64,000 nucleotides of DNA from an uncultured virus (IMG/VR IMGVR_UViG_2861330777_000001) (lineage: Duplodnaviria > Heunggongvirae > Uroviricota > Caudoviricetes), in IMG/VR virus record IMGVR_UViG_2861330777_000001. One strand, given 5' to 3'. The notes beneath the pieces were generated by a model, which saw only the letters and a program-made list of their open reading frames with translations, had not been told where the DNA came from and did not search any database. Position numbers and translations under genes: made by a program. Numbering within the stretch: position 1 is the first letter of the stretch; every line of letters starts with the position of its first letter. Positions 1 through 64,000 of the stretch are shown here, in pieces.

Positions 1-2622
1 CTACGCTAGTAACGATTCAACTTCCGTCCAATGGCGCCCATACATTCGCGAGTGGCGTTTCGTTAAGAACGAGTTGTCATACTGCGGTAACCTTTCGGAC
101 GGTGGCGCGAGGCCCTTCAGCAAGAAAGCGTTCTGCCTTCGCCCACCAAATCGCGCTAGGAATATCGCATGATAGGCTTCCGTTTGCAGCGCCAGCTCAA
201 CGTCAAAGTTCGGCTTTAGCTGCGCTTCTAACTTTTCGAACACCTTCCGATTGTCGTTCGCGAAAAGGAACCAATTGATCCCGCCGCTAATTAAATCGTT
301 GTCTAAGTCGTATTTCAGCAAGTCGAAATGGTGGAACGCGAATATGCCCGCTAATCGCCACTTCGGTCCCTCCAGTACAATCCGTTGCATAAGCGCTTTT
401 AGTCCTGGCGTTAAGTATTGGTGAGGCTCGTTGAACACTATAAACGCGCTGCCTTCCGCTGGATCCATTAGAAGCTTCGTCATAAATATTTTAAGCGTCA
501 CCCAATGTATTAACGTTTTCGCCGACAATGCGCCGAGCTTACGATTCGGCACGCGAATAATGACGACCTTCCCTTCACGTATCCACTTCTCGAAATCAAT
601 CTCCGGCTTCGGTGCCTGCGCAAATATGCGGAATAAAGTATCGTCGCCGAGCATTTCGTCAAGCCGATTTAGGATTGCGCTGGCCTTACCGTCCAGAGTC
701 TTTTGACCATCGCGCAACACCTTCGGATTTCCTTTCGCATCTAGTCCGTATTCTGAAAGGTATTTTTCGAGGAAATGCGCCGTACGTACGTGACCGCCTT
801 TATGCAACTCCTTCGCCCTTTCTGCGCGAAACTCTTCGTCTTCCAACAGCCTCTTTATTTCGAACAAACTCCCGCCACTGGCTTTCGCGAACTCCCGCAG
901 AATAGAACGCGACTGCCCCATCGATTCCATATCGCCGAAGAAGTCGATTAGCTCCTGCGCAAAACGGTTTGTGCCGTTCGTGCCGAGCCGTTCGATAATT
1001 TCCGTCAAGTCCATCGGTACAGGGTAATCCGTGTCGCTTAGATCGAGGTCGATAATCTTATCCGCCGGCAAAGAGTCGCGCACGCCGTCCGCAAAGCCGC
1101 GCTCGCCATCTTCCATGATAGCGTCTATTACGAACGTAGCGATTCCGTGATTCAAGCACGCTTCGATCACAAGGTTTTTCGCCAATGTGTCTTTACCCAT
1201 ACGCGGAGCCCCAACGAGTCCGTAACTACGGAAAGTTTCGTCGAGGTTACTTGTCGGAATACATATCGGATGCTGGACGCCCTTCACTTCGCTATGCCCG
1301 ACTAAAACCCCGTTGCTTTTCGATTTGACCGCCTTAGGCTCTTCCTCCACCGAACGTATATTATTACTTCCGATATTCAACGTAATTCCACCTAACAGCA
1401 CGCCAGCCTTCGTCTCTTTATGTACAAGTACCGAAGGCACATCCGACTCAGCTTTTCGATTTACCGCGAGCTCTTCTTCGTATTTCTGCTGCACGGAAGA
1501 TGTCGGCAACATTAGCGCTACTTTCGCCAGTTCGTCGCAAGATAGTAACGAAACATCTCCGTCAGCTTTCGTACGATTAGATAGATGCAGCGTATTTAAT
1601 TCCGACACTACTTCCGCCTTGCGTGCTTTGATTCGAATCTTAGCCGGCCTTAATTCGTTATCGCCAGCTATTTCGCTGAACGCACTGCTTAACGTATTGG
1701 CGACGAGATTGCCGCGAAGCTTTTCGTCTGTAACCGTAGCCACGCGAATATGTGTCTTCCATACCGGCTGGTTGATTTTATTGGCGCTACGGTCGGAGAG
1801 GCGCGTTATATTCAGCTCGTCAAGCAACGCTGATTTTCGGTCGATGGCGGGCTTCTTTTCGTACACCTTTTCCGACTTAAAGAACGTATTGCTGACGGCA
1901 TTCAGCGTGTCGTTAAGCACGTCGTAAATCTCATTAAAGAACGTAATCAAGCCTCCTTTTAGCGCATTTCCTGCCTTGTCAGCCGTTAGTTTTGCGCGCT
2001 GAGGAACTTTACCCTTCGCAAGCTTTTCGTGCGCCCATGAGGCATTCTTCGCCCATTTAGCGCGGCTATAAACCTCGGAAATAACGGACAGCCTTGCGAA
2101 ATCTCCATCGTCGGATATATCGTCTAGTGCCGTAAGTATCGAAGCGATCGGCGAAGTCTGCTCCGTTTGATTCGTATGCATCGAAAATATGTCGTGACGG
2201 GCTAGGCGGAGTTCTTGCAAGGTCAGCTCGCCAGTTTGCGGGATTTCAAGCGCTTCGACTCCGACTTCCTCAACGGTCACACGCATATAGTTTTCGAGGA
2301 TTTCGCGAAACTTCTTCGCCCATAGCTCCGACGTACTTACGTAGAACTCGACCGTCTTTTTGCCGTCTGCACGGCGGAATACTACGTCGAACCAAATGGC
2401 GTCCTTTTCGCGATAAATAAAACGGAAACCACCTTCCGATTTGCTGAGTCGCGCCGGCAAACCTTCGTAAATTTCGTACATCTTATGAAGCACGCGCCAC
2501 ATTTTCGCATTGCCGTTGTTCGTAACCGAGATGTGTGGCGTAATGCGAAACGTCTTCATTTCGTTTTTCTGCAGTGCGAAGTAATCCGAAAGCTTAATTG
2601 CGTGCAACTTCCGATTGAACAT
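1..2622 (-). CDS. VirD4/TraG/HerA-like P-loop ATPase (about 873 aa)
   Basis: Walker A-like GAPRMGKD and Walker B-like FIVFNEPHQ; start moved to ATG 2622 behind GTAGGAGGT; TAG stop at 1-3. Confidence 0.7.
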   Translation of the reverse strand: MFNRKLHAIKLSDYFALQKNEMKTFRITPHISVTNNGNAKMWRVLHKMYEIYEGLPARLSKSEGGFRFIYREKDAIWFDVVFRRADGKKTVEFYVSTSELWAKKFREILENYMRVTVEEVGVEALEIPQTGELTLQELRLARHDIFSMHTNQTEQTSPIASILTALDDISDDGDFARLSVISEVYSRAKWAKNASWAHEKLAKGKVPQRAKLTADKAGNALKGGLITFFNEIYDVLNDTLNAVSNTFFKSEKVYEKKPAIDRKSALLDELNITRLSDRSANKINQPVWKTHIRVATVTDEKLRGNLVANTLSSAFSEIAGDNELRPAKIRIKARKAEVVSELNTLHLSNRTKADGDVSLLSCDELAKVALMLPTSSVQQKYEEELAVNRKAESDVPSVLVHKETKAGVLLGGITLNIGSNNIRSVEEEPKAVKSKSNGVLVGHSEVKGVQHPICIPTSNLDETFRSYGLVGAPRMGKDTLAKNLVIEACLNHGIATFVIDAIMEDGERGFADGVRDSLPADKIIDLDLSDTDYPVPMDLTEIIERLGTNGTNRFAQELIDFFGDMESMGQSRSILREFAKASGGSLFEIKRLLEDEEFRAERAKELHKGGHVRTAHFLEKYLSEYGLDAKGNPKVLRDGQKTLDGKASAILNRLDEMLGDDTLFRIFAQAPKPEIDFEKWIREGKVVIIRVPNRKLGALSAKTLIHWVTLKIFMTKLLMDPAEGSAFIVFNEPHQYLTPGLKALMQRIVLEGPKWRLAGIFAFHHFDLLKYDLDNDLISGGINWFLFANDNRKVFEKLEAQLKPNFDVELALQTEAYHAIFLARFGGRRQNAFLLKGLAPPSERLPQYDNSFLTKRHSRMYGRHWTEVESLLA

Positions 2623-2633
2623 ACGCCCACCTC

Positions 2634-3284
2634 CTACGAATTTGCGTTGATAATCCACACGATAACGCCCGTCATGCAGACGCTCCACCAGCCGAGCCAC
2701 TTGCCCGCCCTGCCTGTAACCATAATCAAAACGCCCACTGCAATCGTAAGAAATCCACCTATTTCCGGCATGGTTGCGGTTATTGCGTTTAGACCATCGT
2801 GAAGCATATCGACGAATGGATTAACGATAACTTCGACTTGCTTTCCGATGACCCAGTCCGCGAAATTGTTATACTGTTCGAGGAACCAATTTCCGCCACC
2901 TCCGCTGACCGCCGACACTTGTTCCGCAACAGGAGACGGATCAATCCACGCGCCAGCTCCGTCTTTCATAGCGTAGTGTAGATGCGGACCCGTCGAGTGG
3001 CCCGTATTTCCGCTCAAACCGATTACGTCGCCGGCGTGAAGCTTATCGCCAACCTTTACGCTAACATTGCTCATATGGCCGTAAATCGAAGTAGTCCCGT
3101 CCTGGTTAAGAATCTCAACGCCTTTGCCGAGGTTTTTTCCGCCGAAGTTCATAACCCTTTCGACAGTCCCGTCAGTAATCGTCCGTAGCGTGGTACCTTC
3201 GGGCATGGCGAAATCAATGCCGCGATGCACATGTCCGCGCACTTCCGATAATTCTCCGTAAGGACTTGTAATACGAAATTTCAT
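2634..3284 (-). CDS. M23 metallopeptidase with C-terminal membrane segments
   Basis: HRGID, YGHM and STGPHLH motifs; hydrophobic C-terminus. Confidence 0.9.
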   Translation of the reverse strand: MKFRITSPYGELSEVRGHVHRGIDFAMPEGTTLRTITDGTVERVMNFGGKNLGKGVEILNQDGTTSIYGHMSNVSVKVGDKLHAGDVIGLSGNTGHSTGPHLHYAMKDGAGAWIDPSPVAEQVSAVSGGGGNWFLEQYNNFADWVIGKQVEVIVNPFVDMLHDGLNAITATMPEIGGFLTIAVGVLIMVTGRAGKWLGWWSVCMTGVIVWIINANS

Positions 3285-3299
3285 ACTGCCGCCCTCCTT

Positions 3300-3677
3300 T
3301 CACAACGTTTTCAAAAAGTCGCGCACATCTATCGCATGTCTTGCAAGCGTATAGCCCGCCGAGCCACCGATGATTAATTCGAGCGCCTTGCCGCGGTGCC
3401 CGAACATCCACGAAACACCTGCGAATATGAATACGCCAACCACAATCCAATCAACAATATTCATGACCGCTGACCATACGTTGCCGAAGGTTGCGTCAGC
3501 CGATGCCGCTAGCGCTTGCTTTGGCGCCATTGCAAGGAATAGCCCTCCTCCAATCGCGACGAATTTTAGCACGGATAAGTCCGCCTTTTCTAGCCTTGCC
3601 GTAATGCTTGCCGTTGATTTCTTCGTGAGCTTCCCGCGCATAAAGTCGTTGAAATCCAACGTTTGTAATCTCGCCAT
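3300..3677 (-). CDS. TrbC/VirB2 pilin-like membrane protein
   Basis: Signal-like segment ending ALAA followed by two hydrophobic helices (IVDWIVVGVFIFAGVSWMFG; ALELIIGG). Confidence 0.55.
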   Translation of the reverse strand: MARLQTLDFNDFMRGKLTKKSTASITARLEKADLSVLKFVAIGGGLFLAMAPKQALAASADATFGNVWSAVMNIVDWIVVGVFIFAGVSWMFGHRGKALELIIGGSAGYTLARHAIDVRDFLKTL

Positions 3678-3695
3678 TTTGCCCGCCCCTTTTCC

Positions 3696-3725
3696 GTATA
3701 CTTTCGTTATAGCGTGCGCATACTA
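3696..3725 (+). promoter_or_regulatory. SigG-type (forespore) promoter
   Basis: GTATA-N18-CATACTA matches the B. subtilis SigG consensus. Confidence 0.65.
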
Positions 3726-3757
3726 ATCGTAAATCCCGCGAAAGGAGTTATCCGCCC

Positions 3758-3826
3758 ATGTTTATTTTGCTTGGCGTCACTGCTGGTGCGCTTATAGGTA
3801 CGTTAGTTAACGTACTTGTCGGCTAA
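3758..3826 (+). CDS. 22-aa hydrophobic micropeptide MFILLGVTAGALIGTLVNVLVG
   Basis: AAAGGAG RBS at 3741-3747, ATG to TAA, downstream of the SigG-type promoter; absent from ORF track. Confidence 0.65.
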   Translation: MFILLGVTAGALIGTLVNVLVG

Positions 3827-3839
3827 AAAATTCGCCCCA

Positions 3840-4013
3840 TTAATCGAGGGCGTCCGTATCCATATCGCGCTGAATCAGCATTTTTATATATGCGGAAAAG
3901 TTCGTAAATTGTAGCGAGTATTCGTAAATCTTCCGCTGGTGCGGATCGTTATAATTAAATGCAACTGGACGTCGTCGAATATCCTTCGGCGTCTTCGGTT
4001 TGTTCTCGACCAT
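3840..4013 (-). CDS. Small ribbon-helix-helix-like regulator (57 aa)
   Basis: PVAFN...NFSAYIKMLIQRDM pattern; RBS GAAAGGTGG before ATG 4013. Confidence 0.55.
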   Translation of the reverse strand: MVENKPKTPKDIRRRPVAFNYNDPHQRKIYEYSLQFTNFSAYIKMLIQRDMDTDALD

Positions 4014-4257
4014 GTGACCGCCACCTTTCGTAGTTGCGCACTGGTTAATAACCATCGCCTAATTTAATACTACGGTGGGCCTCGACAAAACTTGCATGTA
4101 CTACGGAAATTTATTCGAAAAAGTTGCGGAAATAGGTCGTTCGGGGTTGTACGGAAGGGTATACGTAAGTGGCGTAGGAAGCTTATCGCGCTTGCGCTTA
4201 CGAGTAAGCATATGCGGAGGTTTGCGGATTATTGCGTGTCCTGGCGAAAAAAGGCAC

Positions 4258-4306
4258 AAAAAAAAGTGCCCCAACCGTACGGAAGATGTCCGCATAGGTC
4301 GAGGCT
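4258..4306 (-). terminator. Intrinsic terminator after the 4305-4682 gene
   Basis: GC-rich hairpin followed by T9 on the minus strand. Confidence 0.65.
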
Positions 4307-4682
4307 AGTAATTAATCAAACGTTTATCGCTTCCGTAAATATAGATGAAATATGAATCCTTTTCGAGCGTGAGGTCGCCCTTGCGTTCTTTTAGTGCCGC
4401 TTTAACGGAGGCTTCTAAATCTTTCGCAGTTTCCGCGACATACTGCTTACTGCTCGGAACTCTGAGCCTTACGATAATAGCATCGTTCGAATAGTCTACT
4501 TCGATAGAAACAACGCTGCCGCTCGCTACTTCTTCGGCGAGTATTTCGCCATCATGCGCCGAGCGTTCTTCGTCTGTCAATCCGGATGCAGACATCGGCG
4601 CTGTTTTATCATCGCTCCATACCGAAACTACACCGATAATTACTAGCATCGCAATTACCATAAACGGGACCTTTATTTTCAT
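4305..4682 (-). CDS. Membrane-anchored hypothetical protein (moron-like)
   Basis: N-terminal hydrophobic helix; own SigA-like promoter TTGCGT-N17-TAAAAT at 4743-4715 and own terminator. Confidence 0.7.
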   Translation of the reverse strand: MKIKVPFMVIAMLVIIGVVSVWSDDKTAPMSASGLTDEERSAHDGEILAEEVASGSVVSIEVDYSNDAIIVRLRVPSSKQYVAETAKDLEASVKAALKERKGDLTLEKDSYFIYIYGSDKRLINY

Positions 4683-4784
4683 GGCGAAATCACTCCGTTC
4701 AAAATTGTTACCTAATTTTACCGCATATACCATATGTACGCAAGCGCCTGCGTATTAGTACCGCAAGCCCTCCGGCGACTTTCG

Positions 4785-5006
4785 TTATTTACTCCGAGCC
4801 TTTCGGGTCACATCGTTATTCTTCCAATATGCCCACAGTGACGCCCCGCCGAGGAACGCCAAGTTAATGAACGTCGCCACGCCTTCTTCGTCGACAGGTA
4901 TCGTCTGCACGCCCGCCATGTTTAGCGCAGTATTAATGAGAGCCAGCGCCAACAGTACGAACCTCGTCACCGTGCCTGCCGAAATATTTCGCGTTCTTTC
5001 CGCCAT
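4785..5006 (-). CDS. Holin, SPP1 family
   Basis: AGTVTRFVLLALALIN...WAYWKNNDVT signature; adjacent to endolysin. Confidence 0.9.
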   Translation of the reverse strand: MAERTRNISAGTVTRFVLLALALINTALNMAGVQTIPVDEEGVATFINLAFLGGASLWAYWKNNDVTRKARSK

Positions 5007-5007
5007 C

Positions 5008-5724
5008 TTACTTCGCCCCCTTCGTAGCCATTCGATGTAGCATCGCCCATACTTGTTGACGCGTCACGTTTTCGAACGGGTCACTGCCGTCAGAAATGCC
5101 CTGCGCAATAACCCATTCTTGCGCCTCTCTCGCGTAAACACTTGCGATTTGCGGTTTTGCCTGCGTCTTTACTTGCGCAACTACCTGCGCTGCGACAACT
5201 ACTCCCTTCGCTTTCTTACCGCTGATTGATTCCGCGATTGCCTCGCAGATTGCCTCGAAATTATTCTTGTACGCAGTGACATCCGCCTTACTATCTACGA
5301 AGCACACCTCGATAAGTATGGCGGGCTTATTCGTCCGTTTAAGGAAGCCGAGGTCGGTCCGCTTCTTTGCTCCTCGATCTTTTAGCCCGCCAGCCTTCGC
5401 AATAGCCGCAGAAACTTTCGCCGCTAACGCTTTGGTCCCGTCGGAATAATAAAGGACTTCGACGCCCCTCGCTGCGTCCGTAGCGCTTGCCGCGTTAAAG
5501 TGAACGGAGACGTCCAGGTCGCGCGCCTGCTTGTTGTGAAACGCCACGATTCCGTTTATATTTGCGGTCTGTGTGCGGGAAGTATTATCATGGTATTCGG
5601 TGGCGCCAAGCAATTCGGCAACTTTCGAAGCAACCCGCCGCGCCTCGACCACCTCGTCAATTATTCCACAGGCACCCCGAACGTAAAGTGAGTGTCCACT
5701 CGAAATTACAACTTCTACAATCAT
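5008..5724 (-). CDS. Endolysin, N-acetylmuramoyl-L-alanine amidase (Amidase_3) with SLH-like C-terminus
   Basis: SSGH, SVHFNA and ILIEVCFVD motifs; VTRQQVWAML tail. Confidence 0.93.
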   Translation of the reverse strand: MIVEVVISSGHSLYVRGACGIIDEVVEARRVASKVAELLGATEYHDNTSRTQTANINGIVAFHNKQARDLDVSVHFNAASATDAARGVEVLYYSDGTKALAAKVSAAIAKAGGLKDRGAKKRTDLGFLKRTNKPAILIEVCFVDSKADVTAYKNNFEAICEAIAESISGKKAKGVVVAAQVVAQVKTQAKPQIASVYAREAQEWVIAQGISDGSDPFENVTRQQVWAMLHRMATKGAK

Positions 5725-5820
5725 TTCGCATTCCCCTTTCGGATAATTATGTGCTATAATACCGTTAAGGTCGGCGCCGTGATTTTCGTTGTCTAGGCGT
5801 AAGCACGGCTTGCCGACTGC

Positions 5821-6075
5821 CTATTTGAAAACCGCAATCGCCACCGTCACAATTAGTCCAACCACCGTCAGCATTACGCCCCAAATCCACTTCGAATTCG
5901 CCTTCATGTCACGTATATCTTCGCGGTTATCTAGTCCGATTTGCTTCGCCTCGTCTGCGATAGTTTTCGCCTGTTCCGCCGTGTGCTTAACTTCATTCAG
6001 ATAGTCGACTTTCGTATCAATACGCACGAGCCATTCGCGTAATTCTGCGATGTCGCGCGAGATTGGTTCCGCCAT
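5821..6075 (-). CDS. XhlA-like lysis protein
   Basis: Coiled coil plus C-terminal TM (KWIWGVMLTVVGLIV); position in lysis cassette; start moved to ATG 6075. Confidence 0.8.
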   Translation of the reverse strand: MAEPISRDIAELREWLVRIDTKVDYLNEVKHTAEQAKTIADEAKQIGLDNREDIRDMKANSKWIWGVMLTVVGLIVTVAIAVFK

Positions 6076-6150
6076 GTGCTTCGCCCTCCTTTCGGTGAAA
6101 TCGAAAAAGGCGCCCAAGGTGGACGCTAGTTGTGTCGTTTAATCTTCCTG

Positions 6151-6261
6151 TTATGCATTATCCGCAGCTAATTTAGCGTTTACTTGCTCTAAATAGCGAT
6201 CCGGTACCTCACTAATATCACTTAGTCCGAGCTTTACTTTCGTATACCATAAAGTAACCAT
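6151..6261 (-). CDS. 36-aa XkdX/CD1375-like tail-associated protein
   Basis: MVTLWYTKVKLGLSDISEVPDRYLEQVNAKLAADNA; directly follows the 6265 gene; absent from ORF track. Confidence 0.7.
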   Translation of the reverse strand: MVTLWYTKVKLGLSDISEVPDRYLEQVNAKLAADNA

Positions 6262-6264
6262 GAA

Positions 6265-6636
6265 TTATTCCCCTTTCAAAGTAGCAATTTCAGACTTCAG
6301 TATTTCGATTTCCGTTAATGCTAATGCTAATGTTTCCGCAATTGCTGTAGCATCCTCTAATGTATAAGCCGCTACTATTGCCACTTCTTCTACATCCTCT
6401 TTCAACGTTACATTTTCTTGCAGTAACCGTTTAGCGTTAGGATTATTCCGAATTGCAGAATGTGAAAGCGAGTTCTTATATTCATCAACTAAATTAATGA
6501 ATATCGTATTCGCAAATTCGTCACCAACTTCGAAGATTGTAGATATAGCGTAGTCGTATCCTCCTTTTAAAACAGGTACCGTACTATGAATCTCAACAAC
6601 TTGCTTAGAGTGTATTTCGTATTCCAGATAAACCAT
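6265..6636 (-). CDS. XkdW-like tail fibre-associated protein
   Basis: Position between fibre genes and XkdX-like gene; C-terminal coiled coil. Confidence 0.55.
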   Translation of the reverse strand: MVYLEYEIHSKQVVEIHSTVPVLKGGYDYAISTIFEVGDEFANTIFINLVDEYKNSLSHSAIRNNPNAKRLLQENVTLKEDVEEVAIVAAYTLEDATAIAETLALALTEIEILKSEIATLKGE

Positions 6637-6647
6637 TCGTCATCCCC

Positions 6648-7247
6648 CTATTCGATTGTAATTTTTCTAATGTGGGCATAATTATCATTCACATCTGTAT
6701 TTGTAGCGTTTAATCTAATATAAAAATCTCCACTTAAACTAGACACATCTAATTCGAGAGTTATGTTTGAAGATACTCCAGTTTTAAAATAGCTGGTTCT
6801 TGCATTATAAACAGTAGCAAGTCCTGTTTGTTGTGTGCTGACGATTAAATATAGTGGATTATTCTGTGTTGATGTGCCTAAACGTATCTCTGCAAATTCG
6901 ACCGTTACTTTAGATGCACTTGTTAAATCGTACATTTCAGGAGTGTACATAGCAAAACTTCTTGATGACCCAGCTCCATCAGAATCACATCTGAAATTGA
7001 AATTAAGAGTTTGCTCGGAATAAGCAATACTTGCAATTGTTTGTGTTCGAGATTTATACAGTCCCCAAGATACGTTTGAAATTCCGTTGATATATAGATT
7101 AATAATGTATTGGATAAAATCTTTCCAAACGCCACTTATATTACCTTTAGGAATTACTCTTTGTTTCCATACGCCGTTAATATTTTGCCAAACATTAACG
7201 GCTTTTTTCCATGTCCCCGCCGTTTTAAACCATGTGTTTTTCGCCAT
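6648..7247 (-). CDS. Putative receptor-binding or tail fibre tip protein
   Basis: N-terminal GxWK repeats, beta-rich C-terminus, AT-rich DNA, follows fibre gene. Confidence 0.6.
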   Translation of the reverse strand: MAKNTWFKTAGTWKKAVNVWQNINGVWKQRVIPKGNISGVWKDFIQYIINLYINGISNVSWGLYKSRTQTIASIAYSEQTLNFNFRCDSDGAGSSRSFAMYTPEMYDLTSASKVTVEFAEIRLGTSTQNNPLYLIVSTQQTGLATVYNARTSYFKTGVSSNITLELDVSSLSGDFYIRLNATNTDVNDNYAHIRKITIE

Positions 7248-7255
7248 ACTATCAC

Positions 7256-7681
7256 CTACTCGTATTGAAAGTAAATGTCGCCATCTACTCCGCCTGTAGG
7301 ATCAGCAGTGCCGAATGTAATTTTTCTTCGATTTTCCACTGGTAAAGCAGCCTGTTTTCCGTTAGCTAAATCATATGCTGCCTTTACTGCTTTCGGAGTT
7401 GCCGCCATTGATTCATCTGCACTATTCGTGGCGTTGGACAACTGAACATGACCTTTATCTGCTAAGGTTGCTACTTCAGTCTTATGCGCCGAAACCTCCG
7501 CCTTTGTCGCAAGCGCGCTAGTATCTACACCGATCACCTTACCGTTTGCATCAAGCGTCGCCAACCCTCCAGCCACGCCCACCTTCGCATCTACCGCGTT
7601 AGCCAGCGCATTCACATCGCGAACCACGTCCGTGGACATATTGCCAGTTACGATCGGTAATCCTAATTTTGACGTAGTCAT
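7256..7681 (-). CDS. Tail fibre protein
   Basis: KGHVQLSNAT...AATPKAVKAAYDLA fibre repeat; PTGGVDGDIYFQY C-terminus. Confidence 0.85.
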   Translation of the reverse strand: MTTSKLGLPIVTGNMSTDVVRDVNALANAVDAKVGVAGGLATLDANGKVIGVDTSALATKAEVSAHKTEVATLADKGHVQLSNATNSADESMAATPKAVKAAYDLANGKQAALPVENRRKITFGTADPTGGVDGDIYFQYE

Positions 7682-7694
7682 TTCTCGTCCTCCT

Positions 7695-8237
7695 TTATGT
7701 TATAAGTAATTCTGCGTAAGTCAGTCCGCTCGCTTTAAGTGCATCGTAGTTTACATATTTTTCCCTTAATTGGTTATAAGTCACGTAAGTAAACTCAAAC
7801 CCCACGATTAGATGTGCCGGAATAATATCGCGCAACGCCTGCTGAATGTCAGCGAGGTTTGCGGGCACGCCGAGCTTCCCGACGAACTTTACCGTTATCG
7901 TGTAGTTAGGCGAATCCTCGATAATCTCAACCTCGCCGTTCGCGTAAGATTCCGCCACGTTCTTAATCATTCCTACCGTGACCGTACCGATTCCGCGAAG
8001 CTTCGACCTCAGCAATTCTCGGCGTTGGTTAATCGGCTTACTTTCGTTGACAGGTATTCCGCAAAGCCACTCCCAAAACGCGAGCCCCCACGTTGCAGTA
8101 TCGATGTAAAATTGCGCAAGAACATCGGCCGCATCTTCGTTGAACTGCTCGAACGCTTCTGACTCCGCTTTAATAATTGCGTTGACCTCGCGAATATCTT
8201 CGTAATACTTCGGCAAATAATCGCTCATTTCTCTCAC
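7695..8237 (-). CDS. Baseplate wedge protein, XkdU/YmfQ-like
   Basis: TATWGLAFWE and IIPAHL motifs; follows baseplate J. Confidence 0.85.
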   Translation of the reverse strand: MREMSDYLPKYYEDIREVNAIIKAESEAFEQFNEDAADVLAQFYIDTATWGLAFWEWLCGIPVNESKPINQRRELLRSKLRGIGTVTVGMIKNVAESYANGEVEIIEDSPNYTITVKFVGKLGVPANLADIQQALRDIIPAHLIVGFEFTYVTYNQLREKYVNYDALKASGLTYAELLIT

Positions 8238-9286
8238 GTAAATGCCACCGCCCCTGCTACGCCAACTTGGACGTCCGTCAAATGGATGTTCGCCGCGCCC
8301 CCGTTAACTAGCATATTCTCGTAGTCAATTACCGTCGGGATGTCGAGTAATAAATTGGCGATTCGCGTATACCGGATGAGGTCGTCAGTGAACGCGATTG
8401 AGCTTAGGTAGTTCGCGAGTGCTTCCGAAAACTGGGCGGACACGTCTTCTAAGTCAGCGCCATCCTCTAGCGTAAGAGTGGCGGAAACATTAATAGCTAA
8501 TTCGCTCGCCCCTACTACGGTAACAATAGGGCCGACCGGCCGATTACTTTCGATGTTTGCGGTCGCCGCGTCGATGACCACTTGGTCCGGCGCCCTTCTG
8601 CTCGTACTAAGCAAGACCACCTTGACCGTATTGCCTCCATTCCAAACCGGATATACTTTTACGTCGCCCACGCCCGAAACCTCTAACGCCCATTGACGAT
8701 AATGATTGGCGTTACCGCTTGTGGACGGCCGTTGCACTCGATCCTTTAAACGCTGTAGCAACGAATGGTCATCCTCGGTGTCCACTCCCCCGGAAAAAGC
8801 CTGCGAATTAGTAACCGTGACAACCCCGTAAAGAGGGCCCGGTGCCAGTGCGCTAATAGTGCCCGCTGCAACATTACCTCCAACTCCGCCTAGTTCAGCT
8901 TCCGCTTCAACAGTCGCTGTTCCGCCCGAAAGTAACACGTCTGCCAGTGTCTCGAAAAACACGTCCTGCGCTGTTTGAACTCGTGTACCCGAAGGAACAA
9001 GCATATCTGCAGGTCCGGTAAGAGTTACGGAACCTTGCGCTTTTAGTTCCTGCTTACGGGCTACGCCGAATTCACCTGCGCGTAAATCCAAATATATGCC
9101 CTCCGTAGTCTCCGCGAAACCTAAGCCGAGAACGGAATCCAATTCGACATAAGCATGCGCTAACTCGATTGCCGCAGGATATGTCATGTCGTGTACCACC
9201 GAGCCTTCCCGCTTATCTAACGAGTCATCTACGCTAACTAACATCGCAGCATGAAGTAGTTCGGCTGTTTTATCTTCAAATGCCAT
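8234..9286 (-). CDS. Baseplate J-like protein (XkdT-like)
   Basis: DKREGS, GGVDTEDD and SGNANHYRQWA motifs. Confidence 0.92.
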   Translation of the reverse strand: MAFEDKTAELLHAAMLVSVDDSLDKREGSVVHDMTYPAAIELAHAYVELDSVLGLGFAETTEGIYLDLRAGEFGVARKQELKAQGSVTLTGPADMLVPSGTRVQTAQDVFFETLADVLLSGGTATVEAEAELGGVGGNVAAGTISALAPGPLYGVVTVTNSQAFSGGVDTEDDHSLLQRLKDRVQRPSTSGNANHYRQWALEVSGVGDVKVYPVWNGGNTVKVVLLSTSRRAPDQVVIDAATANIESNRPVGPIVTVVGASELAINVSATLTLEDGADLEDVSAQFSEALANYLSSIAFTDDLIRYTRIANLLLDIPTVIDYENMLVNGGAANIHLTDVQVGVAGAVAFT

Positions 9287-9712
9287 CTACATAGTCACCT
9301 CCAATACGAAATCTGCGTCGCTCTGTGTAGGAATTATGCGGCAACTTACGAACAGTGCGTCACCTTCCCTTGTATACTCGATATCTACTACGTCGGAAAT
9401 GCGGTCATCATATGCTAAGGTTTCGTAAATCAATCGAGGAATTTCCGCATCCAGTAAAGCAGGCGTAACATCATCTCCGATTAAACCGTGAAGCTCACAC
9501 CCATAATTGTCCGAGTAGATAGCGTACTTAGTCCTCTCAGTCATTATGGCTTTTCGGGCAAACTGGATTAGCGCAGTTTCATTATCGATAAAGCCTCCGA
9601 TTGATCCGTTTTCGAAGTCAATTGACCACGTTTTCGACGGCTCCACCGCTTGCTCTAGCGAAGAAACTGCGCTATCTAACACTTCCGTAAAGTTTTCGGG
9701 AATTAATGCCAT
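9287..9712 (-). CDS. XkdS/gp25-like baseplate protein
   Basis: TERTKYAIYSDNYGCEL and DDRI motifs. Confidence 0.85.
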   Translation of the reverse strand: MALIPENFTEVLDSAVSSLEQAVEPSKTWSIDFENGSIGGFIDNETALIQFARKAIMTERTKYAIYSDNYGCELHGLIGDDVTPALLDAEIPRLIYETLAYDDRISDVVDIEYTREGDALFVSCRIIPTQSDADFVLEVTM

Positions 9713-9996
9713 TAGATCACCGCCTTATCCATAACGAAATACATTTGCGAATCCTCGTCAGCGATCACAATTACGCTATCCCCTGACGCGAGATTTCGAG
9801 AAGCCGCCGTTGCTGTAAGGATTAGCTCCTCACGTTCCAGCTGAAGCCCATCGGAAGGCATTCGTAAAGTGAGATTCGGTGCTGGCGTTAGCACGGTCGC
9901 CACCTCGATTTTCATCTCACGGTTATGTCCGTACTTACGCATTAACTGAATCATACGGGAATCAAACGAACCTTCGATCTTTATTCGTTTATCCAT
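9712..9996 (-). CDS. XkdR-like baseplate spike protein
   Basis: Size, gene order and LASGDSVIV...YFVMDK pattern. Confidence 0.75.
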   Translation of the reverse strand: MDKRIKIEGSFDSRMIQLMRKYGHNREMKIEVATVLTPAPNLTLRMPSDGLQLEREELILTATAASRNLASGDSVIVIADEDSQMYFVMDKAVI

Positions 9997-11840
9997 TAAT
10001 CAAACACCCGCCTTACTTGCATAAAATGGTTGCCCCAGTAGCCTGTCAAATAGCTGTGTTCTTTACATCCGGACGAAGCAAGGCTTACGCAATAGCCAGA
10101 CCGCGTAACTATTCCGACGTGAGATACGCCTGCCCGATACGTACCTTTAAAGAAAACTAAGTCGCCGGCCTGCGCTTGCGGTTGCGGAATTAATCTACCT
10201 TTCGTAACTTGCGTAGAGGTTCCGTGCCCAATATCCATGCCTGCCGCTTTTGAGTAAACATATTGCGTAAAGCCTGAGCAGTCCCCGCTACCTCCAGCGA
10301 TGTTCTTTCCGCCGAAATTGTATTTCAGTTTCCCTTTGTAGCTGTTCGCAAGTTTGACGACATTAGACCGGACGTCACTTCCGCCAGAGAAACTGTCCGA
10401 GCCACCCGCCAACTCTTTCGTCCACTTATTTTCGAATTCGCTCCACCTGCCCGCTTTATTTCGCGCATCAGCACGGCCACTTCCGCGTTCAAGGATCGAT
10501 ACTTGCACGTTCTTAACTCCGAAAGCCTTCGCGTTGCTAGGTACGACCGCAATGTCGATTTTCTTACCTTTAATGGCCCCGCCCGTATCTTCCGCAAGGT
10601 ATAGACCGGAATATTCCTTCGCATTTGCTACGTATACAGCGACAACAGATCCTAAAGGTATTTTCGTAGGGTCAACGGCAATCGTGCGCCCTTCATCGAC
10701 TTTCGTACTACTAGCCGTAAGACCGGTGCCACTGCCGTTTATACCGCCAAGCGCTGGCGCATAAGCCGTCGCAATATAGCCGGTTTCGTACACAATACCG
10801 TCGATTTTCTTGCCGTCTATCGTAGTACTGCTGGCCTCTTCTTCTTCCGGCGCCTCATACTCGATTTCGTTAAGCTCGAGAACGTGCGATACTTTTAGTG
10901 ACATCGTGTGCATTCCGCTCGCATCGAACGTATGGGAATCGGTTATGACGTAAAAGCCACCGCTAATGCCCGTCATTCTTTCGTAAACTTGAACGGATTT
11001 ACCTGCGAAAACGGACGTATCTCCAAGCGCTTCAACGTCAGATTCCTTCGTAACCTTATTGAGCTCGGCAAGCAACGCATTAGCAACGGGCGTAAGCTGT
11101 GCGTCGGTCATTTCGCTTTCATGCCTTTTTTCACGCATGAGTCCGTATCTTTTAATCGACGCATCGTTACCTACCGTTACTCCTGACGAATCCTCTCCCG
11201 CCTTTCCTGTGATCCGGACAGAGTTGCGTAAATCTTCAATTGACTCCGTGTAATTTGCATTAATCAAGTTAGTGCTATCCGATATAATCAAACGAACAAC
11301 TTGCGATTTGCGCTCGCGGAGAACAAGTTTTCCAACTTCGTTAGTCAGCAAAAAAACCTTTCCGGTCTTCTTTCGAGTCTCCGTCAAGGCTATCGTAATC
11401 ATATCGTATATCGTTTTATCTCGCAGAATAAGCTGGGGAATGACGTAGCCGGTGTCCTCAATTGTGCCATAAGCAATTCCGTACTTCTTACAAATCGACG
11501 CAATAATTTGCGAGGCTTTCTGATTAGTGAATTTCATTGTGTCCGTATTCTTCGTGAGGTAATAGTTATAGTCGTGTGCCGTGAACGAGAAGGTTCCGTC
11601 GCTACGTACATCCGTTTCGAATATGACTCCGCGGAAAATCTCGCGGTCGTCCTTATAAACGCGTACGGAGTTTCCGACAGTTACGCTAACAGCCTTGGCC
11701 TCGCCATCTAATGTGTTAATTAGCGAAACTTCTACTTGGCGACTTGCCGTCGTAGTATCTCCCGACCATGTGACCGAGGTAACTAGTGGCGTCAAATAGT
11801 AAACTTCACTTCCTACGTAATAAGTAACGCCAATACTCAT
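9996..11840 (-). CDS. XkdQ-like baseplate hub fused to 3D and NlpC/P60 peptidoglycan hydrolase domains
   Basis: Hub-like N-terminus; ATAY...IAVDP...AEDTGGAIKGKKIDI (3D); DCSGFTQYVY...SHVGI (NlpC/P60). Confidence 0.9.
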   Translation of the reverse strand: MSIGVTYYVGSEVYYLTPLVTSVTWSGDTTTASRQVEVSLINTLDGEAKAVSVTVGNSVRVYKDDREIFRGVIFETDVRSDGTFSFTAHDYNYYLTKNTDTMKFTNQKASQIIASICKKYGIAYGTIEDTGYVIPQLILRDKTIYDMITIALTETRKKTGKVFLLTNEVGKLVLRERKSQVVRLIISDSTNLINANYTESIEDLRNSVRITGKAGEDSSGVTVGNDASIKRYGLMREKRHESEMTDAQLTPVANALLAELNKVTKESDVEALGDTSVFAGKSVQVYERMTGISGGFYVITDSHTFDASGMHTMSLKVSHVLELNEIEYEAPEEEEASSTTIDGKKIDGIVYETGYIATAYAPALGGINGSGTGLTASSTKVDEGRTIAVDPTKIPLGSVVAVYVANAKEYSGLYLAEDTGGAIKGKKIDIAVVPSNAKAFGVKNVQVSILERGSGRADARNKAGRWSEFENKWTKELAGGSDSFSGGSDVRSNVVKLANSYKGKLKYNFGGKNIAGGSGDCSGFTQYVYSKAAGMDIGHGTSTQVTKGRLIPQPQAQAGDLVFFKGTYRAGVSHVGIVTRSGYCVSLASSGCKEHSYLTGYWGNHFMQVRRVFD

Positions 11841-12502
11841 CGCGGAATCACCAACTTTTGGCCCGCCTTGATGCTGTTAGGATTCTTACCAATTACTTTC
11901 ACGTTGGCGTTATATATACGACGCCACTGATCGCCATCACCGTAGATTTCGGGTCGTTTGGCGATTTTCCACAAGCTATCGTTCGCCTTAACAGTATACG
12001 AGGTTACTTTCGCAGGCTTTGCGGCAGACGGACGACTTGCGGATGTAGTTGGCTTTTTCGCAGGCTTTGACGTGTCAACCTTCGTCACTTTTAGCTCGCG
12101 CCACTCTTTTAGTACTAGCGTAAAATAAACGTCACCAGGTGAACCACCTCTTTCCGCTTCAACATCGAACTCACGAATCGTTGCTGAAATATTGACACCG
12201 CCTTCGCCCGTAATAATAAGCTGAATCGGCTTACGCCCATTTCGCCAGTTCTCGATATAATTTATAAAACGTTGCGGCGTAGTGAACGTCGAATAACTGC
12301 AATAAGTCGGATTATAATCGCGAGGCCAAAAAGTTGAAATAGTAAACTCACGCAAGCCGCGTCTACCTATCGTCGTTATTTCTCCAAGACCTTCTACCTC
12401 CGTGTCTGTAAATGAGAACGGAGAAACGTACGAATTAGATTCGGGATTGACCGGCAGGCGCAGCCTGGTTTTTCCGTTAACTAGCCAAAATTCTACGGTC
12501 AT
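11837..12502 (-). CDS. XkdP-like LysM tail tube initiator
   Basis: LPVNPE N-terminus; YTVKANDSLWKIA...GQKLVIP LysM domain. Confidence 0.9.
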   Translation of the reverse strand: MTVEFWLVNGKTRLRLPVNPESNSYVSPFSFTDTEVEGLGEITTIGRRGLREFTISTFWPRDYNPTYCSYSTFTTPQRFINYIENWRNGRKPIQLIITGEGGVNISATIREFDVEAERGGSPGDVYFTLVLKEWRELKVTKVDTSKPAKKPTTSASRPSAAKPAKVTSYTVKANDSLWKIAKRPEIYGDGDQWRRIYNANVKVIGKNPNSIKAGQKLVIPR

Positions 12503-14139
12503 GCGCCCGCACCTCCTGCACGTTCTACTTTTTTCACGAATAGCTCGAATAGTTTCTCCGCATCTTTTTCAGTCGAGCCCGAACCGTTTAGAGTTACGTT
12601 AAACTGGTACGTATTACCTCCGCTTTTTCCGGCACGGTAGTCCGCAGCTTCACCTCGAGGAAGTACCGCCTCGTCCTTGTGTAGTCGATATAACCCATCG
12701 GAATGGACTCGGTTTGCCCCACCATTACGTGATCCTTTTGATTTCGGTGCGGAGTTCGAATTATCCTCGGAAGTCTTATTGTTTTTTAGCCACCGCCTTA
12801 AGAAAAATCCGCCGACGGTTTCTGTTGCCTTTTTCTTCGCCCATCTTGCGCTGTCATCCGGGCTCCCTAGCGCTGACATGATAAACGAGTCCTTTACGGC
12901 GGCATTAAATCCGTCCATGACCCCTTGCCCGATTGCCCCTCCGATTTTAACTGCGACCGGCAGAATAGCAGGCATAGAAGCGTCAATTGCGGCCGCCAAC
13001 GTTTGGACTAAGACTTCGCTCGCTGCTTGTATTTTCGCTGAACCTTCCGAATCAAGCCATTTAATGAATCGCGCGTAAATATCCGATATGATAAAGTCCA
13101 CTTTTCCGTAAACGGTTGTCTGCTCCTTAAATTCTTCCGAGGCGGTGAGTGCGGTAAACCATTCGTAGATTCGCAATACCCCGTTCGTAAGACCGGTTAG
13201 AATGGCCTTAATCCAACGGGCGCCTACGTTAGCAAAACGGTCAAGCTCGCCGTTTTCCAGTTTGCCGAGTATGTTATTTAAAAAGTCTGTGACAACCGCA
13301 AGTGAGGGCTCCCCCATCTTTCTTAATTCTTTTGCAAGAGACTCTTTAACACGGTTGAATACCCCGATTGTCGTTTCGCCCGCTTTGTCTATCATCTTCG
13401 TAGTCATCCCAATTTTATTGAAATACTTATCGAGTTCGACAAGCTGCTGTTCAAGCGGGAGGTCTTTAATCGCATTCATAACCTTTAGAGGAAATTCGAA
13501 CCTTCTAACCATACTGATTGCACTGCCCGAAAATATCTCACGCAGGGCAAAAACTGCTCCTTCTACGCCTTGATAAGGATCTATGGCTGCCATACGTTCA
13601 GCAAGCGACCAAGCTTTTTCCAACTGTCTAATATCCTTCGTCATTGTAATGAATGATTTAGAATTCCCGTACATATCTTGTGAGTTCATAATTGGTGAAT
13701 CTATTGCGTATGAATCAACCATATCCGTATATTGCTTGGCTAGTTTACTGTCGTTAAAAAGTGCGCCAATCATTACTTCGGAATTTTCGAATTTAGCAGC
13801 TGCACCCACGGTAGCCTCGAATACCTTGGCTGCTCCTCTCGCCGCTTCATATGCCAAATAAACACCGCCAATAGCCGATGCTAACCCTCCAAGACTCGTT
13901 ATCGCAGAGCCAATACTTCTTCCCGCGTTGCCTAGACCTCTACTAAACGAGTCGGTAGCACGTGACGCGCTTCCTGCTTGTGACGCATATTGTCCTAGCG
14001 AGTTACGTAAGCGCCCTTGGCTATCACGCCAAAGACCTGCTTGGCGGTTAGCTCGCTCCATCGCGCGAGTTGCGCGATCCAACCCTCTATTAAAATTCGC
14101 AGAATCGAGCCTTAAGATAGCACGCAAATCGAATGCGAT
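12499..14139 (-). CDS. Tape measure protein (about 546 aa), probable ATC start
   Basis: Helical Ala/Gly-rich sequence upstream of XkdP-like gene; AAAGGAGG lies 8 nt before ATC GCA TTC GAT. Confidence 0.8.
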   Translation of the reverse strand: MAFDLRAILRLDSANFNRGLDRATRAMERANRQAGLWRDSQGRLRNSLGQYASQAGSASRATDSFSRGLGNAGRSIGSAITSLGGLASAIGGVYLAYEAARGAAKVFEATVGAAAKFENSEVMIGALFNDSKLAKQYTDMVDSYAIDSPIMNSQDMYGNSKSFITMTKDIRQLEKAWSLAERMAAIDPYQGVEGAVFALREIFSGSAISMVRRFEFPLKVMNAIKDLPLEQQLVELDKYFNKIGMTTKMIDKAGETTIGVFNRVKESLAKELRKMGEPSLAVVTDFLNNILGKLENGELDRFANVGARWIKAILTGLTNGVLRIYEWFTALTASEEFKEQTTVYGKVDFIISDIYARFIKWLDSEGSAKIQAASEVLVQTLAAAIDASMPAILPVAVKIGGAIGQGVMDGFNAAVKDSFIMSALGSPDDSARWAKKKATETVGGFFLRRWLKNNKTSEDNSNSAPKSKGSRNGGANRVHSDGLYRLHKDEAVLPRGEAADYRAGKSGGNTYQFNVTLNGSGSTEKDAEKLFELFVKKVERAGGAGA

Positions 14140-14173
14140 ATAGTCGTCCTCCTTTCTGCAAAACAAAAAGGCG

Positions 14174-15514
14174 TCACAATCCCGACACCTCTTGTTCTAA
14201 AATATTCTCAATGTTATCAAACTCGTAGTATGGTATCCTTACGAGTTTAATACCTTTTCTTAAACAATACGTCGTTTTTATTTCATCTAACACTTTTCTC
14301 TTTCGGAAAGCTTCGTGCCCTCCAAAGAATTTAATCGGTTTAAAATGCTGTTCACCGTCGAACTCAATCAAACATTTAATATTGCTGTCACCATTTAACA
14401 CACAGAAGTCAAAGGGGAGGGGTTTGATATGTCTACAATCGTCAAACTTATATTGCTTGTGAAACTTTATATCTTTAGATTTTAGATAATCTTCAACCCT
14501 ACTTTCTCCGTGAGTAGTATTAGCCCCGCAAGATGGACATTTAATGCCCCGCAATAAGGAAGTAGCACTCCTAGAGAACTCTGTTCCACAATCAGTACAC
14601 TTAGCTGTGATTAGTTTAAACGCGCCTACATACTCGCTTACTATCGCTATGCTACCAGAGTACTTTTCCTCAATCTGTTCGACAAAAATACCATGTGGTT
14701 TTGTTTGTGATTCTACACGTTTCTTAAATGAGCAGGCGGTACAAGGTACTTCTCTAGTATTGAAGTCATAGGGCAACTTATCAAACCTTTCTCCGCAAAC
14801 TACGTGCAGATATGTTACGTGTTCGTTTGAGTTATTATAATTAGATAAAACGAGATATTCTCCATTAGTATTTTCTACAACCTCACGTTTATATGACCCC
14901 GAATCGACTACGCCTTGCGCACATTTAGGACAAGCGTATTTCGCGTTTATTATCGTATATGGTTTAGTAAAGAAATTAAAGCCGTGCTTTTGGCATCTAA
15001 ATTCGGTATTCGTTAAACTATCTACATACTTAGTTACAACTAAAATATTTCCGTTAAATTTCTCCTTAATTTCTAGTGCGAAATCCTCGCGAGATTTTCT
15101 CCTCTTAATGCCCCCTGCTATTAACGCACATTTTGGACAACGTTTACCGTTTACAAAGTTACTGGGTCTAACTTTATATTCGTGACCGCAAACTATGTGT
15201 TTTATGTCAATTGACTTGAACATCCCTTCGTACTGTGAACGAAGTTCATACTCACCTTTCGATAAATCGGCGAAAGATTTTAAAAATACAACTTCGTGGT
15301 TTTTAACGCGAGTCTTTGCGGCGTTGTAACATTCAGGGCATTTCTGTCCTCTACTTTTAATCTTATCGGGAGTAGCCTCGTAGATATTACCGCAAGAATG
15401 CTTAATTCTTACTTTTGTTTTAGCGCTGACATACTCAGTTAGTACTTCATAGCCTTCGCCAAGTATTTCCGATACCTCTTTTATAAATTCCTCGTTTGTT
15501 TTACGTACCGCCAC
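14174..15514 (-). CDS. Free-standing homing-type endonuclease: zinc-ribbon repeats plus Vsr/PD-(D/E)XK-like domain
   Basis: Repeated HxxCG...CPxC units; C-terminal PFDF...IEFDGEQHF...VRIPY; AT-rich. Confidence 0.75.
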   Translation of the reverse strand: MAVRKTNEEFIKEVSEILGEGYEVLTEYVSAKTKVRIKHSCGNIYEATPDKIKSRGQKCPECYNAAKTRVKNHEVVFLKSFADLSKGEYELRSQYEGMFKSIDIKHIVCGHEYKVRPSNFVNGKRCPKCALIAGGIKRRKSREDFALEIKEKFNGNILVVTKYVDSLTNTEFRCQKHGFNFFTKPYTIINAKYACPKCAQGVVDSGSYKREVVENTNGEYLVLSNYNNSNEHVTYLHVVCGERFDKLPYDFNTREVPCTACSFKKRVESQTKPHGIFVEQIEEKYSGSIAIVSEYVGAFKLITAKCTDCGTEFSRSATSLLRGIKCPSCGANTTHGESRVEDYLKSKDIKFHKQYKFDDCRHIKPLPFDFCVLNGDSNIKCLIEFDGEQHFKPIKFFGGHEAFRKRKVLDEIKTTYCLRKGIKLVRIPYYEFDNIENILEQEVSGL

Positions 15515-15698
15515 CGTAATTCCTCCCCTTAGTTTCGTCAGACTTTCGTTAAAACGGATTAATTCAGCCGCTATATCGAGCGACCGACGTATTAAAGGGC
15601 GTTTTTAAAATTCACCCTACTATATAAGCCGCGTGAGTTCGGATTTCCGCGCACCCACTATACAATAGGCATGAACTAACAAATTCGCGCAGTTTACG

Positions 15699-15866
15699 CT
15701 ATTTTTTCTTCGATTCTTCTAACTCTTCCTCCGCCACCAATAGCGAAGCATACATAAAATTACGTATGCGCTTAGGCTTGTTGTAAACCTCGTCGGGCGG
15801 GATGTTTTTATCGCGAAATAGCACATGCAAGAAATACGCCTCCCGCTCCGACTTTATTAGTTTTTT
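15699..15866 (-). CDS. -1 frameshift extension of the tail assembly chaperone
   Basis: Slippery A AAA AAC at 15866-15860 before TAA; -1 frame is open for 53 codons (LIKSEREAYFLH...ESKKK). Confidence 0.8.
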   Translation of the reverse strand, partial: KKLIKSEREAYFLHVLFRDKNIPPDEVYNKPKRIRNFMYASLLVAEEELEESKKK

Positions 15867-16249
15867 GCTTCTTCGATTTCTTCCTCGCCATCATCAAATC
15901 CGGATAGACGTAGAATAGCTTCTTGAAGAGTTTTAAGTTCTCCTACGTATAGCGATTTCGAAACCGCATCCTGTGCGTCCTTCGCGCCAAACTTTTTAAT
16001 GACTTGCGTATCGGAAAAATCCGGATCAGTCACACCGGTAGCGACCAATAACGCATCAAGCTCTGAGTCATTAATTGTAGTGGTCTGACTGCTACCTTTC
16101 CCCGTTGTGTAGGACGCTTGCTCACGTATTTCGTAATACTCGTCGTTAGTGATCGCCTTAATTTTGAAATTAACGCCAAACCTCTTAATATAGACTTCCT
16201 TCGTTGGTTCTGAATCGTATGATAAAAAAGCGTGTAATACCTCGCTCAT
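15857..16249 (-). CDS. Tail assembly chaperone (XkdN-like)
   Basis: Follows tube gene; DPDFSD...LYVGE...RLSGF...EEAKN pattern. Confidence 0.88.
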   Translation of the reverse strand: MSEVLHAFLSYDSEPTKEVYIKRFGVNFKIKAITNDEYYEIREQASYTTGKGSSQTTTINDSELDALLVATGVTDPDFSDTQVIKKFGAKDAQDAVSKSLYVGELKTLQEAILRLSGFDDGEEEIEEAKN

Positions 16250-16308
16250 ATTCCGTCACTCCTTCGTTTTAGTTTCGTAAGTAAAAGGAGAGCAAAAGCC
16301 CTCCCGTT

Positions 16309-16731
16309 TTATAGATACTCGAATCCTGAGAACGTAAATGGCGTCTCTTCCATAACTAGCGACTTCATTTCGTACTTCAGAATCGGAATTGAATCGAACT
16401 GTACTCCTTTTAATCGGACCCACGCTTTATCTGCGCTCTCAGGATCGTCGAGCTTCATTACAAGCTCCGTCACAAACGACCCTTTCGAATCGTTCGCCAC
16501 TTGCGCAATCTGTTTCGCCAACTTCGTCGTAACTTTATAACCTGTCATAGCTCCCGAATACGTAATTCCGGTTACTTTATGTCCAGTTACACGCGTACCG
16601 GCCCGATGTACTTCTTCCTTCGTAATCTCACCTTGCGCTTCTGCTGACTGGACGTTAGTTAACCATTCGCCATCTGCCGAATACATTTTCCCGAAACTAC
16701 CGTTGAGCGTTTTCGTAGAATCTAATGTCAT
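16309..16731 (-). CDS. Tail tube protein (XkdM-like)
   Basis: NGSFG, KLDDP and EETPFTF motifs. Confidence 0.92.
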   Translation of the reverse strand: MTLDSTKTLNGSFGKMYSADGEWLTNVQSAEAQGEITKEEVHRAGTRVTGHKVTGITYSGAMTGYKVTTKLAKQIAQVANDSKGSFVTELVMKLDDPESADKAWVRLKGVQFDSIPILKYEMKSLVMEETPFTFSGFEYL

Positions 16732-16760
16732 ACGTTATACCTCCGTCCCTTATTCGTTTA

Positions 16761-17810
16761 TCAAACGTTAATTGTTAAGAAAATACGTTCCATCGAATCA
16801 ATTTCGCGGTAACCAATCGCAAGGAATACGCTATCGCCAATGCTAGGTCTTTGCGGATCGAGACCCACCGAAAGGTCCGTTAGCACGTTGTTTACTTCCA
16901 TCGTTTCGAGGTACGCTTTAATCGCGTTAATTAGCGCCATCTGCCCGTCTTCGTTGTTGTCGAGTTTGCCGATATAGTTGTCGCGCGCCGTCTTTTCGAT
17001 GTCCGTGGCGATTTGCTGGCGAGCACTAATCGAGCGAATCTTCGTTTTATTCGTCGTCAAGCCTTGCTCGATCTTCACCTTTTCGCCGTCATTGACGAGA
17101 ACCATCGAGCCTGCTTCTAGCGCCGTCACAACTTCGCTATTTCGTAGGCGTTTCGTCACATCGTCGACTGCCACTTGCGTAAATGTAATCGACCGGTTGA
17201 TCGGCGTTCCTGCGACAAGCCCCGCAATAAAAGCCGCGTATTGCCCGCTTGAATATTCCGTACCGTCGATTGTTACGCCAGTGATGAGGTTTACAACGTA
17301 GTCGTCCTTCAGCGCAATCGAACGAGTATTTCCGGTCGCTGGCGTAGCATCTTCCGCAGAAGTTCCGCCCGTTACGAAAGTGAAATGCTTGCGTTCATTG
17401 CGGTTTGTTTGAAGCCAAGCCAACGTATTTGTTCGCTCAGTCGCGCTAGGTTCTCCGTCGAATACGAAAACATTAAACGGCCTTGCTTCGTATGCATTGC
17501 GCATATCAACGTAGTCCGCCGTTACTGGTGATGCTGGCATCGTATATACGAGTACCTCTTTCGCCCCGCCTCGTAGCGCTAATTTAATCGAAGTAATATT
17601 TGCCGAACCAAATAGCGCGACTGCCTCCGCCTCTTTTTCGACGGTGTAGAATGTTTTAGCTGTCGCCGACCCGCCGGAATACGTCTTTAACGGAATTGCT
17701 ACGATACCTCGCACGCCTCCGCTAATTTGCGCGATGGCAGCTTCGACGAAATTCGTATATAAGCCCGGTCTAATTGGCGGATTTAACGGGTCCCATTGCG
17801 TAATTGCCAT
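16761..17810 (-). CDS. Tail sheath protein (XkdK-like)
   Basis: RPGLYTNF, YIGKLDN and DSMERIF motifs. Confidence 0.92.
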   Translation of the reverse strand: MAITQWDPLNPPIRPGLYTNFVEAAIAQISGGVRGIVAIPLKTYSGGSATAKTFYTVEKEAEAVALFGSANITSIKLALRGGAKEVLVYTMPASPVTADYVDMRNAYEARPFNVFVFDGEPSATERTNTLAWLQTNRNERKHFTFVTGGTSAEDATPATGNTRSIALKDDYVVNLITGVTIDGTEYSSGQYAAFIAGLVAGTPINRSITFTQVAVDDVTKRLRNSEVVTALEAGSMVLVNDGEKVKIEQGLTTNKTKIRSISARQQIATDIEKTARDNYIGKLDNNEDGQMALINAIKAYLETMEVNNVLTDLSVGLDPQRPSIGDSVFLAIGYREIDSMERIFLTINV

Positions 17811-17824
17811 TTAATCGTCCTCCT

Positions 17825-18292
17825 TTATTTCTTAATTTCAATCGTTAATTGCGGCGTTGTTACACCGACATGTTCGACTTTCGGATACGTAATCTGACCG
17901 CGAGCCTCCCGCAAATTAACTTCTAACATGCCGATAATCGCGAACACGCCCGACTCCGTTTTAAACGGTTCGGACAACGAAAAAGACTCGATACGTAAGT
18001 ACCGAGTCGTTCCTTTTAGCGGAATTACCATTTCGTTATTAAATAGACGTTCGAGGGGTTGCGCTTTGGTGAGGCAGTCTAACTCGCTTATTCCGATATA
18101 GACGAACTGATATGTGCGATCGTGGCGGTAATGGTAGCCGGTTTCTGTTTCGCTCACCCCGCCTTTGTACTGAATTATTAAGTCTTCCGCTCTAAATTCA
18201 GTCGGCATAAATTGCAATTTAAACGCAACCGTCGGCATCATCGGAGCCACGAAATCGCGTAAGCTCTGTATCTCGTTTTTAATGTCCGCCAT
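17825..18292 (-). CDS. Tail terminator/completion protein
   Basis: Position between neck genes and sheath. Confidence 0.6.
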   Translation of the reverse strand: MADIKNEIQSLRDFVAPMMPTVAFKLQFMPTEFRAEDLIIQYKGGVSETETGYHYRHDRTYQFVYIGISELDCLTKAQPLERLFNNEMVIPLKGTTRYLRIESFSLSEPFKTESGVFAIIGMLEVNLREARGQITYPKVEHVGVTTPQLTIEIKK

Positions 18293-18293
18293 T

Positions 18294-18704
18294 CTACCAC
18301 CCCGATCTCCGTAATTCCGCTTTCATCTCATCCTCGATCAATCGCTTCCACTTCGCCTCGTCCGCCGATTTATCAAGGAATTTCTTAACGGTTCCAGGCG
18401 TACGTAACTGCTTTCCGCCAGCATCCTGTTCGTGAATGTAGTAGCCGTAATTAAATCGCCTGTCGCCCGTCTTTGCTGTTGCGTTAGCTGTAACGATGAC
18501 ACTACCATTTAGCCCGCCGGCTGCTTTTCCGCTTATTTGTCGGCGTAGATTTGAGGTATCTAACGGCGCAATATCACGTGCCCCTCGAACCCAATCGTCT
18601 TTAACATCGTCCAGCCCACGCTTGGCACCGCGTCCCGCAGCCCCCGGCGATTGCGCTATTAGCCGCTTCAGTGGTCGCATATCTATTTCGAAACTTCTCG
18701 CCAT
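18294..18704 (-). CDS. HK97 gp10-like neck protein
   Basis: APLDTSNLRRQI...YGYYIHE...KFL pattern. Confidence 0.8.
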   Translation of the reverse strand: MARSFEIDMRPLKRLIAQSPGAAGRGAKRGLDDVKDDWVRGARDIAPLDTSNLRRQISGKAAGGLNGSVIVTANATAKTGDRRFNYGYYIHEQDAGGKQLRTPGTVKKFLDKSADEAKWKRLIEDEMKAELRRSGW

Positions 18705-18716
18705 GTTTTCGCCCCC

Positions 18717-19058
18717 TTACACGCTAACGACGGTCAGCAACGGTTTACCGTTAAGTCCGCGTATTCTTTCGATATTCAGTGGCAGGTAAAGCCGTTGCAT
18801 TCCGGATTCGTCCGTGTATAAAATTTCGTCGTTAAGGCGAACATCTGCGAACTTATCGAATGTAATTTGCGCCACGGTCACGACCTCTTCGGCCATTATC
18901 GCAGGGAAACCGCTTTGATACGTTGTTCGCCGTGTTAGTTTATTACTGTCTTCGAATCGGCATTTGAGCGTAAAAGTTGTCGCCGTGCTTTCGCCCCACT
19001 CATTCTGCACGCCAGGCCTGCGAATAGTTACGGTCTGTTTTAACGGAATTATCGCCAT
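18717..19058 (-). CDS. Head closure protein
   Basis: QTVTI...NEWGE pattern and position. Confidence 0.65.
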   Translation of the reverse strand: MAIIPLKQTVTIRRPGVQNEWGESTATTFTLKCRFEDSNKLTRRTTYQSGFPAIMAEEVVTVAQITFDKFADVRLNDEILYTDESGMQRLYLPLNIERIRGLNGKPLLTVVSV

Positions 19059-19427
19059 TTACAGCACCGTCCATTTTATGGTTCGTCCCGTTGGTGCTCC
19101 GACCATCACGTAAACTTCCGGCGGAATCATCGACTCGACCGGCTTTTTCGCCCAATCCTTAAACGTAAAGCTGACGCCTTTGACCGCGAAGCCCGCCACG
19201 CCTTGCTGCTGCATCTTATTCGTATCATTAAACGCGCTTGCCAGAACCGCTGCGAAAATATATACGGCTTCATCCGGTATTGTGCATCCGTTGAATTTCC
19301 GCGTTAGCTCTCGTTTGCTTACGTTTAGTACGGCTGTCTTGCGTGTATCGTCAGCGTCAATAAAGTCTTCGTTATCAAGCGTGTTCAGCCGAATGTACTC
19401 GGTTGCCTCCGTTAAGTTCCACGACAT
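19059..19427 (-). CDS. Head-tail adaptor
   Basis: Position after capsid gene; EATEYI N-terminus. Confidence 0.65.
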   Translation of the reverse strand: MSWNLTEATEYIRLNTLDNEDFIDADDTRKTAVLNVSKRELTRKFNGCTIPDEAVYIFAAVLASAFNDTNKMQQQGVAGFAVKGVSFTFKDWAKKPVESMIPPEVYVMVGAPTGRTIKWTVL

Positions 19428-19439
19428 AAAATCTCCTCC

Positions 19440-19664
19440 CTATTTTCCGGAGGCTTTCTTCGCAGGAGCTTTCGGTTTAGTCGGCTTCGGCGTTTCCTCC
19501 GCTGGTTCGTCGACGCGCGTGGCGTCCGTAATTTGCGTTAATACTTCGATCGTGGCTTCGTCATCTGTTACGTAACGTCCGCCAATAAACTTCTTAAATT
19601 CGCCATCTACGTAAAATCCTAATGTCTGATACTGCGATTTAAATTCCGCCATATACTTCACCAC
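19440..19664 (-). CDS. Small head-associated protein with Lys/Pro-rich tail
   Basis: ORF directly after the major capsid gene. Confidence 0.55.
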   Translation of the reverse strand: MVKYMAEFKSQYQTLGFYVDGEFKKFIGGRYVTDDEATIEVLTQITDATRVDEPAEETPKPTKPKAPAKKASGK

Positions 19665-19666
19665 CT

Positions 19667-19697
19667 AAAAAAGAAAGCCCGCAGAAACCTACGGGCA
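19667..19697 (-). terminator. Intrinsic terminator after major capsid gene
   Basis: GCCCGTAG-loop-CTGCGGGC followed by TTTCTTTTTT. Confidence 0.75.
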
Positions 19698-19708
19698 GTT
19701 AGTTACGT

Positions 19709-20797
19709 TTAGTTAAGACCTTTCAATCGTCCGTGCGCTTTCTCTTGTTGGAATTCAAGCGTATATTCTCCGACAATAGTACCAACAGTGTAGTCTCCTT
19801 TTTCGCCCATGTATTTATGGAAGAAGTCGCGACCTACTAACGGGCGGATAGCCATACGGTTAGCATCAACGAAAAGTAATTCGTCAGCAGCCAGGTTATT
19901 GTTCAACGCGATTTCGAATTCGCCGAAGTCATTAATTAACTTGTCGACTACTTCACCACGAGAATTTTCGCCACGGCCGATTTGTACTTTGTTCGTATCA
20001 AGCGCGGATAATTTACGTTTTTGTTTCGCACCTACGATTACTTTGTAGTCTCCGCCAGTAGCGAATCCGCCAGCTTCGTAGATTGATTGACCTAAGTTCG
20101 TAATAGCGTCGAGTGAAATCGCACCAGCTACGTTAGTGACGTTAGTTTGAATAAACTGACGAACACCTTTCATTTGGCGGATTTGCCCGTTCTCATATTG
20201 AACGCCGTTGATTAGCGCTTTTTCTAATGACAACGCAAGCTCAACTTGTTTCTTTTGCTTCTCGTACTCGTAAAGATCGCCGATTCCGTATTGCTGAACC
20301 GCTTGTGCAGTACCGGAAATTTCAACAGAGTCATCGAAGATTTGCGTTTTATTCGATACTGGCTTACGTGCTTTGTATCGTGCGGAACGTGCGTCGCTAC
20401 CTTCCACGCCTTCTACGAATTGTACTTCGACTTTTGCACCGTCAGCTATTGCGGCTGCAGTAGTTCCAGCGTAACCTCGCGCAACAGTTAGCGTTTTAGT
20501 CCCGGCATTAACCGCAGTAACTAATAACAACTCTTCGCCAATTTTAATGACGTGACCTACGCGGAATGGTTCTGCGTCAGCAACTACGACTGTTGTATCG
20601 GAAACAAGCTTGGCGCCTGCGACCGTAGATTCGTCGTTGAACATTTCATCCTCGAACCATTGGTGCGTAGTTTGCGTAACTGGCGTTGCGAAACCTAGCA
20701 TATTGATTAGTGGCGTTTGGTGTTGATTAAGTAAAAGGATTTCGTCGACTACCGATTGTTTTTTACCTATAAGACTAGCATCATAAATTTTAGACAT
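19709..20797 (-). CDS. Major capsid protein (DUF5309/SU10-like) with inserted beta domain
   Basis: HQWFED, NKTQIF and IVGEYTLE motifs; follows scaffold gene. Confidence 0.88.
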   Translation of the reverse strand: MSKIYDASLIGKKQSVVDEILLLNQHQTPLINMLGFATPVTQTTHQWFEDEMFNDESTVAGAKLVSDTTVVVADAEPFRVGHVIKIGEELLLVTAVNAGTKTLTVARGYAGTTAAAIADGAKVEVQFVEGVEGSDARSARYKARKPVSNKTQIFDDSVEISGTAQAVQQYGIGDLYEYEKQKKQVELALSLEKALINGVQYENGQIRQMKGVRQFIQTNVTNVAGAISLDAITNLGQSIYEAGGFATGGDYKVIVGAKQKRKLSALDTNKVQIGRGENSRGEVVDKLINDFGEFEIALNNNLAADELLFVDANRMAIRPLVGRDFFHKYMGEKGDYTVGTIVGEYTLEFQQEKAHGRLKGLN

Positions 20798-20866
20798 GTA
20801 AGTGATTCCCCCTGATTTTTATAATTTTTGGTATTAAAAAAGACGGGCCATTTGACCACGCCATTA

Positions 20867-21532
20867 CTACTTACTTAATTCTGATTTCAATTGTGCGTAA
20901 GCCATCTTGTCTTCGATCCGACCGCTTTGCTTCGCTTTTTCAGCCGCCTCTTTAAGTAATTGCTCGGCTGTTTTATCTGCGCGGTCTACGTTCCCATTCG
21001 AACTCTCACCGATTGGTTTCGGCTTTGGCTTCGATAATAGAAACGGTTTATTGTCAACGAGTGTCTGTATCGCGACATCCATTCCGACCACTTTTCCGTC
21101 CTCGACTGTTACGGCCGTTAAGTCCGCAAGACTGAATGCGTCGTCTAGGAATGCGATATTTTGACTCGTAGCAACCTTAATAAATTCGTTGCGGATTTTT
21201 TCGTTCTGTACCGCCTTCTCTAATTCGGCTAACTGCTGAGCCAGCGTCTGCTCTTTCGTATCCTTTTCCGCTAGTTGCGCTTGTAGCTTTTCGAGTTCGG
21301 TCATCTCCGCTTCTTGACGTTCTTTTTCCGCCTGCTCGAACGTAGTCAATTTCGTTTTCAAATCGTCATAGTCCGCAAACTTTTCGAGCTTCTTCTTTTC
21401 GCGAGTAACGCGTTCCGCTACGATTTTGTCGAGCTCGGCCTGGGAAAACTTCTTTACTTCCGGCGTTTCAGCCGCTGGTGTTTCGTTTACTTCGCTTTGA
21501 TTCGTTACAACTTCGTTTAATTCTTCGCTCAT
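20867..21532 (-). CDS. Capsid scaffolding protein
   Basis: FSQAELDKIVAER...ADYDDLK coiled coil; KPFLL motif. Confidence 0.88.
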   Translation of the reverse strand: MSEELNEVVTNQSEVNETPAAETPEVKKFSQAELDKIVAERVTREKKKLEKFADYDDLKTKLTTFEQAEKERQEAEMTELEKLQAQLAEKDTKEQTLAQQLAELEKAVQNEKIRNEFIKVATSQNIAFLDDAFSLADLTAVTVEDGKVVGMDVAIQTLVDNKPFLLSKPKPKPIGESSNGNVDRADKTAEQLLKEAAEKAKQSGRIEDKMAYAQLKSELSK

Positions 21533-21609
21533 TTGTTACCTCCCGTTTACCCGCCGTCGCGCATTAATTTAGTGCAGCCGAAAGTTTAGCGCCATTTCGT
21601 AAGGCATAA

Positions 21610-21640
21610 GAAAAAGGCCCCGCATAGTTGCGAAGCCTTT
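21610..21640 (-). terminator. Intrinsic terminator after acetyltransferase
   Basis: AAAGGCTTCGCA-loop-TGCGGGGCCTTTTT. Confidence 0.75.
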
Positions 21641-21693
21641 CGTTTTATTTATGTCGCAGTTTACACCTACTATGGCGTTAGATTCTTGATTCT

Positions 21694-22278
21694 TTAAGGA
21701 AGCCAGTAGATATCCTCTTTTATGATCTTTGCCGGATTTCCAGCGACAACAGAATTAGCTGGTACGTCTTTAGTTACAACGCTCCCGGCCGCAACCACTG
21801 CTCCACTTCCAATACTAACTCCTTTTAAAATTATTGAACGACACCCTATCCACACCTTATCTCCTATATGGACTGGTTTATAAATGTATTCTTGAGTGTT
21901 TAATTTGTGATAATCTCTATCCAATATCACTACATCCCATGATATATTACAGTAATCTCCTATTGTAATTTCTTTGCCACAATGTATTTCTGTTCTATCG
22001 CCAATGGATGTATTATTCCCTATTTTCAAGTGTGACTTAAAATCTGTTCCCCAAACACTTACTTTACAATCTTTATACATTAATACTTTATCACCTATGT
22101 CGATATAGCCATTCATTTTGTTTATGTTCAACTTACCGGAAGCCATAAAAAACTTTCCGCACTTGTCGAACGATCGTTTCACAAGGAATCCTCTAAATAC
22201 GTTTTTTGATATTCCAACCAATTCCCTTAATGACTTAGATTTAATTAATTTTGATACTTTATTCACTTCGATTCCCAT
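21694..22278 (-). CDS. Hexapeptide-repeat O-acetyltransferase (maltose/galactoside acetyltransferase-like)
   Basis: IGDKVWIG...[18 protein letters not shown]...GNPAKII; candidate own promoter TAGACT-N17-TATTCT upstream. Confidence 0.9.
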
Positions 22279-22406
22279 ATATTTACCCCGTTTCTATTAT
22301 TTACTAATAGAATAAGGGATATTAAATATATAGTCTAGTATTATTGATTCATTTGCTCATAATAAGACAACAGTATTTGACTTTTAATTATTTCTATGCA
22401 ATTGAG

Positions 22407-24926
22407 CTACATTCCCTCTAATAATACTTTTGATAATACATTAAAAATATCTTGATGCCCTTCCGGTTTAGGGTGAACCTCGTCAACCAAGTACCCTGCG
22501 GCATTAGCTACGCTATACGTACTTCCCCAACGCTTCTTGATATCAACAAGTGCACAATTATAGTCCTTAGCAAGCTGGAGAACAATATTATAATAGTCGT
22601 TCATAGGGATAGGATGGTTTGCGTTAAAAATACCGCCTGTTGTTGTAATCAATACATCTCCGTATTGTTTAGCTTTTGTGATTACTGCTTGCCAGTCTGC
22701 TTTGAAGGCGTCAAGGCTTGTTTGCGTGTTATAATCGTTAGACAAGAATGAGATAATCGTTAGCTTCGGAGTCCAATATCCAATGCATGCCTCTGAATTA
22801 AAAGCTTTTGCAACAGATCCTACTTTTAGTCCGCTTACTCCGAAGTTATTGATTCGAACGCCTTTACTTCCTTTTAACTCATAAGCACCTAACAAACTGA
22901 CTTTGCTGGCTGATTTAGTCGTAAGCACAACTGTATGTGTACCATCTACTAATCCAGTTACTCTATGCTCTATAACCACACCGTCCGAACTTCTCGATGT
23001 AGAAAGTGTTTGAGCTGTACCGCCATCGACTGCTATATCGACAGACCCACTAGACCAGCTTCCTTCCAACAAGACAACAACGCCAGTACCTTTGAAAGTA
23101 AAGGAAGCTGTAGAGCCCGCGGCTACTGCAATCTTCGTACCACTACTTCCGTATGTCAAACCGTTTCCTCCGAAGGTTTGCCATGTACCAGTATACGTCC
23201 ATCTCCCAACAGCGGCTGTATATGGGTATTGGTTTGCTATCATCCCTTCGCCTACGTCCCCGTATTTAGTGGTAAACTGGTTACGCAAAAGGGTTGCATA
23301 CCCTCTTTTGTAGTTATCGATAGTAACAGCGCCTCCAGCTTGACCTTCAGTATTGCTATCACCTTCAAGACATACGTTGATAATCTCTTGTACTCCGGAG
23401 TCTAATCTAGCTTTTGCGAGTCTCCATTTCCTAAGACCATTATCGATATTATAGATATAGTTGTACGGTTTGTAGGCTATTTCGTCCGTTACGACTCTAG
23501 CCTGTTTGATTAATTCCAATTGGGTTGTAACACTCATCCCATCTGGATATTTCCCGTATATCCCCATATCTATCCTTCTGTGTCCTGCTCCTTTAGCCGC
23601 GGAAGCTGGCGCTAGGTTAAAATCTCTTTCTCCGGTTAGAACTCCAGTAGCGTCCTTGAAAACAGTGTCGTAGGCATTGTCTGCGCCTGCTACTTGTGCG
23701 AGCACTTTATAGTCCACTCCGACAGGTAAGTCAGCCCTAGATAAGTTGTAGTCTCTAAAGAAATTGTTACGAATAGCCAACTCATTTATATCTGTAACGC
23801 CTAAGTCGAGTATCTGTATGCCTGAACTTGTTTGATTTGAAAAAAGAATATTGTTTTCAATAGTTAAGTTTTTTATCTTAACTGAGACAAGAACGCCAGT
23901 GAAGCTAACATTAAAAGCCACGTTATTACGTACAACGATATCACTGATTTTATACGGCAACCCCGTTTCATTATTATTTGCAACTATGTTATACCCTCTA
24001 AGTGAATCATAAACGATATTGTTTCTAAATATAATACCTTCTAGTGTTCCACCAGACTCTACACCAGTTGACAACCCAACGCCTTCTGGAACATTTGTAA
24101 CCGTATTATTGTATACTTCTATATTGTATTGGTGTCTAGAAAATGCATCCACATAGATTCCAATCCGAACAGGGTTATCCACATAGCATCCGTGAATTAT
24201 CCCATTTCTTGTTCCGTCTTTTAAATCAATTCCTTCTTTATAACAATCGATAACTCGACAATCTTTTATTTCAAAGTTATCCACATTAACTAATGAAAGC
24301 CCTTCTTGACTTAAATTTTTACAAACACGTTTCAGCTCACAATTGTCTATTAAGATATTGTCGGCATTTATAAAATAAATACCTGATCCCCCTGCATCTG
24401 TGACCGAACAGTTACGAATAATTACATTCGAGGAACCTTTTCCATCTGTCCAATCTTGCCCAAAACCCATTGCATAAGAGTTGATGAGTTTTAAACCTTC
24501 AAATATCCAGTTGTTGCTATTCTCAATATTCACTAGCCCTTGCCACGAATTACTCCACCATGTTATTCCGGTTCCATCAATAATTGGAGAGTGTCCCTTA
24601 TAGTTTACTAATTTTATTGGTCTGTCTGGTTTACCTGATTTTCGAATAAGCACTCGTTCTTTATACGTACCATTCATTACGTAAATCGTATCTCCTGCTT
24701 CGGCTGTGTCCACCGCATATTGGATAGTTTTCCAAGGGCTATTTAGTGTCCCTTTGTTAAGATCGTCACCATCTACAGAACTAACATACTTAATAGAAGC
24801 TATAGATGCAACTTCCTGCGCCGTTTCGGCCAACTGTCTATTAGTTTCTTCAACCTGCGCCCTGGCTACCGCATCAACTCCGCTATCGCCTCCACCAACT
24901 TGATTACCATATTTATATCCGCTCAT
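22407..24926 (-). CDS. Right-handed beta-helix protein fused to an SGNH/GDSL esterase
   Basis: YVSS...GDD...GT...PWKTIQYA...GDTIYV...GTYKE; N/I-rich repeats; GDSNTEG, NDY and DEVHP blocks. Confidence 0.85.
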   Translation of the reverse strand: MSGYKYGNQVGGGDSGVDAVARAQVEETNRQLAETAQEVASIASIKYVSSVDGDDLNKGTLNSPWKTIQYAVDTAEAGDTIYVMNGTYKERVLIRKSGKPDRPIKLVNYKGHSPIIDGTGITWWSNSWQGLVNIENSNNWIFEGLKLINSYAMGFGQDWTDGKGSSNVIIRNCSVTDAGGSGIYFINADNILIDNCELKRVCKNLSQEGLSLVNVDNFEIKDCRVIDCYKEGIDLKDGTRNGIIHGCYVDNPVRIGIYVDAFSRHQYNIEVYNNTVTNVPEGVGLSTGVESGGTLEGIIFRNNIVYDSLRGYNIVANNNETGLPYKISDIVVRNNVAFNVSFTGVLVSVKIKNLTIENNILFSNQTSSGIQILDLGVTDINELAIRNNFFRDYNLSRADLPVGVDYKVLAQVAGADNAYDTVFKDATGVLTGERDFNLAPASAAKGAGHRRIDMGIYGKYPDGMSVTTQLELIKQARVVTDEIAYKPYNYIYNIDNGLRKWRLAKARLDSGVQEIINVCLEGDSNTEGQAGGAVTIDNYKRGYATLLRNQFTTKYGDVGEGMIANQYPYTAAVGRWTYTGTWQTFGGNGLTYGSSGTKIAVAAGSTASFTFKGTGVVVLLEGSWSSGSVDIAVDGGTAQTLSTSRSSDGVVIEHRVTGLVDGTHTVVLTTKSASKVSLLGAYELKGSKGVRINNFGVSGLKVGSVAKAFNSEACIGYWTPKLTIISFLSNDYNTQTSLDAFKADWQAVITKAKQYGDVLITTTGGIFNANHPIPMNDYYNIVLQLAKDYNCALVDIKKRWGSTYSVANAAGYLVDEVHPKPEGHQDIFNVLSKVLLEGM

Positions 24927-25165
24927 TATACGTCATCCCTCACATATCCTCGATAAGCTCCAGAGCCCGTAATATTTAGATAAGTAAACTCTGCAATCCT
25001 CTCATCAAACACCTCACCCGGCTTCAACGTCCATGTCGTGTACGGCCCCGCATTAAAGGTCAAATCCGAAGTACCATCGTTTACTATTACGAGTTCCTCG
25101 CGTTCGCTAACGAATTTCTTCGAAAGATTACCGGTACCATTAAAAAAATCACAAGCACGTTTCAT
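24926..25165 (-). CDS. Small beta-rich protein coupled to the 839-aa gene
   Basis: RBS GGGGGAGG; TAATG overlap with the downstream gene. Confidence 0.7.
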   Translation of the reverse strand: MKRACDFFNGTGNLSKKFVSEREELVIVNDGTSDLTFNAGPYTTWTLKPGEVFDERIAEFTYLNITGSGAYRGYVRDDV

Positions 25166-25187
25166 ATTTATTCCTCCCCCGCCTCGT

Positions 25188-26057
25188 TTAAATTTGTTCT
25201 ACGTCAATCGTATTTCTCCGATCTAAACCTTCGTCGCCCGTCAGCCTTTCCGGATTCCTCACCGGCGTCAAAACGTGTTTACAATTCGGATGAAAGATAT
25301 CCCGCCGTGGCAACGCGCCAATATACGGATAACCTCCGGGCGCATCCGGCACCAGCGAAATAACCTGCCCTTCCCATCGTCGGCAGGCGTCCTTTGCGCC
25401 GTGACTCGAAATCACCGCGTAATAAACTTCGCGACCCAGCGCATCATTCATCGTAGCCTCACGGTGCGCCGTCGACATTTTCGTACGCACGACCATTTCC
25501 GCATATACTTGCGGCTTCCACTTTCGCGACGCAGCGTCTACAATTCCGGTCTTCGTTGCGTCATCTAGCCGGCGCAATATGTCTTGGCGTAGCGTCTGCG
25601 TTCCGTTGATGCCTTGCGTAAGATTCGTACGGAATGTTTCCGCAGCTGCTTGGCGTATTGCGATTCGGACCCTTCGGTCGACGTTCTGCGAAATCTGTAG
25701 CAAGTCCGCCTGTGTGTCCGCCACCGCCGTCTTTATATAGTCGCGATTAAATCGGTTAAACTGGACGATGCTCTGCGCCTGTGCTACGTTTTCTGCAAGA
25801 CCTAGCGCAACAAGCGATCGAATCACTCCGTCAGTCGCTGCTTTCGGAATATTCGTCGCCACCCATTCCGATGAGTTTGCGTCGAGCTCCTTTAAGATGC
25901 TCTTGATTTCCGCTTGCGTTGCGATGATTTGGGCCCGCTCGAAATCCGTCAGCCCAAGCCGTAGTAACTCGGCGGAAACGTTGGCAATTGCTTTTTCGTA
26001 ATAGGCGCGAAGAATGGCAACTTCATTGTCGTAGGATGGCGTTGGAATTTCCGACAT
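25188..26057 (-). CDS. Minor capsid/head morphogenesis protein
   Basis: YAEMVVRT, SHGAKDAC and FHPNCKH motifs. Confidence 0.88.
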   Translation of the reverse strand: MSEIPTPSYDNEVAILRAYYEKAIANVSAELLRLGLTDFERAQIIATQAEIKSILKELDANSSEWVATNIPKAATDGVIRSLVALGLAENVAQAQSIVQFNRFNRDYIKTAVADTQADLLQISQNVDRRVRIAIRQAAAETFRTNLTQGINGTQTLRQDILRRLDDATKTGIVDAASRKWKPQVYAEMVVRTKMSTAHREATMNDALGREVYYAVISSHGAKDACRRWEGQVISLVPDAPGGYPYIGALPRRDIFHPNCKHVLTPVRNPERLTGDEGLDRRNTIDVEQI

Positions 26058-27655
26058 TACTCATCGCCACCCTCGTTAAATATCGTGCCGTCGACGAAAC
26101 CATTAATCGCCTTTTCGTCTTCTGAAATCCTGCGAACTATTTCCGCCGCCTTTTCGTCATCCACGTCGTCCTGGCGCTTGATTGCGGAATGTATATCTAT
26201 CGTGGGCTTTTTGCCGCTTCGGATTTCCATGATTTGCGCTTGCTCTAGCTCATTTTTCGGAATGCCGTCTTGCCACGTAACTTTCGGGTAGACTGGCTCG
26301 AAGTCGTAATCTCCGTGCTTTACGTCGAGTAATTGGCACGCCCATAGTGCGTCGCGTATGGCCTTGTCGTAATGCGTGCGAATTCTTTTTACTTTCGATA
26401 TTATTGGCATAAAGCGAGATTTGATGGCCGCGCTGTCCGTATGAGACGTCCCTGTTCCGCCAGCATTTTCGCCTAGCACAGTACCGAATAACCACTGTGG
26501 CGTTTCCGCTTGTTGGAAGACTAGCGAAATTAATACTTCAAGCTCCTTGAATGCTGACGAAAGCTGTCCGTCCCATGTCATGTAGCCTGGCGTTACGTCT
26601 TCTTTAGCGACAGGTATATAAACACCGCCAGAGCGTACGCTATTTTCAGCGCCTTCTAATTCCGGACCATACGAATTCGGATCACTGTGCTTCCACAAAA
26701 TGTAATCGATCTGCACGAGTCGGTCGTTAAGCGCCGCCAGCAACGTTTCCATTTTCTCAATTCCGCTGATTCCTTCCCACTCGTCGTCAACCGCTTTATA
26801 TGGCGCATGAAATGCGAGCATCATTGGCACGCCCGTAGCTACTACGTCTGTTTCTCGCCCTGTCGGAACCTTTTCGCCGATGTTGTAATATTGCAACGGA
26901 TAGCCGTACGTATTATCGACGCCACCCTCGAATTCATGCAAACGATAGCGTTCGTAGATGATATAGCCGGGCAAGTGGCGCTCCACGTTAAGAAACGGCA
27001 CTTCACTTTTCGACGTAACCACGTATTCAACCGTACATATATTGACCGCCTTGAACGACTTGACGTTGCCCCGCGAAACTTCCGGATAAACATACTCTGC
27101 GTTAACGTGCTCGATAATCGGCTCCAACGGCTGCTCTGTAATGAGTTCTTCGTACGCTTCCGGTGTAAGCACGTTTCGCACCTCGGAGAAATCCGTCCGA
27201 TACCCGTAGCGAACCTTAAACCACGCATCGCCACGATAGCCGTTACCGACCGCACTTTCGTGAATCTGCTTAACGAGGTCGTTTTCCTCGACGTAGCGAT
27301 TGACCGCCTTTTGTTCGTCCGTATCATCCGGCAAGCCTGATTCGAAACTCGGCGGCTCTCCGACTAGCAAGTCAGCCGGTTTTGTGACAAGTATATCAGC
27401 GAGGTTTACGGCGATATATAACTTCGCCAATTGTGGCGCGTGCGGTGTGTCGCGCAGAAGCTCCGTCGCTCTTTCGTAAATCTCGATCTGGCGCCCTTTG
27501 AATATTCGCTTGCCACGTTTATATTTCGAGATTCTTTCGCGTTCCGTAGCAGGCGGAAATTGTTCGCCCGGACGGATCATGCGGTCTGTATACGTGACTT
27601 CGTGTTCTGCGCGTTTTTCTAGATCGCGCTTACTGTAAATTCCAAGTCCGAACAA
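26057..27655 (-). CDS. Portal protein (SPP1-like)
   Basis: Follows terL; size; YMTWDGQL motif. Confidence 0.9.
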   Translation of the reverse strand: MFGLGIYSKRDLEKRAEHEVTYTDRMIRPGEQFPPATERERISKYKRGKRIFKGRQIEIYERATELLRDTPHAPQLAKLYIAVNLADILVTKPADLLVGEPPSFESGLPDDTDEQKAVNRYVEENDLVKQIHESAVGNGYRGDAWFKVRYGYRTDFSEVRNVLTPEAYEELITEQPLEPIIEHVNAEYVYPEVSRGNVKSFKAVNICTVEYVVTSKSEVPFLNVERHLPGYIIYERYRLHEFEGGVDNTYGYPLQYYNIGEKVPTGRETDVVATGVPMMLAFHAPYKAVDDEWEGISGIEKMETLLAALNDRLVQIDYILWKHSDPNSYGPELEGAENSVRSGGVYIPVAKEDVTPGYMTWDGQLSSAFKELEVLISLVFQQAETPQWLFGTVLGENAGGTGTSHTDSAAIKSRFMPIISKVKRIRTHYDKAIRDALWACQLLDVKHGDYDFEPVYPKVTWQDGIPKNELEQAQIMEIRSGKKPTIDIHSAIKRQDDVDDEKAAEIVRRISEDEKAINGFVDGTIFNEGGDE

Positions 27656-27673
27656 TTCGCCGCCTCCTTTTCG

Positions 27674-29455
27674 TTATAAAAATGATGGTTTTTGTATGAC
27701 TCGTTTCCGCGTATTTTTCGAAATAGAAACGGAAATTTCCGTAGCGTCAATCAGATCGTCGTGGTCTGCGCCGTACCGCTCGAACTGCTCTAGCAATAGC
27801 GTATGTTTCCGCGAAAACTGAATCTTAGACGTTTCTATGTCTGGCAGCATCGCCTCGATACGTAACTCCTTACGATTACGCTGGTAAACTTTCTTCACGC
27901 GATTATGTGCCGGGTAGCCCGTATGCTGAAGTCGCTCTTTCAACTTATCGACGAAGAACTCCTGTGCTGCTACTGCCTCCGCACCGATTATGTCCGGCTG
28001 AAATTTCGCAACTTTCTTTACGATAACTTCCATGAACTCGTCCGGATGAACGCGCTCACCATACGAATCGATTACGTAACAGACCTTCGTAAGTTTATGG
28101 CGTGCTACTGCCGTAATGGCGGAAAAGTCGCCTTTCTGCTTACCCATGGCGAAATCTATGCCGAGAGCGATGTCGTATTCTTCATGCGGAAACTGGCGCG
28201 CTGGGTCTTTATCGTCCCAATACGTAAATGTGTCCGGATTAAATACCATCGACTCGGTATCTAACGGATTATTCATATACTCCGTGTTGAACGCTTTGCT
28301 GCCGTTGTCCCATTTCCACGCCATTAACTTAAATAACGGCTGGACTGTCGGCCATAGTACTTCGGCGCCCTCGTCCATATCCGCTTTGTTTGCAATATAA
28401 AAAAGCTCCGCCGTTTTGGCCGAGCGTGAGTCTTCGCGATTCATATATAACTTCCGGCATTCTTCCCATAAGTCCTCGCGTTTAGGCATCGTAATTATCG
28501 CCTGGTAGCGTTTAGTTTCGAAGTCGGCACGGTGTTTCATTACGTCGATTAAAAGTGAATCGTGATGGACCGTTGTTCCCATGAACACTATCGCCGTCTT
28601 TTTTCCTTCCGGATCTCCTAACGGAACGACAACCTGGCGAAACCAAGCCTTTAGTTCCTCGCGAAGCTCAGCGGTATTGTTATTCTTTTCGGAATCGACG
28701 TCATCACAGACGATTAAGTCCGGCCGAGTTCCGTTCCAATTTCGCCCGCGCAAAGCTTGCCCGGAGGAAGCCGCTTGAACCAGCGTAAGCATTTTCTGTC
28801 GCCCTTCTCCCTCGTCTTCCCACGCGATAAACTCTGATTGGTTGTCCTTCGGATTCATCTGCTGTCTTGCGGAAAGAAGGGCGCCAAAGTCGCGAATCAG
28901 CGCTTCGTTACCCGTTAGCTGAACCTTCAGCCAGTCGAGGTTTGCGCTGGACACGGAGGGCGTCTCCGATATAATTATGATGTATTTCCGCTTGCGATAG
29001 ACGATTTCATGAATCGGAAAGGCTTTCGATAAGAACGATGACTTGGCGTGAGACCGTGGGGCCGCAACGACTACGCGCTTGTTCATCTCTTCGTTCGAAA
29101 CTACGTTCATAATGTCGCATATCTCACCATGAAATTCTGGCGCATATTTAAGGATATCTTCCGGTGCGTCGGCCAGGTTGAGTCCGCTTTCGCTGAACTC
29201 CGGGATCCAGTTGCCGGCGTTATCGCGGTTCAAGTTGTCGCCAAAGTATTTATACGCGAAAAATAGCAGGTCCGTCTCGCCCCGGTGAATGTCGCGAAGC
29301 CTGCGAAACTCGTCAATGATGCGCTTCAGGTCGAGCTTGTCGTCGGGACTGAGCGTCGCGTATATTCGTACTTTAACCGCGATATACTTGCGCAACGTTT
29401 CGATTTTAGAGCCGCGCTTTTTGTAGTCGTGCCACTGCCCGTTGATATTCGCCAA
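27674..29455 (-). CDS. terL: Terminase large subunit
   Basis: APRSHAKS Walker A, PDLIVCDD Walker B, GIDFA and HDDLIDA nuclease motifs. Confidence 0.95.
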   Translation of the reverse strand: MANINGQWHDYKKRGSKIETLRKYIAVKVRIYATLSPDDKLDLKRIIDEFRRLRDIHRGETDLLFFAYKYFGDNLNRDNAGNWIPEFSESGLNLADAPEDILKYAPEFHGEICDIMNVVSNEEMNKRVVVAAPRSHAKSSFLSKAFPIHEIVYRKRKYIIIISETPSVSSANLDWLKVQLTGNEALIRDFGALLSARQQMNPKDNQSEFIAWEDEGEGRQKMLTLVQAASSGQALRGRNWNGTRPDLIVCDDVDSEKNNNTAELREELKAWFRQVVVPLGDPEGKKTAIVFMGTTVHHDSLLIDVMKHRADFETKRYQAIITMPKREDLWEECRKLYMNREDSRSAKTAELFYIANKADMDEGAEVLWPTVQPLFKLMAWKWDNGSKAFNTEYMNNPLDTESMVFNPDTFTYWDDKDPARQFPHEEYDIALGIDFAMGKQKGDFSAITAVARHKLTKVCYVIDSYGERVHPDEFMEVIVKKVAKFQPDIIGAEAVAAQEFFVDKLKERLQHTGYPAHNRVKKVYQRNRKELRIEAMLPDIETSKIQFSRKHTLLLEQFERYGADHDDLIDATEISVSISKNTRKRVIQKPSFL

Positions 29456-29484
29456 GTTTATCGTCTCCTCTCCTAAAGTTTCGT

Positions 29485-29513
29485 TTGACTTGCGTATGTA
29501 TATCGTATATTAT
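29485..29513 (+). promoter_or_regulatory. SigA-type promoter of the recombinase
   Basis: TTGACT-N17-TATTAT. Confidence 0.7.
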
Positions 29514-29570
29514 GAATGTAACATAACTAATAAGGAGTTGCTTTCGGCGACCGATTGGAGTGAAACGGAA

Positions 29571-30095
29571 ATGAACGAAGTCCAACCGATTAAAAACAAG
29601 CGAGATATTCAGCGCATGAAAAAGGCGTTGCATGGCCGCGACTTGCTACTATTTACGATCGGCATAAATACTGCTCTACGAATAAGCGATTTACTCAAAC
29701 TACGGGCCGAAGACTTTTCCGGCGAATATATCGTGCTAAAAGAGCAAAAGACCGGCAAGGCCAAGCGCATCAAGATTAACGAAGCTGTCCGCAAGTCTAT
29801 TCGCGAACTGGCGCCAAGCTCCGGCTATTTATTTCCCTCACGAAAAGGTGACGCAGCAATCGGCCGTGTGCAGGCGTACAGAATACTGAATGCTGCCGCT
29901 GATCGTGCCGGTATAAATACGGAAATAGGTACGCACACGCTACGCAAGACCTTCGCCTACCATGCGTATAAATCTGGCGTAGATATTGCCGTCTTGATGA
30001 CCGTACTGAACCACGCCAGCCAGCGCGATACCTTGAAGTACATCGGAATTGTGCAGGATACCGTTGACGACGTTTATATTGACGTATGCTTATGA
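29571..30095 (+). CDS. Small tyrosine recombinase, catalytic domain only (174 aa)
   Basis: LRISD, HTLRKT, LNH and TLKYIG catalytic residues; RBS GGAGTG before ATG 29571; hairpin plus T8 at about 30098-30128. Confidence 0.92.
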   Translation: MNEVQPIKNKRDIQRMKKALHGRDLLLFTIGINTALRISDLLKLRAEDFSGEYIVLKEQKTGKAKRIKINEAVRKSIRELAPSSGYLFPSRKGDAAIGRVQAYRILNAAADRAGINTEIGTHTLRKTFAYHAYKSGVDIAVLMTVLNHASQRDTLKYIGIVQDTVDDVYIDVCL

Positions 30096-30630
30096 CGAGT
30101 GTTACCGTAAAGGTGGCGCTTTTTTTTGTGCCGAAAAGTCAAACGTTAATTTTGATTCGTCGATTTTAGTGTGTCCAGTTTCGCGATTTTTCAAATACGG
30201 GGTTGGGGGATCGAGCGTTCCCTGTATAGCGTATTCACTCGAACGAATAACGAATGAATCAGAAACTCCTTTTGTTACGTTAGGCAATCGCAACAAACGT
30301 TGATATACCGCCATTCCTAGCCCATCTATCGACCCCACCTTTATCAACTCGTTTATGCAGTCGGTTAACAGCGTCATATCAACGATGGTTATCAGCGTAA
30401 GATCGAGGCGGAGTGCATAGGATACTGCATATCTACGATAGGTTATGCGGCAGTACTCGAAAGTTTCCGGGTCGATGTGCGTCAGGATGTCCGTGCGGAC
30501 CGACTGTAAACGGAAGTACATCCCCATCACACACGCCACCCCAACGCATCATCCGTGTTTCTTCTATTATATAGACGTTCATACTTACGCCATTATCTCG
30601 CTACTTTACATCGTCGATTTATTCGCCTAC

Positions 30631-31035
30631 CTACTCGACGTCCTTCGGCTTTCCTAGCGTAGCTCCAAACGAAGCTATCTCGCTATCCAACGCATCATAA
30701 TCGATGTCCTTATCGGAGCCCTTCGTCTCTATCTCGACCTTATCCGTAAGCATACCGTTAATCTGCAAGGCCAACTTCGCCATAGCGGCATTACCATCAC
30801 GTATAGCTATTTCCGCAAGCGATTCGACTAGCTCCGGTAATCTGTCCTGACTATTGCGCACGATCTGCTTCTTTAGCTCTCGCTCGAACAACGGATCCTT
30901 GCGCCAATTGTGGATCGACTGTCGACTGACTCCACTGATTTGCGCAATCTCTTCGTCTGTCTTTCCGCCTTTACGCGGCAGGCTTAAGTATTGAATTGCC
31001 AATAGGTGCTCGGCGTTTAACCGTTTTAGTGCCAT
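30631..31035 (-). CDS. terS: Terminase small subunit (phBC6A51-like HTH)
   Basis: EEIAQISGVSRQSIHNWRKDPLF HTH; GNAAMAKL...MLTDKVEI. Confidence 0.8.
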   Translation of the reverse strand: MALKRLNAEHLLAIQYLSLPRKGGKTDEEIAQISGVSRQSIHNWRKDPLFERELKKQIVRNSQDRLPELVESLAEIAIRDGNAAMAKLALQINGMLTDKVEIETKGSDKDIDYDALDSEIASFGATLGKPKDVE

Positions 31036-31394
31036 ATAATTCCGTCCTCCTTTCCGTGATTATGGCGATAAGCTATCGCCTTTACTTTCGTTTACATTCC
31101 TCTAAACATAAGACCGTGAGACAGCGTAAATAACAATAGAATTACGATATATGTACGCAGTTATTACCGCCAAGTCTTACGACTTGAAAACCTTGCAAAG
31201 CCGGCCAAGAGCGTGCCGACCTTGCTAACTATGCCTTTTTCGCTGGTTCTTAAATAAAAGAAAAGATACGGCGCCGAATGTAGCGATAGCGAATGGTGGC
31301 GCAATTACTTAAATACCTATGTCTGATTAAGAGGGACAGAATTCGAAAAAAACCCCACAAACCGCGACACATCAACGTTTGTAGAGGTTTTCGT

Positions 31395-31450
31395 ATGCAC
31401 CGTCAAAGCAGGGTATTTCGCGGATAATGCACCGTAAAAGCAGGGTATTT
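31395..31450. repeat. Two 24-bp direct repeats (iteron-like)
   Basis: ATGCACCGTCAAAGCAGGGTATTT (31395-31418) and ATGCACCGTAAAAGCAGGGTATTT (31427-31450). Confidence 0.9.
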
Positions 31451-32380
31451 TTACGAGAACAGCACTTTTACAGCGCCAAGCGATTCCGCAGGTCCAGCGA
31501 ACACCACTCGCGGATTAACGACGATACGCTTCTGCCTCCGATCCTTTGCGTTATGTGGCAGCCAGAATACGGGCTCCCCGTCGATAACAATACCTTCGAG
31601 CGCCCTCCGCAGTTTGTCCGTATCCTTATAGCCGAGTAATGCCGCCAAGTGATCGAGATTCATCGCTCGTAAATCATCGTCACTATCTTGCGGATTGAAG
31701 CACACGACATTCGTGCGGAAGTTAAGAAACGGCAGCACCGCGTATATAATCGCCAACTGAGCCGTTTTCCTTCCTTTATATATAGCGTACAAGTCCCGCA
31801 CAGTCTTTCGAAACATTCGCGTATGGCTATACTCGGACAACTTGTAGCCAGACTCTTTTAACGGTCCGCGAAAGAAAACGCTAGGGTTAATGTGGATTTC
31901 GCCGCCTTGCTCCTGTACGATATCCGCGTCAATCAGTTTGCGGTAGAACTCCGCGAACCTATTGCGGCTAATTCCGATTAACGTCTCCAGCGCCCTCTTA
32001 TCGATTACCTTTCCGTTGTCATGCTGTAGACGCCCGGTTTGGTAACCGGTGTATGTGCCGATAAACATTAAGCGAGCTAAATCCGGCTGTGTGAACGCAG
32101 GGTAGCGCTCCGCCATCGTTTTACAGCTCTCGAAAAACGCGAATACGAAATGCCCGTTCTCCAATTCGTGCGTACTTAATTCGTCGACCGCCTGTAAAGC
32201 CTCACGTTGAGCCGGCGTTGTTTTAACGGACAGTTCCGCCAAGTGTGATTTATCGACGCCATTTTGATCGTATACCCTACCGTCTTGTACAACGGCGTTC
32301 TCCTTTAGCGCAAGGACTCCGCGTTTTAAATTCCGAGTTAAATTGCCCCACTGGCGCTGTTCCTCAAATCTACTCATCAT
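31451..32380 (-). CDS. RepL-like winged-HTH replication protein with two wHTH-like units
   Basis: LETLIGISRNRF...IHINPSVFFRG and LAALLGY...IVVNPRVVFAG; adjacent direct repeats. Confidence 0.6.
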   Translation of the reverse strand: MMSRFEEQRQWGNLTRNLKRGVLALKENAVVQDGRVYDQNGVDKSHLAELSVKTTPAQREALQAVDELSTHELENGHFVFAFFESCKTMAERYPAFTQPDLARLMFIGTYTGYQTGRLQHDNGKVIDKRALETLIGISRNRFAEFYRKLIDADIVQEQGGEIHINPSVFFRGPLKESGYKLSEYSHTRMFRKTVRDLYAIYKGRKTAQLAIIYAVLPFLNFRTNVVCFNPQDSDDDLRAMNLDHLAALLGYKDTDKLRRALEGIVIDGEPVFWLPHNAKDRRQKRIVVNPRVVFAGPAESLGAVKVLFS

Positions 32381-32439
32381 ATCGTCCCCTTTTCGGTATA
32401 TTTGCACATAATAAAAAGCCCGCGCTAGGCGAGCGTGAA

Positions 32440-33405
32440 TCATTCCGTCAGTTTTCGATCTGCTTGCGAGTCTATTATCGCTTCAAGGCGTTGGTTTGCG
32501 ATCTGTACGTATTCAGACTCACGCTCAAACCCGATGAATTTACGGCTTAATCGTGTGGCAGCCACCGCAGTTGTTCCGGATCCCATAAAACAGTCAAGTA
32601 CAATGTCGCTTTCGTTAGACGAAGATTTAATAATTCGCTCTATTACCGTTAAAGGCTTTTGGCATGCGTGGTATTTACCTGAATTCTCCGTTTTATATCG
32701 CCAAACATTGTTATGATTTGGGTCTACGTGGTGAACAGCTCTGGCGTTATCAAACGCAGACTTTAACTCATCGTAAGGTTTTTTCCAATACCCCGTCGTT
32801 TGCATAATTTCATACTTTTCACGTGTTGGAAGCTCCCATTGACTATTTCCAAAGTAACGCTTTGCTATTCCGTCTGAAATCTGTATTCCGAAAAGTTGGT
32901 TAATTTCTAGCAACGTAAGGCCGCTTTTCTTTTTCTCGGAAATTAAATACTGTTTTATGTCATCGATCTCCTCTGGTTTCGAGTAGTAAAAAAGGTACTC
33001 ACACGTATTAAACCAGCTCCTTAAATTACTTTCATCACTTGGGTTTTTCCAAGATAGAGCCCGCCAATCACCTTTATCCCATGTTACAAATGAGTTAAAA
33101 ACAAACGAAGAGTTTTCGTCTAACCACGTCATTAACTGAGCGATCTGTTGCATGTCGTTGTGAAACCAGTAAAACGACCCGTTATCTTTTAGTACACGAT
33201 GGCATTCGGTAAATACACCACTCATAAACTTGAGATACTCTTCCTTACTGTATTTATCCCAACTGGCGCCCTTTATCCCAATATTATAAGGAGGATCAAT
33301 CACGATTAAATTTACGCTCTTATCCGGAATCAACCGCATACCCTCCAAGCAATCCATCTGATATATCCGGTTTAACTCCAAACTCCCTAGTAATTCTTTC
33401 GTCAT
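32440..33405 (-). CDS. DNA amino-methyltransferase (N4C/N6A, beta group)
   Basis: IDPPY and DCFMGSGTT motifs; HACQKP. Confidence 0.93.
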   Translation of the reverse strand: MTKELLGSLELNRIYQMDCLEGMRLIPDKSVNLIVIDPPYNIGIKGASWDKYSKEEYLKFMSGVFTECHRVLKDNGSFYWFHNDMQQIAQLMTWLDENSSFVFNSFVTWDKGDWRALSWKNPSDESNLRSWFNTCEYLFYYSKPEEIDDIKQYLISEKKKSGLTLLEINQLFGIQISDGIAKRYFGNSQWELPTREKYEIMQTTGYWKKPYDELKSAFDNARAVHHVDPNHNNVWRYKTENSGKYHACQKPLTVIERIIKSSSNESDIVLDCFMGSGTTAVAATRLSRKFIGFERESEYVQIANQRLEAIIDSQADRKLTE

Positions 33406-33566
33406 CTATTCGTACTCCTTTCGTTAATCGGCGTCGAAACGCCGTCATTTAATACGATACAAAACGCACTAAAACACAATACCCTACGTATATTAGTGCG
33501 TCTGGCACCGAAAATAACAATAGCCCCTTCAAGAAACATAGATAACTAACGTCATAAATAACAATA

Positions 33567-34049
33567 TCACTCGGAAATATCTCGCAAATTCCTAACGCTC
33601 ACCGGTTGCACCTTCGTAAACTCGATATACTTACGTTTTCTCTCCACGTTCCTAGTCTTCGTCTTCCTGTCTACGAATCTATTTTCGTATCCCGTACGTT
33701 CCCTCTTCGTCGGCTTCAAATGAACACGACCATCCGCAGCGCTGTTGTCTATCGCATCGCCTACCGAAGATTCTCGACTATCACGGCGGTCAAACTGGCG
33801 CTCGCTCAGAAACGGGTATTCCGTTTGTGCGATCTTATGCTCATTCATATCCGACAACTCCTCGTACAGCACCAAGTCCGCCAGTCTTTCCAACGCAACC
33901 TCGTCCGGCATCTCGCCAGCTTTTGCGTAATAATCCTCCGTTAGCTGCTCGATTTTCACCATACGGAGCTCACGCGGTAATTCGCCGCGCTTGGTTTCCG
34001 CCTGTAGCTTCGTAATACTTTCGTGTAGCTGTGTTTTATAGTCCGTCAT
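33567..34049 (-). CDS. Hypothetical phage protein
   Basis: RBS AAGGAGGT; overlaps upstream gene. Confidence 0.75.
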   Translation of the reverse strand: MTDYKTQLHESITKLQAETKRGELPRELRMVKIEQLTEDYYAKAGEMPDEVALERLADLVLYEELSDMNEHKIAQTEYPFLSERQFDRRDSRESSVGDAIDNSAADGRVHLKPTKRERTGYENRFVDRKTKTRNVERKRKYIEFTKVQPVSVRNLRDISE

Positions 34050-34281
34050 CCGCTACCTCCTTGATATGCTTATACCCGACCGTAATTTGACGATTGTAGA
34101 AAATCGCGTAGAAGTAAATTTCGAATCCCACGTGCGTAATCGGCTTATCGTACCCATTAGCGCAAACCTGCTTCGGCTCTTTCGCAAAGCCCCCGGAAAA
34201 TGAGAAACCGCCGAACGACGGAAACTTTTCGTAATTTAAAATGACGCCACTTTTCGGATAAATAAAATCTTCGTCCATCAT
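34036..34281 (-). CDS. Hypothetical protein
   Basis: RBS GAGGAGG; TAATG coupling. Confidence 0.65.
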   Translation of the reverse strand: MMDEDFIYPKSGVILNYEKFPSFGGFSFSGGFAKEPKQVCANGYDKPITHVGFEIYFYAIFYNRQITVGYKHIKEVADDGL

Positions 34282-34673
34282 TACGCCTCCTCTTTCGTAT
34301 TTGTAACCGCATACCCTTCGCCATGCCCCGCCCAATAGTAGAAAATTTCCGCTATCTTTTCTATCGCATTATCTACGTAAATATCAATCGCCTGCTGCGA
34401 AACTCCCATCGACGCCCCTGCGTCCTTTTGCGTCAAATCCTCCTCGTAAACCAGACGCAACGCCTGACGCTGCCTAACCGTCAGGCCCGCCCGTTCGATT
34501 GCCGCCGCCAGGTCGGTTAGTATATCTACCGCTGAATAATCGCCTTGATATTGCCGGCCGAGCAGCGCGTGATAATCGCCGAGCAGGAGCCGAACGCCCT
34601 CCGGATTGTCCAAGGCGTAACGCTCCGATAAACGTCGATCGCCTGCGTGTATGTCGTATTTAACTGCGCCCAT
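34281..34673 (-). CDS. Sigma-70 region 4-type HTH protein, candidate late regulator
   Basis: LTVRQRQALRLVYEEDLTQKDAGASMGVSQQAI. Confidence 0.8.
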   Translation of the reverse strand: MGAVKYDIHAGDRRLSERYALDNPEGVRLLLGDYHALLGRQYQGDYSAVDILTDLAAAIERAGLTVRQRQALRLVYEEDLTQKDAGASMGVSQQAIDIYVDNAIEKIAEIFYYWAGHGEGYAVTNTKEEA

Positions 34674-35314
34674 TAGTTCGCCTCCTCTTCGCAAATCTCC
34701 ACAATATGCCGACATAACTCATCCGGAATCCTACTACGCTCCATCGCATTCTTGCGCCCTTGTGTGCCTGTTTTCGAGCCCCGCGGTGCTGCTTCGTGAC
34801 AAGGCGCGCCGTTCTTACACATTGGCCGGAATGCTGGCGCCGGGTGATTCGTCCACAAATCTGTCGGCTTCATGCGGTCATCGCCGTACTGACAATACGT
34901 AACTGTGTGCCGCGGACGGTCCGCCATAAACCGCATCTTCCGCATACCTCCGCGCGGATTCTCGATAAAGTAGTATTTCGGAGCCAGATCGTCGATAAGT
35001 CGCAGCATATTCGCATTTACTTCGTCACAGAATTTCGCGTAGTCACTTTTCGGCGCCAGATTGCCGTCTGGTTCGCGTGTCCGGTGGTGCGAAATAGCCG
35101 CGATGGAATACGATGTGCAGTCCGGGCTAGCCCATATTACGTCAGGCTTGCCGAACCTTTCGAGAATGACTTCCGCCGTAATCTTGCCGATGTCCGCGTA
35201 CCAATCGATATCTCCGTGTTTTTCGTCCCATTCGACGCTGTATACTTCGTGACCAGCCGCTTCAAACGCCTTGCCAATACTCCGTGTGCCGGCGAATAAT
35301 TCGAGTATTTTAAT
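34673..35314 (-). CDS. DNA cytosine-5 methyltransferase-like protein (213 aa), probable ATT start
   Basis: Frame open upstream of the track ORF: IKILELFAGTRS (motif I), WASPDC (IV), IENP (VI); AGGGGAGG 8 nt before ATT. Confidence 0.85.
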   Translation of the reverse strand: MKILELFAGTRSIGKAFEAAGHEVYSVEWDEKHGDIDWYADIGKITAEVILERFGKPDVIWASPDCTSYSIAAISHHRTREPDGNLAPKSDYAKFCDEVNANMLRLIDDLAPKYYFIENPRGGMRKMRFMADRPRHTVTYCQYGDDRMKPTDLWTNHPAPAFRPMCKNGAPCHEAAPRGSKTGTQGRKNAMERSRIPDELCRHIVEICEEEAN

Positions 35315-35387
35315 AAAGAACGCCTCCCCTTGCTATTTTCGTTACTATTTCGTATACTATTCGTAAAAAAGAACGGAGCTGTCCGCC

Positions 35388-35801
35388 ATGCCTGATAAAG
35401 AAACGCCCGACTTCGCCTGGATTTCGTACTCGACCACGCTAGATGACGCATACATAACCGTTGATTCGCAGAAACGCCTTTACCTATCGTCGGCAGCATG
35501 GAAGAAGCTCGGATTGGCGCCCGAAGGTGCTGCGCTAATTATCGGACACGATCACGCCAACAAACGCTTAGTCGTAGCCAAGCCGGAAGTCGTGCGCGCT
35601 GTTAACGTACGTCCATTCCGATTCGACCCCCGCCGATACTGCTCGGCCAAGCCGTTCATACGCGCGCTGGCGATTGCTGACGAGACACTGCCGCTTAGGT
35701 ACGAATTCCTCGGAAAAGATTTCGGCGCCTATGCTGAAGGAGCTTACACATTTGGCTTAGTCGGATTCGATGCGCCAGATGGCGGAATTAAGACGGAGTG
35801 A
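35388..35801 (+). CDS. Hypothetical protein inserted against the operon direction
   Basis: 137-aa ORF; promoter TTGCTA-N17-TATACT at 35330-35358; RBS GGAG. Confidence 0.75.
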   Translation: MPDKETPDFAWISYSTTLDDAYITVDSQKRLYLSSAAWKKLGLAPEGAALIIGHDHANKRLVVAKPEVVRAVNVRPFRFDPRRYCSAKPFIRALAIADETLPLRYEFLGKDFGAYAEGAYTFGLVGFDAPDGGIKTE

Positions 35802-36085
35802 TTACCTATTTCACTCCGCTTTTTTTTGCGTGCTTCTAGCAACGTAAGGATGGCGTAACCTGCCAAGTCACACAACGTATCCTCCACGCTTTCCCCGACG
35901 CTGTCTTGCGCCCCGCCGATAAGGTTATCTAAGCGCGACATTTTATCGTCCATGCGGATTAGGCCGCTCATTACGCCATACTTTGCGAACTGCTTGGCGA
36001 AACTGTCGCCATAGTCGCGGTTCTTACGGATTAATAACTCCTTAACTTCGTCACATATCTGTGCGATCCGTTCTTCCTGCGTCAT
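35744..36085 (-). CDS. DUF1599 / nucleotide-modification-associated domain protein
   Basis: KNRDYGDSF...RMDDKMSRL...ESVEDTLCDLAGYAIL. Confidence 0.85.
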   Translation of the reverse strand: MTQEERIAQICDEVKELLIRKNRDYGDSFAKQFAKYGVMSGLIRMDDKMSRLDNLIGGAQDSVGESVEDTLCDLAGYAILTLLEARKKKRSEIGNHSVLIPPSGASNPTKPNV

Positions 36086-36327
36086 TATTGACCGACCCCT
36101 TTCGTTCTTTCCGTTAGCATCGCAATATCTTCGAGCACAAACGCCATCTGCCATTCAAGTTTTCGGAGGCGTTCATCCGTATCGGCTTCGATGTATTTCG
36201 AGATGCCCGGCTTCGAGATAAGTACGTACGTTTCGCCGGATTCTACGTCGGTGCCCGTAACAGAAAGCCCTCCGTCGTGGCGGTCCTCAACCGAAATTTT
36301 CAACGTTAAGCCGTCGAGATCAGTCAT
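36085..36327 (-). CDS. Hypothetical protein
   Basis: Translationally coupled to neighbours. Confidence 0.65.
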   Translation of the reverse strand: MTDLDGLTLKISVEDRHDGGLSVTGTDVESGETYVLISKPGISKYIEADTDERLRKLEWQMAFVLEDIAMLTERTKGVGQ

Positions 36328-37187
36328 TGCCCCACGCCACCTTCCGCTAACAATTCCGAGATGTCGCGCAGTATCTCTTCCGCAGACTTGCTCGGCTTGT
36401 CGGCTGGCTTACCGACGATTGCGTCAATAAACTTATACTCTAGCTCTGCGATATCCTTCGAGTTACTCTCCGTTTGCTCAGCGAAAGTCTGCACGTTATT
36501 CTGCGTCATTCGCAACTGTTCCTCCGCCGAATTCTTGGCGCGAACCAACTCGCCGACTATTCGTTCTAGTTCCGATGTGCGACGCGCAAGGTTCGCCAGC
36601 ATGTCGAGGACGGCCGGTGAGCACTGCGTGGCGTCGACGGATGGGCCTTCCGCAAGGACCTCTTCGTGCCTATTTTCCGGTGTGCATTTCGCTAATAGAT
36701 CGGGCAGCGTGTAGGAATGCGGAGCTTCTTCGTCTGAGACCGGAATGAGTACGCGATACTTGGTGACATCTGTATCGATAAACCGCTCAACAATACCGCC
36801 ATCAAAGATTAAATCAGCATCAATACTACCGTCGTCAAAATCGTCGTTAACTGTACATGTGCCGATAGTGCCGACTTTTGAGGAATCCTACGTTTCAACA
36901 ATAATCACCTTCTCGCCAATTTCGGCTTTTCGATCGACTAGGCGATAACGTGTGCCGATGATTTGGACGATTTCGGTCGACTCGAGCGTGCGGTAACAAC
37001 CGTGCCTTAGACCATAGTAAGCATCGCCCAATGTGACTCCGATCTCACTTTGACGAAGGACTTTTCGAACATCATTCTTGTCTATTACGTAATCCCCAAC
37101 CTTAGCCTTCCGGTCAACCTCGACATATTCCCGTAAAACCCCGCCAATCGATTCGTCTGTGATCAAGTGCGTTTTAACTTCGCTCAC
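36324..37187 (-). pseudogene. 287-codon gene interrupted by one in-frame TAG (36890-36888)
   Basis: Track ORFs 36888-37187 and 36324-36602 share a frame and the 95 codons between them are open. Confidence 0.75.
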
Positions 37188-37405
37188 TATTCCGCCTCCT
37201 TAATGATTTTTACTTCGCCCGCTTTAACGATGCGCAAGTCGTAAATCTGCGCCCTGTGTGAACGCTTAGATTGAATAAAGCCTCTCCGCGCGCTATCAAA
37301 CGTATCATATCCGCTAATTGCGCCGTTTCTTCCTTTGCGGACATACTCTACGAAGCTACCGTCTTCCTTATTGAAATAAGCTAAAACGTATAAATCACCC
37401 ATCAT
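37187..37405 (-). CDS. Hypothetical protein
   Basis: ATGA overlap with thyX stop. Confidence 0.65.
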   Translation of the reverse strand: MMGDLYVLAYFNKEDGSFVEYVRKGRNGAISGYDTFDSARRGFIQSKRSHRAQIYDLRIVKAGEVKIIKEAE

Positions 37406-38154
37406 TTCGCCCCCATTTCGAAAAATTGTTTCGTCCAAGGCTCAACGCTGATTACCGCTGACTTCAATTCCTCCGCCAGATGAGCGATTTCACCCTGAGC
37501 TCCGTTACCCGGACGCCTTTTCGCGTAGAAGTCGAGCAGGGCGCGAAGGTTTGCGGTCATGACGAGATTCGTGGCGGCTGCGTTCGGTAGGACTGCTCGG
37601 GCATCTTCGGAATTTATACCGTTCGCTCTCAACGCATCATAATCAGCTTGGTCTGCCTTCATTGCTGCATGAAATACCGCTTCAGCACCGATTTTCCCTT
37701 TGATACTTTCCGGCACAACATAATCGAATCCGCAACTCCGATCACCCGACCCGAATCGCACATACCGCTGACTCTGCACGCTGAAAGAGAATCCGACCCG
37801 ATGACGTGTAAGTTGCGCTAACAATGCGCGAGAAACGCCTTCAATCGCAAAGGTGAACGAAATATGCTCCAAAGTAGACGTATGTTTAGAGGAGACTATT
37901 TGCCGGAACAATCGGTCGGCTTCCGTGCCTCCTGCGCCGTCGGACGCCTTGTTGCCGAAATACTTAGCGCCTTCTTTGGCGACGATTTCCGAAGGCTTGC
38001 CCGGCGAGTAGCACGTTCGAATTGCGGAAAGAGCGACTGCTTGACCGTTAGTGAACGGCATGGCGAAATCTTGCTCCGCCTTTAATTTTTCGATAAATTG
38101 TCCGGATAGTTTCGTATGCGCAAGTAACGATACGTTCATTTTAGTTTCCGCCAT
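37402..38154 (-). CDS. thyX: FAD-dependent thymidylate synthase
   Basis: HTSTLEH and RHRVGFSFSVQSQRYV signature. Confidence 0.95.
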   Translation of the reverse strand: MAETKMNVSLLAHTKLSGQFIEKLKAEQDFAMPFTNGQAVALSAIRTCYSPGKPSEIVAKEGAKYFGNKASDGAGGTEADRLFRQIVSSKHTSTLEHISFTFAIEGVSRALLAQLTRHRVGFSFSVQSQRYVRFGSGDRSCGFDYVVPESIKGKIGAEAVFHAAMKADQADYDALRANGINSEDARAVLPNAAATNLVMTANLRALLDFYAKRRPGNGAQGEIAHLAEELKSAVISVEPWTKQFFEMGAK

Positions 38155-38550
38155 TTACTCGACCTCCTTTAATTGACGATCAATCTCCGCCTGCAATAAC
38201 GGCTCTGGACGAACGAATGTCGGCGGCTTCATTATCTTATTAGTTTCTGGATCATACTTAACGGTACCATCCGGCCACACTTTCGACATGTTAGCGTTTT
38301 GAACGATATCGAACAACGGCTCCGGATTTACCCCGATTTCTACCAGCGTTCCAATTGCGAAATATATTAAATCAATCATAGCGTCCGCCTGGTCCACGAC
38401 CGTTGTTGCTTCGCTAAATTCGTCTAACTCTTCGAGCATGTATCCGTAACGCTCACCTTTTCTAACTTCGCCCATTACCGTTGGGCTTTTCGCCACTGGA
38501 TGCCCAAACTTTTCGTGAAATTCCGCTACTTGTTCGTATTGTTTTTTCAT
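38155..38550 (-). CDS. MazG-like/PRA-PH nucleotide pyrophosphohydrolase
   Basis: VAEFHEKFG, EELDE, ADAMIDLIY and NANMSK motifs. Confidence 0.85.
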   Translation of the reverse strand: MKKQYEQVAEFHEKFGHPVAKSPTVMGEVRKGERYGYMLEELDEFSEATTVVDQADAMIDLIYFAIGTLVEIGVNPEPLFDIVQNANMSKVWPDGTVKYDPETNKIMKPPTFVRPEPLLQAEIDRQLKEVE

Positions 38551-38843
38551 ATATTCGTCCTCCTTTTATGTTCGCTCAATATTCTATATCCTATCGTCTG
38601 TATTTCCGGATAGTAGTACGGTAAATCATACCCACTCGCCCCGTCGAAGCCCTCGAAACCCTTCGCGTATACTGCTTCGTCTGATTCCGCCGGATGCTTC
38701 GTTTGTAGCTCCGCCAGCTCCTTTGACCATTCGTCGAATTCGGAGTCAGAAACGATACTTTCGTTCATCTGGTAGTACAAAAATGAGTGGGAGAGAATTT
38801 GGCGACGGCGCCGCGCGATTAGTTCCGTGATGGCTTCGTTCAT
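38547..38843 (-). CDS. Stand-alone LigA domain Ia-like protein
   Basis: LYY...VSDSEFD...ELAELQTKHP resembles the N-terminus of NAD-dependent ligases. Confidence 0.75.
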   Translation of the reverse strand: MNEAITELIARRRRQILSHSFLYYQMNESIVSDSEFDEWSKELAELQTKHPAESDEAVYAKGFEGFDGASGYDLPYYYPEIQTIGYRILSEHKRRTNI

Positions 38844-39415
38844 TGAAATATGACCTGCGATACCCCGTTAATTTTGACGATAATCTGCTCGACCGCCTGC
38901 TCCATTTGGCGTTCGGCTTTCGCCTGTACGTCGCGATCCTGCGCAATATCCTTCCGCACCGCCTTTTCTGCCTTCGTATACAGCGCTTTTAACTCGTCGT
39001 CGGGCAACTCTTTGCGTAATAGCGACTTCTGCTCCGTGAGCGTCATTTCGTCATACGGAAGGTCCAGCGACACCACTTTCGGCTGAGGCATCCGGACGGT
39101 TATCGTGTTGCCCTCCACGCTGACGACGATGTCCTGCGTATCCACGCCGAGAACGAAGCTCCCATTAACTGTCATTTTGTAAACGCGATGCCCCCAGAAG
39201 TTTTCGTCCTGCTGCGAGATGGTTTTCGTAACCTTTCCGGTGGGCGCTACGATGCGAGCCTCCGATCTGAGAGCGCTGATGACGGTTGCTTCGTGCAGGA
39301 TGATTGGCGCCGGAGTTGGGGCAGGTGCTGCGGTTTCGCTTCCGCCGATGGCGTTTGATGCGTATAGTACGATGCCCGACGTTAGTATGACGATTGCTGC
39401 CGTTTTCTTAAACAT
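38840..39415 (-). CDS. DUF4230-like exported protein
   Basis: Signal peptide; LGVD...ITVRMPQPKV pattern. Confidence 0.7.
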   Translation of the reverse strand: MFKKTAAIVILTSGIVLYASNAIGGSETAAPAPTPAPIILHEATVISALRSEARIVAPTGKVTKTISQQDENFWGHRVYKMTVNGSFVLGVDTQDIVVSVEGNTITVRMPQPKVVSLDLPYDEMTLTEQKSLLRKELPDDELKALYTKAEKAVRKDIAQDRDVQAKAERQMEQAVEQIIVKINGVSQVIFQ

Positions 39416-39429
39416 CGCCTTTCGCCTCC

Positions 39430-40080
39430 TTACCATTCTAATTCGTCTGCATGTTGCGCAAGTTTACCGCGAAAGTTAATTGATAATCGCAATACATTCG
39501 CGTAAGGCTCGTCGCGGAAATGTTCGATGTATGGCGCGAATCCGGACTTCTTCGGGTCTTTGAGGTCGATCTGCTTATCGTGACCTATCATTATTACCGT
39601 TGTTGAATCGTGCACACGCGTCAGAAGTTTTTTAAGCTCGCCCTTTGTCATATTTTGCGATTCGTCAATTATCAGCGTTGACTCCTTGATATTCGTACCG
39701 CGGACGAACGTGTGCGATTTTGCCGTGATCCATGCGCCTTCGTTAATTATGTCCGGATTCTTTTCGGACTTAATCGCAAAGCGCGGATCCTCACGGATTT
39801 CTACCAGCGCGTCAAGCAACGGCTGAATGTACTTCGACTCCTTTTCTTCGACGGATCCTGGCGTATAACCCATCGCTCCCTCTTCGACCGGCGAAAACGT
39901 GTAGATTAACGGTTTGCCGATTAACTTGGCGCAAGCAACAGCCAGCGTCGTCTTGCCGGTACCTGATTTAGCGTTAACAATCGTAAGCTGATTATCGAAA
40001 ATACTATCGACATATGCGCGTTGCTCGTCCGTGAGTTTCGATTCAAATCCGAAAAGCATGTTATTCGTCGGTAAAGGCAT
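39430..40080 (-). CDS. phoH: PhoH-like ATPase
   Basis: SGTGKT, MGYTPG, FVRG, DESQN and GHDKQID motifs. Confidence 0.9.
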   Translation of the reverse strand: MPLPTNNMLFGFESKLTDEQRAYVDSIFDNQLTIVNAKSGTGKTTLAVACAKLIGKPLIYTFSPVEEGAMGYTPGSVEEKESKYIQPLLDALVEIREDPRFAIKSEKNPDIINEGAWITAKSHTFVRGTNIKESTLIIDESQNMTKGELKKLLTRVHDSTTVIMIGHDKQIDLKDPKKSGFAPYIEHFRDEPYANVLRLSINFRGKLAQHADELEW

Positions 40081-40215
40081 CCGTAATTCCTCCTTTTGGG
40101 CGCCGACCTATTCGGTAGAATGATGACGCCCTTACGTATTATGCCGCGCAAGAATCGGGTTTCGCGCAGCTGCTTACTATATATGTCGCGGGAGCAAGCC
40201 GTTCCGCGCAGATTC

Positions 40216-41247
40216 TTATAAATCGTCCATTCCGTTACTTGCACTTACCTTCGAATATGTGCGTGGCCTTTGCTCGAACTGATCCGTCTTCGTTCCGTTA
40301 AAATTATCTACGTAAGCGCGAATCCATGGCATTGGGTTCTCCGATAATCCTTCGTATAGGTCGCTAAGACCTAATAAGCGCAGCACCTTATTCGCACGGT
40401 ATCGAATGTAGTCCGCTAATTCCACAAGGTCAATTCCGTCAACGCCCGACAAAACTTCCTTACTCCACACGATCTCATTATCGACTGCCTCACGAAACGT
40501 ATCGTAAACGTACTGCGTGAACTCTGACGTATTTAATTCCGGATGTTGCCCGATGTGACCTCGGAACAATTCAGCTATGAAGCGTCCGTGCTGCATTTCG
40601 TCGCGATTAATGTACGAAATCATCGTAGACGTGCCGACCATTTTCGACTGTCTGGCGAGATTGTAAAAGAACGCAAACGCTGAGTAAAAGTACAGACCTT
40701 CGAGTATTGACGAATGTACGAGCACCTTTGCGATATTTTCGTGCGATGGGTTCACTACAAATTCGTTATAGATATCAGTTAGACTTTCGTTTCGTTTTCG
40801 CAAAATAGGGTCGACACGTCCTCGCTCAAACACCGCCTTCTGCTTCGCAAGGTCCATAATTGACGATAGGGTGTATGTGTAGCTGGTATTGTGTTCCGCC
40901 TCTTGTTGAGCGATATACGCAAGGATAGCTGCGGCAGCCGGATCAGTAGCGTATAGAGCCAGGATTAGCGCAAGCCTAGTTTGAGGTCCGTCCATACTCG
41001 CTAAAGCCCCCATCATCCTTTCGTAAGCATCCCGGGTTTTTTCCGCCAGTTCTGGATACTGCTTCCGGTCAGAAACCATGCTCACATCGTCCGCCTTCCA
41101 GAAACTTTCACGCAAGTTATTGTAAGACTCCGCCCAATGCGGAAACTGAATGTCGTTCCAAAGTAGAAATCCACTAGCCTCGCCACCAAACAGCGCTGTC
41201 GCCTTATTCGGATTCATCGGTTCCAATATTTTAATCTTCTGCAACAA
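40216..41247 (-). CDS. nrdF: Class I ribonucleotide reductase beta subunit
   Basis: EAEHNTSY, LEGLYFYSAF and RDEMQH motifs. Confidence 0.92.
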   Translation of the reverse strand: MLQKIKILEPMNPNKATALFGGEASGFLLWNDIQFPHWAESYNNLRESFWKADDVSMVSDRKQYPELAEKTRDAYERMMGALASMDGPQTRLALILALYATDPAAAAILAYIAQQEAEHNTSYTYTLSSIMDLAKQKAVFERGRVDPILRKRNESLTDIYNEFVVNPSHENIAKVLVHSSILEGLYFYSAFAFFYNLARQSKMVGTSTMISYINRDEMQHGRFIAELFRGHIGQHPELNTSEFTQYVYDTFREAVDNEIVWSKEVLSGVDGIDLVELADYIRYRANKVLRLLGLSDLYEGLSENPMPWIRAYVDNFNGTKTDQFEQRPRTYSKVSASNGMDDL

Positions 41248-41671
41248 TTCGCAAAACTCCCTTCGTCCATTCCGTTATCTTCAATTCCTGCGAGTCTCGC
41301 GGACTCTGCTCGATCTTTAACACGTCACCATCTGCTGAAAATAGTTCATGTACCTGGTCGGCCGCCCCGCAATAGTACGGAAACTGTGTATCGCCAGTCC
41401 CGAATACGAATACTTTTTTCGCTCGGGCTTCGGTACTATCGATAAAATCTCCGAAAATGTCGGGTATAGCTCCGTTATTCCACGTAAATGTCCCTAGAAT
41501 CACAACGTCATAACTCGTTAATTGTTGCGGAACGGCAGCGCCAATGCGCCACAATTCCGCCGAATGACCTTGATTCCTCAATTCTTCCGCAACTAATTCC
41601 GCCACTTCCTGTGTATTTCCGCTGAAACTTGCGTAAATGATTGCAACGTTTAGCTTGAGCACCACTCGCAC
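41231..41671 (-). CDS. Flavodoxin associated with the RNR (start uncertain)
   Basis: YASFSGNT, GTFTW and FGTGD motifs. Confidence 0.9.
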   Translation of the reverse strand: MRVVLKLNVAIIYASFSGNTQEVAELVAEELRNQGHSAELWRIGAAVPQQLTSYDVVILGTFTWNNGAIPDIFGDFIDSTEARAKKVFVFGTGDTQFPYYCGAADQVHELFSADGDVLKIEQSPRDSQELKITEWTKGVLRIVAED

Positions 41672-43932
41672 TCCTCCACACTGATCGCCGTTGAGCGAAC
41701 GTAGTAAGTTGTTTTAAAGCCGGACTCCCACGCGTCTAAGTGCAAAGCGAGCAGGTCTTTTGCAAGAATCGTCTTGTGTACGTATAAATTAAACGAAACT
41801 CCTTGGTCAATGTGTCGTTGACGTGCCGCGTTCTGCTTGATAGACCAGTGTTGATCGAGAACATAGCGATTCCTTTTATAGAATTCATAATTTTCCGGGG
41901 AGATGTCAGGTGCAGTGACCGGCGCACTGAAATCGCTATTTTCTTCGTTATATTCGATGTCATATAACGGATCGATTCCGTTTGTACTTCCGCCAATTAG
42001 AGCAGTCTTTGCGTTAGGTGCAACTGCCTGTAAGTAGCCGTTGCGGATTCCGAACTCAGCGATTTGGGATGCTAGTCCGAACCATCTTCCGTTGTAATCC
42101 GTTAAATATCCTCGACTCTCGAAATATTCTCCCGTCTGCCATTCTGAACCGACGAACACCGGATAAGCGCCTTTTTCTTTCGATAAGTCTGCGCTGGCTT
42201 GAATCGTTAGGAACGCAATATCTTCGTAGAGTTCGTCCGCTAACCTAACCGCTGCGTCAGATTCCCAGTAGATACCTTTTTGCGCGAGTAGATGGTGCCA
42301 ACCGAACGTGCCGAGTCCGACGGCCCGATATTTTTGATTCGTCATTTCCGCCTGCATTACCCCAATATCGTTTAAATCGATAACGTTGTCTAACATGCGG
42401 ACTTGAATCGGAATCAGTCGCTCGAGTACCTTGTCGCCGACCGCCCTTGGCAAATTGATTGACGAAAGGTTACAAACTACGAAGTCTCCTGGAATTTTCG
42501 TAATAATAATCTTTCCGCCTTCGACTTTTATTTCTTCGATCTTTGTTGCGGACATGTTCTGGTCGATTTCCGTACAGAGATTAGAACAGTAAATCATTCC
42601 GGCGTGCTTATTCGGATTCTTGCGGTTTACTTCGTCACGATAGAACATGTACGGAACGCCTTCCTCGAGCTGCACTGTCATAATACGTTTCATAATTTCG
42701 ATAGCAGGAATGCGAACCTTTGGAAGCTCATTAGACTGGACGCAAAGTTCGTAATGCTCGCGGAAAGAACCTTCGCCTTTCTTTTCGTCATAGAAGTCTT
42801 CGAGAGAGAAGCCCATTATCGTGCGGACTTCGTGTGGATCGAATAAATACCAGTCACCGCGCTTCTTGACTTGCTCCATGAATAAGTCCGGCAAACAGAC
42901 GCCTGTGAAGATGTCATGCGCACGCAGTCTTTCGTCGCCATTCGTTAATTTCGAATCTAGGAACGCGAGAATATCTTTATGCCAAGCGTCTTGATAGATG
43001 GCGATTGCCCCTTTTCGCTGACCAAGTTGATCTACGCCTACCGCCGTCTGGTTATAGATTTTCATCCACGGAATTGTTCCGCCGCTGGCGCCTTTATTTC
43101 CGCGAATATCGGAACCTTCAGCACGAACCTTTCCGATATATAATCCGACGCCTCCGCCTCCTTTTGAAACGTTAGCGATATCGGTATTCGTATCGAAGAT
43201 TCCTTGCAAACTGTCGTCAATCGTATCGATAAAGCAGCTCGAAAGTTGACCGTAAGATTTTCCGGCATTTGATAAAGTTGGAGTGGCGACCGTCATATAC
43301 AAATTGGACTGCGCCCAGTATGATTCCTTTACAAGGTCGAGGCGATTATCCTTCGGCTCCTTTGCCATTACGTGCATCGCGATAATAAGGAGTCGCTCCT
43401 GAGGCAACTCGTAAATAGCTTTGTTATGTTTCGCCAAGTATCGCGTGCTCAATAGCTTCAACCCGACGTAAGTAAACAACTTGTCACGTTCCGGCGCTAT
43501 GATTTCGCCTAGCTCGCGGATCTCGTCCTTAGTGTAGCTTTCGAGAATCAGCGAAGAGTAAACGCCTTTATTCGTCAATGTCGTCAGTAGCGAATAGAAA
43601 TCGCCATACTTTTTGCTCGCGTCGTACACGCGATTCTTCGCCGCCTGTTTGTACAATTGGCGCAGGTGAACGTATGCTGCAACGTAAGTCCAGTCCGGCC
43701 GCCCCATGTCGATATTTTCTAGAGCCGTCATAATTAGTAGATTCGTAATTTGCTCCGCCTTGTATTCGGCGCCTTGCGTGATCGTGCGGATTACTTTGTC
43801 CGTATATTGCTTCGTATTTAGATGCGGATAAGCGTGCGTCGCCGAATGGATAAACGCAACTAGGCGTGGCTCATCGAAAGGCAAGCGTCTCTTACCGTCA
43901 TTCTTCGTAATTACTGTCGTTATTTTCGTCAT
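41650..43932 (-). CDS. nrdE: Class I ribonucleotide reductase alpha subunit with ATP-cone-like N-terminus
   Basis: ATPTL, LSSCF, SNLCTEI, VCNLSS, TTYYVR and C-terminal CEWC. Confidence 0.95.
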   Translation of the reverse strand: MTKITTVITKNDGKRRLPFDEPRLVAFIHSATHAYPHLNTKQYTDKVIRTITQGAEYKAEQITNLLIMTALENIDMGRPDWTYVAAYVHLRQLYKQAAKNRVYDASKKYGDFYSLLTTLTNKGVYSSLILESYTKDEIRELGEIIAPERDKLFTYVGLKLLSTRYLAKHNKAIYELPQERLLIIAMHVMAKEPKDNRLDLVKESYWAQSNLYMTVATPTLSNAGKSYGQLSSCFIDTIDDSLQGIFDTNTDIANVSKGGGGVGLYIGKVRAEGSDIRGNKGASGGTIPWMKIYNQTAVGVDQLGQRKGAIAIYQDAWHKDILAFLDSKLTNGDERLRAHDIFTGVCLPDLFMEQVKKRGDWYLFDPHEVRTIMGFSLEDFYDEKKGEGSFREHYELCVQSNELPKVRIPAIEIMKRIMTVQLEEGVPYMFYRDEVNRKNPNKHAGMIYCSNLCTEIDQNMSATKIEEIKVEGGKIIITKIPGDFVVCNLSSINLPRAVGDKVLERLIPIQVRMLDNVIDLNDIGVMQAEMTNQKYRAVGLGTFGWHHLLAQKGIYWESDAAVRLADELYEDIAFLTIQASADLSKEKGAYPVFVGSEWQTGEYFESRGYLTDYNGRWFGLASQIAEFGIRNGYLQAVAPNAKTALIGGSTNGIDPLYDIEYNEENSDFSAPVTAPDISPENYEFYKRNRYVLDQHWSIKQNAARQRHIDQGVSFNLYVHKTILAKDLLALHLDAWESGFKTTYYVRSTAISVEECEWCSS

Positions 43933-44089
43933 GTAATCGCTCCTCTAACGTTATAATATCGTCCATTATTTCGATTCGTTCCCTCATTAGCATGTTAAGC
44001 TCAGTGGTTTTCTTCCGCTGGTCCAGCTCGTTTTCGGCAAGGTCGCGCTGGCGTGCGGTTAGTAGCTGGCGGAATGTGTGGGCGTTCAT
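43898..44089 (-). CDS. Small coiled-coil hypothetical protein
   Basis: ATGA coupling; RBS GGAGG. Confidence 0.6.
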   Translation of the reverse strand: MNAHTFRQLLTARQRDLAENELDQRKKTTELNMLMRERIEIMDDIITLEERLHDENNDSNYEE

Positions 44090-44367
44090 TCCGCCTCCCT
44101 CCTCCGCAGTTTTTGAAATTCGCTATTTTTCATACGGACCGTTATTTCGCCATTGTCCACACTCTCTACGGACCCGCGTGCAACTCCGCCAAAAACGATA
44201 GTATAGTTAGGCTTTTTCTCCATTTTCTCGAGCACATCCGCTGGAAAGTCCGCCCTAACCGTTAATACTCTGTCAAAATCGAAGGGCTTATTCGAAGAGT
44301 AAAATGTCATGTCCGCAGGCTTAACCGTAGTCAACCACTCGCCATTTACGAATATATTCGCACTCAT
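44086..44367 (-). CDS. Hypothetical protein
   Basis: ATGA coupling; RBS GGAGGAG. Confidence 0.7.
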   Translation of the reverse strand: MSANIFVNGEWLTTVKPADMTFYSSNKPFDFDRVLTVRADFPADVLEKMEKKPNYTIVFGGVARGSVESVDNGEITVRMKNSEFQKLRRREAE

Positions 44368-44873
44368 TTCGTAATCACTCCTCCGTTAATCAGATACGCC
44401 AGGCCAATAGCCGCCGCGTCACTTTCGTCATCCACCGCAAACTCTCCGATGTATCCCGTCCATTCGCGAACTGCCTGCGCCAACTCTTCCTTTTCCGCCT
44501 TGCCCTTGCCGAACACCGCTTTCTTAACGGCACTCTGCGAAATGGCTGGCGTGGTGAAGTTAAGGCCGAATTTGTTTAGCGCCCGATCGCACGCTCCCCA
44601 TGCGGAGTAGACCGGATGGCCCGTTTTAGATGTCTTGGCTACGAAATCCTCGCGAACAATTACATCGAATCCCTTGGAGTAGTGTTTCGCAATAAAGCTG
44701 ACGCACCAAGCTTCGATAATCTCGGCGCGAAGTCCGTGGTGTTGGCTGGCGTTGGTAGTTACGTGCGAAAGGTCGATGATGCGCGGTTTGGCGGGTTTCC
44801 CTTTCGGCGTAGCCACTTCGAGTAGGGCTATTCCGGGCCGACCCATCGACGTATCTATTGCGAGAACTCTCAT
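44364..44873 (-). CDS. RuvC-like Holliday junction resolvase
   Basis: MRVLAIDTS, VRED, VKKAVFGKGKAEK and DESDAAAI motifs; start moved to ATG 44873. Confidence 0.88.
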   Translation of the reverse strand: MRVLAIDTSMGRPGIALLEVATPKGKPAKPRIIDLSHVTTNASQHHGLRAEIIEAWCVSFIAKHYSKGFDVIVREDFVAKTSKTGHPVYSAWGACDRALNKFGLNFTTPAISQSAVKKAVFGKGKAEKEELAQAVREWTGYIGEFAVDDESDAAAIGLAYLINGGVITK

Positions 44874-44944
44874 TAATCTGACACCACGCAGAGCACAAAA
44901 CCCGCGAGTAAGATTACGGAAATAACAACGATTATCGCATCCAT
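44873..44944 (-). CDS. 23-aa hydrophobic micropeptide MDAIIVVISVILLAGFVLCVVSD
   Basis: TGATG and TAATG overlaps with both neighbours; RBS GGGGAGG. Confidence 0.7.
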   Translation of the reverse strand: MDAIIVVISVILLAGFVLCVVSD

Positions 44945-45948
44945 CAAACCGCCTCCCCTTCGCGAACATCTCGTATAATCTCGTACGCCTCCATATAGCC
45001 CCGTTTTTTCCAGTCCGGCAAACTCGAACGCATCGCTTGGCGGACCGTATCTTTTACTTGTGCATACTCTTCGTCGGTCAGCGATAGCGCACAGGATTCC
45101 TTGAAGTTATTAAAACGAAACTTTTCGAGTGCTAGTGGCGGTGGTGTTTCGGATTTGACCGCTGCTGTTATCGAGGCAAACTTCGTAAGGATTTCGTCCT
45201 TCATTTCGTCAGTTACCTCGATACCAAACACGCGAATGTCCGGCGCTTTCTGCCATTCCTCATCAGTCATAAACCACGCCTTGACCGAGCAATTTACATA
45301 GATTACGAGATATGCGTCAAGTTCGTAATTTAGCGCGTAACACGTCACCTGCTTTACGTGATCGTCCTTCGCTTCTTTCATACGCTGAAAGCCTGTTTCT
45401 GCATACGAAGTCTGTTTACTTTTAATCTCCAACCCTATGCGCTTCCTTTCGCCATCTTCGTTCACATATTCGAGAATTCCGTCACATGTGCCCAAGATAC
45501 TGAAACGATTTCCGTTGTGCTCGTAAAACTTCTGTCCGTGGACGAATTCTTCAAACGCTGGGTAGCCTTCCGCAGTACGCTCGAATTTAAACGGTGGGAG
45601 CTTCCCTGTAAACTTTTCGAAATGCCGTTCGGCTAACAGTAGTTCACGTTGTAGCCAGTCGCCGACGCTCGTTCCCCGCGAAGTATATCGTCGCTGCCAC
45701 GGCTTAACTTCGTCTTCATCCTTTTTCATTCGAAGTGCTTTGACATATAATTCACGGTCATCCTTTCCGGAAGATGACGGAGAGAAGTAGGGCGCTGACC
45801 AATCCATCTTCTTATACTTCCGCATCTCCTGCGCAAAAGCTTCGTGTAGCCAGATATCAAGCTTAGTATCGTAAGGCTGCGAATACGTATGCCACTCGTT
45901 TAGATAATCCGTAAATTCTTGCGCTACTTCGCATATGTTAATCGTCAA
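44944..45948 (-). CDS. PD-(D/E)XK (Cas4/RecB-like) exonuclease
   Basis: FSPSS, GTCDGIL, LEIKS and QVTCY motifs. Confidence 0.8.
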   Translation of the reverse strand: MTINICEVAQEFTDYLNEWHTYSQPYDTKLDIWLHEAFAQEMRKYKKMDWSAPYFSPSSSGKDDRELYVKALRMKKDEDEVKPWQRRYTSRGTSVGDWLQRELLLAERHFEKFTGKLPPFKFERTAEGYPAFEEFVHGQKFYEHNGNRFSILGTCDGILEYVNEDGERKRIGLEIKSKQTSYAETGFQRMKEAKDDHVKQVTCYALNYELDAYLVIYVNCSVKAWFMTDEEWQKAPDIRVFGIEVTDEMKDEILTKFASITAAVKSETPPPLALEKFRFNNFKESCALSLTDEEYAQVKDTVRQAMRSSLPDWKKRGYMEAYEIIRDVREGEAV

Positions 45949-48189
45949 TTATTCGTCCCCCTTATTTTTAAACCACTCGCCTACTGGAACGCCTTCGCCC
46001 CATCTCCGCATTACCTCGATATCGGTTCCGTTTGGAACTACGTCGCCCCAACGATACGAATTAACCATGATATCGCGAATGTCTTCCGCCTCCTCACGCG
46101 TAAAGTCCTCCGGAATCTCAAAGATAAGCTCATCATGAACGGAAGACCACATCGACCATCCCGGCTTTTTTGCGCAATACTCATGAGCTCGAAGCATCGT
46201 TACTTTCGTCTGTACTGACGACGATCCTTGTACGCGCGCATTTGTCGCTTGCCTAAATGCCGTACCTATCTTTGCGTTGTATTTGCGTTCCTCGCGGTAC
46301 TTATCGTCCCAATATCGTCCATAAGGAATGTTTTTACGTTTCCATTTCGCTTCGGGCAGGCGTCGTTTACGGTAATTCTCATCCGTCCACACAAAGCCGT
46401 ACTTTCGAACGAACTCTTTATTGCCTTCAAGCCAAGCGTTTAATTTCGGCATACTCCCAAATAAGTCCGCCTTAAATTGCGTCGCCTCTTTCGTTGAAAT
46501 ACCAAGTGTTGCGCCAAGTGATTTATCGCTCATTCCGTAAAGTGTCGCAAGCCATACGAGTTTCATTTGCTTACGCTCTTTCGTGTCACTACCGTCCTCA
46601 TTCTTGTTGACTTCCTCATACGGGCGCTTATAGAAGTTTGACGCCATCATTGCGTAAGGATCACGTTCTTCAAGAAAAGCGTTAATTAGAACGGGCTCAC
46701 CTGAAAGATACGCCACACATCGGATTTCCTGCGCTTTAAAGTCCGCGCCAACTAAAACTTTGCCCGGCGGAGCAACAAACATCGGACGTGCTTCCGGAGG
46801 CTGATTCTGTACGTTAAATTGCTGATTATTGGTCGAATCCTCGTCCTTGCCCGAACTAAAGCGCCCCGTAACGGTGCCCATCGGGTTAAATCGAGAATGC
46901 CATCGCTTAGTCGTAGGATTCTGCTTTAACGGTAGCGTGTCGATATACGTGCCGCTCAATTTCGTAATTTTCTTGTACTCCAGCAGTTTCGCGACAACTT
47001 CGAAGTCATTCGCCAAAGGCTTGAGCGTCTTTTTCGCATCCATGTTCGGAATTTCCTGGCCGATAGCTTTCGAAAGTGCCGGACGCATTTGTTGCGTCGA
47101 ATTAAGATTCAGTACGTCGTCCCCAGCGTGAAAGGTAGTTAGAGTTGCGACTAGTTCCGCACTAAGTTCCTCGGCACGCTTTCGTAGATGCTCACCGTAC
47201 TCTTTTGCGAAATCTAGATCGAGTATATAACCGTTCGCCTCTAAATCGACGATTACGTAAAGTAATGGCACCTCGACAGTTTGATAATATTCGAGTACCG
47301 TGGGCATTTTCGCCATATGTGAACGCTGAAACTCGTATAGCCGCCAAGTCAACTCGGTATCTTTCGCAGCGTAAACTAAAGCAATATCGAGAGGGACTTC
47401 CTTGAATTGCGCGTCTCTGCCGAATAATTTGTCGAAAGTGTCCGATGCCACGCCAAGATATTTCGGGGCCAAGTCTTTCAGTTTGTACGACGGTTCGTTT
47501 TCGTTAAGCAAGTGCATCGCAGTCATCGTGTCCCAAGCAACGCCTTTAAGGTCGGAGCCGTGCCGCCTAAACATCGCAATATCGAACATGGCGTTGTGCA
47601 AAACCTTGCCGATCGATTCGTCGTTTAAAACGGCTGCCAAACCGTCAAGCACGAAATCTAGCGATAATTGAATCGGAGTATCATGGTCAACCGGGATGTA
47701 AACGTGCTTATCCGCAATCGGAAGCGAGAAGGACATGCCGACTATTACGTCAGTGTAAACATCTACGCCCGTTGTCTCAGTGTCCACCGCGATAATCTGT
47801 TCGCTTGCCAGCTCCGCTAACAACGATTGGAATTGCCGTTCCGTCGTTATTAATTCGTAATTAGCCGGTGATTCCTCGACCATCTTTCGCAATGTTTCTT
47901 CGCGCTGGCTTTCCGCCAATACTTTGTACATGCGGAGTGCTTCTGCCTTGCTAAACCGTTTTGCAGCGTCAAGGGGCGACCTGCCTATCGTGCCCCTCGC
48001 CATTGCCGTTTGTACTTCGAGTAGTTTTGCCTGATCGCTATCCGAGTTCTTCATCGATAGAATTCGCAGCCACGCTTCCTCTATCGTCTCGCTCGCCGCC
48101 GTTTTCTTAGCCGCCGCCTTTTTGACTCGCTCCGCAGAATCCTCCGTCGGCTTTGTCGCCAAATTCAGCCGTAATTCCATCTCCGCCAC
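45949..48189 (-). CDS. polA: Family A DNA polymerase with 3'-5' exonuclease
   Basis: DTETTG, HNAMFD, TGRFSS, DFKAQEIR and VHDE motifs. Confidence 0.95.
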   Translation of the reverse strand: MAEMELRLNLATKPTEDSAERVKKAAAKKTAASETIEEAWLRILSMKNSDSDQAKLLEVQTAMARGTIGRSPLDAAKRFSKAEALRMYKVLAESQREETLRKMVEESPANYELITTERQFQSLLAELASEQIIAVDTETTGVDVYTDVIVGMSFSLPIADKHVYIPVDHDTPIQLSLDFVLDGLAAVLNDESIGKVLHNAMFDIAMFRRHGSDLKGVAWDTMTAMHLLNENEPSYKLKDLAPKYLGVASDTFDKLFGRDAQFKEVPLDIALVYAAKDTELTWRLYEFQRSHMAKMPTVLEYYQTVEVPLLYVIVDLEANGYILDLDFAKEYGEHLRKRAEELSAELVATLTTFHAGDDVLNLNSTQQMRPALSKAIGQEIPNMDAKKTLKPLANDFEVVAKLLEYKKITKLSGTYIDTLPLKQNPTTKRWHSRFNPMGTVTGRFSSGKDEDSTNNQQFNVQNQPPEARPMFVAPPGKVLVGADFKAQEIRCVAYLSGEPVLINAFLEERDPYAMMASNFYKRPYEEVNKNEDGSDTKERKQMKLVWLATLYGMSDKSLGATLGISTKEATQFKADLFGSMPKLNAWLEGNKEFVRKYGFVWTDENYRKRRLPEAKWKRKNIPYGRYWDDKYREERKYNAKIGTAFRQATNARVQGSSSVQTKVTMLRAHEYCAKKPGWSMWSSVHDELIFEIPEDFTREEAEDIRDIMVNSYRWGDVVPNGTDIEVMRRWGEGVPVGEWFKNKGDE

Positions 48190-48192
48190 CTC

Positions 48193-48387
48193 CTAACCTC
48201 GCGGATGCCGTTTTGCTTCCTTAATTGGTCGCGCCATCTCCCGCCAGTAATCGCGCTCCCTCGCTATCATAGCCTTTTCGTCCGCCAGCGCACAGTCAAT
48301 GTCGTGTAGCAAATCACCTGGCAACTGAACGCCTAGCTTCGTTTGCATCAAGTAGACTAACCTCTGCTTCGGCGTAAGGACCGCCAT
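48193..48387 (-). CDS. Hypothetical protein
   Basis: RBS AGGGGAGG. Confidence 0.65.
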   Translation of the reverse strand: MAVLTPKQRLVYLMQTKLGVQLPGDLLHDIDCALADEKAMIARERDYWREMARPIKEAKRHPRG

Positions 48388-48431
48388 AAACCCGCCTCCC
48401 CTTTATGCGTCATAAGTCCACCACCCCGCCC

Positions 48432-48623
48432 TTATAGGTCGCATTGGCCTACGTTCATTCGCCAGTATTCCGCTGCAAGCACCTCGGCGTGGTCCGCAAA
48501 CCATTCGACGAAGCAGTCGCGCCGGCAAAAATGCTGATCGCGGTGCTCGTCGTAGTGGGCCGAAGTGCCTTCGTGCAGTGGTGCGGAGCATTGCGTGCAG
48601 ATTGCGGATAGTGGCGCCTTCAT
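48432..48623 (-). CDS. Small zinc-finger protein
   Basis: CTQC...FCRRDC; ATGA coupling. Confidence 0.7.
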   Translation of the reverse strand: MKAPLSAICTQCSAPLHEGTSAHYDEHRDQHFCRRDCFVEWFADHAEVLAAEYWRMNVGQCDL

Positions 48624-49213
48624 CGGTCGAAACGCGCCTCGACTGGCGTGATTAGTTCGACGGAATCTTTCATATGTTTATTTCCGCCAGGGCCTCTTCT
48701 TCCCACGACATTCACCGCGAAATTAAAGCTAACTTCTGTAACTTCGCCAATGTCACCCGCCATATTTCTAGAACCCAACGCACGATCTTCCGTTACACGC
48801 ACGATGTCGCCTTTCTTGAATTCGTTCGGCTTGCGTCCAATTTTCGCAAAGCGCACCACCAGCTCCGCCTCTTCTACTACTTTCTGCGCTTCCTCTGCGG
48901 AAACCTTTTCGAGTTGATGCGGCGCAAACACATCGCAATAATCACTATTGAGTTTCTTTGCACGGAAAGTATATCCGCTAATGCTTATACGGTCAGTCTC
49001 CGTAATTTCAACGATTTCGCCGTCTGATATTTTTATATATCCGTAATTAGTCACTTTCGCATAGTCACCGACCTTTAACGGCTCGAGCGCCGGACCTTCC
49101 GTTATTGGTGCTAGGTCGAAATGGTCGCCTAACAACTCGTTCAATTTGGCGTATTCTTCTACCGTAGTTTCGATAACCGATCCGTCCACCATCGTAATTT
49201 TTATCATATTCAA
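48620..49213 (-). CDS. Hypothetical protein with two KOW/SH3-like units
   Basis: LKVGDYAKV and FKKGDIVRV. Confidence 0.7.
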   Translation of the reverse strand: MNMIKITMVDGSVIETTVEEYAKLNELLGDHFDLAPITEGPALEPLKVGDYAKVTNYGYIKISDGEIVEITETDRISISGYTFRAKKLNSDYCDVFAPHQLEKVSAEEAQKVVEEAELVVRFAKIGRKPNEFKKGDIVRVTEDRALGSRNMAGDIGEVTEVSFNFAVNVVGRRGPGGNKHMKDSVELITPVEARFDR

Positions 49214-49635
49214 ACCGCCTCCGTATCTTTAGTTACGTAAATATCCCGATTCAGCGCGATCGACAACTCGACCCACCGCTTGCTTGCCCGCGCCTCACTC
49301 GACCAATACTCGCGGATTTCTCTGTTCTCGAACATAAACACGCGCGGTACTTCGCCTTCCTCCGCCAATACCCCGATAAAATAATCAACGTCGGACTTGC
49401 TATACGTATTTCCGCGCCCATTCGTAGCGTAGACAACTAATTCTCCGTTGCGGTCAGCCCGCTTGCGAATCGTTTTGACCTGAAATTTATATTCTTCGCC
49501 ATTGACCGGATCGACCGCCTTTAAATCGAACGCCTCGGCGGTACGGGTACGCGAAACTACATACCCATTCGCCATGAGCGCCAATTCAGCGGCCAGTTCG
49601 GAGTATACTCCTATTACCTCTGTTACATGCGCCAT
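49210..49635 (-). CDS. PD-(D/E)XK endonuclease-like protein
   Basis: G..SE, FDL, FQVKT and YSKSDVDYF motifs. Confidence 0.75.
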   Translation of the reverse strand: MAHVTEVIGVYSELAAELALMANGYVVSRTRTAEAFDLKAVDPVNGEEYKFQVKTIRKRADRNGELVVYATNGRGNTYSKSDVDYFIGVLAEEGEVPRVFMFENREIREYWSSEARASKRWVELSIALNRDIYVTKDTEAV

Positions 49636-49763
49636 TATTTTACCCTCCTATTTACGCAAACTACCATCTTAGCGTACAATTTGGCGCTCGCTTTTTTGTT
49701 AAATTCGTAGTAGGTCGTCACAATAACGGCGACGGACCTCGTTATTCCTAAGGCGATAAACAT
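49635..49763 (-). CDS. 42-aa hypothetical peptide
   Basis: ATG after TAGGGGG; TAATG coupling with the downstream gene. Confidence 0.5.
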   Translation of the reverse strand: MFIALGITRSVAVIVTTYYEFNKKASAKLYAKMVVCVNRRVK

Positions 49764-49775
49764 TCGCAACGCCCC

Positions 49776-49928
49776 CTAAATAATTACGTACAGTGTGGCG
49801 AAAATAAGGACTGGCATAAGGAGGAAAACCGCTAGAAGTCGGTCGCCTTCCTTTCGCTTTTCGTCTGCCACACTGCTAATTACCAAGAACGCTAGAAATG
49901 CTACGGAATACCATGCTAAAATCGTCAT
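49776..49928 (-). CDS. 50-aa two-TM membrane protein
   Basis: MTILAWYSVAFLAFLVISS...LLAVFLLMPVLIFATLYVII; TAATG coupling. Confidence 0.7.
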   Translation of the reverse strand: MTILAWYSVAFLAFLVISSVADEKRKEGDRLLAVFLLMPVLIFATLYVII

Positions 49929-50128
49929 TATCTTTCACCTTTGTAATCAATTGCGACTACATGCTTTTTGCTTATTAATCCGTTGTATACTCCGAAATAT
50001 TCGCCTTCTTCAATACTCAGTAAGTGAATATGAAGTTCGTCGTAGTTTGTAATTTCTAAGTGTGTCTGTATTTCTACACTGCGTTTTTCGCCTGTAACTA
50101 GCGTGAAAGTAATTAAATAATTTTTCAA
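49928..50128 (-). CDS. Hypothetical protein
   Basis: 66-aa ORF with upstream RBS-like sequence. Confidence 0.65.
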   Translation of the reverse strand: MKNYLITFTLVTGEKRSVEIQTHLEITNYDELHIHLLSIEEGEYFGVYNGLISKKHVVAIDYKGER

Positions 50129-50143
50129 TCCGCCTTCGCCTCC

Positions 50144-50938
50144 TTAAAAGTTAAATTCGTCCTTCTTCAACTCTTCGCCGCCTTCGCCTTCCTGCGTACC
50201 TTCTGCAATATTTCCGCCAATACTCAGCCCGATGAGCGTGATATCAAATCCGGCTGCCACCAAGTTCTCAATTTGCGATTTCTCGTCCGCTTCGAATAGC
50301 AGTCCGTCGAAAAGTTTCATATCAAACGCCTTGCCGTCCTGCTTCGCGAAGTTCTCGCGCTCTTTGTCCGTTAGCTCCTCATCATCTGGATCTAGCGAAA
50401 GTGGCGATAACATTACGATCGTACTCGTACTACTGCCCGTCTTCTCAAGTTCGAACGCGACCTTTCCGAGCTTCTTTTCGTTCTTTTTAATAACGGCGTG
50501 TACTCCTTGCGCCTGCTTTTTCGAAAGGTCGACGATAATTGGCTCGCCAGTTTCAAGGTTAATGAAGCCTAGCGCGAAGCGTTCCTTGGCGCGATACTTG
50601 CCTGCTTCCGTTTTGTACTCTTCAGCTTGCGTAAAGTTACCGGCGTCTTCGGCTTTCCGTTTTAAGTCCGAATAGTAGTTGCTCGCAAGATCCCACGGCG
50701 TAAAGTTTGATTCCGCAAATCCCCGCGCATTCTTGATTGACGGGTTAGCCGCCACGAACGAATTGACCTTCTTAAATATTCCGTAGCTATAGAAGCGAAT
50801 CAAGTCCGCCGTTCCCATGACGCGAACCTTATACGTAGTGCCGGACTTAAAGCTGGCGAACTCCGCCCCACTTCCGCCACCTTCGTTTGTTGCGTTAAGC
50901 GAGTTTAGTGCGTCTGCTCCGGATAAATATTGACTCAT
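50144..50938 (-). CDS. Phage single-stranded DNA-binding protein-like (gp32-type)
   Basis: Acidic C-terminus ending EFNF; size and position upstream of polA. Confidence 0.65.
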   Translation of the reverse strand: MSQYLSGADALNSLNATNEGGGSGAEFASFKSGTTYKVRVMGTADLIRFYSYGIFKKVNSFVAANPSIKNARGFAESNFTPWDLASNYYSDLKRKAEDAGNFTQAEEYKTEAGKYRAKERFALGFINLETGEPIIVDLSKKQAQGVHAVIKKNEKKLGKVAFELEKTGSSTSTIVMLSPLSLDPDDEELTDKERENFAKQDGKAFDMKLFDGLLFEADEKSQIENLVAAGFDITLIGLSIGGNIAEGTQEGEGGEELKKDEFNF

Positions 50939-50971
50939 TCAATCGTCCCCTTTTCGTTTAAATGTCGAGCT

Positions 50972-51120
50972 CCGGATTAAATCCCGCGCCCCGTCGTAAA
51001 GTACGAATCTCTATGTTCGAAACTACGTCAGCGTTAAGCCCTGGAGGTTTTATAACGTAGCGACTCGATTTACTTAACGAACATCTTCGTACTCTCCGAC
51101 GGAGGCAGGCGAGTTAACCG
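50972..51120 (-). ncRNA. Structured RNA leader upstream of the SSB-like gene
   Basis: Four nested complementary blocks plus one crossing pairing (see findings). Confidence 0.55.
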
Positions 51121-51215
51121 CGCCACTTCCGTATTACTTGCGTTATTTCTTCGCTAAACATGACCGCAAGCAGTCCGATTTGCATAATTGTACCGAATAT
51201 CAACGTTGTTAACAC
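51114..51215 (-). CDS. 33-aa membrane peptide
   Basis: GTG start overlapping the upstream stop; MLTTLIFGTIMQIGLLAVMFSEEITQVIRKWRG. Confidence 0.5.
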   Translation of the reverse strand: MLTTLIFGTIMQIGLLAVMFSEEITQVIRKWRG

Positions 51216-51727
51216 TTCCCTGCCTCATGGATTAGGTAACCTCGTGAGTTAATCGCAGTATGGTTGTACTCGTCACGTTCACGCTCTAACGTTAAACCAA
51301 GTTCACTTATTGCCTCGGTCACTACGTCCAACTTCTTCTGTATCTTCGCTTTTATGGATGGTGATTTTGCTTTTAGTTGATTTAAAGTAAGCGTTGCTTG
51401 TTCAATAGTCGCTTCCGCTATCTTAATAGATAGTTCCCGCTCCTTCTTTTTTAACTCGCGTTCAGCCCTGCGTAATTCACGTTCAACAATCACAGAAATT
51501 TTCTTACCGAAAGGTAAATCTTCCGCGACCAAAATCGTAACAACTTCAGTCCCTTGTACCACAATTCTCTTACCTTTGTGGTCATAATATTGCTGTCCGC
51601 CTTGCGTTCCGAGTAATCTAGCGTTCATTAATAGTTGATTAAACCAATTTTCGGCGTGCTCCGAACTAATTCCGAAACGTAGAAGCGCTCTATCAACTGC
51701 ATGGGGTCTTACTGTATATTTCTTCAT
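51209..51727 (-). CDS. Hypothetical protein (HAxxR motif plus coiled coil)
   Basis: PHAVDRALLRFG N-terminus. Confidence 0.75.
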   Translation of the reverse strand: MKKYTVRPHAVDRALLRFGISSEHAENWFNQLLMNARLLGTQGGQQYYDHKGKRIVVQGTEVVTILVAEDLPFGKKISVIVERELRRAERELKKKERELSIKIAEATIEQATLTLNQLKAKSPSIKAKIQKKLDVVTEAISELGLTLERERDEYNHTAINSRGYLIHEAGKC

Positions 51728-51879
51728 CCGAGCCGCACCACCTTAACTCCGCCGATCCTTACGTTATTTGGTGCTATTCCCGTTTCATTGCGAATCGGGT
51801 CGTGCAGATAGCGATTTAATTTTCGCAGAAAAGGTGTTTGATTTCCGGTAGTTCGGGCAGACTGTTTACTAGGCTTCAT
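51724..51879 (-). CDS. 51-aa hypothetical protein
   Basis: RBS CGGAGGT; ATGA coupling with the downstream gene. Confidence 0.6.
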   Translation of the reverse strand: MKPSKQSARTTGNQTPFLRKLNRYLHDPIRNETGIAPNNVRIGGVKVVRLG

Positions 51880-52051
51880 CGTAATTACCTCCGTAAGGTT
51901 GATTATTTTTCGAAATTGTCGTAGAATAACATTCGTGTCGGCTGTCGTTTATAGTCGATACAAAACGTATAGCATTTTATATACAAAACGAATATAATGA
52001 TAATAAGGGATCGCGTAAGACATATTGCCTATTTGCCTTACGCCCTTATCT

Positions 52052-52678
52052 TTAAAGCGCAACTAAATAGTCGCGGTAATCTCCGTGCTGTTTAGAATTA
52101 AATTTGCCCGCCAGGCGATTTAATGTGCGTAATACTTTCGAATGGTGAACTCCTAATTCCTTCGCGATTGCCGTCGCTGTTGGTTTCGGATGTTCGAGGA
52201 ACGCTTTAACGATTGCCGTCGTTACTTCGTCCGCCCCATTCAGTAAGGAGTCGATCAGCGCCAACTGATCGGCTTTTTTCTTTGCGGTTACGTGCGCTTC
52301 GAGGTTGAATTCATCAGCGATTTCGAATCGTGAGGTTGCCGCCTCGTCATCGGTTGCTGATTCGTAAACTTCGAAGCTTCGTCGTTTGGTAAGTTTTCTT
52401 AGTAGCGAATTGTATCGTCTGGTAAGCTTCAAGTGAAACAATTTTACAAAATCTCCGCCGTTTACTGTGATATCGTTTACCGCACTTATGAATCCGTCAT
52501 CGAACAACTCTAACATATCGTGCTCATTTGCCATCGATGTAGATTTACTCCAGTAATCGAGTTTCGGTCGATATTCTGCCAGTAAATCGCGATATAACTT
52601 CGATAGTATGCCTTCACCCTTTTCGTCGATATATTTCTCTACTAGGTTATTAATATTTAGTTTTTTAAGTTCGTTCAT
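52052..52678 (-). CDS. Phage sigma-factor-like protein
   Basis: Region 2-like helical N-half and C-terminal HTH TAIAKELGVHHSKVLRTLNRL; 208 aa. Confidence 0.65.
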   Translation of the reverse strand: MNELKKLNINNLVEKYIDEKGEGILSKLYRDLLAEYRPKLDYWSKSTSMANEHDMLELFDDGFISAVNDITVNGGDFVKLFHLKLTRRYNSLLRKLTKRRSFEVYESATDDEAATSRFEIADEFNLEAHVTAKKKADQLALIDSLLNGADEVTTAIVKAFLEHPKPTATAIAKELGVHHSKVLRTLNRLAGKFNSKQHGDYRDYLVAL

Positions 52679-52700
52679 GTTATCTCCCCCTTGTACTAAC

Positions 52701-52729
52701 TATGTCGCACGAGTTTATACTTTCGCGCA
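52701..52729 (-). promoter_or_regulatory. Phage-specific promoter-like motif, one of six copies (others 15625-15653, 40140-40168, 40182-40210, 63574-63602, 63634-63662)
   Basis: TGCGCG-N10-CT-N3-GCGRCWTA with invariant spacing. Confidence 0.8.
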
Positions 52730-52852
52730 ATTTTTATTAACTTTTCTTTTGGTTGTCTCGTCGGCTTATCCATAATATAGCATGACCAATAGGAAAATAT
52801 TTGAAAGTAAACAAACTTTCAATTCTGATATTTTGTTTACTTTAGTGAACAT

Positions 52853-52880
52853 AAAAAAAAGACAACCACTTCGGGCTGCC
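52853..52880 (-). terminator. Intrinsic terminator after the aimP-like gene
   Basis: GGCAGCC-CGAAGT-GGTTGTC followed by T8. Confidence 0.8.
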
Positions 52881-52907
52881 GCATCCACATTATTCAATTA
52901 CTTAGGC

Positions 52908-53021
52908 TTAGCCTCCAACCTTTTCAGCTGCTGTTGAGATCCCACCATCACCGTTGCTATGCGCTATTGGATTTATAACTATTGTCGATACGAGCAAAAC
53001 ACCTAATAAAATTTTCTTCAA
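52908..53021 (-). CDS. aimP: Arbitrium pre-peptide MKKILLGVLLVSTIVINPIAHSNGDGGISTAAEKVGG
   Basis: Signal-peptide-like N-terminus, C-terminal hexapeptide ending GG, overlaps the aimR 3' end, RBS AAAGGGG; absent from ORF track. Confidence 0.85.
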   Translation of the reverse strand: MKKILLGVLLVSTIVINPIAHSNGDGGISTAAEKVGG

Positions 53022-54174
53022 ATTCAACATCCCCTTTAGTTTCGATTTTGAAATCAATAAATTCCTCGAGCATCTCAGATCTATCCCCTAATTTACGTAT
53101 CTCTCTTGCTGCTAAACTAGCGAAAAAGTAATTGGACTGTTTGAAAAACGATTTTCTGCATTCGTGCAATTTTTCCGTAGTATTTCTTGCTATCGCTCCA
53201 AGTAGTACTAAAATATCCTCCTCGCCTTGTTTAAATATTGCCTCCTTTATTAGTTTTAGTTCGAATTCACTCCCTTTATTACTCTGTAATCTTTGAAGTA
53301 TCGGGTCCGAATCTGCATCTAGTTGAACGTTCAAATAAAGTTTTGCGAAGTCTAGGTCCCGCCGAGCGTTTTCTTCTATATCTTTCTCGCCGAGTGTTTT
53401 GGAGATTTCATATCTAGCTTGAAGATAGTTGATGCTTTTAACTTCATCTTCTGGCAAGTATGTCATCCCTAATATATATGTCGCACCAGCAACAGTTTTC
53501 GCGCACATATCCGCAGAAATTATTCTGGTTGCGTAATATCGTGCAGAGTCAATATCGTTCAAGTGAAGGCTAACGTGTCCTAAAACTTCTGCAATTCTAT
53601 GTAAATAGCACTCTTTGATGAACAAGCGTCTTTCTCCGAACTTATTAATAGAAGCTTCCGCCTCTTTGCCTGTTTCTAACATTAAGTGGTACTTTTCTAC
53701 GTAATAGTAGTTGTAGCATTTGATAATATTGGCTAAAATAGCTAACTCTCCTTTTAACTGTCCGACTTTTTCTAGCCTCCAAATTAAATCCTTCGCTCCG
53801 ATTTCATTTGTATAAAAATCATATAAGATGGAATATACAGAAACGTACTTACCCATTATATCCTTCTCGCCGCGATACTTCTCGATTAATTCCCTAAGTA
53901 GTTCTATATTTCGTGTTACTGAGGCATATTCGAAACTTTGTTTTATGGATTCAGTTGTATTTAACCGTAAACACCAAGATGACATAACTTCTTGTTGATT
54001 TTTAGGAAAAAGTATAAATGATAGTCTTAATAATTTGCGAAAACTAATCCCACCGTCATTTATGAAATTCGAGAGTTCTTGCCTATCACACCCTATAAAG
54101 TCAGCGACTTTACTTATGGTTAAATGATCATTATCCTCAATGATGTTGCCGATTTCTTTATGGAGCTTCTGCAT
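52957..54174 (-). CDS. aimR: AimR-like RRNPP peptide receptor (HTH plus TPR)
   Basis: N-terminal XRE-like HTH, IKQSFEYA motif, TPR-like helices, 405 aa, followed by a secreted peptide gene. Confidence 0.85.
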   Translation of the reverse strand: MQKLHKEIGNIIEDNDHLTISKVADFIGCDRQELSNFINDGGISFRKLLRLSFILFPKNQQEVMSSWCLRLNTTESIKQSFEYASVTRNIELLRELIEKYRGEKDIMGKYVSVYSILYDFYTNEIGAKDLIWRLEKVGQLKGELAILANIIKCYNYYYVEKYHLMLETGKEAEASINKFGERRLFIKECYLHRIAEVLGHVSLHLNDIDSARYYATRIISADMCAKTVAGATYILGMTYLPEDEVKSINYLQARYEISKTLGEKDIEENARRDLDFAKLYLNVQLDADSDPILQRLQSNKGSEFELKLIKEAIFKQGEEDILVLLGAIARNTTEKLHECRKSFFKQSNYFFASLAAREIRKLGDRSEMLEEFIDFKIETKGDVEFEENFIRCFARIDNSYKSNSA

Positions 54175-54245
54175 AGTAATTTCCCCTTTCCATAAATACG
54201 TATAGATTTTCCATTAATTTCTGTTATAATTGAATTGTATCATAA

Positions 54246-54265
54246 ATGTTCACTTAGGTGTACAT
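54246..54265. promoter_or_regulatory. Palindromic operator ATGTTCAC-N4-GTGTACAT (related copy at 52833-52852)
   Basis: Lies just downstream of extended -10 TGTTATAAT (54222-54230). Confidence 0.6.
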
Positions 54266-54279
54266 AAATTTAGAAGGAT

Positions 54280-54492
54280 GTGGAAATTATGATAGACTTT
54301 TCTCCTCTTCGTAAGACTTTAGAAGAAAAAGACATGGTAATTAGTGACATGAGGGACGATGTTCTTCACCCGAAAACCATCGCGCAAATCAACCGTAATG
54401 GCGACGTCAACCTAAGCACCATCGAAAAGATCTGCGTTCATCTAAACGTACCTATAGAAAAAGTCGTCCGCATCGTTCCAGACGACAAATAA
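54280..54492 (+). CDS. XRE/Cro-like HTH regulator
   Basis: DFSPLRKTL...VNLSTIEKICVHLNVPIEKVV. Confidence 0.88.
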   Translation: MEIMIDFSPLRKTLEEKDMVISDMRDDVLHPKTIAQINRNGDVNLSTIEKICVHLNVPIEKVVRIVPDDK

Positions 54493-54504
54493 TATCGCAA
54501 TGAG

Positions 54505-54735
54505 GTGAGCGCCACGACTTCCGTAGTCGCACGGTGTTTACTTCGAGATTTACGTGAATCTCGTGGCCTGACGCAGCAGCAACTCGCCGATCGCGTCGGC
54601 ATGTCGAAATCCACCATTTCCGGCTACGAAAATTTACGTAATATCATGCTTGTCACTACCGCAAAAGTCATCGCCGACGAACTCAGATGTCGTATCGATG
54701 ACCTATACGAATGGCTCGAAGTAGACCACCGTTAA
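54505..54735 (+). CDS. XRE HTH regulator
   Basis: LRESRGLTQQQLADRVGMSKSTISGYEN. Confidence 0.88.
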   Translation: MSATTSVVARCLLRDLRESRGLTQQQLADRVGMSKSTISGYENLRNIMLVTTAKVIADELRCRIDDLYEWLEVDHR

Positions 54736-54755
54736 TCGAACGGGTAAGAAATGCG

Positions 54756-55784
54756 TCACTTACCCCGGAGCGAGGTACGTAAATTCGCGTACAAACCGGT
54801 GCTTAACTTCGCAAGGGCCGCCGCTTCCCTCAACGATTCCACTCCGTATTTCACTAACGCCTCGTTGGCGTCCTTGACGGAAAAACCGCCGTCAGCTGTC
54901 TTCGCGCCTACATACGCCTGCCTAACGCGCACATACCCGCGCAGCTCTCGCTCAACTTCTTCCCGCAACTTTTCGCCAGCCTTATCGTTGTCCGTTGCGA
55001 TGATCAGTTCTTCGATCGGTGACCGGATAATCAAGTCGCGTTTCGTCCGATTAAATGCTACGCCACCAACCGCAACCGAAGCGAAGCCGGCCGTCAGCCA
55101 CGACAGCCCGTCAATCTCCGCCTCGCAAAGTACCGCCGTTTTGGCGCCCAGCTTCCGGACCACATCGAGTCCCCATACTAGTTCGCGGATTGGAGTGGCG
55201 CCGGATTCGTACCAAAACAACTTTCCCCAGATTTTCCGATATTTTACATTCGCTAGTTTACCAGAGGCCGTTCTCCACGGCAATATTGCGGCGGATTGTT
55301 TTTCGTGGTAATAAACGCCAGCCATCCGTTGCGCCTCGTCGGAAATCCCCCGCCCTCGCAGATATTCGCAAGGGCCGGCTTGGTATTGCGCCAACAAGTC
55401 TTCGTTCAGCGCTTGCCTATTGCGCTGATTCATTCGCAAATTGACGGGACCCAACGTAAGTTGCTCGTAAGGGCTGGCGTAAGTTATGCCGTAAGTGCCA
55501 AGCAGATATTCTTCCGCCTCTTCGTACGATTCGTTTCGCAGGAACGCCATTAATTTAACGAAGTTGCCGCTTCGCCATTCCTCGTCGTAGGCTCCAGAAT
55601 CTCCCCATACGCCCGCTCGTTCGCCGGACAAGTTGACGAAGAATGATGGCGTATGGTCGTAGCGAAACGGGCTGGCTGCGATTAGTTTGTCGCCGGTCCA
55701 GCGTGGGCGAGTCCATTCGAAGGCCCGCAGTTCTTCTTCTACGTCAATGTCCGCGTCTTGACCGCGAATTCTTACGCTTACCAA
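54756..55784 (-). CDS. DNA primase (TOPRIM)
   Basis: SPFRYDHTPSF, LCEAEIDGLS, TDNDKAG and KDANE motifs. Confidence 0.9.
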   Translation of the reverse strand: MVSVRIRGQDADIDVEEELRAFEWTRPRWTGDKLIAASPFRYDHTPSFFVNLSGERAGVWGDSGAYDEEWRSGNFVKLMAFLRNESYEEAEEYLLGTYGITYASPYEQLTLGPVNLRMNQRNRQALNEDLLAQYQAGPCEYLRGRGISDEAQRMAGVYYHEKQSAAILPWRTASGKLANVKYRKIWGKLFWYESGATPIRELVWGLDVVRKLGAKTAVLCEAEIDGLSWLTAGFASVAVGGVAFNRTKRDLIIRSPIEELIIATDNDKAGEKLREEVERELRGYVRVRQAYVGAKTADGGFSVKDANEALVKYGVESLREAAALAKLSTGLYANLRTSLRGK

Positions 55785-55897
55785 TAGTTATCGCCTCCTA
55801 TATTACAATTATATTACAATTCTGTAAAGATATAAGTTGTTAAATTATCGCAATATATGGAAATTTTATGACAGCCGCCAATTTGTCGCAAATAACT

Positions 55898-57238
55898 TCA
55901 AAATCCGAACTGTGCCGCCGCTGCCTCGCCCTTCGGAAATTCCGCCAGCACTCCGTAGTCGAACAGCGCAATCAGTTCCAACGTAAAATCCTCGCCACCG
56001 TTCCGCCCCTTCTCGATACCAAGCATCGCGATCCCGTCCTTTTCGAGACTATCGAAGCTGATTAAGTTCGTCGCAATATCGAGCAGCCGCTTCGATGTTT
56101 TTACCTGGTCGCGCGTCGGTAAGTTCAATTCGCGTACGCCATCTTCGCCAGTCTGTTTCTTTTCAACGGTCGCCTGCACCGTATAGAATCCGACTACATC
56201 GTTATCGCCGATTATCTGCTCGAAGCGAGTCGCGGCATACTCCGCCGATCCACCCGCTGTTTTGTTGACGTTCTTGCCGTAAACGTCAGATAGTCCGTAA
56301 AATGGATCGATAATTACTGCGTCGACTTGCCCCGTCAGCAGTTCTCGCTCCAAATCGTCCAGCGTTCTCGTTAGCTCTCCGCCACTTTTCCCTTGGAAAT
56401 AGAGTTTGCCGGGATAATACGAATCTAGCGTTTCAAGCACGGCAAGGAACTGCTCGCGAACAATATCCTCTAAGTTGCCGCTTAGTATCTGTTTGTTCGG
56501 TAGTCCTAATTTCCGGCCAAGCTCGTCGACCAACAATTCGTCGACTGCCGTTGCTGTCGAAATCAATCGCGATATCCACACGTATTCCTTGACCTCGAAG
56601 GATTTGACGAGCACGTTCGCACCTTGTCGCAATAATGAATCGGCGATCTTAACGTTAACATACGTTTTACCGCGACCCGACTCAGCCATGATTCCGTATA
56701 CGTCACCGCTAAACCAGCCGCCAATTTCCTTCGTCAGCGATTCGAACGGTGTTTGCCAGCATTTAAACGACTTCCCTTCTTCGCGCTTTAAATACTCCGA
56801 TTTGAACGAGGTCTTTATGTCCTCCAACGTTCGCCCTATTTCCGAACGTACGTTTGTATCCATTTTAATCTTTTCAGCTTCCGAAATCAAGCTTTCGAGG
56901 ATTTTATTTCCGTCGGCTTCCGAATCGAATTCCGCAGTGAATTTTCCTTGCACATACTCCGCCAACCGTTGCTTTGCGCTGTACGCTTTGATTTGCTTCG
57001 TAAGCAATTCGTATGAGTCTGAAATCATCGGTGTGTACTCGAACGCCGGACATTCGGCGGTGACAACGGCGTATGAAGGTGCTTGGCCTCGATTGGCTTC
57101 CGCATATGATTCGATGAAACGGAGGGTCTGCCTATCACCCTCCGTCGGTAGGTCTGCCGCTGTGATGCCGAAACGTGTTAGCGCCTGGACGTTGTTGTCA
57201 TCGATTATTTTACTGAGTAGTAAATTTCCGTAATGCAT
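55898..57238 (-). CDS. DnaB-like replicative helicase
   Basis: AESGRGKT, VIIDP and EKGRNG motifs. Confidence 0.92.
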   Translation of the reverse strand: MHYGNLLLSKIIDDNNVQALTRFGITAADLPTEGDRQTLRFIESYAEANRGQAPSYAVVTAECPAFEYTPMISDSYELLTKQIKAYSAKQRLAEYVQGKFTAEFDSEADGNKILESLISEAEKIKMDTNVRSEIGRTLEDIKTSFKSEYLKREEGKSFKCWQTPFESLTKEIGGWFSGDVYGIMAESGRGKTYVNVKIADSLLRQGANVLVKSFEVKEYVWISRLISTATAVDELLVDELGRKLGLPNKQILSGNLEDIVREQFLAVLETLDSYYPGKLYFQGKSGGELTRTLDDLERELLTGQVDAVIIDPFYGLSDVYGKNVNKTAGGSAEYAATRFEQIIGDNDVVGFYTVQATVEKKQTGEDGVRELNLPTRDQVKTSKRLLDIATNLISFDSLEKDGIAMLGIEKGRNGGEDFTLELIALFDYGVLAEFPKGEAAAAQFGF

Positions 57239-57550
57239 TCGCTTACCTCCTTATATATTGTACGTCAGCATTGCGAAATCCCACGGTTATTTTCGCCTGC
57301 CTTCATTATAAATGTTTTGGTAAGGGTGTCGATTTTGTCTCCGCTAGTGTTTTCGCGGGTTTGCGTGGGTCGGCGAAAATAAAACTGCATCATTTAGGAG
57401 TTAATACGGAGGCACCAACACCATGTAAACCACCGCAACCGCCCTGACCAAACTTTCCTCCTGCAGTATTCCGTAGTTGTTTCCCGAAGCTGTACCGTGT
57501 TATCGACGATTTCACAAACTAGATGATGCCGAGTTTATTCGTACTGCCTA

Positions 57551-57643
57551 TTAATCAAACCAATTAAAGTCATTTGTAATTACAATAACCCCGAATACAA
57601 TCACTAAGATAATGATGATAATAATTGTGAAGAATGTTCCCAC
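57551..57643 (-). CDS. 30-aa hydrophobic peptide MGTFFTIIIIIILVIVFGVIVITNDFNWFD
   Basis: Strong RBS AAAGGAGG before GTG. Confidence 0.65.
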   Translation of the reverse strand: MGTFFTIIIIIILVIVFGVIVITNDFNWFD

Positions 57644-57697
57644 ACTCACTCCTCCTTTTGTCTCAGTTTGTGTCTACCTCGACTAAACTAGATTAGT

Positions 57698-58213
57698 CTA
57701 TTCTTCCGCCGTCATCTCCGCCAACTTTGCCTCTACCCCGAACAACGCATCGCCATACGTCGCATCGCCCGTCTTCGCTAGCATTTCACGATTCCATTGC
57801 GCAATCTCCAGCAAATTATCGATCTCCTCCGCGCGCTCCTTTCTCGCCTGCTTACGTTGTTCCGCCTCTTGCGCCGATAATTCCCTTGCCGTTGGTTTAC
57901 GTTCACCTTTCGCCATTCCTTCCGCCTCCTCCAGTTTTATATTTACGAAAATACGGTCAAGTGGCTGAAAGTTTGGCGGATTTGCTGCGCGGTATTCCTC
58001 CGCCTTTTCCGCCTCGGCCACCAGCGTTAAATCTTCTTCGTCCGCTTCTAGCCAACTGCCGCCATCCACGCCAACCAGTTCGTATACTAATTCCGTCCAA
58101 GTCTCGTCGGGATAATAGTACGTTTCGCGGCGATAACATTCTACCTCGAACACCTGCGGCCAATATCCCGCCACTTTAACGAGATCGCCAAAGTTATATT
58201 CCGGCTTATTCAT
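57698..58213 (-). CDS. Hypothetical protein (SH3-like N-terminus, helical C-terminus)
   Basis: KPEYNFGDLVKV...EIDNLLE pattern. Confidence 0.75.
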   Translation of the reverse strand: MNKPEYNFGDLVKVAGYWPQVFEVECYRRETYYYPDETWTELVYELVGVDGGSWLEADEEDLTLVAEAEKAEEYRAANPPNFQPLDRIFVNIKLEEAEGMAKGERKPTARELSAQEAEQRKQARKERAEEIDNLLEIAQWNREMLAKTGDATYGDALFGVEAKLAEMTAEE

Positions 58214-58270
58214 TGGCTGTCACCGCGCAGGCTAAAGTAAATACGACAAGTGTTCCGAATGCTGTTGCGA

Positions 58271-58594
58271 TCATTGATCCGCCACCTTTCCGTCCCAGTC
58301 CTCGAACTCCTTAACGGAACTCGCTTCTCTTTCCGCTTTAATTCGTTCATAATCAAGTTTTTTCTCGTAGCCAATAACAGTAGCTTCGGCTAACTCCTTG
58401 TATGTTTTATATCTGCCTTGCATATCGGTCTTTACGTATATTTCGCGAAATTTCTTCCTTCCAAATAGCCCGATATACTCCTCGCTCAGGATGCACATTA
58501 GAATTCCGAAATCATTGTCAGTAGTTATAGTTACGTAATATTCGTTGCCTGCCGAAGAAGTCACCGGATATTTCGTTAAGTTAACTTCGCTCAC
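58271..58594 (-). CDS. Hypothetical protein
   Basis: GTG overlapping the loader stop codon. Confidence 0.7.
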   Translation of the reverse strand: MSEVNLTKYPVTSSAGNEYYVTITTDNDFGILMCILSEEYIGLFGRKKFREIYVKTDMQGRYKTYKELAEATVIGYEKKLDYERIKAEREASSVKEFEDWDGKVADQ

Positions 58595-59421
58595 TATCTC
58601 CGCCCCCTTTTCGATTCTCCCGCGAAACTCAGCACTGCGCACTGATCGCGCATCCTATCCGCAAGCCTCTTTTCGCCAAACACGTCGATTAAGTCGTACG
58701 GCATTAGTGTAGCGATCTTCGGTTTACCTTTCGGGTCTACGTATACAATAGGTAAGTTTGACGTATAGATCGTAGGCTTGGCGTTCGTTACGCGGTGATT
58801 AATAATCGCGTGCAAGTCCGCCCTAAATCCATCGCTGCAGTCACGAACACCAATATCGTCGAGAATCGCCATCGGCGCGTGTTTCGCGTGTTCCATCGCG
58901 GTGTAATACCGTTTCGCCGCCGGCTCTGCGATTGCGTCGGGCACCTTCGGCCGGTTGAAGTTGTTGTAATCCGTCTGCCAGTTATTTACGTCCAAAAAGT
59001 ACGCCGGCCTTTGCTCCGCCTGCCTATCGCGCTGCAAACTTCCGATGTAATGTACCTTCAGCCATTCGTTCAGAATTGCCGAGGCAGTCGTAGTTTTACC
59101 GGTGCCTGGCGATTCGCTGACGAGATAAAGCGACTTTATCCGCGCTGCCCCGTCCTCGAATTGCCGTTCGAAAGTGGCGACATAAGCATCAATCGCCCGA
59201 TATACTTCCGCCTGGTCCGCCCGTGCTGGCGAGTTTTTCAAGGTCACTAAGCGATAGTCCCGCGGAAGCCCTGCCGCGCCGACGCGCCCGCCTTCGCCGC
59301 TTCGGCCATGGCACGCAATATATGCGCCGCATTGATTCGTACACTGCGCCCCGCCGGCGAGTGTGCACTTTTCGGCGAGTAGGCAGCGTTTTTCATTTGT
59401 CTCGTTTGACATGCGATACAC
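58594..59421 (-). CDS. DnaC/DnaI-like helicase loader ATPase
   Basis: Cys-rich N-terminus, PGTGKTT, ILDDIG, TIYTSN and RLADR motifs. Confidence 0.9.
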   Translation of the reverse strand: MYRMSNETNEKRCLLAEKCTLAGGAQCTNQCGAYIACHGRSGEGGRVGAAGLPRDYRLVTLKNSPARADQAEVYRAIDAYVATFERQFEDGAARIKSLYLVSESPGTGKTTTASAILNEWLKVHYIGSLQRDRQAEQRPAYFLDVNNWQTDYNNFNRPKVPDAIAEPAAKRYYTAMEHAKHAPMAILDDIGVRDCSDGFRADLHAIINHRVTNAKPTIYTSNLPIVYVDPKGKPKIATLMPYDLIDVFGEKRLADRMRDQCAVLSFAGESKRGRR

Positions 59422-59430
59422 CTCCGTTAA

Positions 59431-60447
59431 TTATTCGCGCGAGTCGTCGATAATTTTTCCGATTTGACTTCGGTAAATGTAGTCAGTCGGTCTTTCCGCG
59501 TATTTAAAAGCGTCAGGATTTTCGCTACACTTCGCCGTTAGCGTAAATCGCTTTGTAGTTGCATAGTAAGATTCGTCTCTACGTCCGGCAACAACGTCAC
59601 CCACACGCACTTCCGTCGGCTGAGGCGTGTTCAAGTAATCCGCAGGCACTTCGAGGCCCAGCGCTCGACGGACCGCAATAGCTTTCCCAATGTGTACGTT
59701 GAAGCAGTCGGTCGGGCAGGCTTTGGCGATTCCTTTATCGAAAACCTTCCCACTACGCAGATACTTCATTAACGCAACAACTGTCCGTTTTTCTTTATTA
59801 ACGATTATCTCTAAATCATCGGCTGTAAATTGATTCGCGTGTATTATTTCCGCCACATCGCGCTTTGCCTTCGCCACAATTTCGTCGCGGATTTCCTGCG
59901 GTGTGCGGACGGCTAACTTACCGATTGCCTCTGCTTCCGTTCGCGTAATAACTGTTTCTCCCGCTTGCACCGCGGCTTTCGACTCAACCGGCTTTAGTGC
60001 CGCAATACTATCAATCGTATATGTCGTCAATTCTCCGACTGCACTTTCGATTTTGATACGTTGCGCCTCCGCTTTGTATTCGCCATGTAAGAAGGTTTGG
60101 TCGTGTGTTCCATTTCCATCGTATGAAACGTGCACTAGCGCAGGTATTTTCTTAAAGTTTAGCGAAAAGGTTCCGTCCTCATTTTCAGTAAATGCCAAAG
60201 TTTCGCAGTAGTCTTCTGTAATCTTCATTCCAACCGCCTCCGATTCCGTTCTATTTTCGATGATAACTTCGTACTCTGAATCGCTGATCCATAAAGCATT
60301 TCCCTCGGTCAAAACCACGTTACCCTCAATTTCTTTTACAGTTAGCACGTCGCCTTTTCTATAATAACCTCCCGCTAACCAAGCCTCCGTAATCAAAATA
60401 CGCTCCCCTACGTTCGCCTTACGCTTAACTGTCGTAAATTCTCTCAT
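59431..60447 (-). CDS. Hypothetical multidomain phage protein
   Basis: RKANVGERILI and GIAKACPTDCFNVHIGKAIA; start moved to ATG 60447. Confidence 0.75.
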   Translation of the reverse strand: MREFTTVKRKANVGERILITEAWLAGGYYRKGDVLTVKEIEGNVVLTEGNALWISDSEYEVIIENRTESEAVGMKITEDYCETLAFTENEDGTFSLNFKKIPALVHVSYDGNGTHDQTFLHGEYKAEAQRIKIESAVGELTTYTIDSIAALKPVESKAAVQAGETVITRTEAEAIGKLAVRTPQEIRDEIVAKAKRDVAEIIHANQFTADDLEIIVNKEKRTVVALMKYLRSGKVFDKGIAKACPTDCFNVHIGKAIAVRRALGLEVPADYLNTPQPTEVRVGDVVAGRRDESYYATTKRFTLTAKCSENPDAFKYAERPTDYIYRSQIGKIIDDSRE

Positions 60448-60469
60448 TCCGATTCCTCCTCGTAATTTA

Positions 60470-60886
60470 TTAGAACCATTCCGCCAATTTTTCCGTATCG
60501 ACTTCGGCAATCTCTGCCGCCCCAGAGCTTCGTTTCGCCCTCGCCACATCCGATTGAGCCTGCGAAAAGTAGCGATCCTGGTACGAAATCATAAACGCAA
60601 ATGTTGGGTACGGAAATTGCTCCGGCTTATTCGTCCGGTACTCCCGCCAGCAAATTTCGATAAACGCCCGCAGCACTGCGTTGCCATATGTGCCCTGCGC
60701 CTGTTTGAGCATCCCCTTTTCGCGAAGCCAGCGCTGGGACTTCGATCCGCCTCCGCCTGGTGCGTAAGGGACTCCGTAGATTTCCTGCGTACGGTCGATG
60801 ATAAATTGCGAAAAGGTGCTGACGTTCCAGTCGGTGATGTCGCGGGCACGCCAGTCGGTTGCAGGCGGTAATTTCGGTTTAGTCAT
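60470..60886 (-). CDS. Hypothetical replication-region protein
   Basis: ORF in the operon upstream of the loader. Confidence 0.7.
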   Translation of the reverse strand: MTKPKLPPATDWRARDITDWNVSTFSQFIIDRTQEIYGVPYAPGGGGSKSQRWLREKGMLKQAQGTYGNAVLRAFIEICWREYRTNKPEQFPYPTFAFMISYQDRYFSQAQSDVARAKRSSGAAEIAEVDTEKLAEWF

Positions 60887-61896
60887 CAGAACTCACCGCC
60901 CTTTCTGCGTCATCTCGGATACTGCCAAGTAAATCGTATATCGGAATATCGTCGTCCTCATTTTCGTAATATTCGTCAATACTTTCCGCGATAGATTTTA
61001 GCTCCGCATTTAAACGCTCAACTTCCGCCAATAATGTAGGTACATCTTCGTCCTCGTAAGGGCCTCCGACATTTTCTTCAGCCCGCGCACGTATTGCGTC
61101 TAGTTCCGCTTGCGTAATCACACGCCCACCTCCGCGTAAATATCGATAATCTTAGAATAAATCGGAATGCCTAGTAATTTCTTCGTGACGTGTTTTTCGC
61201 CAGTCTTTTCGTATGTTACGTCGCGAAATATCCTGTAAAAACAGTCGCTAATACAGACTTTCTTTCCTGTACGGTGATTCATCGCAAATACGCCACCTCC
61301 GAGCATTGTTTCCGTGCTGATAATCGTCATCTCATTTCCGTATTTGTAATGGTTTCCGCTAAACCCGCTACTATCTATCGCAACTATTCTGTCGCCGACC
61401 TCCGGTTGCTTGTCGAGGTAAATTCGCTTTTTAAACTTCGTCATTTTGCCTCGCCTCCAATTCGTCTAAATAATCGTTCACTGCCTGCGTAAGGTTAAAG
61501 TTTTCGTCCGGATTGTTCGTGATGGTAAATTCCCGCGTTTCGTCCGTCGTAAATAAGTCGAACGCGACTACTTTCCTAAATCCGGGATGTATCGTCGGTC
61601 GCACGTACCTCACTCTTCCGATATTTGCGCAACGTTTCATAATTGCGTTTAGTTCGCTAACCGTCGTTCCTTTGCGTGCCATTATTATCAACCTCCTTTA
61701 TTAAGCCGTACCTACGTAATTTTCCGAGTTCATATTCGTCAACCCTACGCTTACCTCCACATTTATTACAGCGAAGAATAAAATAATCCTCGATATCGAC
61801 GGAAGTCCCTGCGTTAAAATATCCCGCCTCATAGTCCGCTAAAAACCACGTATGCACACACTCGGTGGCTTCGGGTTTCTTTTTCCTGAACCACAC
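60879..61896 (-). CDS. Four small coupled hypothetical genes (60879-61121, 61118-61444, 61431-61691, 61657-61896)
   Basis: Overlapping start/stop arrangement and RBS-like sequences. Confidence 0.65.
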
Positions 61897-62000
61897 AATT
61901 ACCGCCCCTCTCGCGCCGTTTTAGCGCTTGTATTCCCTCCGTTACCTTTTATATCAGTTGCGTATTATAACGTCTGTATGGCGCTAATGCGCCGTTAAAA

Positions 62001-62408
62001 CTATGCGTTAATGCCTTCGATTTTGATTCCGTACAATTCAGCGAAATCTTTTACGCCGCTTATATATCCGCTTGAATAGCGTTCCTGCATTTGCTCCGCC
62101 CTGTCTAGCGTTTTTCCCTCGTAAAACCAAACTACGTTCTCGTGAACTCGGAAATTTTCGAGCATCTTTTCTTCCGGCGTTTTTTCCATGACGTATCCGT
62201 TTACGAGTGCGGAAAGGAGTTCGTTATTACGTTTCTCAGCGCATTCAAGCCGCCAGTCGTTAATTACGTTTAAATACTTGTTAAGTCCACTAGCGCCGAA
62301 ACCTTGTTTTACTCCGACATTTTGAGCAATATACATCGTTGATATTCCGATTTCTCGTAGTTCCTCGATTGCCTCCGCCACTTCTTTCGGTAAATTTACG
62401 AGTTTCAA
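62001..62408 (-). CDS. DUF1642-like protein, paralog 2
   Basis: LPKEVAEAIEELR...ALVNGY...GIKIEG. Confidence 0.75.
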   Translation of the reverse strand: MKLVNLPKEVAEAIEELREIGISTMYIAQNVGVKQGFGASGLNKYLNVINDWRLECAEKRNNELLSALVNGYVMEKTPEEKMLENFRVHENVVWFYEGKTLDRAEQMQERYSSGYISGVKDFAELYGIKIEGINA

Positions 62409-62773
62409 TATTCGCCAACTCCTTCGATTTTGATTCCGAGAAGGTCGAGTGTTCTAACAACAGCCGCGGATACTCCGTCCTCATATCCATCGCAATAGCT
62501 TCCGTCAGTAAACTTACATGCGGCGTACCTTTCATAATATTCCCGAACCTTTTCTTCGCCAGACTTTTCGACTTGGTATCCGTTAACTAGTGCGGTCAAA
62601 ATATCGTCCGGATAGCTGTGATAATAACTACGGACTGTTTCGAGGTCCTTATGTTCGAAAGCTTCTTCGAAGACAATTGCGATAATGATTCCGGAGTTGT
62701 TAAATCCGTCCTTGCGTAATTCTTCGACGGCTGTTGCGACGTCCTTTGGTAGCGTAATAGTTTCGTTGGTCAT
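62405..62773 (-). CDS. DUF1642-like protein, paralog 1
   Basis: LPKDVATAVEELR...ALVNGY...GIKIEG. Confidence 0.75.
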   Translation of the reverse strand: MTNETITLPKDVATAVEELRKDGFNNSGIIIAIVFEEAFEHKDLETVRSYYHSYPDDILTALVNGYQVEKSGEEKVREYYERYAACKFTDGSYCDGYEDGVSAAVVRTLDLLGIKIEGVGEY

Positions 62774-62775
62774 CG

Positions 62776-62952
62776 TTATTCCTCCTCGCACAGTATCATT
62801 AGTGCCTTGCGTAAATCAGATTTACGGACTTCAAACGTGTGACCTTCGTGATTGATTTCTATATAGCCCGCTTGCCAGCTTTCTTCCATACGGACCTTGT
62901 CTGATGAGTAATCCGTGTGTGCTGACGTCGGGATCTCGATTTTAATAACCAT
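62776..62952 (-). CDS. 58-aa hypothetical protein
   Basis: RBS TAAGGAGGT before ATG; absent from ORF track. Confidence 0.7.
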   Translation of the reverse strand: MVIKIEIPTSAHTDYSSDKVRMEESWQAGYIEINHEGHTFEVRKSDLRKALMILCEEE

Positions 62953-63180
62953 TTCGTATACCTCCTTATATTAAGTTCAAGAGATTGCGTCCTCACGTCC
63001 GCCAATTCTTTTATTACTTATCCGCTGGTCTTTAATGTAAAATCTTAGCGAAAATGGAATATATAGTTAGCAGTGCGATAGCGCTGCAATCTTTTAGTTT
63101 AGATAAATGAGTATAGTTAATTGAGTATAGTTTGTCTTCAAACTGTGAAGTACCCGGTATCGTAATTTGAACCCCCGCCT

Positions 63181-63516
63181 TCAAATATCGTCAAACGTAC
63201 TTGGCGGATCTACTAATTGGTAAATATTCGAAGTCTGACTCCCATCGGACCTATACCTTGTTTCAGCATCAATTACGCCAACCTCCTGTAATTTCTTCAA
63301 CGCACCTCGAACGGTATTCTCCGAGCAGTAGCATTTCTTCGCCAACGTCTTTATCGACGGGTAGGAATCTTTCGTAGTATTGTCCGCATACATACAAAGC
63401 ATCGTATATACGAGTTTCTGTATCGGCTTATCTAAAACAACCTCGTCATTTAAGACGGATTTTGTAACTTGTGCAAATTTCCGCTTTCTAAAATCTACTA
63501 CTAGCCGTTCTGTCAC
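63181..63516 (-). CDS. HTH replication-initiator N-terminal domain protein
   Basis: KLVYTMLCMYAD...SYPSIKTLA...SENTVRGALKKL...QTSNIY. Confidence 0.85.
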   Translation of the reverse strand: MTERLVVDFRKRKFAQVTKSVLNDEVVLDKPIQKLVYTMLCMYADNTTKDSYPSIKTLAKKCYCSENTVRGALKKLQEVGVIDAETRYRSDGSQTSNIYQLVDPPSTFDDI

Positions 63517-63665
63517 CGCCAAACCTCCTTTCAAGTAATTGAAGTCGCCCCTGCAAATATCGCCCTTAATGTATATGTCGCATCAGATAACGGCCTCGCG
63601 CACTTTTAGCGAAATTTATTCGACCTTACTTACTATGCCGCACGAGTTCGGAGTTTCGCGCACAC

Positions 63666-63694
63666 AAAAAAAGACGCCACCCGAAGGTAACGCC
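63666..63694 (-). terminator. Minus-strand intrinsic terminator upstream of the tandem promoter motifs
   Basis: GGCGTTACC-TTCG-GGTGGCGTC followed by T7. Confidence 0.75.
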
Positions 63695-63759
63695 AATTTA
63701 CGAAATATGTTAGAATAACGCTATGGAAATCTGCGCAGGTATATTAGGAGGAATTATCT

Positions 63760-64000
63760 GTGGCAGTATCATTTAACGAAGAAACAGGAAATTGGGATTT
63801 CGTAATCAGTGCGGGACGTAATCCGCTTACTGGAAGACGGAAGCAAGTTAGACGAAGAGGTTTCGCAACAAAAGGCGAAGCCGAGGAAGCGTATTTAAAG
63901 GTAAAGGCGGAGCTTAAATCTGAAAGTTTTCTCGACAAGTCTACGATGACTTACGAGAAGTTTATGGAGGAGTATTTGGCGGAACGCCGGATTTCTCTCC
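63760..64000 (+). CDS. int: Tyrosine integrase, N-terminal arm-binding domain (truncated by window edge)
   Basis: RBS TAGGAGG; MAVSFNEETGNWDFVISAGRNPLTGRRKQVRRRGFATKGEA; frame open to the end. Confidence 0.85.
   Translation, partial: MAVSFNEETGNWDFVISAGRNPLTGRRKQVRRRGFATKGEAEEAYLKVKAELKSESFLDKSTMTYEKFMEEYLAERRISL

Follow-up and report, generated by a model that had tools for sequence, protein, structure and literature searches.

The locus analyzed here has a counterpart in the lytic phage SPP1, whose proteins gp31.1, gp31.2, and gp32 were put forward as a membrane translocon in a 2018 paper; the SPP1 module is described there as being transcribed early, from PE5, and its genes 31.2 and 32 as non-essential (PMC6316719). 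Our window is the whole 64,000-nucleotide stretch of the uncultured virus record IMGVR_UViG_2861330777_000001, and within positions 1-4013 it carries four co-oriented minus-strand ORFs (Table 1), all of which the initial annotation had placed beyond the lysis cassette and which match PHROG families 5156, 5422, 7767, and 8966. With moderate confidence, we favor the reading that the prophage carries in these genes its own version of an accessory module conserved among the phages and plasmid-prophages of endospore-forming Firmicutes, working by the mechanism set out below.

The module lies inside a myovirus prophage delimited by att sites, some 2 kb away from attL, with a single integrase of the tyrosine type at the opposite prophage end. 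A 226-bp direct repeat flanks the prophage, which is about 67.5 kb long, and the gene interrupted is a DUF3900/DUF3898 gene. Sheath, tube, baseplate J, and sheath initiator genes were identified, bearing out the earlier assignment as a myophage. The module's position is between the lysis cassette and attL, where YolD and HTH genes adjoin; just downstream of it is a 269-aa HTH_36 protein with sub-threshold matches to Bac_RepA_C (E 0.0024) and Replic_Relax (E 0.006). The terminator previously noted between lysis cassette and module was recovered as a hairpin at about 4268-4305 followed by U8 and U6 runs down to about 4247, with a predicted fold of -23.1 kcal/mol (z -4.69) that none of 200 shuffles equaled in stability. 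The 142-aa membrane ORF that directly precedes it was absent from the initial annotation. Intergenic spacing within the module is 11-15 nt, the exception being a 160-nt gap downstream of the small gene, and a second, weak hairpin (-10.1 kcal/mol, z -1.77, equaled in stability by 13 of 200 shuffles) might act as a leaky terminator. The ATPase gene is complete, because its stop codon is formed by window bases 1-3, and the operon, which the initial annotation thought might run on to the left of base 1, does not do so.

Table 1. Features of the module and its surroundings, in window coordinates.
Feature	Position	Strand	Details
873-aa P-loop ATPase	1..2622	-	soluble; SPP1 gp32 homolog; phrog_5156, E 1.7e-209
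216-aa M23 fusion protein	2634..3284	-	Pfam Peptidase_M23, E 1.9e-26; phrog_7767
125-aa VirB2/TrbC-pilin-like membrane protein	3300..3677	-	SPP1 gp31.1 homolog
SigmaG/sigmaF-like forespore-type promoter-like site	3696..3725	+	GTATA-N18-CATACTA; 32 nt before micro-ORF start
Weak sigmaA-like site	3733-3706	-	TTTACG-N16-TATAAC; found by eye; overlaps sigmaG-type site face to face
Micro-ORF, unannotated	3758..3826	+	22 codons, MFILLGVTAGALIGTLVNVLVG; AAAGGAG RBS
Weak hairpin and U-run	3833..3852	-	overlaps stop codon of small upstream gene
57-aa small protein	3840..4013	-	homolog of N-terminal part of SPP1 gp31; phrog_8966, phrog_4223
Intrinsic terminator	4247..4305	-	closes lysis cassette transcription unit, upstream of module
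142-aa membrane ORF	4305-4733		directly before terminator, downstream of holin
SPP1-type holin	4785-5006		
Amidase_3 endolysin	5008-5724		

The ATPase begins at an ATG with the RBS taggaggtg (no RBS accompanies the alternative GTG at 2700), is 42.8% identical to SPP1 gene 32 with 96% of the query covered, and joins a DUF8128-like N-terminal domain of about 440 aa to a C-terminal ATPase of the FtsK-HerA / type-IV coupling-protein type. No hydrophobic segment was detected in it at a Kyte-Doolittle cutoff of at least 1.6. In hhalign comparisons, the ATPase family matched coupling proteins with a probability of 98.3% (E 1.2e-14) and Gram-positive VirB4 with 97.2% (E 3.3e-11), in both cases across the ATPase domain only; the Pfam TrwB_AAD_bind threshold was passed by 5/31 distant relatives, and Atlas neighbors bear TrwB_AAD_bind, DUF87, TraG-D_C, and DUF8128. 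The protein belongs to the FtsK-HerA / type-IV coupling-protein (T4CP) superfamily, in keeping with the coupling-protein-like label it had been given. Its PDB profile matches are DptH (1.4e-6), HerA (2.9e-5), TdpA (8e-5), 8j4u, titled only 'Nucleoside triphosphate hydrolase' (2.5e-4), DotL (0.003), and TrwB (0.02), while PADLOC returned mad8 (E 5.5e-10); that the top PDB matches are defence-type HerA relatives and not coupling proteins counts against a translocon reading. Walker A reads GAPRMGKD and Walker B FIVFNEP, and the charge swap between GKD and NE covaries perfectly in the family, which comprises 2149 representative clusters with no taxonomy attached. Because a GKD Walker A with an NE Walker B is non-canonical, ATPase activity is here an assumption.

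The 216-aa protein combines an M23 peptidoglycan endopeptidase domain (residues ~1-125) with an SPP1 gp31.2-type C-terminal domain that ends in two hydrophobic helices (~171-214). Its catalytic motifs, H20xxxD24, H70, and H101xH103, and its hydrophobic C-terminus agree with the earlier call of a membrane-tethered M23 peptidase, and the motifs are intact in 20/20 M23 fusions. The C-terminal part matches SPP1 gp31.2 (E 0.001) and also aligns with short forms, and searches of the two-helix protein against PDB and Pfam found nothing similar, VirB3 included. The N-terminal M23 domain (170 aa) has no signal peptide and no obvious path to the wall, an observation that also speaks against a translocon.

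The pilin-like protein is 46% identical to gp31.1 (E 5e-32) and is built from a variable leader, a cleavage-like P-x-x-A-x-A-A site, and two hydrophobic helices linked by G-x-x-W-M-x-G-H-R, these family motifs being kept in 40/43 and 37/43 members. Pfam TrbC/VirB2 was matched at E≤0.05 by 30 of the 43 (best 1.2e-5), and the only three PDB matches of the family profile at E≤10 are all T4SS pilins: VirB2 (0.074 and 0.099) and pKM101 TraM (1.5). PF04956 is precomputed on 25 of 116 homologs, JGI names three VirB2 pilin, and a C. sporogenes plasmid has a PGAP-named TrbC/VirB2 family protein directly before the homologous ATPase; hhalign of the pilin-like family against the Clostridium TrbC/VirB2-named protein was not significant (1.6% probability). 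The VirB2-like label of the initial annotation thus holds for motif and for Pfam and PDB likeness and falls short in score, with the window protein reaching 18.9 bits on TrbC/VirB2 against a curated cutoff of 27.9 bits. The 125-aa protein has the build of a VirB2/TrbC pilin, though below curated thresholds. The small upstream protein starts at an ATG with the RBS gaaaggtgg, matches gp31 at E 4e-6 across 39 aa, and carries the motif K-P-V-x-F-N ... N-F-S-x-Y-V-K-x-L-I-x-x-D; a word-index search found three homologs, none with a name. Its former description as RHH-like was not upheld, with 0/30 family members matching RHH Pfam models and the family profile finding no RHH structure in the PDB.

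Of the 72 loci that combine a full ATPase with 1.5 kb or more of upstream sequence, 70 contain the pilin-like gene; a profile HMM placed the gp31.2-type C-terminal domain immediately upstream of the ATPase in 69, and the pilin-like, two-helix, and ATPase genes occur together in 69. Of the 72, 23 encode an M23 domain. When 74 neighborhoods were clustered, the genes co-conserved besides this core were gp31-like, upstream in 49/74, HTH (35/74), endolysins, and ParA-like genes. Relaxase, VirB4, VirB6, and VirB8 families were not co-conserved across them; the lack of the first three had been remarked on before, and with most of the components that define a T4SS absent, 'conjugation-like' goes too far. 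ATPase homologs come from endospore formers in 105/106 phage records and 50/50 plasmid records, the latter including Clostridium plasmids at 22-25% identity, and the same searches, which were single-query tblastn and miss distant relatives, returned none at E≤1e-5 from phages or plasmids of non-sporulating Bacilli.

The micro-ORF converges on the small upstream gene and diverges from the pilin-like one, and its predicted product is a single hydrophobic helix, uncharged and glycine-rich. When 7630 small ORFs from 74 loci were searched with an HMM, matches at E≤0.01 were obtained in 52/71 loci, including SPP1, GBK2, and 0105phi7-2, every one of them on the opposite strand and, on the upstream side of the pilin-like gene, no more than 400 nt from it; a relaxed scan added candidates in 6/19 further loci. 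Of 45 distinct cases, 43 have an RBS and 36 are 21-22 aa long, and diversity by codon position is 0.334 / 0.268 / 0.544. The site GTATA-N18-CATACTA, called with what we take to be the sigmaG/sigmaF-type consensus, is one of four strict matches on both strands of the window, the other three being intragenic, and the same architecture precedes 3/6 SASP-family matches in this genome. Across 45 distinct upstream regions, the CATACTA box is exact in 25 and within one mismatch in 35, and the strict two-box motif occurs in 11, whereas random windows and shuffles contain it in 0.2%; in the B. cereus group and SPP1, the -10 box is retained with no -35 box at the correct spacing. The adjacent SigG-type promoter of the initial annotation is present, but it faces the small upstream gene, with the micro-ORF behind it. 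As its direction is away from the pilin-like, M23, and ATPase genes, it lends no support to sporulation control of these. The proposed link to sporulation has a firmer basis than anticipated, in the conserved promoter-like site and the confinement of homologs to endospore-former elements; the part that does not stand is control of the module, since the promoter would drive the micro-ORF instead.

In the mechanism we propose, the two-helix membrane protein would be the docking site of an ATPase hexamer, the pair resembling a coupling protein divided into anchor and motor, and the hexamer would extract the pilin-like subunit from the membrane to make a short conduit; alternatively, it could drive a macromolecule, possibly DNA given its family kinship, across the cytoplasmic membrane. 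Where carried, the M23 domain would locally open the thick wall. By analogy with SPP1, the module would be expressed early and be dispensable for plaque formation, and would therefore serve a fitness function and not be part of virion or lysis. The earlier view of it as extra to virion assembly is supported, and it is extra to lysis as well. The further idea, that it transfers phage DNA between cells or to the forespore, found no support in the analyses, and strictly lytic phages such as SPP1 also have the module, there early and non-essential. The locus may take on a second state when cells sporulate, as the micro-ORF and its promoter suggest.

The module could instead be a weapon against competitors, serving superinfection exclusion or anti-phage/anti-plasmid defence through a membrane-anchored HerA-type complex that blocks or expels incoming DNA, in which case it would be a moron at the prophage end that lytic phages carry to exclude rivals. 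This fits the DptH, TdpA, 8j4u, and mad8 matches, the location beside YolD and HTH genes behind a terminator, the patchy distribution across phage lineages, and the reported non-essentiality in SPP1 (PMC6316719). However, the ATPase matches are limited to the shared P-loop domain, no other module protein has a PADLOC match, and the 74 neighborhoods share no effector family, be it nuclease, Sir2, methylase, or another, while early expression in a lytic phage is compatible with exclusion without proving it. The invariant partners are the pilin-like and two-helix proteins, which HerA defence systems are not known to contain, and we judge defence possible but unlikely. A role as lysis accessory, with the membrane-tethered M23 endopeptidase as a second lysin and the other proteins regulating release, would suit a module lying directly after holin and endolysin, an endolysin family upstream in 29/74 and 16/74 loci, and co-transcription of the SPP1 module with lysis genes 25 and 26 from PE5 (PMC6316719). 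Nevertheless, M23 is missing from 44/65 distinct modules and was gained or lost at least nine times, the constant core being the ATPase and two membrane proteins, and a strong terminator separates module and lysis cassette here. An 870-aa ATPase has no known precedent in lysis, and we regard this role as very improbable.

Persistence through sporulation, whereby the module would help to bring the phage genome into the forespore or retain it there, or else control lytic genes in that compartment, with the micro-ORF made in the forespore (sigmaG/sigmaF) and the ATPase, pilin-like, and M23 proteins acting at septal or engulfing membranes, draws on the SASP-like promoter architecture, the host distribution of the homologs, and the ParA-like gene that adjoins the module upstream in 18/74 loci and downstream in 13/74. 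The orientation of the promoter, the restriction of the strict two-box motif to 11 of 45 regions, and early vegetative expression as described for SPP1 (PMC6316719) argue against it; the site may be recognized by sigmaE/sigmaK-type factors, and the host restriction, which comes from single-query searches in a family with many clusters lacking taxonomy, may just mirror phage lineage and host range. We hold this to be rather unlikely, and least probable of all is a conjugation system left over from a neighboring ICE or plasmid, or a functional mini-conjugation system moving DNA between cells. The T4CP-like ATPase with its pilin-like partner, the downstream HTH_36 protein, and relatives on plasmid-prophages with ParA/RepA recall such systems, but the genes are co-conserved and lie within the att repeat with its single integrase, not in a separate ICE or plasmid outside the att sites as the initial annotation had considered. 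Strictly lytic phages carry the module at the same spot after the lysis genes, 42 of the 50 plasmids with an ATPase homolog were typed non-mobilizable, and the host genome gave no VirB4 (AAA_10) or TrwB-type matches, leaving nothing there to supply the T4SS parts not co-conserved with the module; this reading is already largely refuted.

Compared to SPP1, the module that we favor as an accessory translocation device matches genes 31, 31.1, 31.2, and 32 one for one and in the same order, and the membrane-translocon reading is not original to this work, having already been put forward for SPP1 31.1/31.2/32 in PMC6316719. New here are the confinement of homologs to phage and plasmid records of endospore formers (all but 1 of 156), the Walker A/B charge swap in the ATPase, and the micro-ORF behind a sigmaG-type promoter-like site, which looks to be switched on in spore formation.

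Every gene of the region lies on the minus strand, and the features to which we refer are collected in the table below. Past the lysis genes and a terminator hairpin stand four tightly packed genes, with a gap of 160 nt between the first of them, which encodes a small protein, and the second, which encodes the pilin-like protein. The initial annotation had described four co-oriented genes beyond a lysis cassette and separated from it by a terminator, and both the ORFs (1-4013) and the predicted hairpin bear this description out. It had also allowed that the operon might continue to the left of base 1. The stop codon of the ATPase gene occupies bases 1-3 of the window, so the operon is not cut off at the window edge and does not run on to the left. 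The 142-aa membrane ORF before the terminator, whose sole match is a weak one (phrog_21529, E 5e-4), is outside the module.

Coordinates of the features discussed. Positions without a prefix are window coordinates; L004 and L083 are flanking sequence to the left and right of the window, and L122 is the C. sporogenes plasmid NZ_CP022406.1.
Feature	Position	Strand	Remarks
ATPase, 873 aa	1-2622	-	ATG with RBS taggaggtg; upstream GTG without RBS
M23 protein, 216 aa	2634-3284	-	gp31.2-type C-terminal part plus M23 domain
Pilin-like membrane protein, 125 aa	3300-3677	-	gp31.1-type
sigmaG-type promoter-like site, GTATA-N18-CATACTA	3696-3725	+	Ends 32 nt before micro-ORF ATG
Weak sigmaA-like site of pilin-like operon	3733-3706		By eye
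Micro-ORF, 22 codons	3758-3826	+	Good RBS; uncharged glycine-rich hydrophobic helix; in the 160-nt gap between small and pilin-like genes
Small protein, 57 aa	3840-4013	-	Start picked by RBS
Terminator hairpin with U-runs	about 4247-4305	-	-23.1 kcal/mol, z -4.69; 0/200 shuffles as stable
142-aa membrane ORF	4305-4733	-	Between holin and terminator; one N-terminal membrane helix
SPP1-type holin	4785-5006	-	Upstream of module
Amidase_3 endolysin	5008-5724	-	Pfam
555-aa ORF	12499-14166		No Pfam match
446-aa protein, repeated treble-clef and zinc-ribbon motifs	14174-15514	-	Between tail assembly chaperone and 555-aa ORF
839-aa beta-helix / CE2-type N-terminal / GDSL esterase protein and hexapeptide acetyltransferase	21694-24926	-	Adjoining head genes
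Sigma-70 region-4-only protein	34281-34715	-	
AimR-type arbitrium receptor	52957-54174	-	Pfam AimR E 1.5e-31
Left repeat copy (attL)	L004 13732-13957		2.0-2.3 kb left of window base 1
HTH_36 protein, 269 aa	L004 14888-15697	-	About 300-1100 nt left of window base 1; between module and YolD/attL
Right repeat copy (attR)	L083 934-1223		About 0.9-1.2 kb right of window end
TrbC/VirB2-family gene overlapping start of ATPase homologue	L122 8063-10863		C. sporogenes plasmid

All four proteins have homologues in phage SPP1, where they are encoded by genes 31, 31.1, 31.2, and 32. The ATPase aligns with the product of SPP1 gene 32 at 42.8% identity over 96% of the query, the pilin-like protein with gp31.1 at 46% identity (E 5e-32), and the small protein with gp31 over 39 aa (E 4e-6). 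The C-terminal membrane part of the M23 protein matches gp31.2 with an E-value of 0.001 and fits well in the family alignment. The window has, then, a gp32-type ATPase, gp31.1- and gp31.2-type proteins directly upstream of it in that order, and a gp31-type protein. In PHROG, the four proteins match families of unknown function or "metallo-endopeptidase", the ATPase belonging with phrog_5156 (E 1.7e-209). In passages of Godinho et al. (2018; PMC6316719), the SPP1 module genes are part of the early PE5 unit, gp32 has HHpred matches to TrwB, VirB4, and FtsK, and gp31.1 and/or gp31.2 together with gp32 are proposed to be able to form a translocon spanning the membrane. The same passages report that an SPP1 inversion disrupting ORF 31.2 and leaving gene 32 promoterless is viable, and they count the gap between genes 31 and 31.1 as unexplained non-coding DNA of more than 45 bp. 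With a translocon already proposed for the SPP1 homologue, the core of what the initial annotation inferred, a minimal membrane-spanning translocation device, was in print before; our literature search found no functional study of the module proteins. The window module is an M23-fusion member of a published, uncharacterised family.

The window corresponds to G000:C8:86219-150218 of the host genome, and the rest of it encodes a contractile-tailed phage, whose genes include those for DNA polymerase A, ribonucleotide reductase, ThyX, and an AimR-type receptor of the arbitrium system. The left flank contains, in order, an Xre-type HTH gene on the opposite strand, a gene for a 269-aa HTH_36 protein, a YolD-like gene, a complete DUF3900/DUF3898 gene, HemAT, TatA, and MetH, and just past the right end of the window come a tyrosine integrase and a 3' fragment of the DUF3900/DUF3898 gene. 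The element is flanked by direct repeats, 226 bp long by count of the left copy, which give a prophage of about 67.5 kb with a single integrase and with the module within its att bounds. The integration target is the DUF3900/DUF3898 gene itself. Beyond the left repeat, the phage supplies a diverged replacement 3' end, about two-thirds identical to the host's as judged by eye, so that a full-length gene is kept at attL, and the original 3' fragment stands beyond the integrase at attR. The initial annotation had called for inspection of the left flank and had considered that the genes might be part of an ICE or plasmid distinct from the prophage and lying beyond the att sites. The module lies between the two copies of the 226-bp repeat, and with its synteny in lytic phages this leads us to reject the ICE or plasmid reading.

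Several other genes of the prophage and its flank deserve mention in their own right. The HTH_36 protein has sub-threshold matches to Bac_RepA_C (E 0.0024) and Replic_Relax (E 0.006) and may be a replication initiator; it is not conserved beside the module in relatives. An AimR-type arbitrium receptor is here found in a contractile-tailed prophage. The head-gene side is an unusual position for a depolymerase/esterase pair such as the beta-helix/GDSL esterase protein and the hexapeptide acetyltransferase. Repeated treble-clef and zinc-ribbon motifs mark a 446-aa protein that is encoded next to a 555-aa ORF without a Pfam match.

To describe conservation, we used a sample of 24 loci from species-representative genomes, 50 from IMG/VR, and six from named phages, in which SPP1, GBK2, PBC1, and one Niallia prophage are duplicated and which holds 65 distinct ATPase sequences. 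Synteny was counted over those 72 loci in which the ATPase is full-length and no less than 1.5 kb of upstream sequence is available. The pilin-like gene is present in 70 of these, and a gp31.2-type gene stands directly before the ATPase gene in 69 (profile HMM search included), the exceptions being SP-10, D6E, and one Robertmurraya locus, so the module is co-conserved in the synteny survey that the initial annotation had suggested. The M23 domain occurs in 23 of the 72. Blind clustering of all ORFs across 74 neighbourhoods recovered a gp31-like family in 49, an HTH family, mostly divergent, in 35, two endolysin families upstream (29/74 and 16/74), and ParA-like genes both upstream (18/74) and downstream (13/74). 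No co-conserved polytopic VirB6-like protein, VirB8, second ATPase, or relaxase appeared in the 74 clustered neighbourhoods, and no VirB6, VirB8, or relaxase was found between the module and attL, in agreement with the earlier statement that no relaxase, VirB4, or VirB6 accompanies the module. The core consists of the pilin-like protein, the two-helix protein, and the ATPase.

A tblastn search with the ATPase as query (E<=1e-5) matched 106 of 50,697 phage records, with 93 from Bacillus, five from Geobacillus, two from Lysinibacillus, two for the deep-sea thermophilic phage D6E, and one each from Alicyclobacillus, Brevibacillus, Terrisporobacter, and Microcystis. Phages of SPP1, SPO1, SP-10, PBC1, Basilisk, Slash, and TP-84 type all carry a homologue; few unexplained gene sets are as widespread in phages of the Bacillus group. 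The same search matched 50 of 72,556 plasmid records (Clostridium 26, Bacillus 21, Alicyclobacillus 1, Laceyella 1, Thermoactinomyces 1); 42 of these 50 plasmids are typed as non-mobilizable, and plasmid-prophages also carry the module. Apart from Microcystis, the hosts of all matching phage and plasmid records form endospores, and phages and plasmids of Staphylococcus, Listeria, and lactic acid bacteria in the same collections gave no match in this single-query search at E<=1e-5. This distribution fits a link to sporulation, and it may equally reflect phage lineage and the limits of a search with a single query. Matches in 17 of the 401 genomes of a phylum sample were uninformative on taxa. 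The sole match outside endospore formers, in the 80-kb record MT362618.1 (Microcystis phage MaeS), is similar in size and extent to those in the B. megaterium phages Slash and Stills and the B. cereus phage Basilisk, and the host assignment of MaeS may deserve a check.

No Pfam or NCBIfam family matched the window ATPase, and 43 aligned family members, the window protein included, gave no recurrent or relevant Pfam family at E<=0.1, with 12 unrelated single matches. More distant relationships emerged from profiles. At E<=1e-3, a profile of the 43 relatives matched 2149 representative clusters; among 31 distant full-length members, five cleared the curated threshold of TrwB_AAD_bind. Against the PDB, a 73-sequence profile matched DptH (1.4e-6), HerA (2.9e-5), TdpA (8e-5), and a "Nucleoside triphosphate hydrolase" (8j4u, 2.5e-4), and more weakly DotL (0.003), TrwB (0.02), and a VirB4-like protein (0.42). 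With hhalign, the C-terminal half only was aligned to coupling proteins (TrwB_AAD_bind, Bacilli genomes; 98.3% probability, E 1.2e-14, 343 columns) and to Gram-positive VirB4 (AAA_10; 97.2%, E 3.3e-11, 310 columns). Language-model neighbours of the ATPase carry TrwB_AAD_bind, DUF87, and TraG-D_C, and for the N-terminal 440 residues DUF8128 is found in 28 of 30 named neighbours; among the neighbours of the ATPase is a Saccharimonadota cluster with DUF8128 and TraG-D_C together. No paper in the literature library searched mentions DUF8128. The name "VirD4/HerA-like" given in the initial annotation is fair as a description of these profile matches, and it does not extend to demonstrable membership of either family.

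Pfam AAA_10 and CagE_TrbE_VirB gave no match on the module ATPase, and no second ATPase was found nearby in the 74 neighbourhoods; by these comparisons, the module ATPase is not a VirB4. The protein has no hydrophobic segment and so no membrane anchor of its own. At the thresholds used, the host genome has no AAA_10 or TrwB-type gene, and consequently there is no resident T4SS there from which the module could borrow. The Walker motifs, at residues 471-478 (A) and 727-733 (B), read GK-D and N-E in the window protein and its close relatives, compared with GK[T/S] and D-E in distant relatives. Across the 73-sequence alignment, the two positions covary, with T/S paired with D in 64 sequences, D paired with N in nine, and no mixed case, and the catalytic Glu is invariant. 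The pattern suggests that a magnesium ligand has been relocated, not that the site is dead. The covarying charge swap is newly observed here.

The pilin-like protein was examined in a family alignment of 43 members. A variable N-terminal leader is followed by a conserved P-x-x-A-x-A-A site (40/43) and about 70 conserved residues comprising two hydrophobic helices with a G-x-x-W-M-x-G-H-R linker (37/43), and the family ends in a conserved C-terminal H-A-x-D-I-R-D-F-L-K. The protein has in this way the build of VirB2/TrbC, with a long leader, a putative signal-peptidase site, and a two-helix segment. Pfam TrbC/VirB2 was matched at E<=0.05 by 30 of the 43 members (best 1.2e-5), the window protein matched F-pilin TraA with an E-value of 0.038, and 25 of 116 database homologues carry a precomputed PF04956 assignment, three of them being named VirB2 pilin by JGI. 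When the family profile was searched against 177,635 distinct PDB chains at E<=10, there were only three matches, all to T4SS pilins (A. tumefaciens VirB2 twice and pKM101 TraM), with the stretch G-I-S-W-M-F-G in common. The earlier description as a VirB2-like two-helix membrane protein is upheld by the build and by the pilin-only PDB matches, and falls short at the curated Pfam threshold, the window protein scoring 18.9 bits against a PF04956 cutoff of 27.9 bits. We consider the gp31.1-type protein to be probably a divergent VirB2-type protein, a reading that is notable because Gram-positive T4SS classes are reported, in passages of PMC12102498, to be without VirB2 homologues.

On the C. sporogenes plasmid, the gene immediately before that of an ATPase homologue (25% identity, E 4e-29) is named TrbC/VirB2 family by PGAP, and within 9 kb, on a plasmid whose annotation is incomplete, neither a gp31.2-type gene nor another T4SS gene was found. 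Here the module exists in a clostridial version of two genes; an hhalign comparison of the pilin-like phage family with the Clostridium protein was not significant. Most homologues of the pilin-like protein are labelled "glycosyltransferase" by NCBI. As they are two-helix membrane proteins of 112-125 aa, that function is implausible, and the label looks like a propagated misannotation.

The third gene product occurs in relatives in two forms, a gp31.2-type short form of about 80-120 aa and an M23 fusion of about 220-250 aa. Both begin with M-K-F-x-L and an amphipathic stretch, followed by L-P-[DE]-I-x-G-Y and two hydrophobic helices with a Lys-containing loop. The two-helix family resembles nothing in Pfam or the PDB. 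We considered whether it might be a VirB3-type anchor and rejected this identity, since no VirB3, PrgI, or TraL match was obtained in Pfam or the PDB and the likeness is confined to position and topology. Its gene and that of the ATPase are 11 nt apart in the window and often overlap in relatives; that the two-helix protein serves as the membrane anchor of the ATPase is an idea drawn only from gene position and from the anchorless ATPase.

The M23 peptidase label given earlier stands, as the domain scores 92.5 bits against the Peptidase_M23 cutoff of 28.7 bits and has the full motif set (H20xxxD24, H70, and H101xH103); each of 20 M23 fusions retains H-x-x-x-D, the central His, and H-x-H. In a FastTree phylogeny of 65 ATPases, the M23 fusion (21 rows) requires 11 gains or losses, of which at least nine are forced by well-supported branches, and the window's closest relatives (Niallia-type, 73% identity) are without the domain, which argues that it is an exchangeable add-on. 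The loop between the helices is positively charged, which suggests an outward-facing N-terminus, and a domain of 170 aa would have to reach that side without a signal peptide.

For the small protein, the initial annotation had proposed an RHH-like regulator. The family has a strand-like K-P-V-x-F-N segment followed by N-F-S-x-Y-V-K-x-L-I-x-x-D. None of 30 family members has an RHH match in Pfam, and no RHH chain is among the 13 PDB matches of the family profile at E<=10; a word-index homologue search returned three relatives, all without a product name. The RHH label was a guess from pattern and is not retained. What the initial annotation observed is otherwise sound.

The gap between the small and pilin-like genes contains, on the opposite strand, a micro-ORF that recurs across the family. 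We built an HMM from ten micro-ORF peptides and ran it against all 7630 six-frame ORFs of 15-45 codons in the 74 loci. At E<=0.01 it matched in 52 loci, or 52 of the 71 that have a pilin-like gene, including SPP1, GBK2, and 0105phi7-2. Every match lies on the strand opposite the module and at most 400 nt upstream of the pilin-like gene, a result that is circular for the ten seeds because they were drawn from this position and is not circular for the remaining matches. Among 45 distinct micro-ORFs, 43 have an RBS-like site and 36 are 21-22 codons long, and 0.8% of residues are charged. The first, second, and third codon positions have nucleotide diversities of 0.334, 0.268, and 0.544, the pattern that a translated gene would be expected to show. 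A less stringent scan gave candidates in six of the 19 remaining loci and none in the PBC1 group.

The sigmaG and sigmaF consensus is GHATR-N17-18-CATNNTA, and SASP genes are under sigmaG. The adjacent SigG-type promoter mentioned in the initial annotation is present as a sequence match, evidently the site GTATA-N18-CATACTA before the micro-ORF. Of 45 distinct upstream regions, 25 contain CATACTA exactly and 35 contain it with no more than one mismatch; it invariably stands 20-40 nt ahead of the ATG, and its background frequency is 0.054 per kb. Most cases outside the cereus group also have, 17-18 nt further upstream, a box of the G[TA]ATA type. The strict two-box motif, seen in 0.2% of random 100-nt windows and of shuffles, occurs in 11 of the 45 regions, an enrichment of about 100-fold; a relaxed version occurs in 16 of the 45, compared with 3-4.5% of controls. 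As a control from the same host, three of six SASP-family matches are preceded by GAATG-18-CATTCTA, GTATA-18-CAAACTA, or TAATA-17-CATAATA. By its sequence, the site fits sigmaG, sigmaF, and, less well, sigmaE, which sequence alone cannot separate. It overlaps, face to face, the weak sigmaA-like site of the pilin-like operon.

The three other strict two-box matches in the window are all inside genes, so the motif is not this phage's general late promoter. We also considered whether the motif is a late promoter recognised by the product of a sigma-like gene of the prophage, a sigma-70 region-4-only protein and possible phage sigma or anti-sigma-like factor. Because no strict match stands before any late operon, we reject this candidate, and the protein is probably not the reader of the motif.

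The micro-ORF also invites comparison with the type I toxin-antitoxin loci of Bacillus prophages (TxpA/RatA, BsrG/SR4), in which a gene for a tiny hydrophobic peptide lies convergent or antisense to its neighbours. The very small hydrophobic product, the carriage by a prophage, and the convergent/antisense layout are alike. In contrast to those toxins, the micro-ORF peptide has no charged tail and only 17-24 codons, its gene has a sporulation-type promoter-like site, and no Rfam antitoxin RNA was matched (Rfam on 1-6500, no match at E<=1).

Taken together, these results make a translocon the best available reading of the module, at roughly even odds. Competitor exclusion or defence ranks second and a sporulation-linked role third. 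Cell-to-cell transfer of DNA, which the initial annotation had raised, finds no support. A part in exclusion or defence draws on the fact that HerA-type defence ATPases (DptH, TdpA, and MADS mad8) are the best sequence-profile matches to the ATPase domain; the module differs from those systems in having no nuclease or modification partner, in its membrane-bound partners, and in being carried by lytic phages. If this reading is true, it would add a membrane-level defence made of T4SS parts.

The sporulation-linked role can be put as a two-state device at one locus whose net effect would be that phage genomes are loaded or protected in spores, a proposal we regard as improbable. In the vegetative or mother cell, the coupling-protein-like ATPase on its two-helix anchor, together with the VirB2-like subunit, would form a T4SS-derived motor, and this motor with the wall-cutting M23 domain would move phage DNA or protein across the membrane. 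In the forespore, the overlapping opposite-strand promoter, driven by sigmaG or sigmaF, would produce a 22-residue membrane peptide that might receive or gate transfer or might silence the module. If true, such a device would add two firsts, a phage machinery dedicated to spore entrapment and, among Gram-positive phages, a VirB2-type system, and a true sporulation link would bear on the entry of phages into, and their survival in, the spores of spore formers. If neither the sporulation nor the exclusion reading is true, this is an ordinary accessory module. Handles for tests of the module's function are the pilin-like gp31.1 family, the covarying Walker A/B swap, and the conserved micro-ORF with its sporulation-type promoter, the last having the highest follow-up value.

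Compared with a T4SS, the module is alike in its P-loop ATPase domain, homologous to coupling proteins and VirB4, in a small protein of pilin build with weak but specific pilin matches, in a wall hydrolase, and in its tight operon. It is unlike a T4SS in having no VirB4, VirB6, VirB8, VirB3, or relaxase; its ATPase has a 440-aa DUF8128-like domain in place of the N-terminal membrane anchor of a coupling protein, and as hydrolase it has, rather than a VirB1-type enzyme, a membrane protein fused to an M23 endopeptidase. Also comparable are the T4SS-derived, relaxase-less systems with VirB2-like pilins that passages of PMC12102498 describe in Patescibacteria and the archaeal Ced DNA-import system (PMC9905601; composition from parts of bioRxiv 10.1101/2024.09.27.615246). 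As far as these passages describe them, both resemble the module as reduced sets in monoderm cells that combine a VirB2-like protein with a VirB4/HerA-type ATPase and no relaxase, and both are thought to have been co-opted beyond classical conjugation. By the same passages, they are cellular and keep VirB4 and usually polytopic proteins of VirB6/CedA type, whereas the module is phage-borne and smaller and its ATPase is nearer to coupling proteins.

The closest known counterpart is that of SPP1 itself, with four homologues in the same order after the lysis genes, an ATPase without a membrane segment, two small partners with predicted transmembrane helices, and an opposite-strand micro-ORF, 17 codons long in SPP1, in the gap between genes 31 and 31.1. 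The window differs in the M23 endopeptidase domain inserted into the gp31.2-type protein, in belonging to a temperate myovirus rather than a lytic siphovirus, and in having its own upstream terminator; at the SPP1 promoter-like site, CATACTA is kept and the -35 box is missing. SPP1 is a model phage with easy genetics, so the function of the module is directly testable there.

Follow-up and report, generated by a model that had tools for sequence, protein, structure and literature searches.

A sigma-like gene as the possible output of an arbitrium system in a prophage of a soil Bacillus relative

The window analysed here, a single stretch of 64,000 nucleotides, derives from a prophage of approximately 67 kb in a soil Bacillus relative which encodes known arbitrium peptide-signalling genes. 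The integrase, terminase, head, tail, and lysis genes of this element place it in a temperate phage context, and its DUF3900/DUF3898 target gene has a 3' end that is duplicated at the prophage. The whole locus from aimR to the sigma-like gene is found on the minus strand (Table 1), and the region 51000-56000 returned no match by megablast in the phage collection searched.

Table 1. Features of the aimR-to-sigma locus, its neighbours, and the motif copies elsewhere in the window.
Feature	Position	Strand	Detail
Divergent protein of the sigma-70 family (group-4-like), proposed arbitrium output	52052..52678	-	208 aa
P2, phage-specific promoter motif	52701..52728	-	GCGCGAAA-N12-GCGACATA; directly upstream of the sigma-like gene
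P1, extended -10	52774..52782	-	TGCTATATT; 21 nt past the operator; by sequence inspection
Putative AimR operator	52804..52843	-	core GTAAAC-N22-GTTTAC; 12-bp arms with N16
O2, 18-bp palindrome	52834..52851	-	TGTTCAC-TAAA-GTAAACA; overlaps the distal AimR half-site
Intrinsic terminator after aimP	52853..52880	-	stem 52880..52861 (7 bp), then T8/U8
aimP pre-peptide	52908..53021	-	37 aa from TTG at 53021; C-terminus AEKVGG
aimR, arbitrium peptide receptor	52957..54174	-	405 aa; N-terminal HTH and TPR-like body
Motif inside the aimR coding sequence	53477..53504	-	456 nt upstream of the aimP start
Candidate aimR promoter, extended -10	54234..54242	-	TGATACAAT; by sequence inspection
O1 palindrome	54247..54264		TGTTCAC-TTAG-GTGTACA; between divergent aimR and HTH70
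HTH70, Cro/C1-type HTH, divergent from aimR	54280..54492	+	70 aa; Pfam HTH_26, E 1.3e-6
HTH76, XRE-family HTH, candidate phage repressor	54505..54735	+	76 aa; Pfam HTH_3, E 3e-14
Motif copy	15625..15652	-	upstream of an HNH endonuclease gene, tail region
Two tandem motif copies	40140..40209	-	upstream of PhoH and nucleotide-metabolism genes
Two tandem motif copies	63574..63661	-	upstream of the replication operon (DnaD-like gene through primase)

The front end of the locus resembles characterized arbitrium systems. A reading of this DNA from sequence alone (hereafter the sequence-only reading) had described an aimR-like gene, an overlapping pre-peptide ending in ...STAAEKVGG, and a terminator behind it, and all three were recovered. 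The aimR product exceeds the curated cut-offs of both Pfam PF22871 AimR (E 1.5e-31, 110 bits against 26.7) and NCBIfam NF038310 lysogeny_AimR (246 bits against 70), and also matches phrog_1728 (E 3.9e-82); its closest counterparts in the phage collection searched are the receptors of Wbeta-like phages, at 40-46% identity. The longest aimP reading frame (53057..52908, 49 aa) has the expected ...STAAEKVGG terminus. Translation is likely to begin at the TTG given in Table 1, which lies 9 nt past a GGGG Shine-Dalgarno sequence and corresponds to an ATG at the equivalent position of one relative (L007). With this start, the pre-peptide gene shares 65 nt with the 3' end of aimR; in Wbeta and Tavor_SA, aimP likewise overlaps the receptor gene. 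The basic and hydrophobic N-terminus of the pre-peptide (MKKILLG...) resembles a signal peptide. We predict from the sequence that the mature signal is AEKVGG. The corresponding C-termini in relatives read SEKVGG, SDKVGG, PEKVGG, IKPGG, and TRPGG, and the doubling of a 6-residue unit in the pro-peptides of three of them (L008, L011, and L049) argues for a mature peptide of six residues. No mention of AEKVGG, SEKVGG, PEKVGG, SDKVGG, or EKVGG was found in the literature.

Past the aimP terminator lies the perfect inverted repeat, AAAGTAAACAAA-N16-TTTGTTTACTTT (arms at 52804-52815 and 52832-52843), which had been described as having 12-bp arms and a 16-nt spacer and was found as such. It is the sole perfect inverted repeat of at least 12 bp with a gap of at most 40 in the 64-kb window. 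In 200 dinucleotide shuffles, such repeats arose at a mean of 0.23 per 64 kb, with at least one in 32 of the 200, so that a chance occurrence is non-negligible across the whole window, while being small for the 230-nt intergenic stretch in which the repeat is found. The repeat is also conserved among relatives, its arms changing together. A core of GTAnAC-N22-GTnTAC is found in this AimR clade, and a second clade (L009 and L025) carries AAGTTT-N22-AAACTT with equal geometry. Furthermore, the base at the variable half-site position changes with the recognition helix of AimR: QELS accompanies GTAAAC, KDDMS accompanies GTAGAC/GCCTAC (as in L008), and KQCMS accompanies GTAyAC. The same base does not follow the neighbouring regulator HTH76, as L040 and L008 share one HTH76 helix and have different repeats. 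The AimR operators of SPbeta and phi3T are 6-N25-6 repeats with a similarly long spacer (PMC6458997, available sections), and the conservation and helix co-variation seen here fit a long-spacer operator of this kind. We thus regard the 6-N22-6 repeat as a putative AimR site. The repeat was also considered as an RNA hairpin (-12.1 kcal/mol in this phage). However, relatives keep its outer arms only, around a 22-nt interior that is not self-complementary, which speaks for a DNA site instead.

Two small regulators are encoded upstream of aimR on the opposite strand. HTH70 is syntenic in most aimR-bearing relatives, while HTH76 was located by tblastn opposite the sigma gene in six of the 16 relatives which lack aimR. 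The half-site of O1 changes with the recognition helix of HTH70 in all seven B. cereus-type loci examined, NARTIAN or NSRTIAN going with GTAAAC and HSKTIAR with GTACAC or GTGCAC. The related palindrome O2, which tracks HTH70 as well, overlaps the distal AimR half-site, and a second regulator therefore probably acts at the control region of the sigma gene. A LexA (Cheo) box was sought by its consensus and set aside, as its three one-mismatch matches were all intragenic, with 3.6 expected by chance.

Downstream of the operator, the extended -10 of P1 is present and lacks a good -35 as reported previously, the -35 place being occupied by AAATAT. In the 21 distinct loci of this AimR clade that have an operator match, TACTTT and the TG of this element are in every case exactly 21 nt apart. 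The gene that this promoter would serve does not appear to be aimX. The claim that no credible aimX is visible is supported by a comparison of 12 loci: in 10 of them, no reading frame of at least 15 codons preceded by a 4-nt Shine-Dalgarno match lies between the operator and the sigma start, and no aimX-like frame is conserved among the 12. Two 25-aa candidates in this phage (52773..52696 and 52814..52737) were rejected, having neither a Shine-Dalgarno sequence nor conservation. There is also no convergent HTH gene downstream, and the next gene is the co-directional sigma-like gene, which follows the promoter motif P2 as the sequence-only reading had it (ORF 52678..52052).

The 208-aa protein was assessed by structure prediction and by sequence. 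Its AlphaFold2 model (pLDDT 79) was searched with Foldseek, and the top 50 matches listed were all sigma-factor entries, the best of these at E 8e-4. Domain 2 aligned at VIA Z of 8-9.4 and an rmsd of 2.4-3.6 over 82-97 residues, with residues 2-103 matching SigW, sigmaE region 2, CnrH, and SigK at Z 8.2-9.2, although fold Z scores of 8-9 lie, according to the tool's own note, in a range reachable by chance among helical proteins. Residues 136-203 aligned with region 4 of SigA (Z 6.8, rmsd 3.1 over 66 residues). At the sequence level, the sigma profile TIGR02937 was matched with an E-value of 7e-4 but at 19 bits against a cut-off of 42.9; the alignment runs the full length of the protein, pairing residues 30-193 with positions 4-161 of the 165 in the profile. 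A Pfam search found no sigma domain (no Sigma70_r2) and weak generic HTH matches only, while a profile search of PDB sequences gave no significant sigma match, its best hit (E 0.009) being an unrelated protein. The protein is thus modelled to fold like a two-domain sigma factor comprising domains 2 and 4, and passes no sequence cut-off as one. A second sigma-like gene was noted elsewhere in the window (34715..34281, 144 aa, Sigma70_r4 match E 3.8e-9), where it adjoins the terminase/portal/head region.

P2 is one copy of a motif with the consensus GCGCGRAA-N12-GCGRCATA-N5-TARGG. Searching the 5.03-Mb genome for GCGCG-N15-GCGNCWTA returned seven matches, all in the prophage and on the gene-sense strand, compared to none for a reversed-pattern control. 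The genome of one relative likewise contained seven, all on its prophage contig. The count of six sites given previously is amended to seven strict sites. Weaker candidates occur at 15690, in tandem with 15652, and at 50989; copies in the structural region are limited to the 15652/15690 pair in the tail module. A GCGCG or GTGCG block resembling a -35 precedes the sigma gene throughout the family, including in relatives without aimR. As a separate observation, ACGAAAGTA recurs in some late intergenic regions and may be a shared late-promoter motif.

The copy inside aimR, which the sequence-only reading had not noted, recurs at the corresponding codons in 17 of the 18 loci aligned, where its downstream block agrees with that of P2 in the same locus. 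Across the 16 loci compared, L008 included, the internal copy belongs to the variant class of its own P2, and for variants with a single member (L009, L011, L012, and L025), no other locus's P2 fits the internal copy better. The aimR genes of Wbeta and Tavor_SA have no internal copy. As this motif lies within aimR and upstream of aimP, its placement suggests a coupling of signal production to the output.

The association of receptor and sigma gene is not confined to this phage. Among 86 sigma-family loci, one was too short to assess; in 69 of the remaining 85, an AimR-family gene lies directly upstream of the sigma gene, and these 69 represent 61 distinct sequences. The receptors concerned span several distant AimR clades, and all seven of those tested pass Pfam PF22871. 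Relatives without aimR carry a promoter of the P2 type only, indicating that the sigma gene can be started without AimR. The position of P2 between P1 and the sigma gene similarly means that sigma expression could be AimR-independent in the present phage.

Taken with the helix co-variation, the fixed spacing of P1, the similar operator in Wbeta, the modelled fold, and the confinement of the motif to the prophage, the pairing of receptor and sigma gene supports, on comparative and structural grounds, the notion, advanced in the sequence-only reading, that AimR gates a phage sigma factor. We lean towards an arbitrium front end whose output is the early sigma factor of the phage instead of aimX. 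In the proposed circuit, peptide-free AimR would bind GTAAAC-N22-GTTTAC (52843..52804) and let transcription enter the 208-aa gene, most likely by aiding host RNA polymerase at P1; AimR may also, or instead, act by suppressing the terminator of aimP, which lies 9 nt before the repeat. The sigma protein would then redirect RNA polymerase to promoters bearing the motif, amplifying its own expression through P2 and driving the replication operon and nucleotide-metabolism genes, while the copy inside aimR would yield aimP in proportion to lytic activity. Mature peptide, once imported, would release AimR from its operator, such that new infections would fail to fire the sigma loop and would enter lysogeny. 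A self-locking loop of this kind assumes that the motif is read by the 208-aa protein rather than by another factor of the phage. A phage RNA polymerase was rejected as the reader, the only large unassigned frame in the window (1-2700, 899 aa, phrog_5156) matching VirD4-like ATPases or translocases of other phages.

The most credible alternative is that AimR acts only as an anti-terminator and that the extended -10 is unrelated or constitutive. Transcripts from the aimR-internal motif or the aimR promoter would, in that event, stop at 52880..52853 unless AimR occupied the box, which lies 9 nt downstream of the U-tract. Anti-termination has been demonstrated in phi3T and SPbeta, the only arbitrium phages in which the mechanism was examined, with reporters, terminator suppressor mutants, and box swaps, and no promoter was found past the AimR box of those phages (PMC10769878, available sections). 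Here too the order is aimP, terminator, box, and output gene, which leaves room for a reading other than activation at the extended -10. In addition, relatives retain a promoter-like element within aimR, ahead of aimP. We nevertheless consider this alternative unlikely. The distance from T-run to operator varies between 12 and 37 nt among relatives, whereas that from box to -10 is fixed; in phi3T, lengthening the distance between terminator and box by 69 bp or shortening it by 8 bp abolished function (PMC10769878, available sections). Additionally, the extended -10 is kept at a similar place in distant AimR clades, and the aimP hairpin is modest (-9.3 kcal/mol, z -1.0).

A second concern is whether the output is a sigma factor at all. 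The 208-aa protein might instead be a DNA-binding activator which occupies GCGCGA at the -35, with the main host sigma factor reading the -10, much as MotA of T4 acts. The sub-threshold sequence scores described above are compatible with such a role, as is the host-like -10 (TATTAT, TTTAAT, or TATAAT) found 17 nt past GCGCGA in several lineages. Against this, both sigma domain 2 and region 4 are modelled, the top fold matches listed are sigma-factor entries, and the TIGR02937 alignment spans the full protein. In a variant of this explanation, the 144-aa protein, whose Sigma70_r4 match is a true one, reads the motif. However, the motif precedes early and middle genes, and the 208-aa gene in every lineage, while the intergenic gaps preceding the terminase, portal, and head genes, next to which the 144-aa gene is found, contain no copy. 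We judge the activator and its variant together to be improbable.

It is very unlikely that the repeat is part of a three-half-site array (TGTTCAC, GTAAACA, and TGTTTAC) through which HTH70 and HTH76 control the sigma promoter while AimR acts elsewhere or via an unseen product. In favour of such an array, the GTnnAC form of every half-site recurs in the 18-bp palindrome between aimR and HTH70, which co-varies with HTH70, and the distal arm is overlapped by a second palindrome of this type. Against it, both arms of the long repeat follow AimR (L008 being a case in point) and are unchanged across two HTH70 types; in L009 and L025, where neither HTH70 nor the palindrome is present, a 6-N22-6 repeat of their own stands at an equal distance from the -10; the 28-bp centre-to-centre spacing suits AimR and not a Cro-type dimer of 70 aa; and Wbeta has the same repeat before aimX.

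The reading of a sigma gene gated by AimR can be placed among the systems described to date. The closest are the extended arbitrium systems of Wbeta, phi106, Waukesha92-like, and BMBtp14-like phages, which comprise aimR, aimP, and aimX with a convergent aimC and aimL (Kabel et al. 2025, 10.1101/2025.11.23.689978, available portion). As here, their aimP overlaps the end of aimR, with a peptide ending in xxPGG, and Wbeta has a GTAAAC-N22-ATTTAC operator followed by TATAAT at the same distance. There, however, the operator precedes aimX, an antirepressor of 29-80 aa in these systems that faces the convergent repressor gene aimC, whereas in the present phage it precedes the 208-aa sigma-like gene, which is co-directional and has a phage-specific promoter motif to itself. 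Further differences are the location of the small HTH genes upstream of aimR and the motif inside aimR, which is missing from the Wbeta receptor gene. SPbeta and phi3T (AimR clade 2) have in common with this locus the receptor and a terminator behind aimP. They also have a C-terminal signal of six residues, a long-spacer inverted-repeat operator downstream of the terminator, and an output which promotes lysis, for each of which this locus has a putative counterpart (PMC6458997 and PMC10769878, available sections). They differ in their operator boxes and spacer (6-N25-6 as opposed to 6-N22-6; PMC6458997, available sections), in peptides ending in RGA as opposed to VGG (PMC13220667, available sections), in AimR serving as an anti-terminator with no downstream promoter as opposed to a conserved extended -10 at fixed spacing (PMC10769878, available sections), and in their output, AimX, which is a MazE-like peptide in phi3T and an RNA in SPbeta according to the portions available, in place of a sigma-like gene.

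Phage sigma factors as such are well known. In SPO1, gp28 and gp33/34 redirect host RNA polymerase to phage promoters in a temporal cascade; phages of this type are lytic and are not known to have a peptide-signal input, and their sigma proteins show no detectable sequence relation to the 208-aa protein. No description of arbitrium-sigma wiring was found in the literature covered on arbitrium, RRNPP, and prophage sigma factors; for papers linking AimR with sigma factors this is judged from titles and the openings of abstracts, the survey defining the AimR clades not being among the texts covered. The word 'sigma' is absent from PMC10075063 and does not occur in the available portion of the preprint by Kabel et al. 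(10.1101/2025.11.23.689978).

How the AimR/AimP signal is converted into a decision between lysis and lysogeny has been a question since 2017. The outputs listed to date are an RNA (SPbeta), a MazE-like peptide (phi3T), and an antirepressor (extended systems) (Kabel et al. 2025, 10.1101/2025.11.23.689978, available portion). A sigma factor, if confirmed, would constitute a fourth and more direct kind, in which the signal gates the transcription machinery itself. A broader interpretation, for and against which we see about equal grounds, is that aimR, aimP, terminator, operator, and P1 form a portable sensing cassette in which evolution has swapped the output gene. The output would be a self-amplifying sigma factor launching the early lytic programme in a large family of Bacillaceae phages (contigs of 55-70 kb) and an antirepressor in Wbeta, and the sigma factor would also drive aimP from the promoter embedded in aimR. 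Were this so, a single circuit would join a peptide-gated trigger to an irreversible sigma loop and would couple signal production to its output, and nature would offer an instance of a positive-feedback switch under quorum control. The signal would then report lytic commitment, and output-coupled production of aimP would change how it should be modelled.

With 61 distinct receptor-bearing loci, the architecture is common, and it extends to isolated phages. The B. subtilis phages 268TH002, 268TH007, and phi18-2 (ON210835, ON210834, and OR208547) share the gene order: primase comes first, then two opposite-strand HTH genes, AimR, and a gene whose annotation is 'RNA polymerase sigma factor', with the genes for ssDNA-binding protein and DNA polymerase after it. 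This locus features an aimP ending in AINAIGG, a terminator, a GAACA...TGTTC repeat, and the extended -10 TGCTAATAT. The sigma homologue is distant (34% identity over half its length), and boxes and peptide differ from those described above. The genome announcement (PMC9476937) makes no mention of arbitrium, AimR, sigma, or lysogeny. The presence of the architecture in 268TH002 and 268TH007 makes it testable in a standard laboratory host.

Relatives of the 208-aa sigma-like protein were collected from 86 loci (17 from genomes and 69 from viral contigs), 85 of which were assessable. An AimR-family gene lies directly upstream of the sigma gene in 69 of these (61 distinct sequences), and its end is separated from the sigma start by 305-508 nt in 67 of the 69, the outliers being 852 and 2576 nt. 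The upstream receptors span several distant AimR clades, all seven tested passing PF22871, which suggests that the cassette has been exchanged while its position was kept. Exceptions were the 16 loci without aimR, which include Paenibacillus genomes; tblastn placed a relative of HTH76, the XRE-type gene on the strand opposite aimR, directly opposite the sigma gene in six of them and detected none in the other ten. This arrangement points to a backbone of primase, opposite-strand repressor-like gene and sigma gene, with the arbitrium cassette lying in between in the Bacillaceae. The sole element seen in the aimR-less, Paenibacillus-type relatives (L016-L023, L084-L092) is GTGTGCGAAA-N14-16-(T/A)ATAATAC, which in six of the 16 loci stands between the opposite-strand HTH76 relative identified by tblastn and the sigma gene. 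Given this placement, and because only this element was seen, the sigma gene appears to hold the 'cro' position of the switch in such relatives, where a promoter of the P2 type (the phage-specific motif upstream of the 208-aa gene) is the only visible one.

The sequence-only reading, in which AimR and its peptide gate the sigma gene, is supported by conservation, co-variation, spacing and predicted-fold evidence, but needs amendments. All of the elements it listed were found in the window (Table). The aimR-like gene clears the curated thresholds for both Pfam PF22871 and NCBIfam NF038310, the ORF of the pre-peptide ending in AEKVGG is present, and aimP is followed by a terminator, albeit with a weak hairpin. 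Shine-Dalgarno spacing, together with an ATG at the same place in the related locus L007, makes a TTG the most likely start of aimP, giving 37 residues with a signal-peptide-like N-terminus. An overlap of aimP with the 3' end of aimR is usual in the clade of this AimR, and recurs in Wbeta and Tavor_SA, phages with a related aimR whose peptides end in EIKPGG and TIKPGG, respectively.

Features of the arbitrium-sigma locus and of the surrounding prophage
Feature	Position	Strand	Remarks
aimR	54174..52957	minus	
aimP start (candidate)	53021	minus	TTG
aimP terminator	52880..52861	minus	followed by U8
Putative AimR operator	52804..52843		core GTAAAC-N22-GTTTAC
P1	52774..52782	minus	extended -10, no -35
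208-aa sigma-like gene	52678..52052	minus	
O1	54247-54264		palindrome TGTnnAC-N4-GTnnACA, 18 bp; between divergent aimR and HTH70
O2	52851..52834		second palindrome copy; right after aimP terminator, overlapping distal AimR box
Phage-specific motif	63661, 63601, 53504, 52728, 40209, 40167, 15652	minus	weaker tandem copy at 15690
Replication genes	63534 down to primase at 54756	minus	upstream of aimR/sigma locus
144-aa sigma-like gene	34281-34715	minus	Sigma70_r4 at E 3.8e-9; phrog_3512 'sigma factor'
ORFs of 179, 137 and 117 aa	34760-36714	plus	one matches phrog_18159
446-aa HNH/homing-endonuclease gene	14174-15514	minus	between tail-chaperone and tape-measure-like genes
899-aa protein gene	1-2700	minus	phrog_5156 at E 1.7e-209
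Word ACGAAAGTA	31083, 6235, 3699, others	minus	upstream of terS, holin and other late genes

The length of the mature peptide may be read from three related pro-peptides in which the C-terminal unit occurs twice: A-SEKVGG...Y-SEKVGG (L008), A-SDKVGG...F-SDKVGG (L011) and A-SDKVGG...Y-SDKVGG (L049). Six residues are the longest unit shared between the duplicated copies, and AEKVGG is thus the mature form best predicted for this phage. PMC11343458 deals with RRNPPA pro-peptides that are duplicated in tandem. AEKVGG, SEKVGG, PEKVGG, SDKVGG and EKVGG had no occurrence in the literature library searched.

The 12-bp inverted repeat has no counterpart of its kind elsewhere in the 64 kb (shuffled sequences averaged 0.23 per window, with 32 of 200 shuffles containing at least one), and the extended -10 TGCTATATT follows it by 21 nt with no -35. 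Within the clade of this AimR the core is conserved as GTAnAC-N22-GTnTAC; its interior is not, which favours a DNA site over an RNA hairpin. The variable fourth base changes jointly on both arms and tracks the predicted AimR recognition helix, ..QELS.. occurring with half-sites GTAAAC/GTTTAC, ..KDDMS.. with GTAGAC/GCCTAC, and ..KQCMS.. with GTAyAC/GTGTAC. The repeat follows neither of the small HTH genes: L040 and L008 share an HTH76 helix yet differ in their repeats, and among the B. cereus-type loci both types of HTH70 go with an unchanged repeat. In another AimR clade (L009, L025), AAGTTT-N22-AAACTT stands equally far from an extended -10. The AimR operators of SPbeta and phi3T are 6-N25-6 by footprinting, EMSA and crystal structure, and spacers of 23-28 bp are tolerated (PMC6458997). 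The strongest single argument that the repeat and P1 form a putative AimR-controlled output element comes from Wbeta, where GTAAAC-N22-ATTTAC is followed by TATAAT at the same distance as here, ahead of a 40-aa aimX; on this argument, only the output gene would differ. AimX, AimC and the aimL promoter of Wbeta were put through reporter assays in the preprint by Kabel et al.

How AimR would act at this element is a further concern. All 21 distinct relatives with an operator match have 21 nt between box and extended -10, whereas in the same set the gap separating the T-run and the box spans 12 to 37 nt. Placing the -10 hexamer at -12 to -7 puts the centre of the proximal box near -42, the location at which class II activators sit. 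These spacings favour activation by AimR at P1. A serious rival is anti-termination at the aimP terminator: the AimR of phi3T and SPbeta overcomes a terminator that directly precedes its box, there is no promoter after the box, and the effect is lost when the terminator-to-box distance is altered (PMC10769878). That terminator-box layout is the same as at the present locus, and activation and anti-termination are not mutually exclusive.

A 'six-site regulon' had also been proposed. The motif, GCGCGRAA-N12-GCGRCATA-N5-TARGG, stands; the count is seven, all on the gene-sense strand. A relaxed pattern returned the same seven sites genome-wide and its reversed control none, and since every match in the genome is a prophage site, a host sigma is an unlikely reader. 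Seven of seven matches in the L008 genome lie on the prophage contig, and the genomes of L007, L010 and L027 contain three, two and two matches. The motif stands ahead of the replication operon, the nucleotide-metabolism genes, the HNH endonuclease gene and the 208-aa gene, with one copy within aimR; the intergenic gaps preceding the terminase, portal and head genes contained none, and the copies at 15652 and 15690 fall inside the tail module. Such placement is more in keeping with an early or middle factor than with the second, 144-aa sigma-like protein, whose gene adjoins late genes.

The copy within aimR is new relative to the sequence-only reading. It covers the codons for C-A-K-T...A-T-Y and sits at the equivalent site in 17 of the 18 loci that were aligned, the exception being L026. 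Its downstream block matches the P2 variant of its own locus, both being GCGACATA in the present phage, L007 and L008, GCGTCATA in eight B. cereus-type loci, CGCCTATTATATAGTG in L012 and TTCTTATTATATAGTA in L025; agreement in L011 and L040 is similar but less exact, and in L009 the two sites share a GTCCGA variant of the upstream block as well. Wbeta and Tavor_SA, whose aimR has no sigma neighbour of this sort, lack the copy in aimR, though the aligned protein segment is homologous. This co-evolution of an in-frame copy with P2 suggests a single phage-specific reader for the two copies, one to which transcription of aimP is coupled.

The 208-aa protein itself has no Pfam sigma match, and its full-length match to TIGR02937 (E 7e-4, 19 bits) is below the cut-off of 42.9; a PDB sequence search returned nothing significant. 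The NCBI names of its homologues vary, several being 'sigma-70 family' and others referring to the MarR or AsnC family. An AlphaFold2 model (36 homologues, pLDDT 79) retrieved sigma-factor entries in all 50 of the Foldseek matches listed. On re-alignment, residues 2-103 resembled sigma domain 2 of SigW, sigmaE, CnrH and SigK (Z 8.2-9.2, rmsd 2.4-3.6) and residues 136-203 sigma region 4 (Z 6.8), Z values that the alignment tool cautions are non-decisive for helical proteins. For that reason we class the protein as sigma-like, and probably a divergent group-4-like sigma.

A second regulator is likely to intervene. O1 covers the stretch immediately preceding a candidate extended -10 for aimR and is located downstream of one for HTH70, and its half-site tracks the HTH70 recognition helix in seven B. 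cereus-type loci. The palindrome is missing from these regulatory regions in loci without HTH70 (L009, L025, L064), the one match in L064 lying inside aimR. Position and co-variation thus make it likely that HTH70 represses both aimR and its own gene; it may also compete with AimR at O2. Such action would temper a simple two-component picture. The 144-aa sigma-like gene immediately precedes those for the methyltransferase and terminase, and its product probably acts on the late genes within a two-step cascade. Separately, the word ACGAAAGTA recurs in late intergenic regions, with 14 minus-strand occurrences of CGAAAGTA in the window against one on the plus strand; it may belong to a late promoter.

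The Kabel preprint divides some 9,300 AimR systems into 'extended' (about 75%), SPbeta-like (about 4%) and 'generic' or 'other', and gives three known output mechanisms; the word 'sigma' is nowhere in it. In the GenBank record of B. subtilis phage 268TH002, 'AimR' stands beside 'RNA polymerase sigma factor', a pairing on which the announcement paper of that phage is silent. No description of arbitrium-to-sigma wiring was found in the literature searched, which did not extend to Stokar-Avihail et al. 2019 or to supplementary files. The proposed wiring, an arbitrium-type system with a different output, is widespread and is testable in B. subtilis phages such as the isolates 268TH002 and 268TH007, whose own peptide is predicted to end in AINAIGG.

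The window takes in nearly the whole of a prophage, about 67 kb long, that is carried in a Bacillaceae genome of 5.03 Mb and 58 contigs; the homologues closest to the 208-aa protein are named from Peribacillus, Bacillus, Neobacillus and related genera. The integrase gene lies just outside the right edge, and the insertion site is a DUF3900/DUF3898 gene with a duplicated 3' end. Nearly all prophage genes are on the minus strand, the order past the sigma locus being DNA polymerase, ribonucleotide reductase and nucleotide metabolism, the small sigma-like gene, terminase, head, contractile tail and lysis. Beyond the lysis cassette, near the left end, the 899-aa protein has kin annotated as VirD4-like ATPase/translocase in many Bacillus phages, including SPO1 gp27.4. 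The 446-aa HNH gene has its own copy of the phage-specific promoter and the weaker tandem copy. Three plus-strand ORFs break the minus-strand genome directly upstream of the small sigma-like gene, and may be morons or lysogeny-expressed genes.
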